Below the pieces are notes generated by a model. The model searched no databases. It was given only the letters and a program-made list of their open reading frames with translations, and was not told where the DNA came from. From NCBI GenBank assembly GCA_965204735.1, contig OZ242008.1, positions 320,001 through 384,000 on the forward strand: a stretch of DNA of 64,000 nucleotides, given 5' to 3'. The position numbers and the translations under genes are program-made. Below are positions 1-64,000 of this stretch, one piece after another. Position 1 is the stretch's first letter. Each line of letters starts with the position of its first letter. This DNA comes from Longimicrobiales bacterium (GTDB taxonomy: Bacteria; Gemmatimonadota; Gemmatimonadetes; Longimicrobiales; Gaopeijiaceae).

Positions 1-1317
1 CGACATTCGGGCGCGACAATGGCTGTGCACGCCTTCCGGCTTGACCACGCTCGGGTCCGCTTCGACCACGGCCGCCACGACTTCTCCCCACTCCTCGTCC
101 GGCGTCCCGAAGACGACCGCCTCGGCTACGCCGGGCATCGACTCGATCACCTTCTCCACTTCCCGGGGCGCCACGTTCAGCCCCCCCGTTACGATCGCGG
201 CATCGGCTCGGCCTTCGATCCAGACGCGCCCGGCGCCGTCCACGCGGCCCAGGTCTGCCGTGCGGAACCAGCCGTCGTCGTCCACCGGCAACGGTTCCGG
301 CCCCTCCTCCGGGGTCCGCGCGACGACCGACGCCAGCGTGGGACCCCGAACGGCCAAGACGCCCCCGACATCGGTGCCGGCGTCGACGACCTTGACCTCC
401 ACGCCCGGCAGGGGCGGGCCCGCGCTCCCTGGAGTCTGCCGGGCCAGCTCGGGCGTCGCCGTGGCGACTTGCGAAGTCGTCTCCGTCATTCCCCAGGTGG
501 GGGCTGCCGGCAACCCGGCGTTCACGGCCCGCTCGACGAGGTCGGGGGACGCTGCCGCGCCTCCCACCAGGACGCACCGAAGCCTGCGGGAGGGCGCGCG
601 CCCGCCCAAGGCGTCCAGCACGCGTCGCAGCATGACGGGCACCAGCGAGAGGTGGGTGACGTCGCCGCCTGCGACGGCGGAGGCGACCGATTCCGCGTCG
701 AAGGACGACCAGCATCGGACGGCGCACCCGATCGCCGCGGCGCGCAGCAGAAGGGCCAGCCCGCCGACATGGCCCAGCGAGAGACAGAGTCCCCAGCAGT
801 CGTCGGGGCGCAGGTCGAGGCGGCGGCGCGCTCCGGCGGCCGAGGCGGCAAAGGCGTCGGGGGCGATCCCCACGGCCCTGGGGCTGCCGGAAGAACCGGA
901 GGTGAGAAGGAAGACGCAGACGCCGCGACGGAAGGCCGCGTCCCGTCCTGGAGCGTTGTCCGCTCCCGAAGGCGCGCTCGACGGAACGGGGTGCAGGACG
1001 CCGCCCGTGTCCACCAGGCAGGCGGGCTGAAGGAGGCGCGCGGCGTGGTCGATCTCCGGCTCGGCGAGCCGTTCGTGCAGCGGCGCGGCCGCGTACCCGC
1101 CGCGCCACGCGCCGAAGAGCGCTGCGGCCGCCTCCGGTCCGGGGGGAGCCGAAAGCGCGACCACCGATCCAGGCGCGATGCCGGCGGCCCGAAGACGGTC
1201 CGCCCATCGAGTTGCGGCCCGATCAAGCTCCCTGTATGCGAGCGTGCAACCGTTCCACTTCAGCGCCACGGCTTCGGGAGACGCGGCAGCCGTCCGGGCC
1301 AGCTGTGCGGATGGCAC
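1..1317 (-). CDS. menE: o-succinylbenzoate-CoA ligase (AMP-binding); 3' end runs off the window
   Basis: Not in the ORF track. Manual translation from GTG at 1317 gives MPSAQLARTAAASPEAVALKW..., AMP-binding loop LLTSGSSGSPRAV, HVGGLA, PTWGMTETTSQ and GWFRTADLGR. Lies directly downstream of menA. Confidence 0.85.
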   Translation of the reverse strand, partial: MPSAQLARTAAASPEAVALKWNGCTLAYRELDRAATRWADRLRAAGIAPGSVVALSAPPGPEAAAALFGAWRGGYAAAPLHERLAEPEIDHAARLLQPACLVDTGGVLHPVPSSAPSGADNAPGRDAAFRRGVCVFLLTSGSSGSPRAVGIAPDAFAASAAGARRRLDLRPDDCWGLCLSLGHVGGLALLLRAAAIGCAVRCWSSFDAESVASAVAGGDVTHLSLVPVMLRRVLDALGGRAPSRRLRCVLVGGAAASPDLVERAVNAGLPAAPTWGMTETTSQVATATPELARQTPGSAGPPLPGVEVKVVDAGTDVGGVLAVRGPTLASVVARTPEEGPEPLPVDDDGWFRTADLGRVDGAGRVWIEGRADAAIVTGGLNVAPREVEKVIESMPGVAEAVVFGTPDEEWGEVVAAVVEADPSVVKPEGVHSHCRARMS

Positions 1318-1322
1318 GGCCT

Positions 1323-2336
1323 CTACCCCCAGAGCGCGCCGGACATGAAGCCGGTCGCGAGCAGCAGGCCGTACAGCAGCACGGAGCGCGCGGTCGCCGC
1401 CAGGGCGGCGTTGAGCTCTCTGCGGTTCGTGTGCGGGACGCGGGACTGGGCGCCGGCGACGCCGGATTCGACAGCGACGACGCTGGATTCGGCCGCGGTG
1501 GCGCCGAGCTTGCCGGGCGCGGTGTTCGCCTTTGCGCACGACGCCACCACCAACGCCGGCGTGATGCAGCTCAGCACACCCAGGACGGAGACGAACGTCC
1601 ACGGGGACCACCCGACGAGGAGCACTCCCGCCAGCGGCGTCAGCAGAGCGACGAGCAGACAGGCCATGTACTCGTACACGGCAAATTTGTCGCCGAAGCG
1701 CACGGCCAATGTGCGCTTTCCGGCCGCCTCGTCGGTCTTGCGGTCCCGCAAGTTGTTGACGACCAGCACCGCGGTGCTGAACGCTCCCACTCCCACCCCG
1801 ACAAGGAGGGCGTCCTCCGACAGGTGGTGGGCCTGCACGTAGTATGTCCCCGCAACCGCCACGGGTCCGAAGAACAGGAAGACGAAGAGGTCGCCCAGTC
1901 CGTGGTAGGCCAGAGGCCACGGCCCGCCGGTGTAGGCGACCGCGCACGCCAGGCACACGGCGCCCAGCGCCCAGACGGGCCATCCGACCGCTCCCGCCAA
2001 GTAGCCGCCGGCGCCCGCCGCCAGCATGAGAGATGCCGACATGCCCAAGAAGACCGCTTTGGGCGACAGGAATCCGGCTTGGGTCGCCCGCGCCGGTCCC
2101 AAGCGCTCGGCCGTGTCGGCGCCCTTCACGAAGTCGAAGTAGTCGTTGGCCAAGTTCGTCGCCACCTGCAGAAAGACCACGCACAGGAACGAGGCCGTCA
2201 CCATCGCGCTCACGTAGACCCCGTCGGCGGTCGCGATTCCCGTCGCGGCCGACACCGGCGCCACTCCCACGGCCAAGGTCTGGGGGCGGGCCGCCAGGAC
2301 CCACGCTCGCACGGGGTTCATCTCGCCCATGCGCAA
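1323..2336 (-). CDS. menA: 1,4-dihydroxy-2-naphthoate polyprenyltransferase
   Basis: AARPQTL, NLANDYFDFVKGAD, YTGGPWPLAYHGLGD and VNNLRD..TD..AGKRTLAVRFG motifs. The true start may be 2330 or 2321. Confidence 0.93.
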   Translation of the reverse strand: MRMGEMNPVRAWVLAARPQTLAVGVAPVSAATGIATADGVYVSAMVTASFLCVVFLQVATNLANDYFDFVKGADTAERLGPARATQAGFLSPKAVFLGMSASLMLAAGAGGYLAGAVGWPVWALGAVCLACAVAYTGGPWPLAYHGLGDLFVFLFFGPVAVAGTYYVQAHHLSEDALLVGVGVGAFSTAVLVVNNLRDRKTDEAAGKRTLAVRFGDKFAVYEYMACLLVALLTPLAGVLLVGWSPWTFVSVLGVLSCITPALVVASCAKANTAPGKLGATAAESSVVAVESGVAGAQSRVPHTNRRELNAALAATARSVLLYGLLLATGFMSGALWG

Positions 2337-2364
2337 GGGCGCCGGGCGCGCGCCTGCGCGGGAC

Positions 2365-3204
2365 TCACCACGGAAGCCACGGGTACTTGCGGAAGTCGGG
2401 CTTGCGCTTTTGCAGGTAGGCGTCGCGGCCTTCTTGTCCCTGCTCCGTCATGTAGAAGAGGAGCGTGGCGTTGCCGGCGAGCTCCTGAAGTCCGGCCTGT
2501 CCGTCCACGTCCGCGTTGAAGGCGGACTTGAGGAGTCGGATCGCCAAGGGGCTGTGCTGGAGGATCTGCTGCGCCCATGCAAAGCCTTCGTCCTCCAGCT
2601 GGTCCACGGGCACGACCTTGTTCACCAGTCCCATCGCTTCCGCCTCTCGAGCGTCGTACTGGCGGCAGAGGTACCAGATCTCCCGGGCCTTCTTCTGGCC
2701 GACGATGCGCGCCAAGTACGACGAGCCGAAGCCGCCGTCGAAGCTGCCCACCTTGGGACCGGTCTGACCGAAGACGGCGTTGTCGGCGGCGATCGTCAGA
2801 TCGCACACCACGTGGAGGACGTGGCCTCCGCCTATGGCGTAGCCCGCCACGAGAGCGATCACCGGCTTGGGCATGGTGCGGATCAGCCGCTGGAGGACGA
2901 GGACGTTCAGGCGAGGGACTCCGTCCCGGCCCACGTACCCGGCGTCGCCGCGGACTCGCTGGTCGCCGCCGGAGCAGAAGGCGTACTTGCCGTCCTTGGC
3001 CGGGCCTTCGCCGGTGAGGAGGACGACGCCCACCTCCGGGTCCTCGTTGGCGTCCTCGAAGGCGTTCAGGAGCTCGAAGAGGGTCTCGGGACGGAAGGCG
3101 TTGCGGACGTCGGGGCGGTTGATGGCGATTCGGGCCACGCCGTCCCGCTTCTGGTAAGTGACGTCTTCGTAGGTCTTGGCCGTCTTCCAGCGTGTTTCCG
3201 TCAT
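2365..3204 (-). CDS. menB: 1,4-dihydroxy-2-naphthoyl-CoA synthase
   Basis: Starts MTETRWK; contains [36 protein letters not shown] and KKAREIW. Its ATG overlaps the menD stop (ATGA). Confidence 0.97.
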
Positions 3205-5246
3205 GGGCTCCTCGGGTTGGTCGGTCGGTTGGCGGTCGTCGGCTGCTGCCCGGTCGGCACCGAGGCGGCCAAGCCCAACGCCGCGACGGCCCGGCGGGCT
3301 GCTTCCGCGCGCACCTCCGCGTGGCGGCGGCGGTTCGTCTCCCGGTCGGTACGCACTCGAACGATCTCGGTTCCTGGACGGCGGACGCCGGCGGCCACGG
3401 CTTCCGCCAGCTCTTCCGGTCCGCGGGCGTCGCGGAACGGGATGTCGTAAAGACGGGCCGCATGGCGGAAGTCTAGCCCGTGGGGCGTGGCAAAGTAAGG
3501 CGTGAAGGCGGGCTCGAACTTTCGGATGGGCAGCATGTGGAAGATGCCCCCTCCGTCGTTGTCCACCAAGACGAGGACGACGTTGAGCTGCGGGTCGCGG
3601 GCTGCCAGCAGCCCGTTCATGTCGTGGTAGAAGGCAAGGTCGCCCAGCACTCCGACGACCGGGCCGCCGCCGGCGGCGCATCCCAACGCGGAAGACACGA
3701 TCCCGTCGATGCCGCTGGCCCCCCGATTGGCCAGGACCCTGACGCCAAGAGACGCCGGGCGGCCGTAGCCGTCCACGTCGCGCACGGGCATGGAGCTGGA
3801 GACGAAGAGCGTGGCGCCCGGCGGGAGGGCTCGCAGGACGGCGGCGGCGTAGGCGCCTTCGTTGCCCGGGTCGTCGCAGGCGTCTTCGACGGCGGACCAG
3901 GCTGCGGATTCGGCTTGGGACCAGAGGGCGCGCCAATGGTCGTCCGGGACGGGCCCGGCGGGTCCGGCGCCAGCCGAGGCGACGAGGTCGGGCTCCAGGG
4001 AGACGGGTTTCGGGGCCTCGGCGCGCGCAACCTGCGCGGTCCGCGCGACCCGTGCCATGAGAGGGCCGGCAGGGGCGCGAACGTAGTGGTCGGCCAAGCG
4101 CTGGTGGTCCTTGGGCTGGCGACCGGCGTCGACCACGATCTGCACGGCGTCGCGCCAGCGCTCCAGGGCGGCTTCCAGCGCCGCGGACGTGGGAGTGCGT
4201 CCCGTGCGGACGATCAGGTCGGGCGCGAGGGCGTCCACCACGGCCGGGTCGCGGAGGTAGTGGTCGTAGGCGCCGCAGGGGGGCGGCAGGGGCGATGGTT
4301 TACCCTGCGCGGTCGGCGCCTGGGCAGCCGTCGGGACCGTTGGCCGCGCCCCGGCCGCAAACCGTGCTCCCGAGAGTGGGTCGGCCAGCAGGGGAACGCG
4401 CAGCCGTCCGGCAATCTCGGCCAGCAAGGCGCCCTCGGCGTCCGGGCTGCTGGACGGGCCTGCCACCAGAACCGGTCGTCGAGCCGCCGCCAGCTCGCGG
4501 GCCAGGAGAGCAGCGCCTTCCTGTGCCGGGCAAGAAGGACCTCCACTCCCTCGCGTTCCATCCGGGTCGCGGGCCAGGAGAGCGGCGCCTTGCTCCGCCG
4601 GACCGTCTTCTGGACCGCGCGACTCCTTCGCGGCGCCTTCTGGTTTCGGCTGGGTCGCCTCGGCGCGCAGCTGTTCCAGTTTCCGTGGAGTGGAGGGCTC
4701 CAACGGCTTCTCGAACGGAACGTTGAGGTGCACCGGCCCCGCGGGCCCAAGGCCGGTGCCCTCCGCACCCCCGACGGCGCTGGCCGTGGCCTCCGAGGCG
4801 AGTCGACGAGCCGTCGGCAAGCCTTCCGAATCAGGAACGGGCAGGTCCGCCTCGAAGCGGAGGCGGGCGCCGAATATCCCCACTTGGTCGATCGTCTGAT
4901 TGGCGTCGGCTCCCCGCAGCCGAGGCGAGCGGTCCGCCGAGAGGACGATCAGCGGAACGTCGGACGCGTCGGCTTCCACCACGGCGGGAAGCAGGTTGGC
5001 GACCGCTGTCCCCGAAGTGGCGACGACGGCCGCCGGCCGCCTGGAGCGCCGCCCGTATCCGAGCGCGAAGAAGGCCGCGCACCTCTCGTCCACGTGCACC
5101 CGTGCGCGGACTCCCGGAAACGACCGAACCGCCAGCACCAGCGGCGCCGACCTGGAGCCGGGGGCGATCTCGACTTCGGTCACGCCTCCGCGCACGAGAG
5201 CCCCGACGATCTCGCGAGCCCAGGCGAAGTTGATCTCGCCGGTCAT
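3201..5246 (-). CDS. menD: SEPHCHC synthase (TPP-dependent)
   Basis: [54 protein letters not shown] and NDGGGIF motifs. Start MTGEINF overlaps the menF stop. Confidence 0.96.
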
Positions 5247-6616
5247 TCGGTCCCGGTGCCGGCCCGAGTTCTGGCGCTCACTTCCGCCCGCACCATCGCT
5301 CGCAGCACCGGCTGGAACTTGATCTCGGTCTCCTCCCACTCCGACACCGGGTCCGAGCCCGCCACGATGCCGGCCCCCGCGAAGAGTCGCCACGAGCCGT
5401 CGCAGAGCACGGCCGACCGCAGCGCCGGAACGAAGATTCCCCGGCCGTCCGAGTCCAGCCATCCCACCGGGCCGGCGTACCAGCCGCGGTCGAAGACCTC
5501 GTTCTGGGTGAGGACGGCCAGCGCCACCTCCCTTGGAATCCCGCACACCGCCGGCGTCGGATGCAGGGACGCGACAATGGTCAGAAGGGACAGTTCGGCA
5601 GGCAGCTTCGCGACGATCTTCGTCTCCAGGTGCTGGATGCGTGCCAGCGCCAGAACATGCGGCTCCACGTCCCGTCCCACGCGGCAGCCCAGCGCTTCCA
5701 GCCGGGCCACCATGTCGCGCACCACAAAGTCGTGCTCGGCCCGATCCTTGACGCTGTTGAAGAGCCGGTCCGCCAAGTGGGCCGTCTCCACCGAGTTCGC
5801 CCCGACCCCCGCGCTTCCGGCCACCGCAGTCGCCCGAAAGACGCCGTCGGCCGCCGTCGCCAGCGTCTCCGGTGCCGCTCCCACCATTGCCCGGCCCGCC
5901 TCGGGCTCGTACAGGAACACATGGCTCCCTCGGTTCTCGCGCCAGAGGGCCGCGACCAGCTCGTCAGGCTCGACTCGCCCGTCGGGCTTCACCTCCAAGG
6001 TGCGGGCCAGGACCACCTTCTCGGCGTCCCCCGCCTCGATCTCCGCCAGCGCGTTCCCGACCATCCGTTCCCAGGCGCTCCTGCCCATCCCGGTGATCTG
6101 ACCGGCGCGCCGAAAGCCCGCCGGCGCCACGTAGCTGGGTCGACCCGCGCCTTTGGCTCGTTCCGACGCCAGCGCCGCCGTCCACGCTCGGCAGCTCTCT
6201 TCCGCTGCACCGGTGTTCGGACCACGGACCGTCAGCCAGCAGGCGCCGATCTCCGGCCGGTACTCGATCTCCGCCTTCGGCAAGTGAAAGCGCGCGCTCC
6301 CGAAGGGGGACCAAGCAGCGTCGGCGGTGTCCTCGCCCGAAAACGCAAATCCGCCGAACGCCCGGACCACCCCCGACCCCTCGCACCCCCCGAAGGCTGT
6401 TCGGACCCTTTCCTCGACGGTGGCGAAGCGGCACGCCGACGGAGCTTGCTCGCTCCCGCCCGTCGGCAACGAGACGTCCTCGGCCACGCCCGCGTGAGCC
6501 ACCCATCGCTCGCCGCTGGCCCAGAACCCTCGCGGCCCTCCTCTGGCGACCCGCAAGAACGATGCCGGCGACACGCCACCAATTCGGCGCCGATGCTGAT
6601 GCCGCGCTGCGCTCAT
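5243..6616 (-). CDS. menF: isochorismate synthase
   Basis: EKVVLAR, GAAPETL, EHDFVV, IQHLET, LHPTPAVCG, DRGWYAGPVGW and AGAGIVAGSDP..EW.E motifs; heads the men operon. Confidence 0.92.
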   Translation of the reverse strand: MSAARHQHRRRIGGVSPASFLRVARGGPRGFWASGERWVAHAGVAEDVSLPTGGSEQAPSACRFATVEERVRTAFGGCEGSGVVRAFGGFAFSGEDTADAAWSPFGSARFHLPKAEIEYRPEIGACWLTVRGPNTGAAEESCRAWTAALASERAKGAGRPSYVAPAGFRRAGQITGMGRSAWERMVGNALAEIEAGDAEKVVLARTLEVKPDGRVEPDELVAALWRENRGSHVFLYEPEAGRAMVGAAPETLATAADGVFRATAVAGSAGVGANSVETAHLADRLFNSVKDRAEHDFVVRDMVARLEALGCRVGRDVEPHVLALARIQHLETKIVAKLPAELSLLTIVASLHPTPAVCGIPREVALAVLTQNEVFDRGWYAGPVGWLDSDGRGIFVPALRSAVLCDGSWRLFAGAGIVAGSDPVSEWEETEIKFQPVLRAMVRAEVSARTRAGTGTE

Positions 6617-6663
6617 CTATGCTTGCGGCGCTCGCTGCCGACCCCGCCGTTGCGTCGGTTCTC

Positions 6664-6825
6664 TCACTTGCGTGCGGCCAGCGCGTCAATCGATCCACAT
6701 GCATGGATCCTCGGCATCCGACCGGCGAGTCCGGCGTTCTCGAAGAATTTGCTGAACCCCTTGCGACAATCGGCCTTCAGCTGCTTCGAGTCCCCGCCTC
6801 CCTCGACGTAGATCCGCACGCTCAC
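6664..6825 (-). pseudogene. truncated DUF4276-like (TOPRIM-like) partner of the AAA ATPase, about 53 aa
   Basis: GTG overlaps the ATPase stop. VSVRIYVEGGGDSKQLKADCRKGFSKFFENAGLAGRMPRIHACGS resembles the N-terminus of DUF4276 proteins, then stops after IDALAARK. Confidence 0.7.
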
Positions 6826-7997
6826 CAGCGATTGCCCCCAAGGTCTCCAGAGCTCCAAAGCTCTCCCAGCCGATAGCGGTCCAACCAGTGATCCAGGTCG
6901 TCCCGGCGCAGGCGATTCAGAGTTGTTTGACCGTCGTGCTTCTCGCAGACCACAATGCTCTCGGGCGTCTCGGTGAGCGCGTCCACAATCACGTCGGAGT
7001 GAGTCGTGACGATCAGTTGGCACCTCTCCGACGCTTCGCGCAACAACCTGGCCATTCCGGGAAGAATGTCGGGGTGCAGCCCAAGTTCCGGTTCTTCCAG
7101 ACAGACCAGTGCCGGTGGAGACGGATCGCAAAGCAGGGCCAGCAAGTACAGGTACCGCAATGTACCGTCGGAGAGGCGCGTCGCAGGGACAGTGGCATTG
7201 TCCTCCTGCAGATACACCTGAACGTTCCCGTATCCCACGTCGATGTGCAGGTCCCGCAAGCCGTCGTAGAGATCCCGCAAGCGGCTGATCAGCCGTTGCT
7301 TGACGTCGTAGTCGATCGCAAGTCGGTTCAGCACCAAGCCAAGGTTGCTGCCGTCCTCTTGCAGGACGTTGCTGCAAAGATCGTTCTTCTGGGGAAGACG
7401 TATCGGGCACTGTCTCCCGAAGACCCAGTTGCGATACAAGTGTATGTTCTTGAGAGATTCCCCGACGTGGGTGACTTCCGGGTAGCGACGCCTGTCCTTG
7501 ATTGCAGAAAGCATCGACTCGCCAGACCCCACACCGTATTCTTCGATGCCAACGCCTGCCTCCCGCTGGCCGGCCGAGTCGTGCAAGTAAACCTGGTCCG
7601 CGGTTCTCGAGCCGAAGATCTTCTCCCTGTTGCCGTCGAGACCTAGTTCTTCGATCTGCACGTCCATGCCGCGGGGGGCCCCCAACATCTCCACGGAGTA
7701 GAACAGGTCTTGCCCAGCAGTCGTGCTCGTCGGGCTATCAGCGGGTCCCTCGAGAACTACGTCTACCCGAACGAGATAGGGTTCGCCCTTCCACGCCCAC
7801 TCCCCGGAATCGCCTCGCTTCCTTGTTTCGGTCCCGAGGTCGGTCGGCAGCGCCTTCAGCAACCCCATCACTTCGATCAAGTTGGACTTGCCCGAGGCGT
7901 TGGGACCGATCAGCACGGTCAGGGGCTCCATCTCCAGCTCCATGCCGTTCGGACCGAACGACAGGATGTTCTCGAGCCTTATCCTGCGCATCAACAT
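6822..7997 (-). CDS. ABC-type AAA ATPase (AAA_15/AAA_21-like)
   Basis: Walker A GPNASGKSN, signature LSDGT, Walker B/D-loop VCLEEPELGLHP and H-loop VTTHS; no TM segments. Confidence 0.9.
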   Translation of the reverse strand: MLMRRIRLENILSFGPNGMELEMEPLTVLIGPNASGKSNLIEVMGLLKALPTDLGTETRKRGDSGEWAWKGEPYLVRVDVVLEGPADSPTSTTAGQDLFYSVEMLGAPRGMDVQIEELGLDGNREKIFGSRTADQVYLHDSAGQREAGVGIEEYGVGSGESMLSAIKDRRRYPEVTHVGESLKNIHLYRNWVFGRQCPIRLPQKNDLCSNVLQEDGSNLGLVLNRLAIDYDVKQRLISRLRDLYDGLRDLHIDVGYGNVQVYLQEDNATVPATRLSDGTLRYLYLLALLCDPSPPALVCLEEPELGLHPDILPGMARLLREASERCQLIVTTHSDVIVDALTETPESIVVCEKHDGQTTLNRLRRDDLDHWLDRYRLGELWSSGDLGGNRW

Positions 7998-8007
7998 GAG
8001 CGCCTTC

Positions 8008-9609
8008 TCAACGCTGGGCCCGGCCCGGCGCCCCGACGCCTGCCGGCTCGGCGACCCCCGTCATCCCGGCCACCGCCTCCCGCACGACCGTCAGCGCCAA
8101 GTCCGCGTGCTCCCGACGAGTGCGGAACGACAGCACGGCGAAGCGGAGCCAGATGCGGCCGTTCAAGGTCGTGGACGAAATGAAGATCCGGCCATCGGCG
8201 TGAATGCGCTGGACCAGCCGCTCGTTGGCCGCGTCGACCGCTTCCGCGTCGGCATCGGCGTCGCACCCGGGCGGGACGTGTCGAAAGAGGACCACCGACA
8301 GGTCGGGCTCGGGTCCGACCTCGATATGGGGCAATCGCTGAACGGCCTCGTGTAGGTAGCGGGCCAGCCAGTACTTCTCGCTGATGCACGCGCGGAACGG
8401 GGCCACGCCGAAGAGCTGCAGCGGAAGCCACAGGCGCATCGCTCGGAAGTGGCGCGTGAGCTCCGGCGAGTGGTCGGCGGGCGAGGGCGCGTCTTCCTCG
8501 GTCCAGGTGTCCCGCAGGTACGGCGCGGCGCGCATGTGGGCGTTGCGCAGCGCTTCCCGGTCTCGGACCACCAACGCCCCGGAGCCGTAGGGAAGGAAGA
8601 GTCCCTTGTGGGGGTCCAGGACGACGGAGTCGGCCCGATGAAGCTCCCGAAGCGGCGCCGGCGCCTCGGGCGAGAGCAGGAAGAAGCCGCCGTAGGCTGC
8701 GTCCACGTGGTGCCAGAGCCCGTGCGCTTCGGCCACGTCGGCAATCTCGCCGACCGGATCGACGGCGCCCGTGTCGGTGGTGCCTGCCGACGCCACGACC
8801 ATGAAAGGCCGCAGCCCCGCTTCCAGGTCCGCCTCGATCCGGGCAGCCAAGTCGGGGGCCGACATGCGGTAGCGGTCGTCCATCTCCACGTGGTGCACCG
8901 GGCTCTCGCGCATCCCGGCGATGACCAGGGCCTTGCCGACGCAGTGGTGCACGTGGCGGGTCGAGTACACGACCGCCCGGGGCACGTCGGCGGCTCGGAC
9001 GCCCAGGGCCTCCCGGGCGGTCACGACGGCCGTCAGGTTGGCGATCGAGCCCCCGCTGGCAAGGTCGCCGCCGGCCCCCTCTCCGTAGCCCACCAGGTCG
9101 GCCAGCCACCGGATCAGGAGGGCGTTCATGCGGACGGCCCCCGGCGACGTGAAGTAGATGCCTGCGAAGCGGTTGGTCACCGCGGCCAGGTAGTCGGCCA
9201 GCGACGACGGGTAGAGGCCGCCCCCCGGGATGTAGCCCAGGTGTCCGGGCGCCGCCGGGTTGAGGGACGGCTGGTCCACGCACGCATCGATCGTCGCCAC
9301 GATCTCGTCGATGGGTCGGCCCGTCTCGGAGATCGGATGGTCCGTGATGCCCGCCCCGTCGTCCCCCGCCTGGTTGTACGTCTTGCACTCGGCGAGCCCG
9401 TCGAGGAATCGTTCGGCGTAGGCGACCACTTCGTCGCGAAGGCGCTTGCGTTGGGCCGGGCTGGGCTCCAGAGGCGCGGCTTGGCGGGCCAGGTCGTCGA
9501 TCCGGGCCGCCAGCTCCCGCAGCTTCGGCGACGCCGCCTCGTGCGGATCGAGCGCCGGCGACCCGAAGAGCCGTTTCCCGTTCGCCCTGCCGGACGCGGC
9601 CTCGTTCAC
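8008..9609 (-). CDS. group II PLP-dependent (aromatic) amino-acid decarboxylase
   Basis: SGGSIANL, AGTTDTGAVD, HVDAAYGG and DSVVLDPHKGLF (PLP lysine) motifs. Confidence 0.88.
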   Translation of the reverse strand: MNEAASGRANGKRLFGSPALDPHEAASPKLRELAARIDDLARQAAPLEPSPAQRKRLRDEVVAYAERFLDGLAECKTYNQAGDDGAGITDHPISETGRPIDEIVATIDACVDQPSLNPAAPGHLGYIPGGGLYPSSLADYLAAVTNRFAGIYFTSPGAVRMNALLIRWLADLVGYGEGAGGDLASGGSIANLTAVVTAREALGVRAADVPRAVVYSTRHVHHCVGKALVIAGMRESPVHHVEMDDRYRMSAPDLAARIEADLEAGLRPFMVVASAGTTDTGAVDPVGEIADVAEAHGLWHHVDAAYGGFFLLSPEAPAPLRELHRADSVVLDPHKGLFLPYGSGALVVRDREALRNAHMRAAPYLRDTWTEEDAPSPADHSPELTRHFRAMRLWLPLQLFGVAPFRACISEKYWLARYLHEAVQRLPHIEVGPEPDLSVVLFRHVPPGCDADADAEAVDAANERLVQRIHADGRIFISSTTLNGRIWLRFAVLSFRTRREHADLALTVVREAVAGMTGVAEPAGVGAPGRAQR

Positions 9610-9619
9610 CGTTCCGTGA

Positions 9620-10645
9620 TCAGGCGCCGGCGGTCCGGAGCCGGAGCCGTCGGTACTCCCGGAAGGAGATGAGCTTGCGGCGCCCTTCGTCCCAGAGGGC
9701 CAGGTTGAGCGTCTTGAGGCCGTCGCGGATCGTCATCTTGGGCGCGGCCCACAGCTCCGGGTTCTCGTCGTGACAGCGTTGCAGCCGGTAGTTGGGGATG
9801 CGCGCGCTCAAGTGGTGCACGTGGTGCAGGCCGATGTTGGCGGTGAGCCACTGCAGCGGCTTCGGCAACTTGAGGAACGACGACCCGTGGAGACCGGCGT
9901 CGAAGTAGTTCCACTCTTCGTGCCAGTGCCAGTAGGCGTCGTCGAACTGGTGCTGAACGTAGAAGAGCCAGACTCCCATGGCGCAGGCGCACAGCGTGAC
10001 GGGAACCTGCACCAGCAGGAAGCGATCCAGCCCGATCGTCGCCCACGCCAGCGCGACGATGCCGGCCAAGGCGGCGTTGGTCCACCACACCGAGCGCCAC
10101 TCCCGCTTCCATGCCCGGGGCACGTCCCAGGGAAAGCGGTGCTTGACCAGGAAGTGGAACGCCGCGCCGGGCCCGAAGATGACGAAGGGGTTCCGATAGA
10201 TGCGGTACCCCAGGCGCATCCACGGCGACATCGCCTCGTACTCCTTGACGGTCTTGGTGCTGATGTCGCCGAAGCCCCGCATGTCCAGGTCGCCCGAGTG
10301 GGCGTGATGGATCGCGTGGGTCTTCCGCCAGTAGTGGTAGGGCGTCAGGGCCAGCACGCCGATGACGAAGCCCACGGCGTTCGCCACCTTCTGGGACCGA
10401 AAATAGGAGCCGTGGCCGCAGTCGTGCTGGATCATGAAGAGCCGCATGATGAAGGCGGCGGTCGGGACGGCGAGGAGCAGCGTCAGCCAGTAGCCGACGG
10501 CCAAGCTGAAGTAGGTTGCGGTCCAGCAGGCGGCGAAGAGCCCCGCGCTCGTGGCCAGCTGCCCGGCGCTCCGCGCGTTGTCGGGGCCAAGGTAGGGCGC
10601 AAGGACCTTCTTCCAGCGGGCGACTTGTTCGCGGTCGTGGTTCAT
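9620..10645 (-). CDS. membrane fatty-acid desaturase (Des-like)
   Basis: Three His boxes HDCGH, HAIHH and HHVHH, plus FYVQHQF and TM segments. Confidence 0.92.
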   Translation of the reverse strand: MNHDREQVARWKKVLAPYLGPDNARSAGQLATSAGLFAACWTATYFSLAVGYWLTLLLAVPTAAFIMRLFMIQHDCGHGSYFRSQKVANAVGFVIGVLALTPYHYWRKTHAIHHAHSGDLDMRGFGDISTKTVKEYEAMSPWMRLGYRIYRNPFVIFGPGAAFHFLVKHRFPWDVPRAWKREWRSVWWTNAALAGIVALAWATIGLDRFLLVQVPVTLCACAMGVWLFYVQHQFDDAYWHWHEEWNYFDAGLHGSSFLKLPKPLQWLTANIGLHHVHHLSARIPNYRLQRCHDENPELWAAPKMTIRDGLKTLNLALWDEGRRKLISFREYRRLRLRTAGA

Positions 10646-10723
10646 CCGTTCCCGTTTTTGGACTGGGGGATCAAGAGCGGAGCCGAAGGGGCGACGGCGT
10701 CGCGGAATCTAATCCCGGCCGAG

Positions 10724-11932
10724 CTACCAGCGGAACCAGAAGCGCTGCCACAGCGCGCGCTCGCGCTCCCGGAAGACGTCCTTGCTCTCGCCCGTCAGGT
10801 CCACGGGCTGGACCCAGAACCGGCACCCGTCCTCTCCGAAGGCGTCGGTGCGGTCCCGGCCCATGCGATAGATGGGCTCGGTCAGGCGCAGGAACTCATC
10901 TGGGGAGTACTCTCGGTCGTCTTCAATCTCGCGGTCGGCGTAGAGCGCGGCCGGATCGTTCGCATGTCTCTCGTGGACGATGCCATAAAGCCGCATTCCA
11001 CGGTTGGTCAGCTCCACACGGAAAATGTGCTGGGGATCTCCTGCGGTCATCCAGCAGGGAGGCGGGTCCACGCCCCTGCCTTGCGTCAAGCGTTCGATCT
11101 CGGATTCCCGGTACTCGGCTCGACCCACCGCGCGGGCCCGAGCCTGTTCGGAGCGCTGAAGTCGGGCGCGGAGCGAGTCCGGGGGGCTGCCAGCGGCCAG
11201 GCGCTCCACCTTCCTTCGTCGCGCGTCGCTGGACCGCACGGCCTCTCGGGCGTCTTCCAGCTCTCGGGACAACAGATCGGCACGAGCTGCCTGCGCGACA
11301 ATCGAGTCGGCGTCCGCAGGCGTCAGCGAGTCGGCGTCCGCAGGCGTGAAGCTCCGGTACCGGGCCACTTGGGAGCGGATGCTTTCGACGACCCTTTCAG
11401 CGTCGGCCATGCGCGCTTCGACGGAGTCCCGTCGGGCCTCCTGCCCGCCCAGCCGCTCTTGGGCCCAGCGCAAGGAGTCCCGAAGCACTCCGAGCTGATC
11501 GGCCTGCTCCGCTGTCCGGCGCACCGATTCTTGGGCATCGGCCCCTGCGATGTTGCGCAACCGGGCCTCCGCCGAGTCGGCGCGAGTTCTTGTCTGGGCC
11601 AGCTCCCGTTTCGCACTGTCCGCTCGGGCTTCGGCGGACGTCAGTGCCTCCCGCAACCGGCGGGCCTCTTCGTACCAAGCGTCGGTGTTGGTCCACGACG
11701 TATCTCCGCCCAGCAGCAGCGCATCCGCGATCTCCAGGTCCACCTGACGGTCTTCCAGCTCATCCTGGGTGTCTTCCAGCTCACCTACGACCCTGTTGTT
11801 TTCATTTCCAAGATTAAGCAAGAGCGCGGCACACGCCAGAAGCAAGATGAAGACGACGACGCTGAAGGTCTCGGCCAGGGTCATGCCCAGAGCCAGCCCC
11901 TTGCGGTAGTGAGTCTTCTCGGCGGGAAGCAT
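10724..11932 (-). CDS. single-TM coiled-coil protein, MotB/ZorB-like N-terminus with Glu; unknown Cys-containing C-terminal domain
   Basis: GMTLAETFSVVVFILLLACAALLL TM helix, long charged helical region, and C-terminal PPCW...CRFWV. Purine-rich RBS; lies 21 bp after the MotA-like gene. Confidence 0.6.
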   Translation of the reverse strand: MLPAEKTHYRKGLALGMTLAETFSVVVFILLLACAALLLNLGNENNRVVGELEDTQDELEDRQVDLEIADALLLGGDTSWTNTDAWYEEARRLREALTSAEARADSAKRELAQTRTRADSAEARLRNIAGADAQESVRRTAEQADQLGVLRDSLRWAQERLGGQEARRDSVEARMADAERVVESIRSQVARYRSFTPADADSLTPADADSIVAQAARADLLSRELEDAREAVRSSDARRRKVERLAAGSPPDSLRARLQRSEQARARAVGRAEYRESEIERLTQGRGVDPPPCWMTAGDPQHIFRVELTNRGMRLYGIVHERHANDPAALYADREIEDDREYSPDEFLRLTEPIYRMGRDRTDAFGEDGCRFWVQPVDLTGESKDVFRERERALWQRFWFRW

Positions 11933-11953
11933 AGAGCTTTCCCTACTCCCGTC

Positions 11954-13441
11954 TCACCGCAACCACGGGAAGAACCGCTTGAGGCGACCGGATCGGCGGC
12001 GGGTCCCTGTGTGCTTCCCCAGCTTGTCGATCACTTCCTTGCTCTGCAGCGCGATGTCGTACAACTCCTTTTGGGTCTCCGTCAGCTGGTCGGTGAGACC
12101 GTTCAGGTCGGCCGCTGCCTTGCTCGCTTCGGTCGCAGCCGTCGAGATCTGTTCTGCAGCTTCGCTTCCAGGGCCGGCAAGCTGGCTCCGCATTCCCTTG
12201 GCAGCCCGAGACACGGTCACCAAGTCGCCTTGCGCCTGCACCGCCGCGTTCTTCATTCCCTCCAGGCCCTTGCTGGCAGCGGTAGCGTGTCCGCCAACCT
12301 CGCCAAAGCCCGAAGTCGCTTCCGCCATGCGCGCGCCAGCTTCGACGACGTTCGACGCCAAGGTCGAAACGGCCGCCGCCGCCGCCTTGTCGAGCCTCGC
12401 CTCGAGAGCGGCGACCTTACTCGAAGAAGACTTCACGGAACCCAGCGAACGAGTCGCTGCCTTGGCCCCGTCGGCGCAGGCGTCGGCCATCTTCTTGAAC
12501 TCATCACGAACTCCGACGACTTCGGTCCCGAGAGTCGACACTTGGGCCGTCATTCCGGCCATTTCCCGAACCGCCAGATCCCCGGCCTTCAGTAGTCCCG
12601 TCTTGGTTTCTTCGATCGCGGCCTCCACGGTCGGCAGCACCTTCACAGCGCCATCCAGGGCGGCCCCGAAGCCCCGCAGGGACTTGTCCGCGCCTGCCAG
12701 GCGCTCCTCCAACCCGGCGACGGATTCGCTGCCGCGCCTCACCGCGCCTCGGAAGTCGTCGACCGAACTGGAGAACGCCTCGGACATCTCCACAACTTTG
12801 GCGGAGTATGCGGCCAATGCCGCAGCGGTGGAGTCGGCCTTCTCGACGGAGCTGGCGATGCCGTCCGTCGTCTGCTGCAACGCGTCGGCCGAACGCTTCA
12901 GGTGACGCACCAAGTCTTCCATGTTCCGTCCACCTTGCACGACGATGCCCGTCATTTCGTTGATCGCATTTTCCAGGGCCTTTGTCGCGTGGGTCGTGAT
13001 GTCGCCGGGGGAGTCCTGCGTCATGGTGAAAAGAACCCGTCCCCCAAGGCCAACGATCGTCGTCACCAGAGCGATCCCGAAATCATGAATAATACGGTTA
13101 ATGGTGCCAACACTCAAGTCGCCGCCGCTCCGGCTGAGAACGATCAACGCCGACACGAGCGATGCAAACGTGAACAAGAGCCCCAGGTAGTAGAAGCCGT
13201 CGCCCTTGGTGTCCGGCGAGACGTGCTGGTTTCGGTAAGCCACCCAGCCGTGAGCCGCCATCAGCAAGCCAAGGAGGATGGCCGTCCACCATCCAGCCGT
13301 CCACCATCCAACCCAGTCGACGACCCTGGCCAGAATGATCAGGAGGAATCCGATCCCCAGCACAGCGCCCCACGCCTTCTGGTGCCCGCGTCGCGCCTTG
13401 TCCCCGTCGTCGAATCCGGGGCGTTCCGGGATCAGAGTCAT
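11954..13441 (-). CDS. MotA/TolQ/ExbB/ZorA-like membrane protein with long C-terminal coiled-coil tail
   Basis: TM motifs YYLGLLFTFASL and FGIALVTTIVGL, followed by about 350 aa of Ala/Ser-rich heptad-like tail. ATG 13441 overlaps the upstream stop (ATGA); alternative start 13459. Confidence 0.68.
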   Translation of the reverse strand: MTLIPERPGFDDGDKARRGHQKAWGAVLGIGFLLIILARVVDWVGWWTAGWWTAILLGLLMAAHGWVAYRNQHVSPDTKGDGFYYLGLLFTFASLVSALIVLSRSGGDLSVGTINRIIHDFGIALVTTIVGLGGRVLFTMTQDSPGDITTHATKALENAINEMTGIVVQGGRNMEDLVRHLKRSADALQQTTDGIASSVEKADSTAAALAAYSAKVVEMSEAFSSSVDDFRGAVRRGSESVAGLEERLAGADKSLRGFGAALDGAVKVLPTVEAAIEETKTGLLKAGDLAVREMAGMTAQVSTLGTEVVGVRDEFKKMADACADGAKAATRSLGSVKSSSSKVAALEARLDKAAAAAVSTLASNVVEAGARMAEATSGFGEVGGHATAASKGLEGMKNAAVQAQGDLVTVSRAAKGMRSQLAGPGSEAAEQISTAATEASKAAADLNGLTDQLTETQKELYDIALQSKEVIDKLGKHTGTRRRSGRLKRFFPWLR

Positions 13442-14280
13442 CCTTCTACTGGAACCCATCGAGGACGTGCTTCCGCCTCGGCCCCCGCGTCAAGGAAGTA
13501 GTCTTCCCAAAACGCCCTCAGCTGCCCCGCCTGCAAGCGGCCCGCGATGCCTCGGCGAGCCAGGAGAAAGACAGTCACTCGGACGCCGTTCAAGTCGACC
13601 CTCAAGGTTCGGTAGGCCGGGTTCTTGGCGAAAGTCCCGAAGTCGGGGGCTTCCCGAAAAAAGGACAGGTCGGGGGAGTTCTGCACCATGTCCGACACGA
13701 CGAGCACGTGACGTGGAATCGAGCCGCCGCGAGGCTGGAACGCATCGACGACGGCCGCCTGCACGGCCTCCACGATGGGGGAAACCGTGTCGCTGGGAAC
13801 GTCGAGCAGCGCGTTCAGGCGTTCCTCAACCGGATCGCGAAAGCCCTGGGAATACTCTCGCTCGAGAATCCTGCGATTGCTCCACAGGGCCTCGATGGTG
13901 CCGACGCTGTCGGGGTGCGGCGGCACGCAGACGCGCATCTCGGGTGCTGCTTCCCTGCGTCCGGCCCTCGCTACCGTGTACAACCTCATCTCGGTGCGTT
14001 CGGGCATCGAGCCCTCAATGACCTCGACCAATCTGGACGCCACCGATCGGCGCTGCACCGGGCTCAAGGAATCGGACGGATCAAGAAGCACTACGGCTTG
14101 GGCGGGCGGGGCGTCGTCTTGAAGGCAGTTGGCGGAATCGACTCGCACGGGTTCCCTCTGACCCCAGACAAACAACGCGATCACGACCAGCACGCTGACC
14201 ACGGCCAGCACAACCCAGCCCAGCACAATGTACCAGGGCTCCGTGCGCTTTGACGTCGAGCCGTAGACCGGGCGTCTCAT
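13438..14280 (-). CDS. membrane-anchored VWA-like (MIDAS) protein
   Basis: N-terminal TM (YIVLGWVVLAVVSVLVVIALFVW), VVLLDPSDS (DxSxS), VSPIVEAV and VLVVSDMVQNS. Start taken at MRRPVY, after a GAGGT RBS. Confidence 0.68.
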   Translation of the reverse strand: MRRPVYGSTSKRTEPWYIVLGWVVLAVVSVLVVIALFVWGQREPVRVDSANCLQDDAPPAQAVVLLDPSDSLSPVQRRSVASRLVEVIEGSMPERTEMRLYTVARAGRREAAPEMRVCVPPHPDSVGTIEALWSNRRILEREYSQGFRDPVEERLNALLDVPSDTVSPIVEAVQAAVVDAFQPRGGSIPRHVLVVSDMVQNSPDLSFFREAPDFGTFAKNPAYRTLRVDLNGVRVTVFLLARRGIAGRLQAGQLRAFWEDYFLDAGAEAEARPRWVPVEG

Positions 14281-14282
14281 CG

Positions 14283-15749
14283 TCACGCGACCTCGGTTCG
14301 GGCGATCTTCCGAACCTCGGTCTCGCATTCCTTGTAGCAGTCGTTCACCTTCTTGATCCGCAGGTCCTTGGCGGACTTGGCTTCCGCCGCACGGCGCTGC
14401 GCATCGGATCGAGAAGCGATGTCCGGCTTGGCCGGCACGTCCGGCAACTTCCAGTTCGCGGTCCACTCGGCCTTCCAAGACTCGGGTTCGGGCTCCGTTC
14501 TTGGAGCAGCCCGGTTCGCCGACCGGTACGACGCGATGGCGCTCCGGCAACTTTCCTGCAAGTACCCGGCGTCTTCACACAGCTCGGCATGGTGCTTGCA
14601 GAGCTGGTCGTATGCTTCGCTTGCCCGGTCGTAGTGAGCGACTGGGTCCGCCAGGCGCACATGACGTTCTTGTCGCTGGACAGCTTTCGCCCGGCGCCGA
14701 TCCAGGTCTTCCAGCAAGTCGCCCACGTAGCCGTCGAACTCCTCCTCCGCGCGCCGGCAGTTCTGCGCCGCCTGTCCGAACCCGGGATAAGGATCCTGCC
14801 TCCCCCACCACTTCCAGGCGGCCCCTCCGAACATCGCCAACCCAATCAACATGAGCACGTAGGACTGAAAGTCGTTGAGCACGAACCATTGGTTCCACAA
14901 CAGACAGATGGCCTCTCGTCCTGCAACGATCTCGTCGTTTCCTTGCCAGCAGGCCGCAGCGACGCTTGCCTCGGAGCCCGGCGTCGGGGTGGCAAGCGTC
15001 GATACGCTCCCGACGCTGTCCGGGGCAGGCGGATAGTCCACTGGAAGAGCTTCCCGGTAATGGGCAACGCCCAGGTTCAGCAGCACTCCCACGGCGACGA
15101 CTATCGCGAGGACGAGCACCCCCGATAGGCGCTGCGGATCGCTCATCCTCGCGGCCCGACCAAAGAGCCGCGCGATGAGCAAGCCGGTGGCCGACCCGAG
15201 GAAGACCACGTTGACCAAACTGATCATTACCGCATAGGTCATGCCGCCCAGGAGGCCGCCGCGGAGGTTCGCACCGAAGAAAAAGCCGTTGATCATCGTC
15301 TCGACGACGATCAAGGCCGTAAGGATTGCGAAGAACTTGAGAGCACTCTCGGGCATCTTCGGCGCTTCGCTGCCGTCCAAGCCGTACTTCTCCTCGATGA
15401 TTCGAAGCTTGTTCCGAGACTCCTCCACTCTTCCCCGATGTCCTTCCAGGTCCACCTTTGCCGTGAGAATCATGTTCTGCATGGCTTGACAGCTCTCTTC
15501 CGCCATCGCGTCGGCATCCTCTTCGGGCCTCTCCAGCTTCATGCGCCCTGTCAGCGTGTCCTGGTCATTGCGATAGACCTCCAGTCGATTCTGAAGAGCG
15601 CTGTGGCACCAGCTCGCGACTTCGGCTTCCACCGGATCGAGGCCCGGCTCGGTCGCGGGGGGCATGTTGAAGCTGCCGTTCTGCCGACCCTTCTTCAGGA
15701 GGTCGAACTTCTTGACGAGGAAGGCTGGGTCAGGGAGCTGGTTCGTCAT
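14283..15749 (-). CDS. 4-TM membrane protein with N- and C-terminal coiled coils, function unknown
   Basis: Start MTNQLPDP; four hydrophobic helices, a DPYPGFG motif after TM4, and charged helical termini. Confidence 0.7.
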   Translation of the reverse strand: MTNQLPDPAFLVKKFDLLKKGRQNGSFNMPPATEPGLDPVEAEVASWCHSALQNRLEVYRNDQDTLTGRMKLERPEEDADAMAEESCQAMQNMILTAKVDLEGHRGRVEESRNKLRIIEEKYGLDGSEAPKMPESALKFFAILTALIVVETMINGFFFGANLRGGLLGGMTYAVMISLVNVVFLGSATGLLIARLFGRAARMSDPQRLSGVLVLAIVVAVGVLLNLGVAHYREALPVDYPPAPDSVGSVSTLATPTPGSEASVAAACWQGNDEIVAGREAICLLWNQWFVLNDFQSYVLMLIGLAMFGGAAWKWWGRQDPYPGFGQAAQNCRRAEEEFDGYVGDLLEDLDRRRAKAVQRQERHVRLADPVAHYDRASEAYDQLCKHHAELCEDAGYLQESCRSAIASYRSANRAAPRTEPEPESWKAEWTANWKLPDVPAKPDIASRSDAQRRAAEAKSAKDLRIKKVNDCYKECETEVRKIARTEVA

Positions 15750-15978
15750 GGGCGGTACGGTTGGAGTTCCAGGGGACGACAATCTGTCTGTTCGCCGTCG
15801 CCGCCGCAAGCGGAACGCTCGCAAGCATCGCGGACACCTCCGCTTCCTGGCCGCCGCTCCTCGGAATTCTGCTGCACCCAGCCGCAGCGAAGTGGTCCGC
15901 CCGGGATGCGCCCCGCCCCCGGCCTGCGCCATCGACGAGGGGCTTTCGGGCGCCGTCGGTACTCCACGGGACCGGACG

Positions 15979-16602
15979 CTATGCATTCCGACGCTGAGCG
16001 ATTCCCCGGCGGTACTGGTTCCTGAGGTCGCCGATGAAGTTGCCGAGAGACGAATCGCTCTTGCCCGCCTTGTACAGGTCCATTTCCGCAACCAAGTCTT
16101 CCGCAATCTCCGGACCGCCGAGCGTGGACGGATTGCCCCCATCGGCCATGACCGCTCGAAGCTTGTTCTTGTAGTAGTGCCGCTCGCACTTGGCGGGCAG
16201 GTCCCCTGGACTGGCGCCGGCTACCTTCAAGACCGCTTTGGGGTCCGACAGATACCAACGCTCGACATGAGGATCGGGAGACGCCACGACCAAGCGGTAC
16301 CGATTCGATTCCCGGGTTGCGCCGGCCACCCGGTCCCTTGCAGCTGCGAACGGCGAGCAGTTGCCGTCGATGCCTACGACCAGAACTTCCGCGGTTGGAC
16401 CCTCCAGGTGCTCGGAGACACGCTGGTACAGCTTGAATTCCCTGACGGCGCGCGGATGTCCGCCGCGAGCCGACCGAACGCGCACCAACGTGCGAGCCCC
16501 CTCCTCGCGGCCGATGCGTGCGATCAACGCTCTCAGGAACGCTTCGTGCATCCTGTCTTCGCAGAAGAGGTCGACAACCATCCTCGTGTCGACGTCACTC
16601 AT
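15979..16602 (-). CDS. DUF4276-like / TOPRIM-like protein, partner of the AAA ATPase
   Basis: VVDLFCED (TOPRIM Glu), RGGH, VVGIDGN and VERWYLSDP motifs. Start overlaps the ATPase 3' end. Confidence 0.72.
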   Translation of the reverse strand: MSDVDTRMVVDLFCEDRMHEAFLRALIARIGREEGARTLVRVRSARGGHPRAVREFKLYQRVSEHLEGPTAEVLVVGIDGNCSPFAAARDRVAGATRESNRYRLVVASPDPHVERWYLSDPKAVLKVAGASPGDLPAKCERHYYKNKLRAVMADGGNPSTLGGPEIAEDLVAEMDLYKAGKSDSSLGNFIGDLRNQYRRGIAQRRNA

Positions 16603-17845
16603 CCAGAAGTCCGCGTAGAACCAAGCCCTGAAAGGACGCATGTTCGCCTGGCGATGCCAGTGCGGTGGCGATCTCCTCGTCCTTGAGAAGGGGGCCGCTT
16701 GCGTCGAAGGGATTGATCACCGTCCTGCCGTCGGACAAGCGGACGTTGAAGAGGCCGACGCCTTCGACCCCGTCTTCGTCTTGTATTCTCAGGACCGAGT
16801 CGACGAAAAGGGGCGAGTGGGTGGTGACGATCACTTGGCGCTGCTCGCGTTCCGACAAGGACATCAACAGGCGCGCGATCTCTTCCACGCGTCTTGGGTG
16901 GACGCCGTTCTCGGGCTCCTCCAACGCGACCAGGGATCCAGCCCACGGATTGACGGCGATTGCGCACAGGGCAAGCAGGCGCAATGTCCCTTCCGACAGA
17001 ACGCGAGAGGAATAGCTTGTGCCGTCTTGCCGTATCTGCATGTCCAAGATGCCTCGGCGTTCGTCCAGGCCGACTTCCAGCGCCTCCACGCCTGGCACGA
17101 TTGTTCGCATCACACGCCCAATCGCCTTGAACAGCCGAGGCTCCGTCGCCTTGAGCTTGTACAGGAATGCCGCCAAGTTGTGGCCGTGTGTGCCGATGTC
17201 CGTCACGTCCATGGGCGCTTCGTCCTGCCGCATGACGAGACGTGGCTCGAAGTGATACGTGCGCCAACCGGCGAACTCGTTCCGCACGTCGTCGAGCCAC
17301 GAGTATCCGTTGCCGCTGAGGCTGCGGTCGGAGAGGACCGAGTGGTTGAGGCCAAGACGTTCCTTGCGCGGACGCCCAGGCCCCGAGTTGCCCTTCCGAC
17401 GGATGTGGAGAACGCCGTCGGCGGCCTCGATCGCAGGAGTGCCCCAGACCGTGCCGGTTGGCCGGAGGCGCGCCAGATACTCGTCGGAAACGCTCAGCTC
17501 GCCCGACCGGAAGTTCATCGACGGCTGAACCCTGTACCGATAGTGCATGTCCTTCGTGCCGACGTCGGCTTCCAGGGCAAAGTGGGCCGAAGGTCGCCGT
17601 AGCAGCGCAGGCAGTCCTCCCTCTCCAAAGGAAAAGGCTTCCACGGAACGACCGCGAACGGGAAATGGTCCCCCCAAGGCATCCGGCAACGTGGGCGCCC
17701 TGGCGATCCACGAAAGGGCTTGAATCGCGTCCAGCAGGTTGCTCTTCCCCGTGGCGTTGGGCCCGAAGAGAACCGTGAAGCGAGGCAACTCGACCGTGAC
17801 GTCGGCCAGCGACTTGAAGCCTTGGACAGTCAGTCTGTTCAGCAA
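16595..17845 (-). CDS. ABC-type AAA ATPase (AAA_15/AAA_21-like)
   Basis: TTG start after AAGGAG; GFKSL, GPNATGKSN, LSEGT, ALEEPENGVHP and VTTHSP motifs. Confidence 0.9.
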   Translation of the reverse strand: MLNRLTVQGFKSLADVTVELPRFTVLFGPNATGKSNLLDAIQALSWIARAPTLPDALGGPFPVRGRSVEAFSFGEGGLPALLRRPSAHFALEADVGTKDMHYRYRVQPSMNFRSGELSVSDEYLARLRPTGTVWGTPAIEAADGVLHIRRKGNSGPGRPRKERLGLNHSVLSDRSLSGNGYSWLDDVRNEFAGWRTYHFEPRLVMRQDEAPMDVTDIGTHGHNLAAFLYKLKATEPRLFKAIGRVMRTIVPGVEALEVGLDERRGILDMQIRQDGTSYSSRVLSEGTLRLLALCAIAVNPWAGSLVALEEPENGVHPRRVEEIARLLMSLSEREQRQVIVTTHSPLFVDSVLRIQDEDGVEGVGLFNVRLSDGRTVINPFDASGPLLKDEEIATALASPGEHASFQGLVLRGLLDE

Positions 17846-17972
17846 CTGGCCTGCTCCTTGCTTGATCGGTCGCGGCACGCCTCGCGGGACGGCGGTCCCT
17901 TCGCTGCACGCGTCCCGAAACCGTAGGGCGCCCTGGCCGGCGCCGCCAGCCGGCGCGGACACTTCCGCTTCC

Positions 17973-19547
17973 TCACCGCCGCCCCTCCGGCGTCCCGTAG
18001 GGGTAGAGCGTTCCCAAGTCCACGTTCTCGTAGGGGAGCGCGTCCAGGAAGGTGGTGCCGACGAACGGCTCCGGGGCCTCCACGATCACGATCGTGGGCG
18101 CGAAGCCGGTCTCGTCGAAGCCGCGGCGGAAGTGGACCCGGGACTTGACCACGAACACGTCGTAGTCGGCGGGGTCGATCTCGCCCAGCCGGAAGGCGCC
18201 TGGGTAGAGGACCTGCGTGTAGGTCGGGGTCAGGAAGACCACGTTGCCGTCTCCGAAGGACACGGCCGCCACCGTGTCGTGCCCAAAGCCGTCGCCGAAG
18301 TGCTCCAGCACGCCCCGTACCCGGTAGGGGACGCCGCCCGACGGCGTGAAGCCGCCGACCTCCATGTCGAAGGAGTCGCCGGGACGGGCGCCCGAAGCCG
18401 ACAGCGCCTCCAGCGCGGCGGGCGAGGTGATCGTCCCGTACAGCACCTTGCCCAGCCCGACCTGCTGAAACGCCGCCAAGACGTGCGTCGCGTCGCCGGG
18501 CCGGTCGCTGTGGTCGCCGACGGCCACGGGAGTCTCGCCCGCCGCCACGGCCTCGGCCACGAGCCGCGCCGCCTCCGACGGCCCGGGGTAGCTGCCGACG
18601 GCGAACTCCTCGCGCACGCGCCAGATGAAGTCGTCCATGTCGTCGGCGATGCGGTCGGCCAGGGCCTGGTCGTCGTTGGTCATGACGTGGACGGTGGCGC
18701 CTACGTCGGGCACGTCGGACCACGGGTAGCCGTAGAAGACGTTCACGTAGGCGTCCGCTTCCCGCGCCTCCCAGCGCCGGGCTCGCTCCATGATGTCCAT
18801 CGACGGGGAGCGGCCCGTCCATTGGAGCACGGTGGCGGTGACGACTCCAGGCTTGCGGGTGGCGGTCGTGGAGACGTACTCGCCACGGGCGGCCAGGCGG
18901 AGGGCTCGGGCGGCGCGCTCGCCCTGGATGTAGGCGTCGTAGTGCGGGTAGCGCTTGGTGACGAAGGCGAAGTCGGCGTGGCGGAGGAACTCGCCGTCCT
19001 CGTTGCCGTGGAGGTCGAAGGTGGCGGCGATGGGGACGCCGGGGCCGACCAGCTCGCGGAAGCGCCGAGCGATCTCGGCCTCGGGCCGGGGAACGTCCCG
19101 CACGGCCATTGCGCCGTGCAGGGAAAGGTAGACGGCGTTCACGGGCAGCTGGTCCTCCAGCTCCGCCAGCATCGCTTCCAGGAAGTGGTCGAAGGTCTCC
19201 CGCGTGTTCCAGCTTCGGGACGAGCCGCCGAAGACTCCGTTGGGCGAGGCGAGGGGGACCAGCTCGACGTCGCCGAACTCGCGAGCGCGCTGGGCGAAGC
19301 CGCGCAAGTAGGCGCCGGACGACAGGAGCGCGTCGCCGGAAAGGGGCTCGCTTTGCCGAAGCCAGTCCTCGACCTCCGTGTCCCCGCCGGGGCAGAACGT
19401 GCAGGTCTCGTGCTGGTACTTGGCGACGGCGAAGCGGAGGGGCGCGCGCTCGGCCGGCTCGGCGCAGGCGAGCAGCGCCAGGCACGACAGCGCGACGGGG
19501 GCCAAGCGGGGGTCCGCCCCGGCAGGGCGAGGGCAAGTTCTGGTCAT
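17973..19547 (-). CDS. M81 (MlrC-like) metallopeptidase, lipoprotein signal
   Basis: HETCTF, LSLHGAM, FDLHGN, YPHYD, DRPGD and VVKSRVHFRRGF motifs; LALLAC lipobox. Confidence 0.88.
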   Translation of the reverse strand: MTRTCPRPAGADPRLAPVALSCLALLACAEPAERAPLRFAVAKYQHETCTFCPGGDTEVEDWLRQSEPLSGDALLSSGAYLRGFAQRAREFGDVELVPLASPNGVFGGSSRSWNTRETFDHFLEAMLAELEDQLPVNAVYLSLHGAMAVRDVPRPEAEIARRFRELVGPGVPIAATFDLHGNEDGEFLRHADFAFVTKRYPHYDAYIQGERAARALRLAARGEYVSTTATRKPGVVTATVLQWTGRSPSMDIMERARRWEAREADAYVNVFYGYPWSDVPDVGATVHVMTNDDQALADRIADDMDDFIWRVREEFAVGSYPGPSEAARLVAEAVAAGETPVAVGDHSDRPGDATHVLAAFQQVGLGKVLYGTITSPAALEALSASGARPGDSFDMEVGGFTPSGGVPYRVRGVLEHFGDGFGHDTVAAVSFGDGNVVFLTPTYTQVLYPGAFRLGEIDPADYDVFVVKSRVHFRRGFDETGFAPTIVIVEAPEPFVGTTFLDALPYENVDLGTLYPYGTPEGRR

Positions 19548-19549
19548 GT

Positions 19550-19933
19550 TCACGACTCCATGGCTGCTGCGAGTCCTCGATCGAACGTCATGATCCGCGA
19601 CACGCCTCGGCGTCGGCAGCACGCCAAGTGGATCAGGTCGCGGGCCGACAGGCAGGGGTTGGCTTCCACAAGCGCCCGCGCGAGCCGGACGTCTTCGGCT
19701 TCCAGCGTCCATACTACGCTCGCGCACTCCTCCGCAAGGTCCAGCGCGGCGTCCAGCGTCGAGTACCGTTCCGTCCGAACGTAGGCGTGCACGAGCTCCA
19801 GGAGCGCCGCCGAGGAAGTGGCGAGCGGCAGCCGCTGGCCGACGGCCTCGACCAGAAGCGCCCGAGCCCTGGTCCGGAGCGGGTGGGGACGCCCGACGGC
19901 GTACATGAAGACGTTCGCGTCGACGAAGGTCAC
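19550..19933 (-). CDS. vapC: VapC-family PIN-domain toxin
   Basis: FVDANVFMYAVG, LLEL, ARDLIHLA and MTFDRGL carry the PIN acidic residues; 127 aa. Confidence 0.9.
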   Translation of the reverse strand: MTFVDANVFMYAVGRPHPLRTRARALLVEAVGQRLPLATSSAALLELVHAYVRTERYSTLDAALDLAEECASVVWTLEAEDVRLARALVEANPCLSARDLIHLACCRRRGVSRIMTFDRGLAAAMES

Positions 19934-19934
19934 G

Positions 19935-20207
19935 TCACTCCCCGCCGGGGTTCCCGAAGCCCTCGATCACCCGCTTGTGCTCCTCCCACTCGGGCTCGGC
20001 GTCCTCTCCTTCCGTGGCGTCGCACTCGGCGAAGAAGCGCTGCAGATCGGATGCCGTGCGGAGGCGGTGCCGGGCGCGGGAAGCGACGTACTTCTCCTCG
20101 GCCGCCTCTCTGATCCAGGCGCCCAGGGACTTTTCTTCCCGAGCCGCCTGCTCCCGCCAGCGCGCCTTGTCGCCGGGGTCCGCCAGGACTTGGATTCTGG
20201 CGCTCAT
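19935..20207 (-). CDS. antitoxin (RHH/CopG-like)
   Basis: 90 aa gene 1 bp upstream of vapC; strand-helix-helix pattern RIQVL...SLGAWIREAA and an acidic tail. Confidence 0.78.
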   Translation of the reverse strand: MSARIQVLADPGDKARWREQAAREEKSLGAWIREAAEEKYVASRARHRLRTASDLQRFFAECDATEGEDAEPEWEEHKRVIEGFGNPGGE

Positions 20208-20231
20208 CGGAACGTCTCATGTGCAGGTTGG

Positions 20232-20261
20232 ATTGTCATGATCACTAAAATGGAGCATCAA
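20232..20261 (-). promoter_or_regulatory. putative sigma70 promoter of the TA operon (TTGATG-18-GACAAT)
   Basis: AT-rich stretch upstream of the antitoxin ATG; matched to consensus by eye. Confidence 0.4.
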
Positions 20262-20263
20262 GG

Positions 20264-20279
20264 GCGCCGACGTGCAAGA
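20264..20279. repeat. left 16-bp target-site duplication GCGCCGACGTGCAAGA
   Basis: Identical copy at 22140-22155. Confidence 0.92.
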
Positions 20280-22139
20280 TGTCGTACCAATTTAGAAATG
20301 TCCGGTCTTACCAAGATAGAAATGTCCTCTTTCGGGCGATGTTCGGCGGGAGTCGAACTCGTGCCCGGGAGAGGAGCGAATGGAGTTGAGCTTGAAGGAG
20401 CGGGACCGGATCTCGGTGTTGAGGCAGGTGAGCGAAGGCGTGCTGGCGGCGGCCGACGGCGCGGCGCGCTTCGGGGTGACGGAGCGTCACTTCCGGCGCG
20501 TGCGCCGCCGGTTCGAGGCGGCGGGCGACGAGGTGGTCGTGCACGGGCTCCGGGGTCGGAGGTCGAACCGGTCGCTGCCGTCGGAGACGCGGGAGCAGGT
20601 GCTGGTCATGGCCAGGGACCCCGACTACGCCGACTTCGGCGCCACGTTTCTGGCGGAGCATGTCGAGCGGGAGCTGGGCGTGCGCGTCAGCGCGGAGACG
20701 CTGCGGGCATGGCGGAAGGGCGCGGGCTTGTGGCAGCGCAAGCGCAAGCGGGCGAAGCACCGGCGCCGACGTCCGCGTCGCGCCGCGCGGGGCGAGCTGC
20801 TCCAGTGGGACAGCTCGGTTCACGCCTGGCTTGAAGACCGGGGGCCGCCCGACCTCGTGCTGATCGCGCTGCACGACGACGCGACGAGCGGGTTCATGCA
20901 CGGTCGCTTCGTCGAGCGCGACACGGGCGCCGCGAATCGGCGAGCGATCGTCGAGTGCCTCGAACGCCACGGCCGTCCGAGGGCGGTGTACGTGGACCAC
21001 GCGGGCCACTTCGGGCAGCGCCTCGGCCCGGAGGGCAAGCGGACCCGGACGATCATCGGCACGGCGCTGGAGAAGCTGGGCGTCGAGGTGGTCCTGGCGA
21101 ACTCGCCGCAGGCGAAGGGCCGGGTCGAGCGGACGTTCGGCACGGCGCAGGACCGGCTGGTCAAAGAGATGCGCTTGGCGCGAGTCACCACGCTCGAGGC
21201 GGCGAACCGCTACTTGGAGGAGCGGTGGGTTCCGTTCTGGAACGAACGCTTCACGGTGGCGCCGGCCGATCCCCTCGACGCCCATCGCCCGCTGCCTCAG
21301 GACATCGATCTGGAAGCCCTCTTCGCCGAGACGGACACGCGGGTCGTGGCCCGCGACTTCACCGTGCGCTTCGAGAACCGCTTCTGGCAGGTCACGGCCC
21401 GCGACGCCGAGGCGGCCGGCGTCGCGCCGGGCTCCCCCGTCGTCGTCGAACGGCGTCTCTCGGGCGAGCTGCGCTTCCGGCATCGCGGCTGCTACCTGAC
21501 GCCCAAGGCCTTGGGGGCGGTCCGGTCGGCGACGCCCAAGCCGGCGCCGGCGCCCGCGACGGCCAAGCCCAGGCCCAAGCCGCCGAAGCCGGGAAGGGAT
21601 CACCCGTGGCGCAAGCACTTCAGCGCCAGCGTGGCCCAGGCCGTGGCCAAGCGGGAACACCGCGCCGCCCACTCCAACGGGACCGGTCCCGAGCGGTGCA
21701 GGACCTCGTCCTGAGCCTGCAGGCGGGGACGGCAGCTCGCACTCCCCTTCCCGCAAAGGTCGGACGCGACCGCAGTGTCGGCATCCGTGCCTCCGAGGCT
21801 TGCCGGCGCTGCGCAGGTCGCTCGGCGCACCACGACCGTCCGAGCTGGCAGGCTCAGTGCGAACTGCGAGCCATCGGGGCAGCAGTGTCCGGACCCGTCC
21901 GCGTTGGCGTCCACCCGGCCAGAGCTTGGCCACGGCGACGACCTCGACTCGCCCGGCCGCCACTGGCCTTGAAGCGCCTGGAACAGGGCGCCCGGCGCCG
22001 TCCAGCCCAGGCTTGCTGGATCCGCGTGTCCTGCGCCCGACACCTGGCCCCCGGCCTCAGGAAGAACCCACCGTCCACACCATCAGGGGGGACATTTCTA
22101 CTTTGGCCAACTACCGGACATTTCTACTTTGGCTTGACA
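20280..22139 (+). mobile_element. complete insertion sequence, IS1202 family (ISNCY), 1860 bp
   Basis: TGT...ACA termini; imperfect inverted repeats, each containing two TAGAAATGTCC motifs; flanking 16-bp direct repeats; DDE transposase inside. Confidence 0.9.
20380..21714 (+). CDS. DDE transposase (IS1202/ISNCY type)
   Basis: N-terminal HTH, HGLRGRRSN, LLQWDSS, LHDDAT, VYVDHAGHF and SPQAKGRVER motifs; C-terminal DHPWR. Confidence 0.95.
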   Translation: MELSLKERDRISVLRQVSEGVLAAADGAARFGVTERHFRRVRRRFEAAGDEVVVHGLRGRRSNRSLPSETREQVLVMARDPDYADFGATFLAEHVERELGVRVSAETLRAWRKGAGLWQRKRKRAKHRRRRPRRAARGELLQWDSSVHAWLEDRGPPDLVLIALHDDATSGFMHGRFVERDTGAANRRAIVECLERHGRPRAVYVDHAGHFGQRLGPEGKRTRTIIGTALEKLGVEVVLANSPQAKGRVERTFGTAQDRLVKEMRLARVTTLEAANRYLEERWVPFWNERFTVAPADPLDAHRPLPQDIDLEALFAETDTRVVARDFTVRFENRFWQVTARDAEAAGVAPGSPVVVERRLSGELRFRHRGCYLTPKALGAVRSATPKPAPAPATAKPRPKPPKPGRDHPWRKHFSASVAQAVAKREHRAAHSNGTGPERCRTSS

Positions 22140-22155
22140 GCGCCGACGTGCAAGA
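22140..22155. repeat. right 16-bp target-site duplication
   Basis: Identical to 20264-20279. Confidence 0.92.
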
Positions 22156-22157
22156 TG

Positions 22158-22186
22158 TTGCGGGCTCGTCCGGACGCTCCCATAAT
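22158..22186 (+). promoter_or_regulatory. putative sigma70 promoter TTGCGG-17-CATAAT of the symporter
   Basis: Canonical spacing, 70 bp upstream of ATG 22257. Confidence 0.5.
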
Positions 22187-22256
22187 GGGCCGGCAGTCCC
22201 GTTCCTTCCACCCCCAAGCGGCCAAGCGCGCCCACCCCCGTTCCCCGGAGAACCCC

Positions 22257-23513
22257 ATGGAATACAACCCCGACCTTCCCTGGTACCGACGCCTCCACTG
22301 GCAGGTGGCCGCGGCCATGGTCACCGGCGTCCTGGTCGGCGCGTTGGGCGGCGAAGGAGCCGCCAACGCCCTGGGCTGGATGGGCGATCTCTTCATGCGC
22401 CTCCTGCGGATGATCATCGTTCCGCTGGTGCTCACGTCGATCGTCTCGGGCGTGGCGTCCGTCGGCGGGGGACGGGCGATCGGCCGTCTCTTCAGCAAGA
22501 CCCTGGGCTACTACGTCACTTCCAGCCTGCTGGCGGCGTGCGTGGGCGTCCTCATGTTCAACATCTGGCGCCCGGGCCGGGGCGCGGACCTGAGCACGGC
22601 CGTCCAGGACGAGCTGCCGCAGCTGGACACGCCCAGCGGACTCGACCTGCTGCTGAACGTCGTCCCGCGCAACTTCGTCGACGCGATGGCCTCGGCCGAC
22701 ATGCTGGCGATCATCTTCTTCTGCATCGTCTTCGGCGCCGCCATCACGACGTTGCCCGACAAGCCGCGCACGTTGGTCACCGACATCTTCGAATCCTTCT
22801 TCAAGGTGATGATGAACCTCACCTCGGGGATCATCAAGTTCCTTCCGATCGGCGTGTTCGCGCTGATCACGCGGATGGTCGGCAGCACCGGTTTCGAAGC
22901 CTTCACGCCGCTCCTCAAGTACGTGGGCACGCTGGGCTCGGGCCTGGCGATCCACTTCCTGGTCACGCTGCCGCTCCTGCTGATGTTTGTGGGCCGGATC
23001 AACCCGTGGATACACCTGCGCAACATGCGGAACGCGCTGCTCACGGCGTTCTCCACGAGTTCGTCCGCGGCGACTCTTCCCGTGACGATCAACGCGGTCC
23101 GCAAGCGGGTGGGCGTGTCGAACAAGGTGTCGTCGTTCGTTCTGCCGATGGGCGCCACGGTGAACATGGACGGCACTGCGGTCTTCGAGTGCATCGGCGC
23201 CCTGTTCATCGCCCAGGTGCTGGGGATCGAGATCACCATCACACAGCAGCTCCTGGTTGTCGCCACGGCGCTGCTCGCATCGATCGGCGCGGCCGCCGTG
23301 CCGTCCGCCGGCCTGGTGATCATCTTCATCGTGCTGGACGTGATCGGCCTGGGCGACAACGCAAACGCCGTGGCCATCGTGGGCATGATGCTCGCCATCG
23401 ACCGGCCCCTGGACATGTGCCGCACCGCCGTCAACGTCTACAGCGACTCCTGCGGCGCCGCGATCATCGCCCGCTCGGAAGGCGAGGAGGACGTGGACAA
23501 TGAGGTTCGGTAA
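22257..23513 (+). CDS. dicarboxylate/amino acid:cation symporter (DAACS/GltP family)
   Basis: FMRLLRMIIVPLV, AFSTSSSAATLP, LPMGATVNMDGT and DMCRTAVNV motifs. Confidence 0.95.
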   Translation: MEYNPDLPWYRRLHWQVAAAMVTGVLVGALGGEGAANALGWMGDLFMRLLRMIIVPLVLTSIVSGVASVGGGRAIGRLFSKTLGYYVTSSLLAACVGVLMFNIWRPGRGADLSTAVQDELPQLDTPSGLDLLLNVVPRNFVDAMASADMLAIIFFCIVFGAAITTLPDKPRTLVTDIFESFFKVMMNLTSGIIKFLPIGVFALITRMVGSTGFEAFTPLLKYVGTLGSGLAIHFLVTLPLLLMFVGRINPWIHLRNMRNALLTAFSTSSSAATLPVTINAVRKRVGVSNKVSSFVLPMGATVNMDGTAVFECIGALFIAQVLGIEITITQQLLVVATALLASIGAAAVPSAGLVIIFIVLDVIGLGDNANAVAIVGMMLAIDRPLDMCRTAVNVYSDSCGAAIIARSEGEEDVDNEVR

Positions 23514-23611
23514 GGGCGAATAGCCCCGGACGTGCACCGAGGTCGAGGACGTGGCCCGATGAGTGCCGGCGGCATCTCCGCCGGTGGACTTCATCGAAGA
23601 GGATCAGCAGC

Positions 23612-24586
23612 ATGGCAGGAATGACAAGAGCGGAGAATTGGGCGTGGCTCTGGTGGACCATGCTCGGGTTGGTCGTCGTGGTCGCCGTCGTGGCGAACAT
23701 GGCGGGCAAGCCCCTTGCGTCTCGGGCGGCGGGAGCGCCGACGGGCGAGCGGGGAACGGCCGTGGTCGACTCGGTGCTGAAGGCCGAGCGTCCGGCGGAG
23801 CTGCGGACCACGCCGTGGCACTGGCGCGAGGACGGCGACGCCCGGTACGGCGACAGGGGAGCCATCAGACGCGGCGGCGTGGCTTGGACCAGCGCAACGT
23901 CGCGCGAGGCTGGGGGGCCGTGGCAGGATCGCAGGCTTTCGCTTTCGTGCGGCTGGGAGGGGGAGGACGGCTCGGGGCCAATGTACTCGCTCAAGTTCCA
24001 CTACCCCGGCGTCCAGAAGATCGAGGTCGGCGACGGACGTGGGGCAACTTCGATTCGCGCATCCGTTGACGGCTTGCCCCTGCCGCCGGGGAAGCAAAAC
24101 AGCTTCGGGGCGGCGGGCAACGCATACACGTTTGACGGATACGCCAAAACGGACGTGCCGCTGGGCGTCCGTGGTCCGCTCATGGCCGGCGACGCGGTGC
24201 GGGTCGAGCATGTCGACGCCGCGGGCAACGTGCTGGACGCGGGGACGTTCGCCTTGCGAGGATCGGCGGCGGCGCTTTCGGATGCGGGGCTTGGCGCGTG
24301 CTCGTGGGCGAAGGCGGAGCGGTTGCGGGCGAAGGCGGATCGGCGTGATGCGGACCGCCTGGCGGCGGAGCAGGCCAGGCGCAAGCGCTTGGCGAACCCG
24401 TGCACGTCTGGGGCTCGGTTCGAGAAGATCTTCCTGGTCGGCTGGCTTTATCAACCCAGCCCCGGCGCAGACTGGGTGTCGGTTCGAGATATGTTCCCAG
24501 ACGACTACAACAAGATCACTCGGCAGCTCGAGTGGCTTGGCGCGGGCGACCCGGTGCTCTACAAAGACATTCCGGGGCTTTGCTGA
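23612..24586 (+). CDS. hypothetical protein with N-terminal TM/signal
   Basis: 324-aa ORF with a hydrophobic N-terminus and protein-like composition; no family recognised. Confidence 0.6.
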   Translation: MAGMTRAENWAWLWWTMLGLVVVVAVVANMAGKPLASRAAGAPTGERGTAVVDSVLKAERPAELRTTPWHWREDGDARYGDRGAIRRGGVAWTSATSREAGGPWQDRRLSLSCGWEGEDGSGPMYSLKFHYPGVQKIEVGDGRGATSIRASVDGLPLPPGKQNSFGAAGNAYTFDGYAKTDVPLGVRGPLMAGDAVRVEHVDAAGNVLDAGTFALRGSAAALSDAGLGACSWAKAERLRAKADRRDADRLAAEQARRKRLANPCTSGARFEKIFLVGWLYQPSPGADWVSVRDMFPDDYNKITRQLEWLGAGDPVLYKDIPGLC

Positions 24587-24861
24587 CGAACGTTGCGAGG
24601 CGTCTGCTGGCCGCGGGGGCTCTGGCCCTCGTCGCTGGCGGGTGCGAGGGGCGGCTGCAGACGGTGACGAATCGCGACGAGTTCGAGAACCCGCCCGTGC
24701 GGGTGGCTGTCCCCCTCGTCGGCAAGGTGGCCCGTGGGTGGACAGCCTGCCCGTCGGTTTCGCCCGGGTGGGGGAGCACAGTTGCATCGGCTGCAACGTC
24801 ACACAGAGGGCGGTCGCTCATCGCGCACTGGCGCGACACAATGCCGGAGGAGGAACGGTGA
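24580..24861 (+). CDS. small putative lipoprotein
   Basis: TTG start overlapping the upstream stop; RRLLAAGALALVAGGC lipobox-like signal. Confidence 0.4.
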   Translation: MLTNVARRLLAAGALALVAGGCEGRLQTVTNRDEFENPPVRVAVPLVGKVARGWTACPSVSPGWGSTVASAATSHRGRSLIAHWRDTMPEEER

Positions 24862-24874
24862 AGTGGTGCTGGCC

Positions 24875-25036
24875 GTGACCTGGCCGGCCGTGGTCCTCTG
24901 GCCCAGGTGCGGGTCCTGCGAGGCCGTCCTGCGCGACTGCTCCCACTGCGGCGAGGAAGTGTGCGAGCACTGCTCGGAGGGCGAGTGCCCGGAGTGCCTC
25001 GATCCGCTGGACATGGCCGAGGACTGGCCCGGCTGA
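24875..25036 (+). CDS. small Cys-rich zinc-finger protein (4 x CxxC)
   Basis: CGSC, CSHC, CEHC and CPEC within about 30 aa; start uncertain. Confidence 0.5.
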   Translation: MTWPAVVLWPRCGSCEAVLRDCSHCGEEVCEHCSEGECPECLDPLDMAEDWPG

Positions 25037-25278
25037 TGGCGGACGCGCAGACGACGCGCAACGGCGCGCCACCTACGGCGAGTGGGGCGGTGAGCCCCCA
25101 CCGCCCACCCCGAGCAGCCCGCCCGGCCCGGCTCCGGCGCGACTCTCTGGCTGGGAGTGCATCCGCCTGGGCTTCTTCGCGGCGCTGGGCTTCGCCTTTG
25201 CTGGCATCGTCCTGGCGGCCGTGGTGGGCGTCGTGTCCATCCTGGCGGGCTGGGGCGTCCTAGCCTGGATATTCTAGC
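25036..25278 (+). pseudogene. probable frameshifted small membrane protein
   Basis: ATG at 25036, but the TM-like segment GWECIRLGFFAALGFAFAGIVLAAVVGVVSILAGWGVLAWIF* lies in another frame that lacks a start. Confidence 0.35.
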
Positions 25279-25344
25279 CCGGACGCGGCGCTGGGACGCC
25301 TGCCGGGCTTCGGGGTGCCGGGTGGACCATCGGCCCCGCCCGGT

Positions 25345-25510
25345 GCCCGTCGAAGCGCGCACCGTGGGGCTGCTGGACTCGGCGCAGGCGACGAGGTAGG
25401 CGGCGACTTGGGTGGGCGCGGCGAGCATCGAGGGGAAGCCGCGTTCGTCGGCCCACGCGGCCCACTGCTTCCACTGGGACGAGTAGGCCCGGCGGCGAGA
25501 ACTCGGCCCT
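25345..25510 (-). pseudogene. tyrosine recombinase/integrase N-terminal (SAM-like) relic
   Basis: SRRRAYSSQWKQWAAWADERGFPSMLAAPTQVAAYLVACAES matches the Cre-like core-binding pattern. No start codon upstream of the motif and no catalytic domain. Confidence 0.65.
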
Positions 25511-25557
25511 GGCGCGAAGGCAAGGAGCCCCGGCCCGTATCCGCGGGCCTGAAACTC

Positions 25558-26409
25558 CTACGATCTGGCCTTCGGAAGTCGCTCCGTCGCCGCAAAGTGA
25601 CTGATTGGGCCGCGTCCTGCGCCCAGACCCGGCGCTTCCGCGATCGCCCGGCGAACCCACGCGACCGCAGCCTCCACCGCCTCGGCGAGCGGGCGGCCCA
25701 GCGCCAGTCCGGCCGCGACCGCCGCGCTCAGCGAGCACCCCGTCCCATGAGTGTGGCGAGTGGGAACACGGCGCCCGCGCAGGACGCGGCTCGACCGACC
25801 GTCCCACAGCATGTCCGCCACTTCGTCGCCGGCGATGTGCCCGCCCTTGACGAGCGCCGCCCCGGCGCCGGCGTCCACCAGCAGCCGCGCGGCCCGCTCC
25901 ATGCCCCCGACGCTAGCGTCCTCGACGCCCGTGAGGACCACGGCCTCGGGCCAGTTGGGGGCGACAAGCGCCGCCTGGGGAAGGAGTTCGTCCCGAACCG
26001 CGGCCACGGCGTCGGGATCGAGCAGGCGGTCTCCGCTGGTGGCGACGATCACCGGATCGAGCACGTAGTCGCCCAGGTCGTGCCTTCGCAGAGCCGTCCC
26101 CACCGCCCGGACCGTCTCGGCGCTGGCGAGCATCCCGGTCTTGACCGCGCGCACGGCGAAGTCGTCGGCGACGCTCCCGATCTGCATCGCGACCACGGAA
26201 GGCGGCACCGCGTGTACCTTCTGGACCCCCAGGGTGTTCTGGGCCGTCACCGCCGTCACCGCGGAGGCGCCGTAGACGCCCCATCGGTGGAAGGTCTTGA
26301 GGTCCGCCTGGATCCCGGCCCCGCCGCCGCTGTCGCTCCCGGCGACGGTGAGCACGACGGGCGGGCGGTCCCCGGCTGGCGACCACGAGGGAGGCGACGA
26401 ACGGCGCAT
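25558..26409 (-). CDS. thiD: hydroxymethylpyrimidine/phosphomethylpyrimidine kinase
   Basis: LTVAGSDSGGGAGIQADLKT, TAQNTLGV, KTGML, LVKGGH and THGTGCSLS motifs. Start uncertain (26409 or 26355). Confidence 0.95.
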   Translation of the reverse strand: MRRSSPPSWSPAGDRPPVVLTVAGSDSGGGAGIQADLKTFHRWGVYGASAVTAVTAQNTLGVQKVHAVPPSVVAMQIGSVADDFAVRAVKTGMLASAETVRAVGTALRRHDLGDYVLDPVIVATSGDRLLDPDAVAAVRDELLPQAALVAPNWPEAVVLTGVEDASVGGMERAARLLVDAGAGAALVKGGHIAGDEVADMLWDGRSSRVLRGRRVPTRHTHGTGCSLSAAVAAGLALGRPLAEAVEAAVAWVRRAIAEAPGLGAGRGPISHFAATERLPKARS

Positions 26410-27313
26410 GATCAGCAAAGCTAAGCGGAGGACGGTCGAGCTGTTGGCTCGAAGCCGCCACCGAGCGCGGAAGCGGATGACGGTGGTGGAAGGTCCGAGA
26501 ACGATCGCGGAGGCGCTGCGCTCGCCGGTGGAGGTCGCGTGGACCGCGATCGGAGAGGAGTACGCGGGAACCCCCGCAGGCTGGGAGATCGCATCCCTCG
26601 GTCGGCAACGGGGCGTGACGACCGTGCTCGCGCCGGACGACCAGGTCCTGGGGATGTGCGCCACCGAGTCGCCCCGCCCCGCGCTGGCCGTCGTCAAGAC
26701 GCCGCCGCTGGAGCCGCGGCCTCTCTTTCCGGGGCGGTACTTGGTCGCCGACGGAGTGCAGGCGCCGGGCAACCTGGGGACCCTTGTGCGGAGCGCCTGG
26801 GCGTTCGGCCTCGACGGAGTCGCGATCGGCCACGGAACCGTGGACCCATGGAACCCCAAGGCAGTCCGGGCTTCGGCCGGAGGAGCCTTCCGCGTCCCTC
26901 TTCTGGGCGTGCCGCCGGGCTTCCCGGCGGAGGGCGAATCGGCGGCGGAGGGCGAATCGGCCACGGAGGCTTCGCCCAGCCTCTTTTACGCCGACCCGGC
27001 GGGCGCCCCCCTGGACGCGACGACGGCCCCGGGGGCGAGCTGGACGTTGGTGGTCGGCAACGAGGCGCGGGGCGTGTCGGAGCGCTGTCGGCGGGTCGGT
27101 CGCGCCGTGGCCGTGCCCCTTGCTTCCGGGGTGGACTCCCTCAACGTGGCGGTGGCCGGGTCGATCCTGATGCACGCCCTCTCGCAGCGGCGAGTCGCGT
27201 CGCCGAGGCGGGCAGGCGCGCCCGTGGATGGGGTTCCTTGCCCGTCTCCGCAAGTCGCGTCGGCGAGGCGGGCAGGCGCGACTTCGTCCCGGGCGTCGGC
27301 GAAGCCGCCGTGA
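26408..27313 (+). CDS. TrmH/SpoU-family RNA methyltransferase
   Basis: MISKAK...VVEG, QAPGNLGTLVRSA, VVGNEARGVS and DSLNVAVAGSI motifs. Confidence 0.92.
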   Translation: MISKAKRRTVELLARSRHRARKRMTVVEGPRTIAEALRSPVEVAWTAIGEEYAGTPAGWEIASLGRQRGVTTVLAPDDQVLGMCATESPRPALAVVKTPPLEPRPLFPGRYLVADGVQAPGNLGTLVRSAWAFGLDGVAIGHGTVDPWNPKAVRASAGGAFRVPLLGVPPGFPAEGESAAEGESATEASPSLFYADPAGAPLDATTAPGASWTLVVGNEARGVSERCRRVGRAVAVPLASGVDSLNVAVAGSILMHALSQRRVASPRRAGAPVDGVPCPSPQVASARRAGATSSRASAKPP

Positions 27314-28080
27314 GCGAAGGCGCCTACGTGGCGGTGGCCGGGGCGCTGGGGCTGTGCGTCGGCTCGTTCCTGAACGTCTGCGTCTTCCGCTGGACGGCGG
27401 GCGAGTCGGCCACCAGCCCCTCGTCGCGTTGCCGAAGCTGCGGCCAGCCCGTCCGCTGGCGCGAGAACGTGCCGGTGGTGGGCTACCTGCTGGTGCGAGG
27501 CAAGTGCCCAAGGTGCGGCGCCCGCGTGAGTCTCCAGTATCCGCTGGCCGAAGCCGCCACGGGGCTGATCTGGGTCGCCGCTGCCCTCCACTGGGGCGTC
27601 CACCCGGAAGCGCTTCGGGGCGCCGTCTTCCTCACCCTCCTCTTGGGGATCGCCCTCGCAGACGCCCGCACCTACCTGATCCCGGACCAGTTCTCCGTGG
27701 GCGGGACGGCCCTTGGCCTGGCTTCGGCGCCTCTTGCCGGCGGGCCGAACGTCATTTCGAGCGCCAGCGGCGCCGTCCTCGGCTTCTGCCTTCTGTGGGG
27801 CGTCGCGTTCGTCGGCAAGCTCGTCTTCAAGAAGCCGGCCATGGGCGGCGGCGACGTGAAGACGATGGCCATGATCGGAGCGTTCCTGGGGCCGGCGGGA
27901 ACGCTGATCGCCCTCTTCGCGGGAGCGCTGGCGGGCGCCGTCGTCTTCGGCCCGGTGTCGCTCCGCTCGGGCAAGCTCGTCCCCTTCGGCGTCTTCCTCG
28001 CCGTGGGAGCGGGCGCGACCTACGCCTGGGGCGATCGGATCGCGGGCTGGTACATGGGCCTGCTCCTCGGGCCGGCTTGA
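27310..28080 (+). CDS. pilD: prepilin peptidase (A24)
   Basis: GSFLNVCVFR, two CxxC motifs, ENVPVVGY, MGGGDVK and VPFGVFL. Confidence 0.93.
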   Translation: MSEGAYVAVAGALGLCVGSFLNVCVFRWTAGESATSPSSRCRSCGQPVRWRENVPVVGYLLVRGKCPRCGARVSLQYPLAEAATGLIWVAAALHWGVHPEALRGAVFLTLLLGIALADARTYLIPDQFSVGGTALGLASAPLAGGPNVISSASGAVLGFCLLWGVAFVGKLVFKKPAMGGGDVKTMAMIGAFLGPAGTLIALFAGALAGAVVFGPVSLRSGKLVPFGVFLAVGAGATYAWGDRIAGWYMGLLLGPA

Positions 28081-28173
28081 CAGGCGCCCGAAGCGCGCCC
28101 GCCCACTCGCGTCACGCCTTACCTTGGTGCTGACCCTTCCGGCCGCTGCTTCCTTCCACCACTTCCCTGCCGC

Positions 28174-29772
28174 ATGACCTACGACCACGCCCCCGACATC
28201 CTTGCCGCCCTCGGTCTCGAAGACGCCAACCTGGGAGGCTTCGCCGGCGAGTGGGTCGGCTCCGGCCCCGCCCTGGAGGTCTTCTCGCCGATCGACGGCG
28301 CCCGCATCGCCACGGTCGCGCAACTCTCCGCCGCCGAGTACGACGGCATCGCCGACCGGGCTCGCCAAGCGTTCTTGGCCTGGCGCCGGGTCCCGCCGCC
28401 TCGACGGGGCGAAGTCGTCCGCCGCCTGGGGCTCCGCCTCCGGGAGAAGAAGGAGGCGCTGGGCGCGCTGGTCACGCTGGAGATGGGCAAGATCAGAGCC
28501 GAGGGCGAGGGCGAGGTCCAGGAGATGATCGACGTCTGCGACTTCGCGACCGGCCTTTCCCGTCAGCTCTACGGCCTCACCATGGCCAGCGAGCGACCGG
28601 ACCACCACATGCGCGAGCAGTGGCATCCGCTGGGGGTCGTGGGGGTGATCAGCGCGTTCAACTTTCCGGTGGCCGTGTGGTCGTGGAACGCGGCAGTGGC
28701 GGCCGTCTGCGGAGACGCGACCCTGTGGAAGCCGGCGTCCGGGACGCCGCTCACGGCGATCGCGGTCACCAAGATCGCCGAGGCCGTCTGCCGGGAGAGC
28801 GGCGTGGACCCCGGCATCTTCGCCCTGGCGGTCGGAAAGGGCTCGGTGGTGGGCGAACGACTCCTCCGCGACCGGCGCGTCCCCCTGGTGTCGGCGACGG
28901 GTTCCTGCGCTGTGGGCCGGCGAGTGGCCCAAGTCGTAGGCGAGCGCTTGGGCCGAACGATCCTGGAGCTGGGCGGCAACAACGCGATCGTCGTCACGCC
29001 CCACGCCAACCTGGAGATGGCGGTTCCTTCAATCGTCTTCGGCGCGGTGGGCACCGCCGGCCAGCGTTGCACGAGCACCCGCCGCGTCGTCGTTCACCGG
29101 TCGATCCGCGACGAGCTGGCCGACCGCCTGATCCGCGCCTACCGCAGCGTGCCCATCGGCAACCCGCTGCACGAGGGCGTCCTGATGGGTCCGCTGGTGA
29201 ACCAGCAGGCCGTGGACGATCTGGTCTCTGCGCGCCGCCGCGTCGTCGAGGAGGGCGGCGAAGTCCTCTACGGGGGCGAGCGGCTCGCCGGCGACCGCTA
29301 CCCGGGCGGCCTCTACGTCACCCCGTGCATCGCCGCCGCAGAGAACCACTGGTCAATCGTCCAGGAGGAAACCTTCGCCCCGATCCTCTACCTGATCGAG
29401 TATGGAACCGCCGGCGCCTCTCCTGCCCAGGCGGCCGACGAGATGGAGGAAGCCGTCGCGCTCCACAACGACGTTCCCCAAGGACTTTCGTCGGCGATCT
29501 TCACCGACGACGTAAGGGAGGCGGAGATGTTCCTTTCGCACCGGGGAAGCGACTGCGGAATCGCCAACGTCAACATCGGCACTTCCGGCGCTGAGATCGG
29601 CGGCGCCTTCGGAGGCGAGAAGGAGACCGGAGGCGGCCGAGAGTCCGGTTCCGACGCATGGAAGTCCTACATGCGACGGCAGACCAACACGGTGAACTGG
29701 AGCACCGACCTGCCTCTGGCGCAGGGCATCGAGTTCGGCGTTCCCCAACCCGGGGCTGAACCGCTGGGCTGA
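28174..29772 (+). CDS. aldehyde dehydrogenase family 7 (antiquitin/piperideine-6-carboxylate dehydrogenase-like)
   Basis: GEVQEMID, ISAFNFP, LELGGNNA, GTAGQRCT and GAEIGGAFGGEKETGGGRESGSDAWK motifs. Confidence 0.93.
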   Translation: MTYDHAPDILAALGLEDANLGGFAGEWVGSGPALEVFSPIDGARIATVAQLSAAEYDGIADRARQAFLAWRRVPPPRRGEVVRRLGLRLREKKEALGALVTLEMGKIRAEGEGEVQEMIDVCDFATGLSRQLYGLTMASERPDHHMREQWHPLGVVGVISAFNFPVAVWSWNAAVAAVCGDATLWKPASGTPLTAIAVTKIAEAVCRESGVDPGIFALAVGKGSVVGERLLRDRRVPLVSATGSCAVGRRVAQVVGERLGRTILELGGNNAIVVTPHANLEMAVPSIVFGAVGTAGQRCTSTRRVVVHRSIRDELADRLIRAYRSVPIGNPLHEGVLMGPLVNQQAVDDLVSARRRVVEEGGEVLYGGERLAGDRYPGGLYVTPCIAAAENHWSIVQEETFAPILYLIEYGTAGASPAQAADEMEEAVALHNDVPQGLSSAIFTDDVREAEMFLSHRGSDCGIANVNIGTSGAEIGGAFGGEKETGGGRESGSDAWKSYMRRQTNTVNWSTDLPLAQGIEFGVPQPGAEPLG

Positions 29773-29815
29773 CCCGACGCGCGCCCAGCCCGGTGGACCA
29801 GCAGGCTTGATCCCC

Positions 29816-30940
29816 TCAGCCCGAGCAAACCCACGAATTCATAGCAAGCCATTCCAACAGAGCCTCGGCAGCCCACTGATGGCCCTGGGGGTTCCAGTGG
29901 CCGTCTGCTGGGAAGAGGGCGTCGCTTGCTTCTCCACCCTGGCTCAGGATGTGGTCGAGCTGGGTGATGACGGGGATGTTGCGGGGAGCCGCCAACCGTC
30001 TCAACGCCGTCCGCACCCTCCAGTTGCTGAATATGGTGTGCGCCTCCAGGGCGACGAGGTATGCACCGGCGCTGTCGGTTCGCTCCAGCCACTGGTCGAC
30101 GGCAAACTCCGTCGGCTCCATTTGGTTCTTGGGCAGAGGCACGGGAGGCCCATTCTCCTCGATCTGCTTCAGCTGAAGGATGGAGGCATCTGTCCAGCGT
30201 TCCCACAACACGCTGTAGTACTGGTGTCTGAACCAAGAGGACGAGTAGTCGGGAAGTACCCCGGAAACGAACTCCGCCGAGGCCCATAGGACTCCGGTGC
30301 CCTGCTGCGGCCACTTGAACCCTCGCGGCGAGGCAGGGTTGGCGCGTGGGTGGACTACGATCTCGAAGCCGTCGCCGTCATCTCGTCGTTCGGCGGAGAC
30401 GAGGTTCATCGGGTGCGAGTTGTCCATGAAGTCGTTGAAGACGAAGACCAGGACGAGCAGCTTCGGCGGACGGTGTCGTATCCACTTGTCCCACCAAGGC
30501 AGCTGAGCGACTTGGCCAGTGAGGCGGAAGCCGTAGGCCGCCGTGGTGACGTCCAGTTCGGGGAGGCGCTCGGCGGCCATGCGCTCCAGCCGAACGTGGA
30601 ACTTGTCGTCAATTCCGACTTCGGCGGCGTGGACAAAGGAATCTCCGACGATCGCCACGTGGCAGCTTTCCTTGGCGCGCTCCGGGCTGATCGGCTCTCG
30701 GTCGAGGAAGCCGAGGCTGTTGGCCCGCGAGATGTTCCAGAAGTCCGTCTGGTTGGTTGCGTGCACCTTCGAGTAGGGCCTCATGAGCTTTCCCGCTCCA
30801 GGGACCACTACCGTGTTCTCGAGTTGCGTCGAGAACGGTCGAGTCGCCCGCAGGTACGCCTCGCCGCCGGCGACCACCGCCAAGAGAGCTGCCGCGAGGC
30901 CGAGAGCGTTCCAGAGGACGATCCGCCCGAACGCCTTCAC
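29816..30940 (-). CDS. SGNH/GDSL-like hydrolase/O-acetyltransferase, paralogue 1
   Basis: N-terminal TM, NSLGF.D, VGDSFV, FVFND and DGHWN motifs. Confidence 0.8.
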   Translation of the reverse strand: MKAFGRIVLWNALGLAAALLAVVAGGEAYLRATRPFSTQLENTVVVPGAGKLMRPYSKVHATNQTDFWNISRANSLGFLDREPISPERAKESCHVAIVGDSFVHAAEVGIDDKFHVRLERMAAERLPELDVTTAAYGFRLTGQVAQLPWWDKWIRHRPPKLLVLVFVFNDFMDNSHPMNLVSAERRDDGDGFEIVVHPRANPASPRGFKWPQQGTGVLWASAEFVSGVLPDYSSSWFRHQYYSVLWERWTDASILQLKQIEENGPPVPLPKNQMEPTEFAVDQWLERTDSAGAYLVALEAHTIFSNWRVRTALRRLAAPRNIPVITQLDHILSQGGEASDALFPADGHWNPQGHQWAAEALLEWLAMNSWVCSG

Positions 30941-30952
30941 GACCGCGTCCGC

Positions 30953-31408
30953 TCAGCCACTGGGAGGTCCGCCCAACAGCTGAACCGGGTCCACCTCCCG
31001 GCCCCAGCGCCAGACTTCCAAGTGCAGGTGGGGTCCCGTCACGTTGCCCGATTGGCCCGTCTTGCCGACGACGGTCGCCTTCGACACCTCCTGACCTTCT
31101 GTGACGGCAATTTCGGAGAGGTGGGCGTACAGCGAGAGGAGGGCGTCGCTGTGGTCGATCCAGACGACTTGGCCGTAGCCGCGCATCGTGCCCGCGAACC
31201 GGACTCGGCCGGCCAGCAGGGGCCGCACCGGGGTGCCGACCGCGGCCGCAATGTCCACTCCCCGATGCAGGTCCGGCAGCACGCCGCCCATCATGCGGAG
31301 GCCGTAGGGGGACCGCACGGGACCCTCGACCGGCCACTGGGGCGAAGCGCACCCGGCCGACAGCGCTGCGGCCAACCCCGCGGCCGCCAGCACGTCGCGA
31401 CGCTTCAT
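30953..31408 (-). CDS. M23 metallopeptidase lipoprotein
   Basis: HRGVD, YAHL and GPHLHLE motifs; LSAGC lipobox. Confidence 0.9.
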   Translation of the reverse strand: MKRRDVLAAAGLAAALSAGCASPQWPVEGPVRSPYGLRMMGGVLPDLHRGVDIAAAVGTPVRPLLAGRVRFAGTMRGYGQVVWIDHSDALLSLYAHLSEIAVTEGQEVSKATVVGKTGQSGNVTGPHLHLEVWRWGREVDPVQLLGGPPSG

Positions 31409-32694
31409 CGCGCGCTGCTCGGCAGGAGGAGCACCGACGCCTCCTCGCCCCGGGCGACGCGGGCGACTCCTGCCGGCACCACCGCGAGGCCGTCCGCGTC
31501 GCGCAAGGAACGGACGAGACCGCTGCCCTGCGGTCCGGTGAGCGAGCACCGCCCGTCGGACGAGAGGCGCACCCGGTAGAAGTGCGTCAGGTCGCGGGAC
31601 GAGGCCAAGTCGGCGTCGGTCCGGGCGGTCGCGCGGAGTCCTGCCGGCCTGGGCGACCCCAGGGCCGCCCGCAGGTAGGGGACCACGAACACGTGAAAGG
31701 TCACGAACGCCGACGCCGGATTGCCCGGAAGGCTGAAGACTGGAAGCTCCCGGTCACCCGCCGGGAGCCGCCCGAACGCAAGGGGACTTCCGGGCCGGAT
31801 GCGGACGCGCCAGAAGTCCAGCCGGAAGGCTTGCTCCAGCATCGCGCGCTTCAGCAGGTCCCGTTCTCCCATGGACGCGCCGCCCGTCGCCACGAGCACG
31901 TCCAGCTGCTCCGCCGCTGCCGCTTTCTCCTGCAGCTCCGCCGGATCGTCGGCCGCATTTCCCAAGTCCACCGCTTCGCCGCCCGCCTCCCGCACCGCCG
32001 CCCCGATCATCCCCCTGTTGGTGTCCGGCACGGCCCGCCCGGCGGACACCAGGTCGAAGCGGTCCAGGCCGGCAAGTTCGTCCCCGCTGGAGAGCACGCC
32101 CACCCGGGGCCGCCGGAAGACGGGGACGGCGGCGCATCCGCTGGCGAGGAGGACCGGAAGCGAGCCGGAGTGGACCACCGTCCCGACCGGAACGGTCTCG
32201 TCTCCGACCTTCATGTCCTGGCCCGGGGGCCGGACGTGCCTGCCCGAGTCGCTCACGTCGTGGACCGTCACGAAGCCGTCGCTGGAGCCGTCTCCCTCGC
32301 CCGCTTCGCCGTCCGTGTGCTCCACGCGGATCACGGTGTCGAAGCCGTCGGGCAGCGGAGCGCCCGTCATGATTCGCACGGCTGCCCCCCGCGGGACCGC
32401 CCCAAGCGGCTCGTCGCCGGGGTAGGCCCGGCCGGCGACCGGCAGTCGAAGGGGAACGCCGTCCGCCGTCGACCGGTCCGCCAACTCCGCGCTCCGCACG
32501 GCGTAGCCGTCCATCGCGCTGTTCGGCCACGCCGGCAGGGTGGCGCCCGCCGCCAACGGAACCGCCACCGACCGTCCCAGCGCCTCCTCGAGAGGGACCG
32601 TCTCCGTGGGCATCGGAGCTGCGGCGGCCACCACGCGCCCCAGCGCTTCCTGGTACGAAAGCCAGTCGGCAGCCAAGCGCTCGAAGTCGGCCAT
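31405..32694 (-). CDS. moeA: molybdopterin molybdotransferase
   Basis: NSAMDGYAVR, IMTGAPLP, SSGDEL, TGGASMG, LPGNPAS and QGSG motifs. Confidence 0.95.
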   Translation of the reverse strand: MADFERLAADWLSYQEALGRVVAAAAPMPTETVPLEEALGRSVAVPLAAGATLPAWPNSAMDGYAVRSAELADRSTADGVPLRLPVAGRAYPGDEPLGAVPRGAAVRIMTGAPLPDGFDTVIRVEHTDGEAGEGDGSSDGFVTVHDVSDSGRHVRPPGQDMKVGDETVPVGTVVHSGSLPVLLASGCAAVPVFRRPRVGVLSSGDELAGLDRFDLVSAGRAVPDTNRGMIGAAVREAGGEAVDLGNAADDPAELQEKAAAAEQLDVLVATGGASMGERDLLKRAMLEQAFRLDFWRVRIRPGSPLAFGRLPAGDRELPVFSLPGNPASAFVTFHVFVVPYLRAALGSPRPAGLRATARTDADLASSRDLTHFYRVRLSSDGRCSLTGPQGSGLVRSLRDADGLAVVPAGVARVARGEEASVLLLPSSAR

Positions 32695-32709
32695 TGCCCG
32701 GCGACCCCG

Positions 32710-33462
32710 TCAGAACTGGAAGGCGGCCCCGAGCGTGAACCCGAGCCCTCGGACCCACTCCCGCTCTGCCACGCCTTCCAGGCCCTTCGACGGATCGCCG
32801 AAGCCGTCCGGCGTGCTCAGCCGCCACAGCTTCATGCTCCCTTCAAGCCACAGCGTGACCCTGCGCGCGGGCGCGATCCGAACTCCCGCTCCCGTCGACG
32901 CCGTGAACGTCGTTCCCATCTCGAAGCGGTCCTCGGGCTGGAGCGCCTCTTCCGCTTCGCCGAGGCCCGCCGCGTCGAGGGCGGTGCCGACGCCTGCGAA
33001 GAGGTGAGGCGCGAACCTGCGCCAAGTCCGCCGGCCCGTCACGCTGAAGGCGAGGCGCGCGTCGACCATGAGCAGGTGAACGTCCGTCTCGCCGATCCTC
33101 CGGTCTCCGTCGGCCCGGCGCGGATCCACCACGTCGCGGGTGGTGGGCGCGTAGGAAAGAAGTCCCTCGGCGAAGAGGGGACCGCTGAGCTCGATGGCGT
33201 ACCGGCCGCCGGCGTAGGGCGCCGACTTGGGTCCAAGTTTCCAGCGTCCTCGGGTCGTGCTCAAGTAGCCCCCGAAGACCCCGGCCCCCTGGGCGTCCTC
33301 CAGGTAGCGGTACGAGGAGGGGATGCTCTGGCCGGCGGCCGGGCTCGGTGCGAAAGGGCCCAGGCAAAGTGCCGAGGCGATCAGCCGGGAGAGAGCCCGA
33401 ATCGTCCGGCGAGAGACACGGGTCGTCCGGTCGGCAGTCGTCAAGTCGGCGGAAGCTGGCAT
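32710..33462 (-). CDS. outer-membrane beta-barrel-like protein
   Basis: Signal peptide, alternating beta-strand pattern and C-terminal Phe (AAFQF). Confidence 0.65.
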   Translation of the reverse strand: MPASADLTTADRTTRVSRRTIRALSRLIASALCLGPFAPSPAAGQSIPSSYRYLEDAQGAGVFGGYLSTTRGRWKLGPKSAPYAGGRYAIELSGPLFAEGLLSYAPTTRDVVDPRRADGDRRIGETDVHLLMVDARLAFSVTGRRTWRRFAPHLFAGVGTALDAAGLGEAEEALQPEDRFEMGTTFTASTGAGVRIAPARRVTLWLEGSMKLWRLSTPDGFGDPSKGLEGVAEREWVRGLGFTLGAAFQF

Positions 33463-33466
33463 TGGG

Positions 33467-34591
33467 CTACTCCGAGCAGACCCACGGATTCGCGACAAGC
33501 CATTCCAGCAGAGCCTCGGCGGCCCACTGGTGGCCCTGGGGGTTCCAGTGGTAGTCCTCTGACCAGTGGGCGTCGCTCTCTTCTCCACCCTGGCGCAGGA
33601 TGTAGTCGAGCTGGTCTACGACGGGGATGTCGCGGGAAGCCGTCAACCGTCTCAACTCCGTCCGGAACTGCCAGTTGACGCCTATGGAGTGCGTCGACAG
33701 GGCGACGAGATGCGCGCCGGCGCTGTCGGTTCGCGCCCGCCATTGGTCGACGGCGAAGACCGTCGGCTCCCACCTGTCCTTGCGCAAGGGCGCTGGAGGT
33801 CCGTTCGCTTCGTCTTCCTGCTTGCGAAGCATCCGGGCGGCGTGGTGGCGCCTCCAGATCACCCTGCGGTACTGGTGTCTGAACCAATAGGACGAGTACT
33901 CCGGAAGCACGCCCGAAACGAACTCCGCCGAGGCCCATAGGACTCCGGTGCCCTGCTGCGGCCACTTGAACCCTCGCGGCGAGGCAGGGTTGGCGCGTGG
34001 GTGGACTACGATCTCGAAGCCGTCGCCGCCTTCTCGTCGTTCGGCGGAGACGAGGTTCGACTGGTTCTCGTTCTCCCCGAAGTCGTTGAAGACGAAGACC
34101 AGGACGAGCAGCTTCGGTGGACGGTGTCGTATCCACTTGTCCCACCAAGGGAGCTGAGCGACTTGGCCGGTGCCCTTGAAGCCGTAGGCCGCCGTGGTGA
34201 CGTCCAGTTCGGGGAGGCGCTCGGCGGCCATGCGCTCCAGCCGAATGTGGAACTTGTCGTCGAGGCCGACTTCGGAAGCGTGGACGTAGGAATCGCCGAC
34301 GACGGCCACGTGGCAGCTTTCCTTGGCGCGCTCCGGGCTGATCGGCTCCCGGTCGAGGAAGCCGAGGCTGTTGGCCCGCGCGACGTTCCAGACGTCCTTG
34401 TGGTCGGTTCTCTGCACCTTCGAGTAGGGCTTCAAGAGCTTTCCCACCCCGGGGACGACCTCCGTGAAGGAGAGGACTTCCGAGAACGGCCGAGTCGCCC
34501 GCAGGTACGCTTCGCCGCCGGCGACCACCGCCAACACGGCTGCCACCAGGCCGAAAGCGTTCCAGAGGACAGTCCGCCCGAATGCCTTCAC
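33467..34591 (-). CDS. SGNH/GDSL-like protein, paralogue 2
   Basis: GTG start VKAFGRTVLW overlapping the paralogue 3 stop; VGDSYV, FVFND and DYHWN motifs. Confidence 0.8.
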   Translation of the reverse strand: MKAFGRTVLWNAFGLVAAVLAVVAGGEAYLRATRPFSEVLSFTEVVPGVGKLLKPYSKVQRTDHKDVWNVARANSLGFLDREPISPERAKESCHVAVVGDSYVHASEVGLDDKFHIRLERMAAERLPELDVTTAAYGFKGTGQVAQLPWWDKWIRHRPPKLLVLVFVFNDFGENENQSNLVSAERREGGDGFEIVVHPRANPASPRGFKWPQQGTGVLWASAEFVSGVLPEYSSYWFRHQYRRVIWRRHHAARMLRKQEDEANGPPAPLRKDRWEPTVFAVDQWRARTDSAGAHLVALSTHSIGVNWQFRTELRRLTASRDIPVVDQLDYILRQGGEESDAHWSEDYHWNPQGHQWAAEALLEWLVANPWVCSE

Positions 34592-35718
34592 GAGAACCCC
34601 GAGCAGACCCACGGATTCGCGACAAGCCATTCCAGCAGCGCCTCGGCGGCCCACTGGTGGCCCTGGGGGTTCCAGTGGTAGTCCTCCGGCCAGTGGGCGT
34701 CGCTCTCTTCTCCACCCTGGCGCAGGATGTAGTCTAGCTGGTCTACGACGGGGATGTTGCGGGAAGCCGTCAACAGTCTCAACGCCGTCCGAAGCCGCCA
34801 GTTGACGCCTATGGAGTGCGTCGACAGGGCGACGAGATGCGCGCCGGCGCTGTCGGTTCGCGCCTGCCATTGGTCGACGGCGAAGACCGTCGGCCCCCAC
34901 TCGTCCTTGCGCAGGGGCGCTGGAGGTCCGTTCGCTTCGTCTTCCTGCTTGCGAAGCATCCGGGCGGCGTGGTCGCGCCTCCAGATCACCCTGCGGTACT
35001 GGTGTCTGAACCAATAGGACGAGTACTCCGGAAGCACGCCCGAAACGAACTCCGCCGAGGCCCACAGGACTCCGGTGCCCGGTCGCGACCTGAAAAAGTT
35101 TCGCGGCGAGGCAGGGTTGGCGCGTGGGTGGACTACGATCTCGAAGCCGTCGCCGCCTTCTCGTCGTTCGGCGGAGACGAGGTTCGACTGGTTCTCGTTC
35201 TCCCCGAAGTCGTTGAAGACGAAGACCAGGACGAGCAGCTTCGGTGGACGGTGTCGTATCCACTTGTCCCACCAAGGGAGCTGAGCGACTTGGCCGGTGC
35301 CCTTGAAGCCGTAGGCCGCCGTGGTGACGTCCAGTTCGGGGAGGCGCTCGGCGGCCATGCGCTCCAGCCGAATGTGGAACTTGTCGTCGAGGCCGACTTC
35401 GGAAGCGTGGACGTAGGAATCGCCGACGACGGCCACGTGGCAGCTTTCCTTGGCGCGCTCCGGGCTGATCGGCTCCCGGTCGAGGAAGCCGAGGCTGTTG
35501 GCCCGCGCGACGTTCCAGACGTCCTTGTGGTCGGTTCTCTGCACCTTCGAGTAGGGCTTCAAGAGCTTTCCCACCCCGGGGACGACCTCCGTGAAGGAGA
35601 GGACTTCCGAGAACGGCCGAGTCGCCCGCAGGTACGCTTCGCCGCCGGCGACCACTGCCAACACGGCTGCCACCAGGCCGAAAGCGTTCCAGAGGACAGT
35701 CCGCCCGAATGCCTTCAC
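34588..35718 (-). CDS. SGNH/GDSL-like protein, paralogue 3
   Basis: Near-identical tandem copy of paralogue 2 (offset 1127 bp). Confidence 0.8.
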   Translation of the reverse strand: MKAFGRTVLWNAFGLVAAVLAVVAGGEAYLRATRPFSEVLSFTEVVPGVGKLLKPYSKVQRTDHKDVWNVARANSLGFLDREPISPERAKESCHVAVVGDSYVHASEVGLDDKFHIRLERMAAERLPELDVTTAAYGFKGTGQVAQLPWWDKWIRHRPPKLLVLVFVFNDFGENENQSNLVSAERREGGDGFEIVVHPRANPASPRNFFRSRPGTGVLWASAEFVSGVLPEYSSYWFRHQYRRVIWRRDHAARMLRKQEDEANGPPAPLRKDEWGPTVFAVDQWQARTDSAGAHLVALSTHSIGVNWRLRTALRLLTASRNIPVVDQLDYILRQGGEESDAHWPEDYHWNPQGHQWAAEALLEWLVANPWVCSGFS

Positions 35719-35746
35719 GAGAACCCCAATGCCTTCACGAGAACCC
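35708..35746. repeat. 20-bp tandem duplication AATGCCTTCACGAGAACCC(C) spanning the paralogue 3 start
   Basis: Two adjacent copies read directly. Confidence 0.85.
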
Positions 35747-35950
35747 AAGGAACACGGTTGCACGGATCGTGAACGAATATAATCTCATCAATCAGAACCC
35801 ATGGGGCGCGGAGCGCCGTAGTCGGGGGAGACCGGCGACGGTCGGCGGATCCAGGCCCCAGCGACGCTGAACGGTCGTGCGGGCTGCGACGCTGGTAGAG
35901 TCCACAAGACGGAACGGCTCCGCCGGAACCGGCCCGGCGGCGAAGGGAGC

Positions 35951-36772
35951 ATGGAGCGGATGCGGTGTTCCACGTGCGGGGAGACGGTGCGCGGCGGCGA
36001 GGACCGCTGTCGCACTTGCGGGTCGGTCGTGGCGCAGCGGCCGGCGCCGGTCTCCTACAGGCAGATCCGCCAGTGCTCCCGCTGCGGGTACCGCGGCGAC
36101 CCGATACACTACTTCCGCAAGGCCGGGAACATCGGCCTTCTCGTGGGGATCAGCGCCTTCACCTACGGCATCGGCGGCCTGGTCTACTACGCGCTCCGGC
36201 GGACTCACGAAGTGTGCCCCAGCTGCGGCGTCGGCTGGGAGCACGCCCGGGAACCCGGCGCCGCCCTGGTGGACGCGCCCCAAGCCCCGTCCTCGCCCGC
36301 CGACCCCGCCCAGGCGGCCCCTTCGGTTCCGCAACGCCCGCCGAAGCTTCCGCCCAGCGGCGTGGGCAGGCGAGTCTTCGGCGGCGGGCTCGCCGTGCTG
36401 GCCACGACCCTGATCACCGCCGGAGTCGCCACCGGCGTGTTCGAGCCCGTCATCGTGGGCTCCGTGTCCGGGATGGCGGGCTCCGGGCTCTTCCTGTGGG
36501 GATGGAAGGCGCTTCAGCGTCGCCGCCACGCCGTCCTGCAAGCCCTCAACCGCAAGGTGCTTCTGCTCGCGACCCAGCGGCAGGGCGTGCTCACGGTGAC
36601 GGAAGTCGCCGCCGAGCTGAACCTCTCCCTTCCCATGGCGGAGAAGATCATGAACGGCATGGACGACGGACTCAGGGTCCGGTCCGACGTGAGCGACGAG
36701 GGAATCATCTACTACGAATTCCCCGAAGTGCGGCACCGCAAAGCGCTCCGAACCGGCGAGCAAGGCCGCTAG
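35951..36772 (+). CDS. membrane protein with zinc ribbons and C-terminal winged-helix-like domain
   Basis: CSTC/CRTC, then CSRC...hydrophobic...CPSC, two TMs, and LTVTEVAAELNLSL...GIIYYEFPE. Confidence 0.7.
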   Translation: MERMRCSTCGETVRGGEDRCRTCGSVVAQRPAPVSYRQIRQCSRCGYRGDPIHYFRKAGNIGLLVGISAFTYGIGGLVYYALRRTHEVCPSCGVGWEHAREPGAALVDAPQAPSSPADPAQAAPSVPQRPPKLPPSGVGRRVFGGGLAVLATTLITAGVATGVFEPVIVGSVSGMAGSGLFLWGWKALQRRRHAVLQALNRKVLLLATQRQGVLTVTEVAAELNLSLPMAEKIMNGMDDGLRVRSDVSDEGIIYYEFPEVRHRKALRTGEQGR

Positions 36773-36989
36773 CCGGCGTCGCTGGCCTTTCAAGCGTGCG
36801 GGGGGCTGGCGTCCAGGAGGATGCGGGCCGGCGTCCGGGGATGCGGCGCCGCTCCCGAGCGCTATATTGGTTCGCTGGGCCTGCGGGTCGCTCCGACTTT
36901 GCCGTCCGACCTTGCCATGGGACCGATCTCGCCGGCACGGCCCCGTGGCACAAGCACTCAATAACCGACGCAGGTGCAGAGAGGAGCCC

Positions 36990-37241
36990 GTGCGAGAGTT
37001 CGTCGACGCCAGTGGGAAGCCGTGGGTCGCCAACGTCGCCGAGGATGCGGGGGGCGACTACAAGGGACGCTTCTTCATGGTCCTGGAAGCTGCCGACGGA
37101 AGCGAGTCCGCGTCGCTGACGGACGTGCGCTGGAACTCGCTCAGAACCGCCCATCGGACGTTGGCCACCATGTCGGACGTCGAGCTGCGGCGCCGACTGC
37201 GCTCCGCCACGGGACGAGCCGCTCCCAGGCCCCTCCTCTAG
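36990..37241 (+). CDS. small hypothetical protein
   Basis: GTG after [18 protein letters not shown]...[10 protein letters not shown]. Confidence 0.7.
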
Positions 37242-37260
37242 GGTCGGTTCGCGCCTGGCC

Positions 37261-39225
<1,965 letters not shown>

Positions 39226-39232
39226 GGGCCGG

Positions 39233-42200
39233 ATGGGAGTCGCCGGCCCGGTCCCGGCCGCGAGCACGGCGGAGCTCCTGGGCAGGTCTCGCCAGGAGCT
39301 GCTGGACCTGACCCTGCGCAACCCGCTGCTCTCGTTCCGGTCCCTGAAGGCGAAGGGCGTCGACGTCGTCGACGAGCTCCCCTGGGAAGTCTTCCGAATG
39401 CTGGTCGGCGAAGAGAAGTCGATGTACTTCGAGGCTGCGCCGGAACCCGACTCCGCCGCGTCCGAGTCCGAAGCCCAAGCCGAGGGCGACGACCCCCCGC
39501 CGGAGCTGCTGGCGCTGATGGCCGAGTCCCCGCCGAACGGCGACGGCCCCGCGGACCGGCACGTGGACAACCGGCTCCAGACGGCTCACGACTCGGTCCG
39601 GCTGGAGGTGAGGCTGCGCAACACCATGCGCCACGCGGCGTCTTCGATCGAAGAGCAGGGCGTCAACATCCTCTACTTGGCGCTGGGGATGCTGGAGTGG
39701 TACGAATCCGAGGCAAGCGAGACCGCCCGGTCGGCGCCGCTGGTTCTCGTGCCCGTGGAGCTTTCGCGCGCAACCGCCCGGGCGCGCTTGAAGGTGCAGT
39801 GGACCGGCGAGGAGGTGGGCGCCAACCTCTCCCTTGCGACCAAGCTCATGGGCGACTTCGACGTCGCGCTGCCGCACTTCGAGGACGGCGAAGAGCTGGA
39901 CGTGGCGGAGTACTTCCGGCAGGTCGGCGAGGCCGTTGCCCACAAAGACCGCTGGAGCGTGGACGACCGAGCCGTGCGACTGGGCTTCTTCTCCTTCAGC
40001 AAGCTGCTGATCTACCAGGACTTGGACCCCGCCGTGTGGCCGGCGGAGGAGGGGCCGGCGGGGCACCCGGTGGTGAAGGCCCTCTACGGCAGCAGCGGCT
40101 TTGCCGAGGACCCGCCTTCGATTTCCGAGGACGACAACCTGGACGACCACTTGGCCGTCGCCGACGTCCACAACGTCCTGGACTCGGACAGCTCCCAGAA
40201 CCTGGCGATCGTGGACGCCCAGAACGGGCGCAACTTGGTCGTGCAGGGACCGCCGGGGACGGGCAAGTCGCAGATGATCACGAACTTGGTCGCCGAGGCC
40301 GTGGCGCGGGGCAAGACCGTGCTCTTCGTGGCGGAGAAGTTGGCCGCCCTCAAGGTGGTGAAGCGCCGACTGGACAGCGTGCACGTGGGCGACGCCTGCC
40401 TGGAGCTGCACAGCCATACCGCCAACAAGCGCACTCTGCTGGACGAGCTGCGACGCACGATGGCGCTGGGCGAGCCCCGCCTGGAGGACCCCGCCGGCGA
40501 CCGGGCGCTGCTCGAGGACCGGCGGAAGCGACTGAACGACTACTCCCGGGCGGTCAACGAGCCCGTCGGCGAGAGCGGTCTCTCTCCCAACGAGCTGATC
40601 GGCAAGCTGGCGCTCGCCGAAGGCCGCGCCGCGCCCCGGCTCCAGCGGCCCCGGCTCCAGGTCGCGGACGCCGCTTCTTGGCGCCGCGAGGACTTCCTGG
40701 TCGCCGGCGAGACGGTGCGCGAAGCCCAGGACCTGGTCGCCGCGGTCGGCGTGCCTCGCGAGCACGTGTACTGGGGGAGCCGGCGCCGACAGTACCTGCC
40801 CACCGACGAGCGGACCGTCTCCGAGAGCTTGGCCGCGTCCACGGCGTCGCTGAAACGGCACCGGCAGGACGTCGCCGCCCTCCGCGGCCTCGTGGACGCC
40901 GACGTGGAGGCCGAGACGGCCGCCCAAGTCGAAGCCTTCTTGCTCGCGGCGAGGCGCGTCGTGCAGGCGCCCGACTTGTGCGGCGCGGACCACCGAAGCC
41001 CGGAGTGGACGGCCCAGGCCGAGAGCGTGCAGGAGGTGGTCGCCCACCTCCGGGAGCTGGCCGGCCTCCGGTCCAGGTACGCCCCCGTCCTGATCCCGGA
41101 AGCGTGGGACGCCAACGTCCTTTCCTGCCGCCAGGCCGTGGCGGCCTACGGCGGCAAGTGGTGGCGCAGCCTCTCGGGGCGGTACCGAAGAGCCAGCAGC
41201 GAGCTTCTCGGCATGTGCAGGAGCGACGCGCCCCGGAGCCCGAAGGAGCAGCTGGCCGTCCTGGACGCCATCCTTCGCGCCAAGCGGCTCCGAAGCGGCG
41301 TCGACCGGGTGCGGGAGTTGGTCGGCGGGCTCTTTCCCGGTCATCGCTTGGGCGACCTGGCGGCGGGCGACGTGGCGGCGGGCGACCCAGGACGCTGGAA
41401 CGCGCTCTGCCAGGCCGCCGAGTGGCTCCTTGTCCTGCACCGCGATGCAGGAACGGGAAAGGTGTCGCGCGTCGCGCTGGACCTGCTGGACACGCCCGTC
41501 GCGCGCGGCCCCTTGGAGGCCGCCGAAAGGGCTTGCCGGGAGTCCGCAAAGACGCTGGCCGACTCGCTGGCCGCCCTGTCGCAGGTTCTGGAGTGGGACG
41601 GAGAGCGGCGTGCGCCGGACGCCGACCCCCTGGACCGCGGCTTCCGCGAGCTGGAGCGCTGGCTGGAAGACGCCGCCCGTCGCCCCGGCGCGTTGCAGGA
41701 AGTGGCCCGGTTCAACCAGGTCGCCGCCCGACTTGCGGAGTCCGGCTTGGAGAGCGTCGCGGAGGCGGCCGCCTCGTGGCCTGGCGCGGGCCGGCGCCTG
41801 GTCGGCCTTTACGAGCGCCGCTTCTACCGGGCTTGGCTGGAGCGCGCGTTTCAGGAACGCCCGATCCTGGCGGAGTTCGACGGGGGCACCCACGAAGGGA
41901 TCGTCGAGCGCTTCCGGCGGCTGGACTCCGACAGGCTCCTGCACAACCAAGCGCTGGTCGCCAAGCTCCACTGGGATCGCGTTCCCCGAAGCCGCGGCGG
42001 CGGCCAGCTGGCGGTGCTGAGGCGCGAGTTCGAGAAGAAGCGCCGCCACCTGCCCGTGCGCAAGCTCATGACCAGGGCGGGAAACGCCATCCAGGGCATC
42101 AAGCCGGTCTTCATGATGAGCCCTCTCTCGATCGCGAAGTACGTTCCGCCGGGGTCGCTGCGCTTCGACATGGTGATCTTCGACGAGGCCAGCCAGGTGC

Positions 42201-44125
42201 GCCCGGTGGACGCCATGGGTGCCATCATGCGGGGGCGGCAGACGGTGGTCGTGGGAGACAGCAAGCAGCTCCCGCCCACCACCTTCTTCGACCGGGCGGT
42301 TGAGGAAGGCGACGGCGAGCAATCCCACACGGCCGACCTGGAGAGCATTCTGGGCATGTTCTGCGCCCAGGGAGCGCCCGAACGGATGCTGCGCTGGCAC
42401 TACCGAAGCCGCCACGAATCGCTGATCGCCGTCTCCAACCACGAGTTCTACGACAGCCGGCTGGTGGTCTTCCCCAGCCCCGACCGAGGCCGCGAGGACA
42501 CGGGAGTCGCCTTCCGCCACGCCCCCGAGGCGCACTACAAGCGGGGCAAGGGCGGGCGCGTCAACCCCGACGAAGCGCGGGCGGTGGCCCGCGCCGTCAT
42601 GGAGCATGCCGCCGCCCGGCCGGACTTCACCCTGGGCGTCGCGGCCTTCAGCTTGGCCCAAGCCCGGCGAATCGAGGACGAGGTGGAGATCCTGCGGCGG
42701 AAGGACCCGTCGATCGAGGCGTTCTTCCAGAGCCATCCGCAGGAGCCGTTCTTCGTGAAGAACCTGGAGAACGTCCAGGGAGACGAGCGGGACGTGATCC
42801 TCATCAGCGTGGGCTACGGCAAGACCGAAGGGGGCCACTTGCCCATGAACTTCGGGCCCCTCAACCGCGAGGGAGGCGAACGGCGGCTCAACGTCCTGAT
42901 CACGAGGGCGCGGCGCCGCTGCGTGGTGCACTGCAACTTCGTCGCCGCGGACCTGGACCTGCGGCGATCCGACGCCCGGGGCGTGGACGCCCTCAAGACG
43001 TACCTGAAGTACGCCGAGACGGGCCGGCTGGAGGCGCCCAAGGCGACGGGCCGCGACGCGGACTCGCCCTTCGAGGAGGCGGTGGCGGCGGCGCTGCGGT
43101 CCAAGGGACACGACGTGGAGCACCAAGTGGGTTCGGCCGGTTTCCGAATCGACTTGGCGGTGGTGGACCCCCAGAGGCCCGGCCGCTACCTGCTGGGAAT
43201 CGAGTGCGACGGGGCAGCCTACCACAGCGCCCGCTCCGCCCGCGACCGAGACCGCCTCCGGCAGCAGGTGCTGGAAGGCCTCGGCTGGACGATCCACCGG
43301 ATATGGAGCACCGACTGGTTCCGGTACCCGGATCGCGAGGTCGCCAAGACCGAGGACGCGATCCGCCGGGCGGCGACGCTGGCGGGCACCGGCCCCGGCA
43401 CCGGTGGCCGCGCGCGTCCGGCGGCGCTCCGTGGCGAGGCAGGCCGGGAAGCCGAAGAGTCCGACGCCGGGAGCGCAGCCGTCGCGAGCCGGAGCGCCCC
43501 GACCTTGGAGCGCGCCGCCGCGCCGCCCGAGCCCGACACGACGGTTGCCGCCGCCGATCCCTACCGCCTTGCGGAACCGACGGTGCGCCTGGGCGGCTGG
43601 GAGCTTCACGAGGCGCCGGTGTGGCAGGCGCTCGAGTGGGTGGCGGAGGTCGTGGAAGTCGAGAGTCCTGTGCACGAGGCGGAGGCGGCCGCCCGAGTGG
43701 TTGCGGCGGTGGGGGTTCGGAGGGTGGGCCGCCGCATTCGGGACCGGATGTCGGAAGCGGCGACGCTGGGCGTCCGCCAGGGCAAGCTGGTGCGCCGGGG
43801 GTCGTTTCTGTGGCGCCCGGAACACGAGAGGGCGAAGGTCCGCGGCCGAGCGGAGCTGCCGGCTTCGCACAAGCTCCGGAATCCGGAGATGATCGCGCCG
43901 GAGGAGATGGGCGCCGCGCTGGTGCAAGTGATCGAAGTCAGCTACGGCATCTCCCGCGACGAGGCCGTGGCGGAGGCGTGCAAGCTCATGGGGTTTCGGC
44001 GCACGGGCGCCAAGCTTGCCGAAGCGTTTGCCGAAGTGCTAGGCTTGTTGATCGAAGAAGGAGAGGTGCAGGAAAGGGAGTCGTTCCTGCACGCGCCGAA
44101 ACGACGGGAGAGCGAACCGACGTGA
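39233..44125 (+). CDS. DUF4011 - SF1 helicase - Vsr/MTES_1575-like nuclease - DUF3320 protein (Hhe-like)
   Basis: LLDLTLRNPLL, EEQGVNILYLALG, QGPPGTGKSQ, IFDEASQ, VGDSKQLPP, HYRSRHESLI, VQGDERD, RRLNVLITRAR, IECDG..YH and LGWTIHRIWSTDW motifs. Confidence 0.9.
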   Translation: MGVAGPVPAASTAELLGRSRQELLDLTLRNPLLSFRSLKAKGVDVVDELPWEVFRMLVGEEKSMYFEAAPEPDSAASESEAQAEGDDPPPELLALMAESPPNGDGPADRHVDNRLQTAHDSVRLEVRLRNTMRHAASSIEEQGVNILYLALGMLEWYESEASETARSAPLVLVPVELSRATARARLKVQWTGEEVGANLSLATKLMGDFDVALPHFEDGEELDVAEYFRQVGEAVAHKDRWSVDDRAVRLGFFSFSKLLIYQDLDPAVWPAEEGPAGHPVVKALYGSSGFAEDPPSISEDDNLDDHLAVADVHNVLDSDSSQNLAIVDAQNGRNLVVQGPPGTGKSQMITNLVAEAVARGKTVLFVAEKLAALKVVKRRLDSVHVGDACLELHSHTANKRTLLDELRRTMALGEPRLEDPAGDRALLEDRRKRLNDYSRAVNEPVGESGLSPNELIGKLALAEGRAAPRLQRPRLQVADAASWRREDFLVAGETVREAQDLVAAVGVPREHVYWGSRRRQYLPTDERTVSESLAASTASLKRHRQDVAALRGLVDADVEAETAAQVEAFLLAARRVVQAPDLCGADHRSPEWTAQAESVQEVVAHLRELAGLRSRYAPVLIPEAWDANVLSCRQAVAAYGGKWWRSLSGRYRRASSELLGMCRSDAPRSPKEQLAVLDAILRAKRLRSGVDRVRELVGGLFPGHRLGDLAAGDVAAGDPGRWNALCQAAEWLLVLHRDAGTGKVSRVALDLLDTPVARGPLEAAERACRESAKTLADSLAALSQVLEWDGERRAPDADPLDRGFRELERWLEDAARRPGALQEVARFNQVAARLAESGLESVAEAAASWPGAGRRLVGLYERRFYRAWLERAFQERPILAEFDGGTHEGIVERFRRLDSDRLLHNQALVAKLHWDRVPRSRGGGQLAVLRREFEKKRRHLPVRKLMTRAGNAIQGIKPVFMMSPLSIAKYVPPGSLRFDMVIFDEASQVRPVDAMGAIMRGRQTVVVGDSKQLPPTTFFDRAVEEGDGEQSHTADLESILGMFCAQGAPERMLRWHYRSRHESLIAVSNHEFYDSRLVVFPSPDRGREDTGVAFRHAPEAHYKRGKGGRVNPDEARAVARAVMEHAAARPDFTLGVAAFSLAQARRIEDEVEILRRKDPSIEAFFQSHPQEPFFVKNLENVQGDERDVILISVGYGKTEGGHLPMNFGPLNREGGERRLNVLITRARRRCVVHCNFVAADLDLRRSDARGVDALKTYLKYAETGRLEAPKATGRDADSPFEEAVAAALRSKGHDVEHQVGSAGFRIDLAVVDPQRPGRYLLGIECDGAAYHSARSARDRDRLRQQVLEGLGWTIHRIWSTDWFRYPDREVAKTEDAIRRAATLAGTGPGTGGRARPAALRGEAGREAEESDAGSAAVASRSAPTLERAAAPPEPDTTVAAADPYRLAEPTVRLGGWELHEAPVWQALEWVAEVVEVESPVHEAEAAARVVAAVGVRRVGRRIRDRMSEAATLGVRQGKLVRRGSFLWRPEHERAKVRGRAELPASHKLRNPEMIAPEEMGAALVQVIEVSYGISRDEAVAEACKLMGFRRTGAKLAEAFAEVLGLLIEEGEVQERESFLHAPKRRESEPT

Positions 44126-45186
44126 CGAGGATGCCCCGGAAGCCAGTCGGAGCGCTGGTGGTGGGAGTGCTCGCGGCGACGTGCAACGTCCCGACGGACG
44201 CGCCGATCATCGACACTCGGTGGCTGTTCGAGGTCCACTCCACCACGATCGGAGTGGAAGGGCTGCTGCCCGACAGCGTCTCGATACACGAAGGCGCATT
44301 CGCGGTGGATGCGGCGTCGGTCGAGACGGTCGAGGAGCTGGCGACATTGTGCGACGAGTGCCCCCGCGAGGGCAGAGCCCCGAAGCCGGCCTTCACTGCT
44401 TCCTTCGAGAAGCGGGCGAACCTTCCGTCGGGCCTGACTTCGGGAGAGCTGGCGAGCGGAGGCGTCGAGTTCGCGCTGGTCCACGACTTCGGCTTCGACC
44501 CCCTCCGCCCGCCGGGCGGCGCGCCCGGCTCCCTTGTCGCGACAATGAGGGACGAGGCCCAGGGCCGCGTGCTGGCTCGGCTCGCCATTGACGGCGCCAC
44601 CGATTCGCTGCCTCCTGGCGTGACCTTCGCCAGGACGGTTCTCCTGGAGCCCGGGCCGATCGGCGGCACGCTCTCGATGCGCTTCGAGATCGATTCTCCC
44701 GCCGGTGGCCAAGCCGATTCGCAGTGGGTGTCGGTCGACGCTGGAGACCACGTGCGGGCCACCGCGACCCCGGTGGACGTGCGGCTCTCCGCCGCCCGCA
44801 CCGACGTCCTGGGACGGACGGCGAGCCTTGATCCGTCGGAAGTGGACGTGGCGGGCGTGGACCCCGGCATCGTGGACCGGATCCAGTCCGGGGCCTTGGT
44901 GCTCGAGTTCGCCAATGCGTTCGGCGCCGCCCTGGACGCCCGCCTGTACATCCTTCAAGAGGGCGACACGGTCGTGTCCAAGCCGTTCAAGGTTTCGGAC
45001 GGACCGAACTCCACCACGTCGCTGGATCTGACCGCCGACGAGTTCCGCGCCTTCCTCGGCAAGCCCGACGTGATGCTCACGGGTACCGGGCTCGTCACCG
45101 CGCCAGCCGGCGGGATCGTCGTGACTCCCGCCATGGAAGTGCAGATCGACGGCAAGATCGACCTTGTCCTGCGAGTCGGGAGCTGA
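44122..45186 (+). CDS. exported beta-rich lipoprotein
   Basis: GTG overlapping the helicase stop (alternative ATG 44131); VLAATC lipobox. Confidence 0.65.
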   Translation: MTRMPRKPVGALVVGVLAATCNVPTDAPIIDTRWLFEVHSTTIGVEGLLPDSVSIHEGAFAVDAASVETVEELATLCDECPREGRAPKPAFTASFEKRANLPSGLTSGELASGGVEFALVHDFGFDPLRPPGGAPGSLVATMRDEAQGRVLARLAIDGATDSLPPGVTFARTVLLEPGPIGGTLSMRFEIDSPAGGQADSQWVSVDAGDHVRATATPVDVRLSAARTDVLGRTASLDPSEVDVAGVDPGIVDRIQSGALVLEFANAFGAALDARLYILQEGDTVVSKPFKVSDGPNSTTSLDLTADEFRAFLGKPDVMLTGTGLVTAPAGGIVVTPAMEVQIDGKIDLVLRVGS

Positions 45187-45192
45187 GTCGCC

Positions 45193-46560
45193 GTGAACAA
45201 CGGAAGCGCCCTGCAACGTAAGCGCCTTGGTCGCCTTGCGACCGCGACCCGCCTCGCTCTCCGCAATGTCACGAGCGTTCCGGCGGTCGGCTTGGTCGCG
45301 CTGGCGACGGACCCCGCTCCGGCTCGCGCCCTCGAAGGCGTAGCGGGGTCGCCGCAGCTTGCCGCCGCCACCGTCCGCGCCATGGCCATGGGGGGCGCGG
45401 TCACCTCCTCGGTGCGCGGCTTCGGCGCCGTTGCCGCCAACCCGGCCGGCTTGGGCATGTCGGACGGCCCGGACTTCTCCCTGACGCTCCTTCCGGTGGG
45501 CGTGGTGGACGGGATGGACCCGATCTCCCTCGGCGATATCGCCGTCACGCAGGGCAGGAGCGTCCTTGTCGACACCAAGGACGCGTGGCTGGAGATGGTG
45601 ACCGCCGAGGGCGCCCAGACCGGGCCGATCGGAGGAAGCGTGACCTGGCTTGCGCTCTCGGCAAGGTCGTTCGGCTTTCACCTGTCCACTGTCGCCGCGG
45701 CCGACATGAACTTGCTGCCGGGCGTGGTGGAGTTGGCCCTCTACGGGAACGCAGGCCGCACGGGCTCGCCGACGGACCTTGCCGAGTCGGGCTCGTGGGC
45801 CCAGGGGTGGGCGGTCTCGACTGCTGGCGTCGCCTTCGGGCACCCCTTCGCGGCGGGCGACGGAGAAGCAGCGGTGGGCGCCACGCTCAAGTTCTCCATG
45901 GGCCACGCCGCGGGGTTGATGGACCGAGGCCGGGCGTCCGCATCTTCGTCGCCCCTCGTGGTCGCCACCGAGTTCCCTACGATCTACACCAAGCGCGACG
46001 AAGCGGGGAACGCCGGCCGCGGCTTCGGCCTCGACGTCGGGTTCCAGTTCGCCTCCACCGGCGGCTTGAAGCTTGGGGCCACGGTGCAAAACGTCTTCAA
46101 CACCTTTGCGTGGGACGAAGACAAGCTGGCCTACCGATCCGTGGCGGCGGACCTTCGAGACCGCGAGTTCGACACGAACTTCGCCCCGGTCGCCTTCTCC
46201 CAGGCGCCTGCCGCGCTCCGCGACCGTTGGGACGACCTGACGTTCTCGCCGCGCGTGTCGGCCGGCGCTGCCTACGACGTGGCGGCCAACTTCACCATGT
46301 CCGCGGACGTGCACCGCCGCTTCGGCGGAGGCATGGGCTTGGGCCCGGAGTTCTCCGCCGCGCTCGGCGGCGAGTGGCGCGGCCTCCCGGAGTTGGCCCT
46401 GCAGGCCGGCGGGGCGTTGGTCAGCGGCGGCTTCGAGGTCGGAGGGAGCGCGGTGATCCAGGCCAGGGGATTCAATCTCTCGCTGGCGGGAGGGTTGCGC
46501 CGCGCCGACTCCTCCAGCGCCGTGGTGGGAATGGCGGGAGTCTCCTACGGGGCCAACTGA
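45193..46560 (+). CDS. outer-membrane beta-barrel (FadL/DUF5723-like)
   Basis: RAMAMGGA...NPAGL N-terminal motif, GFGLDVG, and amphipathic strands. Confidence 0.7.
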   Translation: MNNGSALQRKRLGRLATATRLALRNVTSVPAVGLVALATDPAPARALEGVAGSPQLAAATVRAMAMGGAVTSSVRGFGAVAANPAGLGMSDGPDFSLTLLPVGVVDGMDPISLGDIAVTQGRSVLVDTKDAWLEMVTAEGAQTGPIGGSVTWLALSARSFGFHLSTVAAADMNLLPGVVELALYGNAGRTGSPTDLAESGSWAQGWAVSTAGVAFGHPFAAGDGEAAVGATLKFSMGHAAGLMDRGRASASSSPLVVATEFPTIYTKRDEAGNAGRGFGLDVGFQFASTGGLKLGATVQNVFNTFAWDEDKLAYRSVAADLRDREFDTNFAPVAFSQAPAALRDRWDDLTFSPRVSAGAAYDVAANFTMSADVHRRFGGGMGLGPEFSAALGGEWRGLPELALQAGGALVSGGFEVGGSAVIQARGFNLSLAGGLRRADSSSAVVGMAGVSYGAN

Positions 46561-46662
46561 CCAGCGGAAGGCGCACCAGAAGAGCCGGAGGCGCGCACCC
46601 GAAGACCGTCGTCAAGGTCGCCGATGCATGGAGTCCGAGACGGTTGAACAGCCCTGCGGCGG

Positions 46663-47544
46663 CTAAGCCGAGGAGTCCGCCAGCGGGTCGGTGGTGGGCT
46701 TGCGGCGAATCCGTCGCGGTTTCTTGGTGACGGCCTTGGCGGGCACGCCGACGTACACCGTGTCGGGCTTGGTGTTTCGGGTCACCAGGGCGCCGGCGCC
46801 GATCATGGAGTTCTTCGCCAGGGTCGTCCCCGCCAGCACCGTGGCGTGGTAGGCGATCCTGACCCCGTCCCCCACCACGGTTCGAGGCGTGCGCACGTCC
46901 CGTCCTTCGCTGATGTGGTGACTGTGGGAGTAGACGTTCACGTAGTCGGAGACCGACGCCTTGTTTCCCAGTCGGATGCCGCCGCGGTCGTCGAGAAGGA
47001 CGTGTCGGTGGATCACCACGTCGTCGCCGACTTCGAGCCCGTAGCCGAAAGTCATCTTCACGCTGTGGAACGCCTTGAAGTTGCGGCCGCAGCTCCCGAA
47101 TATCCGCTTGGCCAGGATCCGCCGGAACTTCACCCCGAGGTGCACGTTCTCGCCCAGCGGGCTCTTGTCGAACATCTCCCACAGCCATATCAGCGGCTTC
47201 ACCCGGTAGTAGCGCTCCAAGTCGGTCTCTGCGTAGTACTCGGGCTCCAGCGTGATCTTTCGGGGGTCCATCTGATCCAGCAGCACGCGAGCTGCAAGGC
47301 GAGAGGCGGAAACGGCGCGGGCGCCCCCGTCGGGAGGTCCCTCTCCGTCGGTCTCGCCCGCCGGCGCTCCGCCGGGGAAGTAGAGCTCCGTCAGGACTCG
47401 TCTGCAGAACTCGTCTCGGTCGGTGGCCGGGTCGGACAGCTCGTCGTCCAGCAGAGCGATCCACCGATCGTACAGACGCTCCGTCCCTCCGACCAGCGGA
47501 ACCTGGCGCAGGGGGAGAAACCGGTACTCGCTCTTGGACAGCAT
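46663..47544 (-). CDS. hexapeptide-repeat acyltransferase
   Basis: LEVGDDVVIH, IRLGNKASVS, VVGDGVRIAYHATVLAG and YVGVPAK motifs. Confidence 0.88.
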   Translation of the reverse strand: MLSKSEYRFLPLRQVPLVGGTERLYDRWIALLDDELSDPATDRDEFCRRVLTELYFPGGAPAGETDGEGPPDGGARAVSASRLAARVLLDQMDPRKITLEPEYYAETDLERYYRVKPLIWLWEMFDKSPLGENVHLGVKFRRILAKRIFGSCGRNFKAFHSVKMTFGYGLEVGDDVVIHRHVLLDDRGGIRLGNKASVSDYVNVYSHSHHISEGRDVRTPRTVVGDGVRIAYHATVLAGTTLAKNSMIGAGALVTRNTKPDTVYVGVPAKAVTKKPRRIRRKPTTDPLADSSA

Positions 47545-47759
47545 GGCGCTTCGGCTTTCGACGGGGCGGTCGGCTTTCGGCGGGTGCGGTCGCGGGTCGG
47601 CGTCCTGACGGAAGTCCTGTGCAGCTCCTCCAGCCAGCACCCTTGAGAAGTATAACCCCTCGCTCTGGACTGATTCCCGTCCGGGGCGGGACCGTGGCCC
47701 CCGGAGGCTTCGGGCGGCTCGTTCCTTGTGCCGAGGACCTCCATCGGCTTGATTGGACC

Positions 47760-48182
47760 ATGCACGACGTCCTGCGGGCCCGCGTGATGCGGAAGATCGA
47801 GAGCCTCCCGGAGGTCCAGGTGTACCAAGTCCTGGACTACATCGAGTTCCTGGAATCGAAGTACGTCGCCGACGACATGGGGAAGCAGGCGTCGGGGCTT
47901 CAGCGGCTGGCGGAAGGTCTGGAGGACAAGCTCCGGAAGCGGGCGTTCAATCCGTCGAACCTCCGGGAGGCGTTTCAGCTGCTGGCGGCGGCGGACAGGG
48001 CGGTCCGGGGCGTGACCCAAGCGGGGCGCGAGATCCTGGGCACCGCCGAGGCGGCCAAGGAAGGCGATGGTTCGGCCCCGAGGGCCGGCGAACCGCGCCG
48101 CGGAGACGACCCGCGACACGACGCCGGGGACGCGCCTTCGCCCAACACCGGCAAACGCGGACCCCCCAGCGAGATCGGCTGA
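47760..48182 (+). CDS. hypothetical protein (DUF2281-like N-terminus)
   Basis: KIESLPEVQVYQVLDYIEFLESKY. Confidence 0.65.
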   Translation: MHDVLRARVMRKIESLPEVQVYQVLDYIEFLESKYVADDMGKQASGLQRLAEGLEDKLRKRAFNPSNLREAFQLLAAADRAVRGVTQAGREILGTAEAAKEGDGSAPRAGEPRRGDDPRHDAGDAPSPNTGKRGPPSEIG

Positions 48183-51205
<3,023 letters not shown>

Positions 51206-51213
51206 GCCCCCCG

Positions 51214-51753
51214 TCAGGGGCGGCCGGACGCAGGGGACGCCGCCGAGAAACGGCCGGGACCCTCGCGACCGCCTCCGCCTTGCCGTCGCCACTCGCCGCT
51301 TCGCCCGCCCGACTTCTCCACCAGCTCCACCGATTCGATCGTCATCCCCCGGTCCACGGCCTTGAGCATGTCGTAGGCCGCCAGAAGGGCGACGGCGACG
51401 GCGGCCAGGGCTTCCATCTCCACGCCCGTCCGGCCCGCCACCTTCGCGACGGCGGTGACCCGCAGCCCCGGTAGAGACGGGTCGGGCGCCGCGTCCACCT
51501 TCACGCCGACGGCGGGCAGCACGTGACAGAGGGGAATCAGCTCGCCGGCGCGCTTGCCGCCCATGATTCCGGCGATCCGCGCGACCTGCTCCACGTCGCC
51601 CTTGGGGTTCCCGCCCTCGGTCAGCACGCGGTACGCTTCCGGCGAGCAGCGGAGGACGCCCTGGGCGGCCGCGCGACGGCGCGTGGATGTCTTCTCGGTC
51701 ACGTCCACCATGGCGGCCTTGCCGCCCGGGTCCAGGTGGGAAAGGCCGCTCAA
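51214..51753 (-). CDS. moaC: cyclic pyranopterin monophosphate synthase
   Basis: LSHLD..GKAAMVDV, LIPLCH, TGVEMEAL, YDMLKAVD and KSGGRSG motifs. Confidence 0.96.
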   Translation of the reverse strand: MSGLSHLDPGGKAAMVDVTEKTSTRRRAAAQGVLRCSPEAYRVLTEGGNPKGDVEQVARIAGIMGGKRAGELIPLCHVLPAVGVKVDAAPDPSLPGLRVTAVAKVAGRTGVEMEALAAVAVALLAAYDMLKAVDRGMTIESVELVEKSGGRSGEWRRQGGGGREGPGRFSAASPASGRP

Positions 51754-52922
51754 GGGCCGGCGCGTCCCTTCAAGGTTTCCTCCAGGTCCAGCAGCAGGGT
51801 GGAAACCAGAAGCTGCGGGTTCACGTTCCCCAGGGCCAGCATCCGGGCCTCCTCCACGCGGGCGACAGCCTCGGCGGTTCGCTCCACGGTAAGCTCCAGG
51901 CGCCGGGCCGTGTCGCGCAGGAAGCCGGCCTCTTCGCTGTTCACGACCCGGTCCTCGCGTCCCAGCCCCGCCACGCCCAGGTCCCGCACCCACAGCTGCA
52001 GCGCGCTCATGAGCCCCAGGAGCCCCCTGGCGCCTCCGGGACCGAACCCCATCGCCTCGGCGTAGGACGACTCCCTCCGTTCGGCCGTCGCCGCCTTGAG
52101 CAGCGCCAACGCCCGCGCCCGCTGCTCCGACTCGGCGCTTTCCGCTTCCAGGTGCCCGAGCGCCGCGCCGATCGAGCCCTGGGAGAGGTTGGCGGCCCGC
52201 TCCGCTTCCTCTGGCCCCGCGCCCCGCTCCTCTTGCAGGAACGCCGCCACTTCGGCCTGGGGGAGGCGAGGAAGGTGCACGGGCAGCGCCCGCGAGCGGA
52301 TCGTGTCCAGGAGCGCTCCCGGTCGGCTCGAAGTCAGAATGAAGCGGCTGCCGTCCGGCGGTTCCTCGAGCAGCTTGAGGAGGGCGTTGGCGGCTTCCGG
52401 GCTCGCCTCCTGGGGGACGAGGTGCTCCGCGTCCCCAACGACGAAGTACTGCTGGTCGCCCGTCGCCGGCCGCTTGTGGGCCTTCCCGCGGATCGAACGC
52501 ACCGCCGCAAGGTAGATGCCCACGACTTCGGCTCCGCCACCAGGGCGCAGGGGCTGCTCTCGGAGCTCCGCCAGCCTCGCGTGGCGGGCTTCCTCCAGGG
52601 CGTCCGCCAGCCTTGCCGGGTTGGAAGCGCCCTTCGGCCGGGGCAACGGGAAGTACCAGTGGACGTCCGCGTGTTCCAGGCGAAGGGCGGCGCGGCAACT
52701 CTTGCAGGCGTCGCAGGGGCGGGCGTCGCCCGCGCACAGGGCCGTGCGGGCGACCCACAGGGCCAGCGACTGCTTGCCGCACCCGGGGGCGCCGTGGACG
52801 AGGAGCGTGGCCGGCAGGGCGTCGCGCTCCATGGCCCGTCGCAGGGCGTCGCGAAGACCTTCGTGGCCTCGGAAGGCCGGGGGAGACGGGAAGCGCCCGG
52901 CGGGTCCGCCACCGGCGTTCAT
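51750..52922 (-). CDS. holB: DNA polymerase III delta' subunit
   Basis: GAPGCGK, C..PCDACKSC, HADVH, ANALLKLLEEPP and TIRSR motifs. Confidence 0.92.
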   Translation of the reverse strand: MNAGGGPAGRFPSPPAFRGHEGLRDALRRAMERDALPATLLVHGAPGCGKQSLALWVARTALCAGDARPCDACKSCRAALRLEHADVHWYFPLPRPKGASNPARLADALEEARHARLAELREQPLRPGGGAEVVGIYLAAVRSIRGKAHKRPATGDQQYFVVGDAEHLVPQEASPEAANALLKLLEEPPDGSRFILTSSRPGALLDTIRSRALPVHLPRLPQAEVAAFLQEERGAGPEEAERAANLSQGSIGAALGHLEAESAESEQRARALALLKAATAERRESSYAEAMGFGPGGARGLLGLMSALQLWVRDLGVAGLGREDRVVNSEEAGFLRDTARRLELTVERTAEAVARVEEARMLALGNVNPQLLVSTLLLDLEETLKGRAGP

Positions 52923-53905
52923 CTGTGCTCGCGGCCTTCCCTCCGCCGGCGCGCGAGCCGGACCGCCAATCGGACGGCCTGGGTCATGGAGGACGGGTCC
53001 GCGACCCCGCGGCCGGCGATCTCGAAGGCGGTGCCGTGGTCGGGGGAAGTGCGGACGAAGGGAAGGCCGATCGTCGCGTTCACGCCCCGTCCGAAGGCGG
53101 CGGTCTTGAAGGCTGCCATCCCCACGTCGTGATAGGGGGCCACGACGGCGTCGAACTCGCCGGAGAACGCTCGGGCGAACACGGTGTCGGCGGGCAGGGG
53201 GCCGGTCGTCGGCCAGCTCTCGCCGGCCAGGGCCGCGAGGGCCGGGCCGTACACCTCCCGCTCCTCGGCGCCGAACATCCCGTCGTCGGAGGCGTGCGGG
53301 TTCAGGGCGCACAGCGCGATCCTCGGGGTCGCGATTCCCCACGCCGACTGGAGAGCGGCGGCCAGCAGGCGCGTTTGGGAGACGAGAAGCTCGGCCGTCA
53401 CCAGCCCGGGCACGTCGGCCAGCGGAACGTGAATGGTGGCCAGCAGGACGCGCTTGGCGGGCTCGCCGCCCTCGTCGCACATCAGCATCCCGACGCGGGG
53501 CGCGCCCGAGAGCGCGGCCAGCATCTCGGTGTGGCCCGGGTGGAACCCCGCCGCCGCCAGCGCGGGCTTGTGGACCGGCGCGGTGACCACGGCGTCGGCC
53601 TCGCCCGCCATCGCCAGCTCCACCGCCCGCTCGACCGCCAACCCGGCCGCCCGGCCCGGCTCCAGCCCCGACGCGCCGTCTCCCACGACCTCGTAGCGGC
53701 ACCACGCAGGAAACTCCGCCCGGCGCTCGGCCGGTCCGATCGCGCACGCGGAGAACCCGGTTGCGGCCCGGCCGGCCGCAACCCGGCCTCCGGCTTCCCC
53801 CACGGCTTCGAGCGCCTTGGCCGCGACCTCGGGCCCGATCCCCCGCGGGTCGCCCACCGTGACCGCCAAGCGCACGTCCCGCGTCTCTCGCGGCCCGGCC
53901 GTCAC
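52919..53905 (-). CDS. pdxA: 4-hydroxythreonine-4-phosphate dehydrogenase
   Basis: [29 protein letters not shown] and [14 protein letters not shown] motifs. Confidence 0.96.
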
Positions 53906-55281
53906 TTGATCTCGATGTGGGCCTTGGCGCGGAGTCCGTCGACGAGAGCGTCCATCCGCTTCTGCCGCAGCAGCGAGGAGCGGATCTGGGCCTCCAGGTC
54001 CTCGAAGACGTAGGTGCCCGCCTCCCTGGTCTCCAGGATCTTCACGACGGCGAAGTGCTCTTCCTCGCGGAAGGTGAACTGGACGGGTCCGACCACTTCG
54101 CCCGCCGACCGGCCCGAGAGCGCGGACAGGTAGGCCGGCGGGAGCGCCTGCGCGATCTGGTTCACGGGGATCGTCGCCGAATCCGGCAGAAAGAGCGCCG
54201 AGTGGTGCTCGTCGACCAGCGCCTGGAACTCCTCGCTCTCCGCGCGGACGGCCAGCTCCGCCGCCAGCCGGCGGGCCCGCGCCAAGTCGGCCGGTCCGGT
54301 GCGAGGGCGGATCAGGATGTGCTTGCCCAGGCGCTCGGCGAACCTCACCCGCTCCACCTTGATGATGTGGAAGCCGAAGGGCGTCTCCACCACGTCGCTC
54401 ACGTTCCCTTCCAAGAGCTCGAAGGCCGCGTCCTCGAACTCGTCCACGAAGGCGCCCCGCCGAAACCACCCCAGGTCGCCCCCCGCCTCTGCGGAGCCCG
54501 GGTCCTCCGAGTGCTCCACGGCCAGCTCGGCGAAGTCCTCGCCGGCCCGGGCGCGTTCCAAGAGCCCTTCGATCCGGGCCCGAGCCTCGGCGACCGCCGA
54601 GTCGGAGGGCGACACGGTGAGCACGAGCTGCTTGAACGCGACCGTGGCTGGCCGCTGCTGAAGGTCGGCCCGACCGGACTCGAAGCGCTCGCGGGCTTCC
54701 TCCTCCGTCACCTCCATGGCGCCTTCGCCCCCGTACCGCTGGACGTAGAGCCCCACCAGCATCGACTGACGGATCTGCTCCCGAAGCATCTCGCGATACG
54801 CCTGGACGGTGAGGCCCAAGGGCCGCAGCGCTTCCTCCATCTCGGCCCGGCTGGGATAGCTGCCCTCGACTTGGGTGAACCGGGCCTGAAGCGAGTCCTC
54901 CACGATGTCCTCGTCCACCGACAGGAGCGTGTCCTGGGCCGCGGCCTGGAGCATGAGCTGGTTGTCGACCAACTCCTCCAGCACCTGCCGCCGGAACGCC
55001 TCGAGCTCGGAGCTGCCCGGCTGGGGCACGGGCATCCCCGACGCCCGCATCTGCTGCTCCCGGCTCAGCAGCTCCGACATGAGGACCACCGAATCGCCGA
55101 CCACCGCCACCACCCTGTCCACCAGGTCGTCCGCGCCCTGGGCGGCGGACGGGGCGGGGAACCCCAGGGCGGGCAGCAGGCAGGCGAGGAGCAGCCGGCG
55201 GAGCGCGACAGCGACGCTCCCAAGGAACGGCCGCGCGGCGGGGGCCGCCGAGAGCGCAACTTTGGAAGAAGCCGTCTTCAC
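53902..55281 (-). CDS. surA: SurA-like chaperone/peptidylprolyl isomerase
   Basis: DRVVAVVG SurA N-terminus and parvulin domain SEDPGS..GGDLGW...FGFHIIK; lies upstream of pdxA. Confidence 0.85.
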
Positions 55282-55340
55282 GAAAGTCCTGCCGGTCGAG
55301 GTGTCGTCTCGCTTGGGGGACAATCTAACCACGCAGCCGA

Positions 55341-55439
55341 GCGGGCGTCCGGCCTTGCGGCTTGCGGGCATCCGGCGTTGCGGGCGTCCGGCGCTGCGGC
55401 TTGCGGGCATCCGACGTTGCGGGCGTCCGGCCGTGCGGC
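55341..55439. repeat. intergenic 39-bp tandem repeat, about 2.5 units
   Basis: Units start at 55341, 55380 and 55419; internal TTGCGGGC(A/G)TCCG sub-repeats. Confidence 0.85.
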
Positions 55440-55589
55440 GTCCAACGCTGCCGACGCCGGCGGAGGCGGGGCCGTCGCGAAGCGGTGCACTGGCGATGTC
55501 GCGGAGCGCTCCCGACGCTGGCGGCAACGGGGTGCTTGCCGTAAGTACATTTATTGCAGCAGGAGCAACCCCCCAAGGAGAACGAAAGC

Positions 55590-58500
55590 ATGAAGCCTGC
55601 CCGTACGATCCTCGCCGTCGCGCTGGCCGCGACGGCCGCCGCCGGGCCCGCCGCGGCCCAGGAACGCGGCGCGGTGGGCGGCGTAGTGAGGGACGCTGCG
55701 TCGTCCACCCCGCTCGCGGGCGTCCAGGTGCTGATCGAAGGCACCAACTACGGGGCGCTCACCAACGCCGAGGGCCGCTACCTGGTCCTCAACGTGCCCC
55801 CGGGAACCCACTCCCTGCGGGCCGTCTTCATCGGTCACGGTCCTGCCGTCCAGGAGTTCACCGTCGAGGCGGGAGGCACGGCCGAGGTCGACTTCGAGCT
55901 GGCCCAGTCGGCTCTTCAGCTGGACGAGATCGTCGTGACGGCCACGGGCGAGCAGCGCAAGCGGGAGCTGGGCAACGCGGTGGGCGAGATCGAAGCCGCC
56001 CAGGTCGTGGAAGTGGCGCCGGTGCACAACATGGCCGATCTGCTTCAAGGACGTTCCGCCGGCGTGCAGGTCCTCAACTCGGCCGGCACGTCGGGCGTCG
56101 GCTCCCGCGTCCGCATTCGGGGGTCCAGCTCGATATCCCTCTCCAACGACCCGCTGCTCTACGTGGACGGAATCCGCGTGGACGGCGGAAGCCGACAGGG
56201 CGGCATCTACACCGGGGGACAGGAGGCGTCGCGGCTGGACGACTTCAACCCGGAGGACATCGAGTCCATCGAGATCGTCAAGGGACCGTCGGCGGCCACC
56301 CTCTACGGCACCGAGGCGGCGAACGGAGTGATCCGCGTCACCACCAAGCGCGGGCGGCCCGGCGAGACCCGGTGGAACGTGTGGGCCGAGGGCGGTCTGA
56401 TTCAGGAGCCCAACACCTATCCGCTCAACTACGCGGGCCTCGACGCCGCGGGGGGCCGATACGCGCGCGCGTGCCGGTTGGCCGAAGTCGCCGGGGGCCT
56501 GTGCAACCAGACGTCGATCGAGTCGTACCAAGTCCTCCACGACTCGAACCTCACCCCCATCGACGACGGCAACCGGACCCAGTTCGGCCTCTCGGCGACC
56601 GGGGGGTCGGAGCGGATCAACTACTACATCGCCGGAGAGCTGGAAGGCGAAGTCGGACCGTACACGCTGCCCCAGGCGGACCGCGAGGACCTGGAGGAGC
56701 GGGGCATTCCCATCACCAGCGAAGTCGAGCGTCCCAACCAGCTCCGCCGGAAGAACCTGCGCGTCAACATCAACAGCCAGCTCTCGGACATCGCGACCCT
56801 TTCGCTCCGCACCTCCTACCTGGACAGCCACTTCGCGACGCTGGGCAACGACAACAACTCGTTCGGCTTCCTTCCCAGCGCGTTCTTCGGCGGCTCGAAC
56901 GCGGACCGGGCGTGGGGCTTCCAGAGGCCGGCCCAGCTCTTCGGGCGGACCTTCTACCAGGACACCCAGCGCTTCACCGCGGGCGGAACGCTCACCGTGG
57001 ACCCCTTCGAGTGGCTTCAGTTTCGTGGAACGGCGGGAGTGGACTACTACAACCGGCTGGACGTGTCGTTCTTCGGCCGCGACATCGGCGTGCCCGGCGA
57101 CAACAACCGCGGCCGCAAGGACTCCAACTACGCCAACCAGTGGCAGTACACGCTGGACGCCGGCGCAACCGCGTCCTTCGACCTGACCGACGAGATCACG
57201 TCCAAGTCCACCGTGGGCGTCCAGTACTTCGAGAACCAGTACACGGGCACCCGGGCCTGGGGGATCGACATCGTGAACGGCGCGTCGTCGATCGGGGCCG
57301 CGGCAGAGACGTTCTCGGACGAATTCCACGTCTTCGAGAAGACGGCGGGACTCTTCGTGGACCAGCAGTTCGGCCTTTCGGACCGGCTCTTCGTGACCGG
57401 CGCCGTCCGGGCGGACGACAACAGCGCCTTCGGACAGGACTTCGACCTGATCTACTACCCCAAGGCCAGCCTCTCGTGGCTTGCGTCGGAGGAGAGCTTC
57501 TTCCCCGAATGGGGCTTCCTGAACCAGCTCCGCCTTCGGGCGGCGTGGGGACGCTCCGGCCTTCAGCCCGGCTCCGACGACGCGATCCGAACCCTGGAGG
57601 CCGACGCCATCACGACGCCGGACGACCAGACGGGCTCCGGCGTGTCGATCGGCAACATCGGCAACAGCCTGCTGGAGCCGGAGGAATCCAGCGAGATCGA
57701 GGCGGGCTTCGACGCCGAGCTCTTCCACGGACGTGCCGCCTTGGAGCTGACGTACTACGACAAGCGCACTTCCGGCGCCTTGATCGAGGTCCCCCTGGCC
57801 CCGTCCCTGGGAGCGAGCGCCAACCGGTGGATCAACATCGGCGAGGTGCAGAACGCAGGATGGGAAGCCTCGATCACCGGCACCGTGATCGACACGGAGG
57901 ACGTCAGCTGGGACCTGACGATCTCCGGCTCCCTCAACAAGAACGAGCTCCTCTCGCTGGGCGAAGGCACCGAGCCGATAGGGAGCCAGACCCGCTTCGT
58001 CCCCGGCTACCCCCTGGGCGGACAGTGGGACCGTCCCCTCCAGAGCTGGAACGACGCCGACGGCAACGGGATCATCACGCCCGACGAGCTGGTGGTGGGG
58101 GACACGATCGAGTACATCGGGCCGGGGCAGCCCGAGAACCAGCTGTCGGTCTCCACCAGCATCCAGCTCTTCCGCAACGTCCGCCTCTACGGACTGCTGG
58201 ACTACCGGGGCAACTACGTCGCGTACAACAACACCGAGCGCTTCCGCTGCCGCTTCCGGCTGTGCCAAGCCCTGATCGACCCGGGCACGCCGCTGGACGA
58301 CCAGGCGAGGGCGGTGGCGTCGCTCCTCCACCCCAGCCAGACCGTTTGGGGCTACATGGAGCGGGGCGACTTCTGGAAGCTGCGGGAGGTGTCGGTGCGC
58401 TTCCAGCTGCCCGCCGAGATCGCGCAGAAGATCAGCGCGTCGTCGGCGTCGCTCACTCTGACGGGCCGCAACCTGGGGACGTGGACCGACTACACGGGCA

Positions 58501-58610
58501 TGGACCCGGAGATCAACTGGAACGGCTCCAGCGACAACTTCGGCGTCTCCGAGTTCCTGACCCAGCCGCCGGTTCGCTACTACACCCTTCGCCTCAACCT
58601 CGCCTTCTAG
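55590..58610 (+). CDS. SusC/RagA-family TonB-dependent receptor
   Basis: Carboxypeptidase-like N-domain, [33 protein letters not shown] and C-terminal Phe. Confidence 0.95.
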
Positions 58611-58622
58611 GAGGGCCGACCA

Positions 58623-59942
58623 ATGAAGACGACAAGAAACGGCGCTTGGCCCGTCCTGGCGACGGCCGCGGCGCTGCTGGCTTCGGCCTGCGACACCGAC
58701 AGCCTCCTGGAGGTCGTGGACCCCGACATCGTGACGCCCGCCGACGTGGTGGGCGCCCCGGGCGCCGAGCTGTACTGGGCCGGCGCCGTCGGCCTCTTCG
58801 CGGCCGCGTTCTCCAGCGGGGGCGGCGGCCAGGTGGTCTACTCGGGGATGATCAGCGACGAGTTCCACCTCTCGGGGACCTTTCCGACCCGCAACGAGGT
58901 GGACCGGCGGGAGATGGACGACCGCAACGGCACGCTCCTGGGCCAGTACCGGACGATGCACCGCTCCCGAGTGGGCACCAAGAACGCCGCCGAACGCATG
59001 GCGGAGCTGTTGCCGGGCGACAGCCGGATCGGCGAGATGTGGAACCTGAACGGGTACACCAACCTCTTCTTCGCCGAGCACTACTGCTCCGGCGTGCCCT
59101 TCAGCGACACGCCCAACGAGGGCGACATCGTCTACGGCGAGCAGCAGACCACCGCGCAGATACTGGACGCGGCGCTTGCCGGCTTCGGGTCGGCGGAGGG
59201 CGCCGTGGCGGGCGACGCGAACCAGCGTCATCTGGCCGCCGTCGGCGTCGCCCGGACGCGCTTGAACCAGGGCGACTACGCCGGGGCCGCGTCCGCCGCC
59301 GCCAGCGTGCCCGACGACTGGACCTACTCGGTGCGCAGCAAGGAGGGAGGCACGTTCGGGCAGCGCAACGCCGTCTTCGAGCTCAACCAGCGGCAGCGGC
59401 GGTGGTCGCTGTCGGACATGGAGGGCGAGAACGGCGTGGCGTTCAGGTCGCGAACGGACTCCCGCGTGCCGTGGGAGGACTCGGGGGGCACGGGCTTCGA
59501 CGAGGAGACCCACCTCTGGCACCAGCTCAAGTACGGTTCGGAGGAGGCCGACGTGGTGCTGGCCAGCGGAGTGGAAGCCCGGCTGATCCAGGCCGAGAGC
59601 GAGCTGGCCAGCGGCGGCGACTGGCTGGGCACCCTGAACGGGCTGCGCGCGGGCGCCGAACTGGCGGCCCTCGGCGACCCGGGCGACCCGAACGGGCGGG
59701 TTGGGCTGCTCTTTGAGGAGCGGGCGCGCTGGCTCTTCGGAACGGCCCACCGTCTGGGCGACCTGCGGCGCCTGGTGCGCCAGTACGGCTTCAGCCAGGA
59801 CCAAGTGTTCCCCTCGGGGGACTTCTTCAAGGGCGGGGCCTACGGCTCCGACGTGAACTTCCCGATCCCCTTCGAGGAGCACGAGAACGAGGCCCTGGCC
59901 GGACTGGAGGGCCAGAGCCTCTGCCTGGACCGGGCGGCGTAG
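58623..59942 (+). CDS. SusD/RagB-family lipoprotein
   Basis: LASAC lipobox, EARLIQAE, and ERARWLF..HRLGDLRR motifs; follows the susC-like gene. Confidence 0.9.
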   Translation: MKTTRNGAWPVLATAAALLASACDTDSLLEVVDPDIVTPADVVGAPGAELYWAGAVGLFAAAFSSGGGGQVVYSGMISDEFHLSGTFPTRNEVDRREMDDRNGTLLGQYRTMHRSRVGTKNAAERMAELLPGDSRIGEMWNLNGYTNLFFAEHYCSGVPFSDTPNEGDIVYGEQQTTAQILDAALAGFGSAEGAVAGDANQRHLAAVGVARTRLNQGDYAGAASAAASVPDDWTYSVRSKEGGTFGQRNAVFELNQRQRRWSLSDMEGENGVAFRSRTDSRVPWEDSGGTGFDEETHLWHQLKYGSEEADVVLASGVEARLIQAESELASGGDWLGTLNGLRAGAELAALGDPGDPNGRVGLLFEERARWLFGTAHRLGDLRRLVRQYGFSQDQVFPSGDFFKGGAYGSDVNFPIPFEEHENEALAGLEGQSLCLDRAA

Positions 59943-59968
59943 AGGTCTGGACCGGGCGGCGTAGAGGT
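59925..59968. repeat. 22-bp tandem duplication including the SusD-like stop codon
   Basis: CTGGACCGGGCGGCGTAGAGGT occurs twice in tandem. Confidence 0.88.
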
Positions 59969-59983
59969 CGCCGGCAGCCAGCT

Positions 59984-60553
59984 TCAGCCGGCGCGTGCCG
60001 GCTGGTCCTCGAGCGGGGCGCCTGCCGGATCCGTCGGCGGGCGCCCCGCCTTGCCTTCGCGGGCGGGCGACGCAGCCGACGGCCCGCCTCGCGGCTGCCG
60101 GGTGTGGATGAGGATCACCCCGTCTCCGGCGTTGGTGCCGTAGTAGGTGGTGGCGTGGACGCCGGTCAGGACCTGGATGCGCTCGATGTCGCCGGCGGGG
60201 AGGGACGCCAGGAGCCCAAGGTCCCGCACCCTCACGTGGTCGATGTAGATCGGCATGTCCTCCGTGAGCAGGATCGTGGACGACCCCCGCCGGTGGACCC
60301 GCTCCGGGTCTCCCCTGCCCGATTCCTGAAAGCGCGCGTAGCGGACCGTCCGCTGAACGGCCTCCCACATCGTGGTGGCTTCGGATTCGGCGATCTCCTC
60401 TCGCGTGACGACCTTGCCCGCGTTGGCGTCGGGGAGAGCCGCCCGGGGCCGGATGCCGCAGCCCTGAAGCAAGGTCGCGGCGGCCAGGGCCGGGAGGAGG
60501 ACGGCCCGAAGCCCCCTGGTCGCCGGAGCGGGCGCGGCAGCGGTCGCGTTCAC
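59984..60553 (-). CDS. stand-alone TonB-receptor plug-domain lipoprotein
   Basis: LLQGC lipobox, VVTREEI, IYIDHV and DIERIQVL...YGTNAGDGVILIHT; no barrel domain. Confidence 0.8.
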   Translation of the reverse strand: MNATAAAPAPATRGLRAVLLPALAAATLLQGCGIRPRAALPDANAGKVVTREEIAESEATTMWEAVQRTVRYARFQESGRGDPERVHRRGSSTILLTEDMPIYIDHVRVRDLGLLASLPAGDIERIQVLTGVHATTYYGTNAGDGVILIHTRQPRGGPSAASPAREGKAGRPPTDPAGAPLEDQPARAG

Positions 60554-61905
60554 GGAGTGCCGCCTCCGGCGCCGACGGACCGCAGCTCCTCGATCCGCCG
60601 AAGCACGTCGTCGGCTCGCGCCTGGTGGATGCGCCACTCGCCCTGGTCGCGAAGGAGGACGACGACGGGACCGAGCGGCAGAATCTGCTGCTCGCCGGAG
60701 AGGACGCGGATCAGCGCAGCCTCCACCCGCTCGCCGGCCGCTGGAGGGAGGGGCGTCGCGGCCGCCAACCCGATCTCCCGGGCACGGGCCACCACCGCCG
60801 CCCTGGTCGAGTTCCGCGCCGAGTCCACGCGGGCCTGGGCGGGCTCCAGCTCTCGGGCCCGGGCCTCGGTCAGCAGCAGCTCCCGGCGGGCGACTCGCCG
60901 GAGCGCCGCCTCCAGCTCCGGCCCGGTCGCGCCAGCGACGCCCTCCGCGAAGCCGACCGGCGAGCGGCGGATCAGATCAAGGAAGTCGCCCGCCGTGTAG
61001 GCGCCGCCGGTCCAGGTGAGCAAGGGCCGCCGGGCGGCTCGGTCCGAAAGTCCGGCGGGCGCGCTCTCGGCCAGGGCGCGGGCCAGCGCCGGCCCGTCCG
61101 GGGCGAAGGCCAGCCCCGACGCCGAGTCCAGGACGGCGATGTACGCCGCCTCCGCTTCGCCGATCCGTTCCAGCTGAATCCGCCGCCTGAACTCGGCCCC
61201 CGCCTCTGCCAAGTTCGGCGCTTCCAGCCGTTCCAGGTGCAAGAGGTGGTAGCCCAGCTCGGTGGCAACCGGCCCGCTCGTCTCCCCCGGAGCCAGGCGA
61301 AAGACCGCGCTGTCCACTCCCGCCAGCATCTGGCCCCTCTCGAAGGTGCCCATGCTCCCTCCCCGGGCGGCGCTCCCCCGGTCGGCGCTGAACCGCTCCG
61401 CCAGGGCCGCGAAGTCGGCCCCGGCCTCGATCCGGTCGCGCAGCCCGGCGGCGGCGGCCCGCACGCTGTCCCGCTGGCGGCTCGTGGCCCCCGGCGGAAA
61501 GAGCAGGAGGATCTGGGACGCCGTGGCCTGGGCGCCGGGCATCTCGGCGGCGAAGCGCTCGGCCAGCTCCTCGTCGCCCACAACCGTGTCCGCCTCGACC
61601 TCCTCCTCGCTGAGCCGCGCCAGCATCTCCTCCTCCAAGGCCCCTCGGACCAGGTCGTCCACCTCCAAGGAGGCCAGCGACGTGTCGTCGTCCAGGCGCT
61701 GGGCAAGCAGCGTGTAGTCCACCCACAGCTCGGCCACCGCCCTCACCACCTGGCTGTCGCCCGGGAGGGTGCTGTGGTCCAGGATCATCTGGGCCGCTTC
61801 GTCCACGGTCAGCCGCCGGCCGCCGGCTTCGGCCAAGTTGCCGCCGCCGCAGGCGGTCGAAAGCAGCAGCGCCCAGCAGGCGCGGGTGCGGGCGGAAGCG
61901 TTCAT
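60550..61905 (-). CDS. parvulin-type peptidylprolyl isomerase lipoprotein
   Basis: LSTAC lipobox, ASQILL, FAALAERFSAD...GGSMG and LGYHLL motifs. Confidence 0.88.
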   Translation of the reverse strand: MNASARTRACWALLLSTACGGGNLAEAGGRRLTVDEAAQMILDHSTLPGDSQVVRAVAELWVDYTLLAQRLDDDTSLASLEVDDLVRGALEEEMLARLSEEEVEADTVVGDEELAERFAAEMPGAQATASQILLLFPPGATSRQRDSVRAAAAGLRDRIEAGADFAALAERFSADRGSAARGGSMGTFERGQMLAGVDSAVFRLAPGETSGPVATELGYHLLHLERLEAPNLAEAGAEFRRRIQLERIGEAEAAYIAVLDSASGLAFAPDGPALARALAESAPAGLSDRAARRPLLTWTGGAYTAGDFLDLIRRSPVGFAEGVAGATGPELEAALRRVARRELLLTEARARELEPAQARVDSARNSTRAAVVARAREIGLAAATPLPPAAGERVEAALIRVLSGEQQILPLGPVVVLLRDQGEWRIHQARADDVLRRIEELRSVGAGGGTP

Positions 61906-61909
61906 GGGG

Positions 61910-64000
61910 TCAACTCCTGTCCGGCTGGTCGTCTTCCCGGCGCCCTCCCAGGGCGTCCATGGCGCGCACCACCACTTCGGCGAGCCGCTCCGGGTCGTAG
62001 CACTCCACAACGATGGACAGCGGCGCCGCCCTGCGCACCTCGACGGCCACCCGCTCCCCCTTCAAGGCCTTCTCCAGCGCCGACATCCGAGGCACGACGC
62101 CGGCGTCGAAGTTCACTCGCGCCCGGGCGCCCCGCACCAGGACCCGCGTCGCCCCGGCGCCCTGTCCCACGATCCCCAGCAGGGACTGGTCCAGCAGGCG
62201 ACGGGCCTCGGGGGGAAGGCTGCCGAATCGGTCCGTCAGCTCCGCCGCCAGCTCGCGCACTTCGCGACGACTCGCCACTCGGGAGAGACGCCGGTAGAAG
62301 TGCAGCTTCTGGTGCTCGTCGGCCACGTAGGCGTCGGGCAGGTAGGCGCCGGCGTCGACGGCGACCTCCGGCCTGGGACGCTGCGCTCGCTTCGGTCCGT
62401 CCCGCATCCGGCGGACGCTCTCGTCCAGCAGGCGGAGGTAGGTGTCCAGTCCCACTGCGTGGGCGAAGCCGGACTGGTCCTCTCCCAGCAAGTTGCCCGC
62501 GCCCCGCACCTCCAGGTCCCTCATGGCGATCTGGTACCCGCTCCCCAGCTCCGTGTAGTGCTCCAGCACCCTCAACCGCTTCTCCGCCTCGTCGGAGATC
62601 GCGTCCGGCACGATCAGGTAGCAGAACGCCCGCCGGTCCGAGCGGCCCACGCGGCCCCGAATCTGGTAGAGCTGCGAGAGGCCGAAACGGTCGGCCCCGT
62701 CCACCATCAAGGTGTTGGCGTTGGCCACGTCCAGGCCGTTCTCGATGATCGACGAGCACACCAGCACGTCGGTCTCTCCCTCGGCGAAGCGGGTCATCGC
62801 CCGGTCCAGCTCGCTGGGCGCCATCTGCCCATGGGCCACGTCCACCGTCGCCGAGCCGACCAGCTTCCGCACCCGAGCCCCCGCCGTCTCGATCGTCTGG
62901 ACCCGGTTGTGGAGGAAGAACACCTGGCCGCCCCGGTCGATCTCCTGCCGGCACGCCTCCGCCACGAGACGGTCGCTCCACGACACCACGTGGGTCGCCA
63001 CGGGCATTCGGTTGCGGGGCGGCGTGCGGATCAGCGACAAGTCCCGGATCCCCGCCAGCGAGAGGTAGAGCGTCCGAGGTATCGGGGTCGCCGTCAGGGT
63101 CAGCACGTCCACTGTGGCGCGCAGGCGCTTCAGACGCTCCTTCTGGCGGACTCCCATGCGCTGCTCCTCGTCGATCACCAGGAGCCCCAGGTCCTTGAAG
63201 GCGACGTCGCCGGAGAGGAGCCGGTGGGTGCCGATCACCACGTCCACGGTCCCGCCGGCCAAGCCCTTCAGCACTTCCCGCTGTCTCTTGGGCGATTCGA
63301 AGCGGGAGAGGCTCGCCACCTGCACCGGATAGTCGGCCATTCGGTCGCCGAAGGTGCGGGCGTGCTGTGCGACCAGAACCGTGGTGGGCGCCAGGACGGC
63401 CACCTGCTTCCCGTCCTCCACCGCCTTGAACGCCGCCCGCACGGCCACCTCCGTCTTGCCGTAGCCCACGTCGCCGCAAACCAGCCGGTCCATCGCCTTG
63501 GGCGACTCCATGTCGGCCTTGATCGCCTTCACGGCTTCGCGCTGGTCCGGCGTGTCCTCGTACAGGAAGGACGACTCCAGCTCGCGCTGCCAGCGCGTGT
63601 CGGCGGGGAAGGCGTGGCCGGGGCGGGAGCGGCGGGCCGCGTACAGCTCCAGAAGCTCGGCCGTCATCTCGTGGATGGCGGTCTCGGCGCGCTTCCTGAC
63701 GGTCTTCCAGCGCTTCCCGCCCAGCCTGTGGACGCGGCGGGGCTTGGCGTCCGGCTCTCCGCCGACCCAGCGCTCCACTTGGTCCAGCTGCTGAACGGGG
63801 ACCCGAAGCTGCTCGTCGCCGTCGTACGCGATCACGAGCGCTTCGATCGATTCGCCCCCGGCCTCCACCTGCTCGATTCCCTCGTAGCGTCCGATTCCGT
63901 GCTCCATGTGGACCACGTAGTCTCCCGGCGAGAGCTGGGCCAGGCTCTCCAGAGACGCGGCGCCGCGAAACCGGCGGGTGCGCCGAAGCTTGGGGCTGCG
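61910..64000 (-). CDS. mfd: transcription-repair coupling factor; 5' end outside the window
   Basis: VHMEHGIGRY, CGDVGYGKTEVA, DEEQRMGV, TATPIPRTL, QIRGRVGRS and RDLEVRGAGNLLG motifs. Confidence 0.97.
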   Translation of the reverse strand, partial: RSPKLRRTRRFRGAASLESLAQLSPGDYVVHMEHGIGRYEGIEQVEAGGESIEALVIAYDGDEQLRVPVQQLDQVERWVGGEPDAKPRRVHRLGGKRWKTVRKRAETAIHEMTAELLELYAARRSRPGHAFPADTRWQRELESSFLYEDTPDQREAVKAIKADMESPKAMDRLVCGDVGYGKTEVAVRAAFKAVEDGKQVAVLAPTTVLVAQHARTFGDRMADYPVQVASLSRFESPKRQREVLKGLAGGTVDVVIGTHRLLSGDVAFKDLGLLVIDEEQRMGVRQKERLKRLRATVDVLTLTATPIPRTLYLSLAGIRDLSLIRTPPRNRMPVATHVVSWSDRLVAEACRQEIDRGGQVFFLHNRVQTIETAGARVRKLVGSATVDVAHGQMAPSELDRAMTRFAEGETDVLVCSSIIENGLDVANANTLMVDGADRFGLSQLYQIRGRVGRSDRRAFCYLIVPDAISDEAEKRLRVLEHYTELGSGYQIAMRDLEVRGAGNLLGEDQSGFAHAVGLDTYLRLLDESVRRMRDGPKRAQRPRPEVAVDAGAYLPDAYVADEHQKLHFYRRLSRVASRREVRELAAELTDRFGSLPPEARRLLDQSLLGIVGQGAGATRVLVRGARARVNFDAGVVPRMSALEKALKGERVAVEVRRAAPLSIVVECYDPERLAEVVVRAMDALGGRREDDQPDRS

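Follow-up and report, generated by a model that had tools for sequence, protein, structure and literature searches.

The 64,000-nucleotide stretch of Longimicrobiales DNA analysed here (the window) contains a four-gene membrane operon of which genes 3 and 4 very likely encode a divergent pair of the MotA/ExbB/ZorA and MotB/ExbD/ZorB type, and we consider it highly probable that this pair forms an ion-driven rotary motor. Ion motors of the 5:2 type power flagella, nutrient import, envelope upkeep, gliding and Zorya defence. At 50% identity the present family falls into about 2,400 clusters (2,437 for gene 3). Pfam, NCBIfam, PADLOC and PHROGs all fail to recognise it: none of the four proteins has a match there near the cut-off. 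These databases and the literature searched leave standing the view of the initial annotation that no named system has this composition. No published description was found in a search of article texts that took in few subscription papers, so the genes could still be entries in large tables of predicted defence genes. Three features occur in no paper searched: a Glu at the ion site, a single motor type whose heads come from both known classes of B subunit, and fusion of the head to a nuclease.

Layout and distribution of the operon

Re-reading of the minus strand reproduces the annotated layout of four co-oriented membrane genes, with a 2-bp gap, an ATGA overlap and a 21-bp gap between them (Table 1). 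The arrangement over window positions 5200-18948 recurs on one 16.7-kb contig from a related strain, so the operon is not an assembly artefact. The same four-gene order is found in 28/28 Longimicrobiales genome loci, which is more than chance and bears out the expectation of syntenic homologues with a conserved four-gene composition. At locus L006 the reading frames of genes 1 and 3 are broken. Many bacteria that are not related to one another share the order. The operon is also present in nearly all scorable metagenome loci, in all nine of the alphaproteobacterial plasmid loci read and on two IMG/VR contigs, and gene 4 lies directly downstream of gene 3 in 61 of the 63 scorable metagenome and viral loci. 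A culturable, named carrier is, for example, Rhizobium johnstonii 3841 (RL_RS31080-31100). The pattern of a fifth ORF across loci was judged by eye only.

Table 1. Features of the operon in window coordinates (residue numbers refer to the respective protein).
Feature	Coordinates	Strand	Basis
Gene 1, 488 aa	14283..15749	-	ORF
Gene 1 TM helices, residues ~139-157, 174-192, 211-229, 289-314	14283..15749	-	Hydropathy and charge
Gene 2, 280 aa	13438..14280	-	ORF
Gene 2 single N-terminal TM (18-36) and VWA-like domain	13438..14280	-	Sequence
Gene 3, 495 aa	11954..13441	-	ORF
Channel subunit of MotA/ExbB/TolQ/ZorA-like type, helical tail after four predicted membrane helices (gene 3)	11954..13441	-	Sequence and structure model
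Predicted pore-lining helix pair, residues 76-140 (gene 3)	13022..13216	-	Conservation, alignment to ZorA 8vvn
Poorly conserved helical tail, residues 145-495, likely cytoplasmic (gene 3)	11957..13009	-	Sequence
Gene 4, 402 aa	10724..11932	-	ORF
MotB/ExbD/ZorB-like partner, one TM, helical stalk of ~250 aa, C-terminal head (gene 4)	10724..11932	-	Sequence
Codon of Glu21 (gene 4)	11870..11872	-	Conserved 60/60
Alpha/beta head with Cys pair, residues ~290-402 (gene 4)	10727..11065	-	Structure comparison

Occurrence is patchy (17/71 genomes of the family), and the operon diverges fast, its proteins being 36-57% identical to those of locus L001 as against 73-92% for the neighbours. The chromosomal neighbourhood is unchanged in L001, L026 and L170, as expected of a vertically inherited gene set, and many of the operon's neighbours are housekeeping genes. 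The defence-island setting first ascribed to the locus proved to be local and not conserved: the two flanking ATPase genes, which form part of the ATPase pairs, have no homologue in the loci of 34 relatives, and 37 matches to their family are found in this genome, which weakens the defence-island argument. Recognisable ZorC, ZorD or ZorE is lacking, as annotated: PADLOC gave no hit to these, or to ZorF and ZorG, for genes 1 and 2 or for the three flanking ATPase-pair genes scanned. The ZorE profile matched in the genome only a 72-position piece 160 kb away, and the search for ZorC (PF15611) lacked a positive control.

The probable channel subunit and its partner

The motifs reported for genes 3 and 4 are present in the translations. 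In gene 3, YYLGLLFT occupies residues 84-91 and FGIALVTTIVGL residues 121-132, and the fourth helix is followed by a tail of ~350 aa with a basic/aromatic tip (RRRSGRLKRFFPWLR); elsewhere this tail is 85-498 aa long (median 274, 101 loci). Residues G87, T91, A124 and G131 are conserved in 71/71 sequences and T128 in 70/71. The pore residues align with LGFLGT and ALxTT of PF01618 proteins and, at E 0.27, with those of ZorA 8vvn. Gene 3 itself gives nothing at E<=1 against PF01618 (MotA_ExbB); its weak profile matches, 15/15 of those fetched, are PF01618 proteins over the cut-off. In gene 4, TLAETF spans residues 18-23, and Glu21 within it is the sole invariant residue of the TM segment (60/60), which makes it the likely protonation site, replacing the canonical Asp. 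The near-invariant pore Gly and Thr residues, Glu21 and the PF01618 hits together uphold the annotated pairing of a MotA/ZorA-like channel with a Glu-type MotB-like partner. This genome has four other PF01618 genes over the cut-off.

No structural match to the MotA/ExbB fold assigned to gene 3 is significant taken alone. In Foldseek the family is enriched, with TolQ at rank 1 and MotA, PomA, ExbB, TolQ or ZorA in 20/42 listed rows, but no match reaches E<=0.001. Superposed on type II ZorA (8vvi_F), the model gives Z 9.5 and rmsd 2.2 over 97/99 residues, a score that ranks 11th and lies below the helical background of ~13. The model predicts a channel subunit of four helices that comes near to type II ZorA. 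An hhalign value of 85.7% with 16 MotA_ExbB pieces is circular and is not counted, because the pieces were chosen with the same profile. In the Atlas, two clusters carry PF01618 on 13% of members (score 0.91) and the rest are unnamed; we take the PF01618-bearing clusters as a lead only. The membrane domain has no ZorA match in PADLOC or NCBIfam (NCBIfam ZorA scores 10 bits against a cut-off of 500 on gene 3), and PADLOC ZorA matches are confined to the tail (best E 6.5e-6), beside DruC/JetC coiled-coil matches. Matches to ZorA, JetC, SMC and MCE were rejected as identity, being coiled-coil similarity in tail or stalk.

Genes 3 and 4 might be of motor ancestry and no longer rotate, serving as a gated ion channel or scaffold that, for example, depolarises the cell on damage. 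The Glu in place of Asp would be in keeping with this, as would the weak fold scores, the Tyr-Tyr before the pore helix where canonical proteins have Ala-Pro, and the loop of five residues where MotA has its cytoplasmic domain. However, type II ZorA is equally minimal, and the pore threonines, the acidic residue and the anchoring head on a stalk are kept across the family. We consider a loss of rotation very improbable and favour a working motor.

The ZorAB architecture read from the locus holds for the long tail on the A subunit and the downstream partner, but not for the head, which in the window is probably not the OmpA-type wall anchor of ZorB. In structure comparison the gene 4 head matches TolR 5by4 (Z 5.7, rmsd 4.1 over 86) and TolR 2jwk (Z 5.4, rmsd 2.8 over 72/74), both below the Z 8 guide; these are the only chains at Z>=5 among 48,161, and no OmpA-like chain is among the matches listed (VIA). 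Foldseek returned weak ribosomal-protein and binding-protein rows only (best E 0.06). From the model, the window's head is weakly predicted to be TolR/ExbD-like. The window's gene 4 has no ZorB or OmpA match, and hhalign of its head with OmpA-type heads gives 0.3%; a degenerate OmpA domain was rejected for want of profile similarity. Elsewhere the heads vary. Among 56 gene 4 homologues classed, 30 have a TolR/ExbD-like and 26 an OmpA-like head, and a ZorB-like head is found in 4/56. OmpA (PF00691) is present in 7/8 plasmid gene 4 proteins scanned, one homologue matches PADLOC ZorB2 at E 1.5e-27, and one homologue head is 39% identical to a true ZorB head. Judged from sequence, the three head types are interchangeable on one motor.

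The accompanying membrane proteins and the thermonuclease

Gene 1 has no family match in Pfam, PADLOC or NCBIfam, and PDB profile searches with genes 1, 2 and 4 gave nothing significant. Its invariant polar residues E150, N154, N225, R232, Y408 and N412 (each 44/44) are located in or beside the TM helices, and its helical N- and C-terminal arms are likely both cytoplasmic. The VWA-like domain of gene 2 is likely periplasmic; its MIDAS is degenerate, and it has an invariant pair of Cys residues. Residues D67, S/T69, S167, D197, C52 and C118 are each found in 50/50 aligned homologues; the MIDAS ligand positions are taken by us to be DxSxS...T...D. The annotated DxSxS is present in the window as D67-P-S-D-S71, but position 71 is S/T in only 15/50 homologues, and the family motif is D-x-[S/T]-D. 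VWA_3 is matched by 1/50 gene 2 members (E 4.9e-5), and profile comparison of gene 2 with the PDB gives no VWA match.

Both proteins had been annotated as extra membrane subunits of the motor. The four-gene composition is conserved, but in 12 regions genes 1 and 2 are present and genes 3 and 4 are not; the first two may accordingly be something other than subunits of the motor. Genes 1 and 2 are likely a membrane sensor module attached to it. A VWA-like TM protein adjoining a motor pair might also indicate that the motor acts mechanically on the envelope, serving adhesion, movement over surfaces, secretion or remodelling. The operon would then resemble the proposed vWA-motor operons (PMC12204202), AglRQS or SiiAB, and gene 2 would serve as an adhesin or a VWA force transducer. 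The TolR-like head, the stable chromosomal position in several genera and the lack of a nuclease in this lineage would agree with such a role. However, the gene 2 TM has no His/SHLS motif and no acidic residue, its domain begins ~15 aa later with no long linker, genes for adhesins, secretion or motility do not recur in the flanks, and the nuclease fusions would be left unexplained. We regard force transmission as unlikely and retain the sensor module.

In other lineages, a likely exported thermonuclease is the only recurrent neighbour gene. At 17 loci in all, representing 11 lineages under 50% identity, it adjoins the operon or is fused with it; in two loci (L142 and L135) the fusion is to gene 4. 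Where both flanks are available outside Longimicrobiales, 11/21 loci have the nuclease and 10/21 do not. On nine plasmids (4.69 Mb), five of the eight SNase matches are within 0.5 kb of the operon, and 4/9 plasmids have no nuclease. No SNase match is found in this genome (98% complete) or in 28 Longimicrobiales loci. The association suggests a defence against DNA entering through the cell envelope. The patchy occurrence, the presence on plasmids and on the two IMG/VR contigs, the fast divergence and the ZorA-like tail point the same way, and we see the chances of a defence role as evenly balanced.

The same motor could power DNA scavenging or uptake, the exported nuclease cutting DNA in the periplasm or outside the cell and the motor energising import as ExbBD does for nutrients. 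The nuclease as sole recurrent neighbour, the 30 TolR/ExbD-like heads and the housekeeping surroundings at many loci are all compatible with uptake. Yet the flanks show no recurring gene for a TonB-like protein, an outer-membrane receptor or competence (single cases only, at L080 and L062), the nuclease is absent from this genome, and the long cytoplasmic tail and ZorB-type heads suit Zorya better; uptake seems to us decidedly unlikely.

The defence view has its own weak points, namely the missing nuclease here, in the Longimicrobiales loci and in part of the other loci and plasmids, the unconserved ATPase neighbours, the unchanged chromosomal neighbourhood in L001, L026 and L170, the many housekeeping neighbours and the free-standing genes 1 and 2.

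Proposed mechanism and relation to known systems

We propose, with confidence just short of even, that the motor of genes 3 and 4 and the sensor module of genes 1 and 2 jointly guard the envelope against incoming DNA. By analogy with known motors, five gene 3 subunits would ring two gene 4 helices, and Glu21 would bind the ion within a ring of Thr91 and Thr128. The motor might stay closed as long as nothing holds the head on its long stalk; OmpA heads would be caught by peptidoglycan and the TolR-like head by a protein partner. The VWA domain of gene 2 could sense or grip an intruding structure, e.g. a phage ejection conduit, and motor activity would then bring an effector to bear. Where present, the exported nuclease would be this effector. 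Since this genome has no nuclease, the effector here would be gene 1, with its polar intramembrane residues and two long cytoplasmic arms, or an ion leak through the motor.

Several known systems share parts of this design. MotAB and PomAB (PMC12505986) resemble the operon in the four-helix A subunit and, for 26 of the gene 4 homologues, the OmpA-like head; they differ in that the operon has a tail, no torque-generating cytoplasmic domain and no flagellar context. With TolQR/ExbBD (PF01618; 5by4, 2jwk; ExbD 2pfu) the pore helix motifs align, and TolR is the best match to the gene 4 head, whereas gene 3 falls below the Pfam cut-off, a long tail and stalk are present, and TolA/TonB and tol-pal genes are lacking. 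The vWA force transducers associated with TolQ-like motors (PMC12204202) come in two forms, one with a TPR gene and a long linker after an SHLS/His helix, the other with a vWA helix that bears Asp and takes the place of the B subunit. They likewise place a membrane-tethered periplasmic vWA protein beside motor genes; here the B subunit is separate, gene 2 has neither signature, and the four-TM gene 1 is always present. SNIPE (10.1101/2025.11.03.685801) and Kiwa (PMC13434031) are precedents for defence that is located at the membrane and acts on DNA while it is being injected; both are without a motor, and the SNIPE nuclease is cytoplasmic.

The closest relative is Zorya ZorAB, in particular type II (PDB 8vvi; also 8vvn, 8qyd; PMC11890865, PMC11946911). 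Both combine a minimal helical channel subunit with a long cytoplasmic tail behind it, a downstream partner with one TM and an acidic residue, and a Ser/Thr ring, and some homologues of the present family carry a ZorB-type head. Unlike Zorya, this family uses Glu and not Asp, has one extra N-terminal helix and the long stalk, bears a TolR-like head in the window, has two extra membrane genes and no ZorC/D/E/F/G, and its associated nuclease is not cytosolic but exported, or fused on the outer side of the membrane. By profile, head and effectors, the operon is not a member of Zorya. It is conceivable, though we lean against it, that it represents a separate and widespread branch of Glu-using 5:2 motors with exchangeable TolR-like, OmpA-like or ZorB-like heads, equipped with a VWA sensor and a four-TM partner of its own and deploying its nuclease beyond the inner membrane, which would act as an inside-out Zorya, destroying invading DNA in the periplasm. 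This motor family would connect the Ton/Tol branch with the Mot/Zor branch.

The operon, its distribution and its surroundings

The operon encodes minus-strand proteins of 488, 280, 495 and 402 aa: four-TM (gene 1), VWA-like single-TM (gene 2), MotA/ExbB/TolQ/ZorA-like (gene 3) and MotB/ExbD/ZorB-like (gene 4). The gene set of the initial annotation is borne out, as is its spacing: genes 1 and 2 are 2 bp apart, genes 2 and 3 overlap by ATGA, and 21 bp separate genes 3 and 4. The four proteins all score below the curated Pfam and NCBIfam cut-offs, and neither PADLOC nor PHROGs yields a specific match. The operon occurs once in G000, the genome of the window, and a related-strain contig spans the region with identical gene order. 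Its G+C content is 64% vs 69% for the genome, among the lowest 7% of 5-kb windows; by GC3 (0.77-0.78), it ranks within the bottom 16% of a roughly compiled gene set. In the gene-4 stalk, a short tandem duplication carries TPADADS twice, and related-strain contigs have letters missing there.

All four genes are found in the same order in 28/28 loci retrieved with gene 2 from genomes titled Longimicrobiales or Gemmatimonadota. Of the 401 genomes sampled across the phylum, 18 have a strong gene-3 match; 17 of these belong to the window's own family, which contributes 71 genomes to the sample. Plasmid records, all from Alphaproteobacteria, match a gene-3 homologue (24), gene 1 (22) and gene 2 (22), and the four genes are complete on all nine plasmids examined of those 24. 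A metagenome scan confirmed at least 551 stretches, of which the best 80 were compared, together with two viral contigs. Among these 82 loci, scored only where the contig is long enough, gene 2 is present in 55/56, gene 1 in 40/42 and gene 4 in 61/63; L084, L105, L127 and L139 are without an expected gene. At E<=1e-10, 2,437 clusters (50% identity) match the profile built on the gene-3 membrane domain. At L183 (G212), L156 (G061) and L006, the operon or the gene 1+2 pair is broken or frameshifted; the L006 copy has all four genes, with frame breaks.

The proposed defence-island context is a local trait, not a conserved one. HEC-01-like ATPase pairs lie on both sides, with a PIN-domain gene and an IS copy, but the ATPases have no homologue in the loci of 34 relatives. 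G000 holds 37 AAA_21 matches. In the comparison locus L001, the same peptidase and desaturase genes flank the operon, and the ATPases are absent. Identity to L001 is 73-92% for the neighbours vs 36-57% for the operon proteins, which suggests that the operon changed fast or was replaced in situ.

Features of the window and of comparison loci (L-numbers)
Feature	Position	Strand	Remarks
AAA_21 ATPase + small partner, HEC-01-like (PADLOC candidate)	window 15979-17962	-	E 2.4e-53
AAA_21 ATPase + small partner, HEC-01-like (PADLOC candidate)	window 6664-7997	-	E 1.3e-136; partner ORF looks truncated here (64 aa), because related-strain contigs have ~447 extra letters at 6691-6695
Tandem duplication, gene-4 stalk	window ~11305-11352
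PIN-domain gene + 90-aa upstream gene	window 19550-20207		likely toxin-antitoxin pair
Transposase	window 20380-21714		about ten near-identical full copies in genome
Three similar GDSL/SGNH-like genes around moeA	window 29816-35718		about 375-387 aa
DUF4011/helicase/REase_MTES_1575/DUF3320 protein	window 39233-44125		1630 aa; possible stand-alone defence gene
Likely exported protein	L094:241-771, L096:2502-3086, L099:5342-5926, L106:512-1081
Fifth ORF	L080:10179-10421, L087:10240-10482		67-90 aa over all loci named in the text
Short gene-3-like proteins	L184:6882-7757 (G103), L185:6813-7712 (G357)		PYFLGFLLT
Gene 1+2 pair facing Zorya type II	L160:6140-11665 (G080:C1)

The predicted channel subunit and its partner

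The weak MotA_ExbB matches of the gene-3 profile are the strongest sequence link to the motor family. The 16 weakest places of this profile in six-frame searches all span the conserved helix pair, and in 15/15 of those fetched MotA_ExbB exceeds the Pfam cut-off. Y84, Y85, G87, T91, F121, A124 and G131 are invariant, and T128 is kept in 70/71 sequences. Against the PDB, the same motifs align to type I ZorA at E 0.27 only. The AlphaFold2 model of residues 1-180 (71 sequences, pLDDT 87) has helices at 11-42, 49-70, 76-104 and 111-140, followed by the start of the helical tail. Foldseek with this model gives no match at E<=0.001; TolQ ranks first, and the motor family makes up 20/42 among the matches listed. 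VIA-align places type II ZorA (Z 9.5, rmsd 2.2, 97/99 residues) at rank 11, under the helical background and behind designed and unrelated helical bundles. Each of these structural results is weak, and they agree with the motif evidence.

Among 60 gene-4 TM segments (mean identity 38%), Glu21 is the sole invariant column. Zorya has a Ser/Thr ring against which the Asp of the B subunit packs, and defence requires this Asp and the tail (PMC11890865, PMC11946911). By motif, the C-terminal heads of gene 4 in 56 loci comprise 30 Cys-Cys heads of the window's kind, 22 OmpA-like with GHTD and 4 ZorB-like. Pfam OmpA matches 7/8 plasmid proteins scanned, Paracoccus heads match ZorB2 (E 1.5e-27 and 5.4e-25), and the L142 head shares 39% identity with true ZorB. 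Neither OmpA-like nor ZorB-like heads show profile similarity to that of the window. The model of the window's head (pLDDT 90) matches only two TolR periplasmic domains at Z>=5 among 48,161 chains; ExbD reaches Z 3.5. This resemblance to the other known class of motor head would be independent support, with modest Z values. We consider it very probable that genes 3 and 4 encode a 5:2 ion motor, to which a non-rotating channel is the rival reading.

The short gene-3-like proteins of L184 and L185 have no further operon gene detected close by and are possibly an intermediate subfamily. The fifth ORF just after gene 4, found also at L092, L094, L096, L098, L099, L107, L113, L129, L136 and L153 and absent from the window, often overlaps the gene-4 stop; it starts helical and finishes in a basic/aromatic or hydrophobic stretch. 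Inspection by eye places it in loci whose gene-3 tail is without a tip of this kind, as though that tip had its own gene.

Genes 1 and 2 and the thermonuclease neighbour

The DxSxS MIDAS reported for gene 2 is amended: 4/5 MIDAS-like positions are kept, but the family motif is D-x-[S/T]-D. A Cys pair is conserved, and VWA_3 matches 1/50 members. Gene 1 has four hydrophobic segments with invariant E150, N154, N225 and R232; charge bias and Cys pairs suggest that both long arms are cytoplasmic. In 12/16 regions fetched, picked mainly as weaker gene-2 matches, the gene 1+2 pair occurs without nearby gene 3 or 4 (11 genomes), and genes 1 and 2 therefore constitute a module of their own, a candidate associate of the predicted motor. 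A type II restriction-modification pair adjoins one such motor-less region, and partial MADS-gene matches occur in two. At L160, the pair faces a complete Zorya type II system (ZorA2 E 3.7e-157, ZorB2 2e-88, ZorE2 6.6e-106).

In flanking-ORF clustering over all loci, the single cluster that recurs across distant lineages is thermonucleases (Pfam SNase). SNase lies beside or within the operon at 17 loci, in 11 groups under 50% gene-3 identity. Outside Longimicrobiales, it is found in 11/21 loci where both flanks extend 900 bp and in 14/46 where one does. It lies upstream or downstream, on either strand, or is fused. In L142, the domain (Pfam E 7.8e-7) is joined to the gene-4 end, as it is in L135 (custom profile only, E 2.4e-11), which would place the nuclease on the exported side; by eye, unfused SNases start with hydrophobic leaders. 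Nine plasmids (4.69 Mb in total) hold 8 SNase matches, the best five, all from one plasmid lineage, <=0.5 kb from the operon, where a rough count expects ~0.05. No SNase is found in G000, in 28 Longimicrobiales loci or on 4/9 plasmids.

Near the operon in four SNase-less loci (L094, L096, L099 and L106) lies a likely exported protein with no Pfam match at 1e-5. We take its N-terminal motif to be His/Cys-rich and its C-terminal motif nuclease-like; the L107 SNase shares the former.

Putative role and known systems

Envelope-level defence against incoming DNA is a putative role to which we give an even chance. DNA scavenging is one rival, and force transduction for adhesion or remodelling is another.

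The operon is real, widespread and, as far as the main texts of papers were searched, undescribed, in line with the initial view that no named system has this composition. The available parts of a MotAB survey (PMC12505986) and a 2026 review (PMC13434031) contain no family of this kind. vWA proteins encoded next to motor genes are already described in the accessible text of PMC12204202, with signatures other than those of the operon. Compared with the Zorya types as set out in the available portion of PMC8565338, the operon falls outside on profile, head and effectors, whereas its predicted motor would work like ZorAB.
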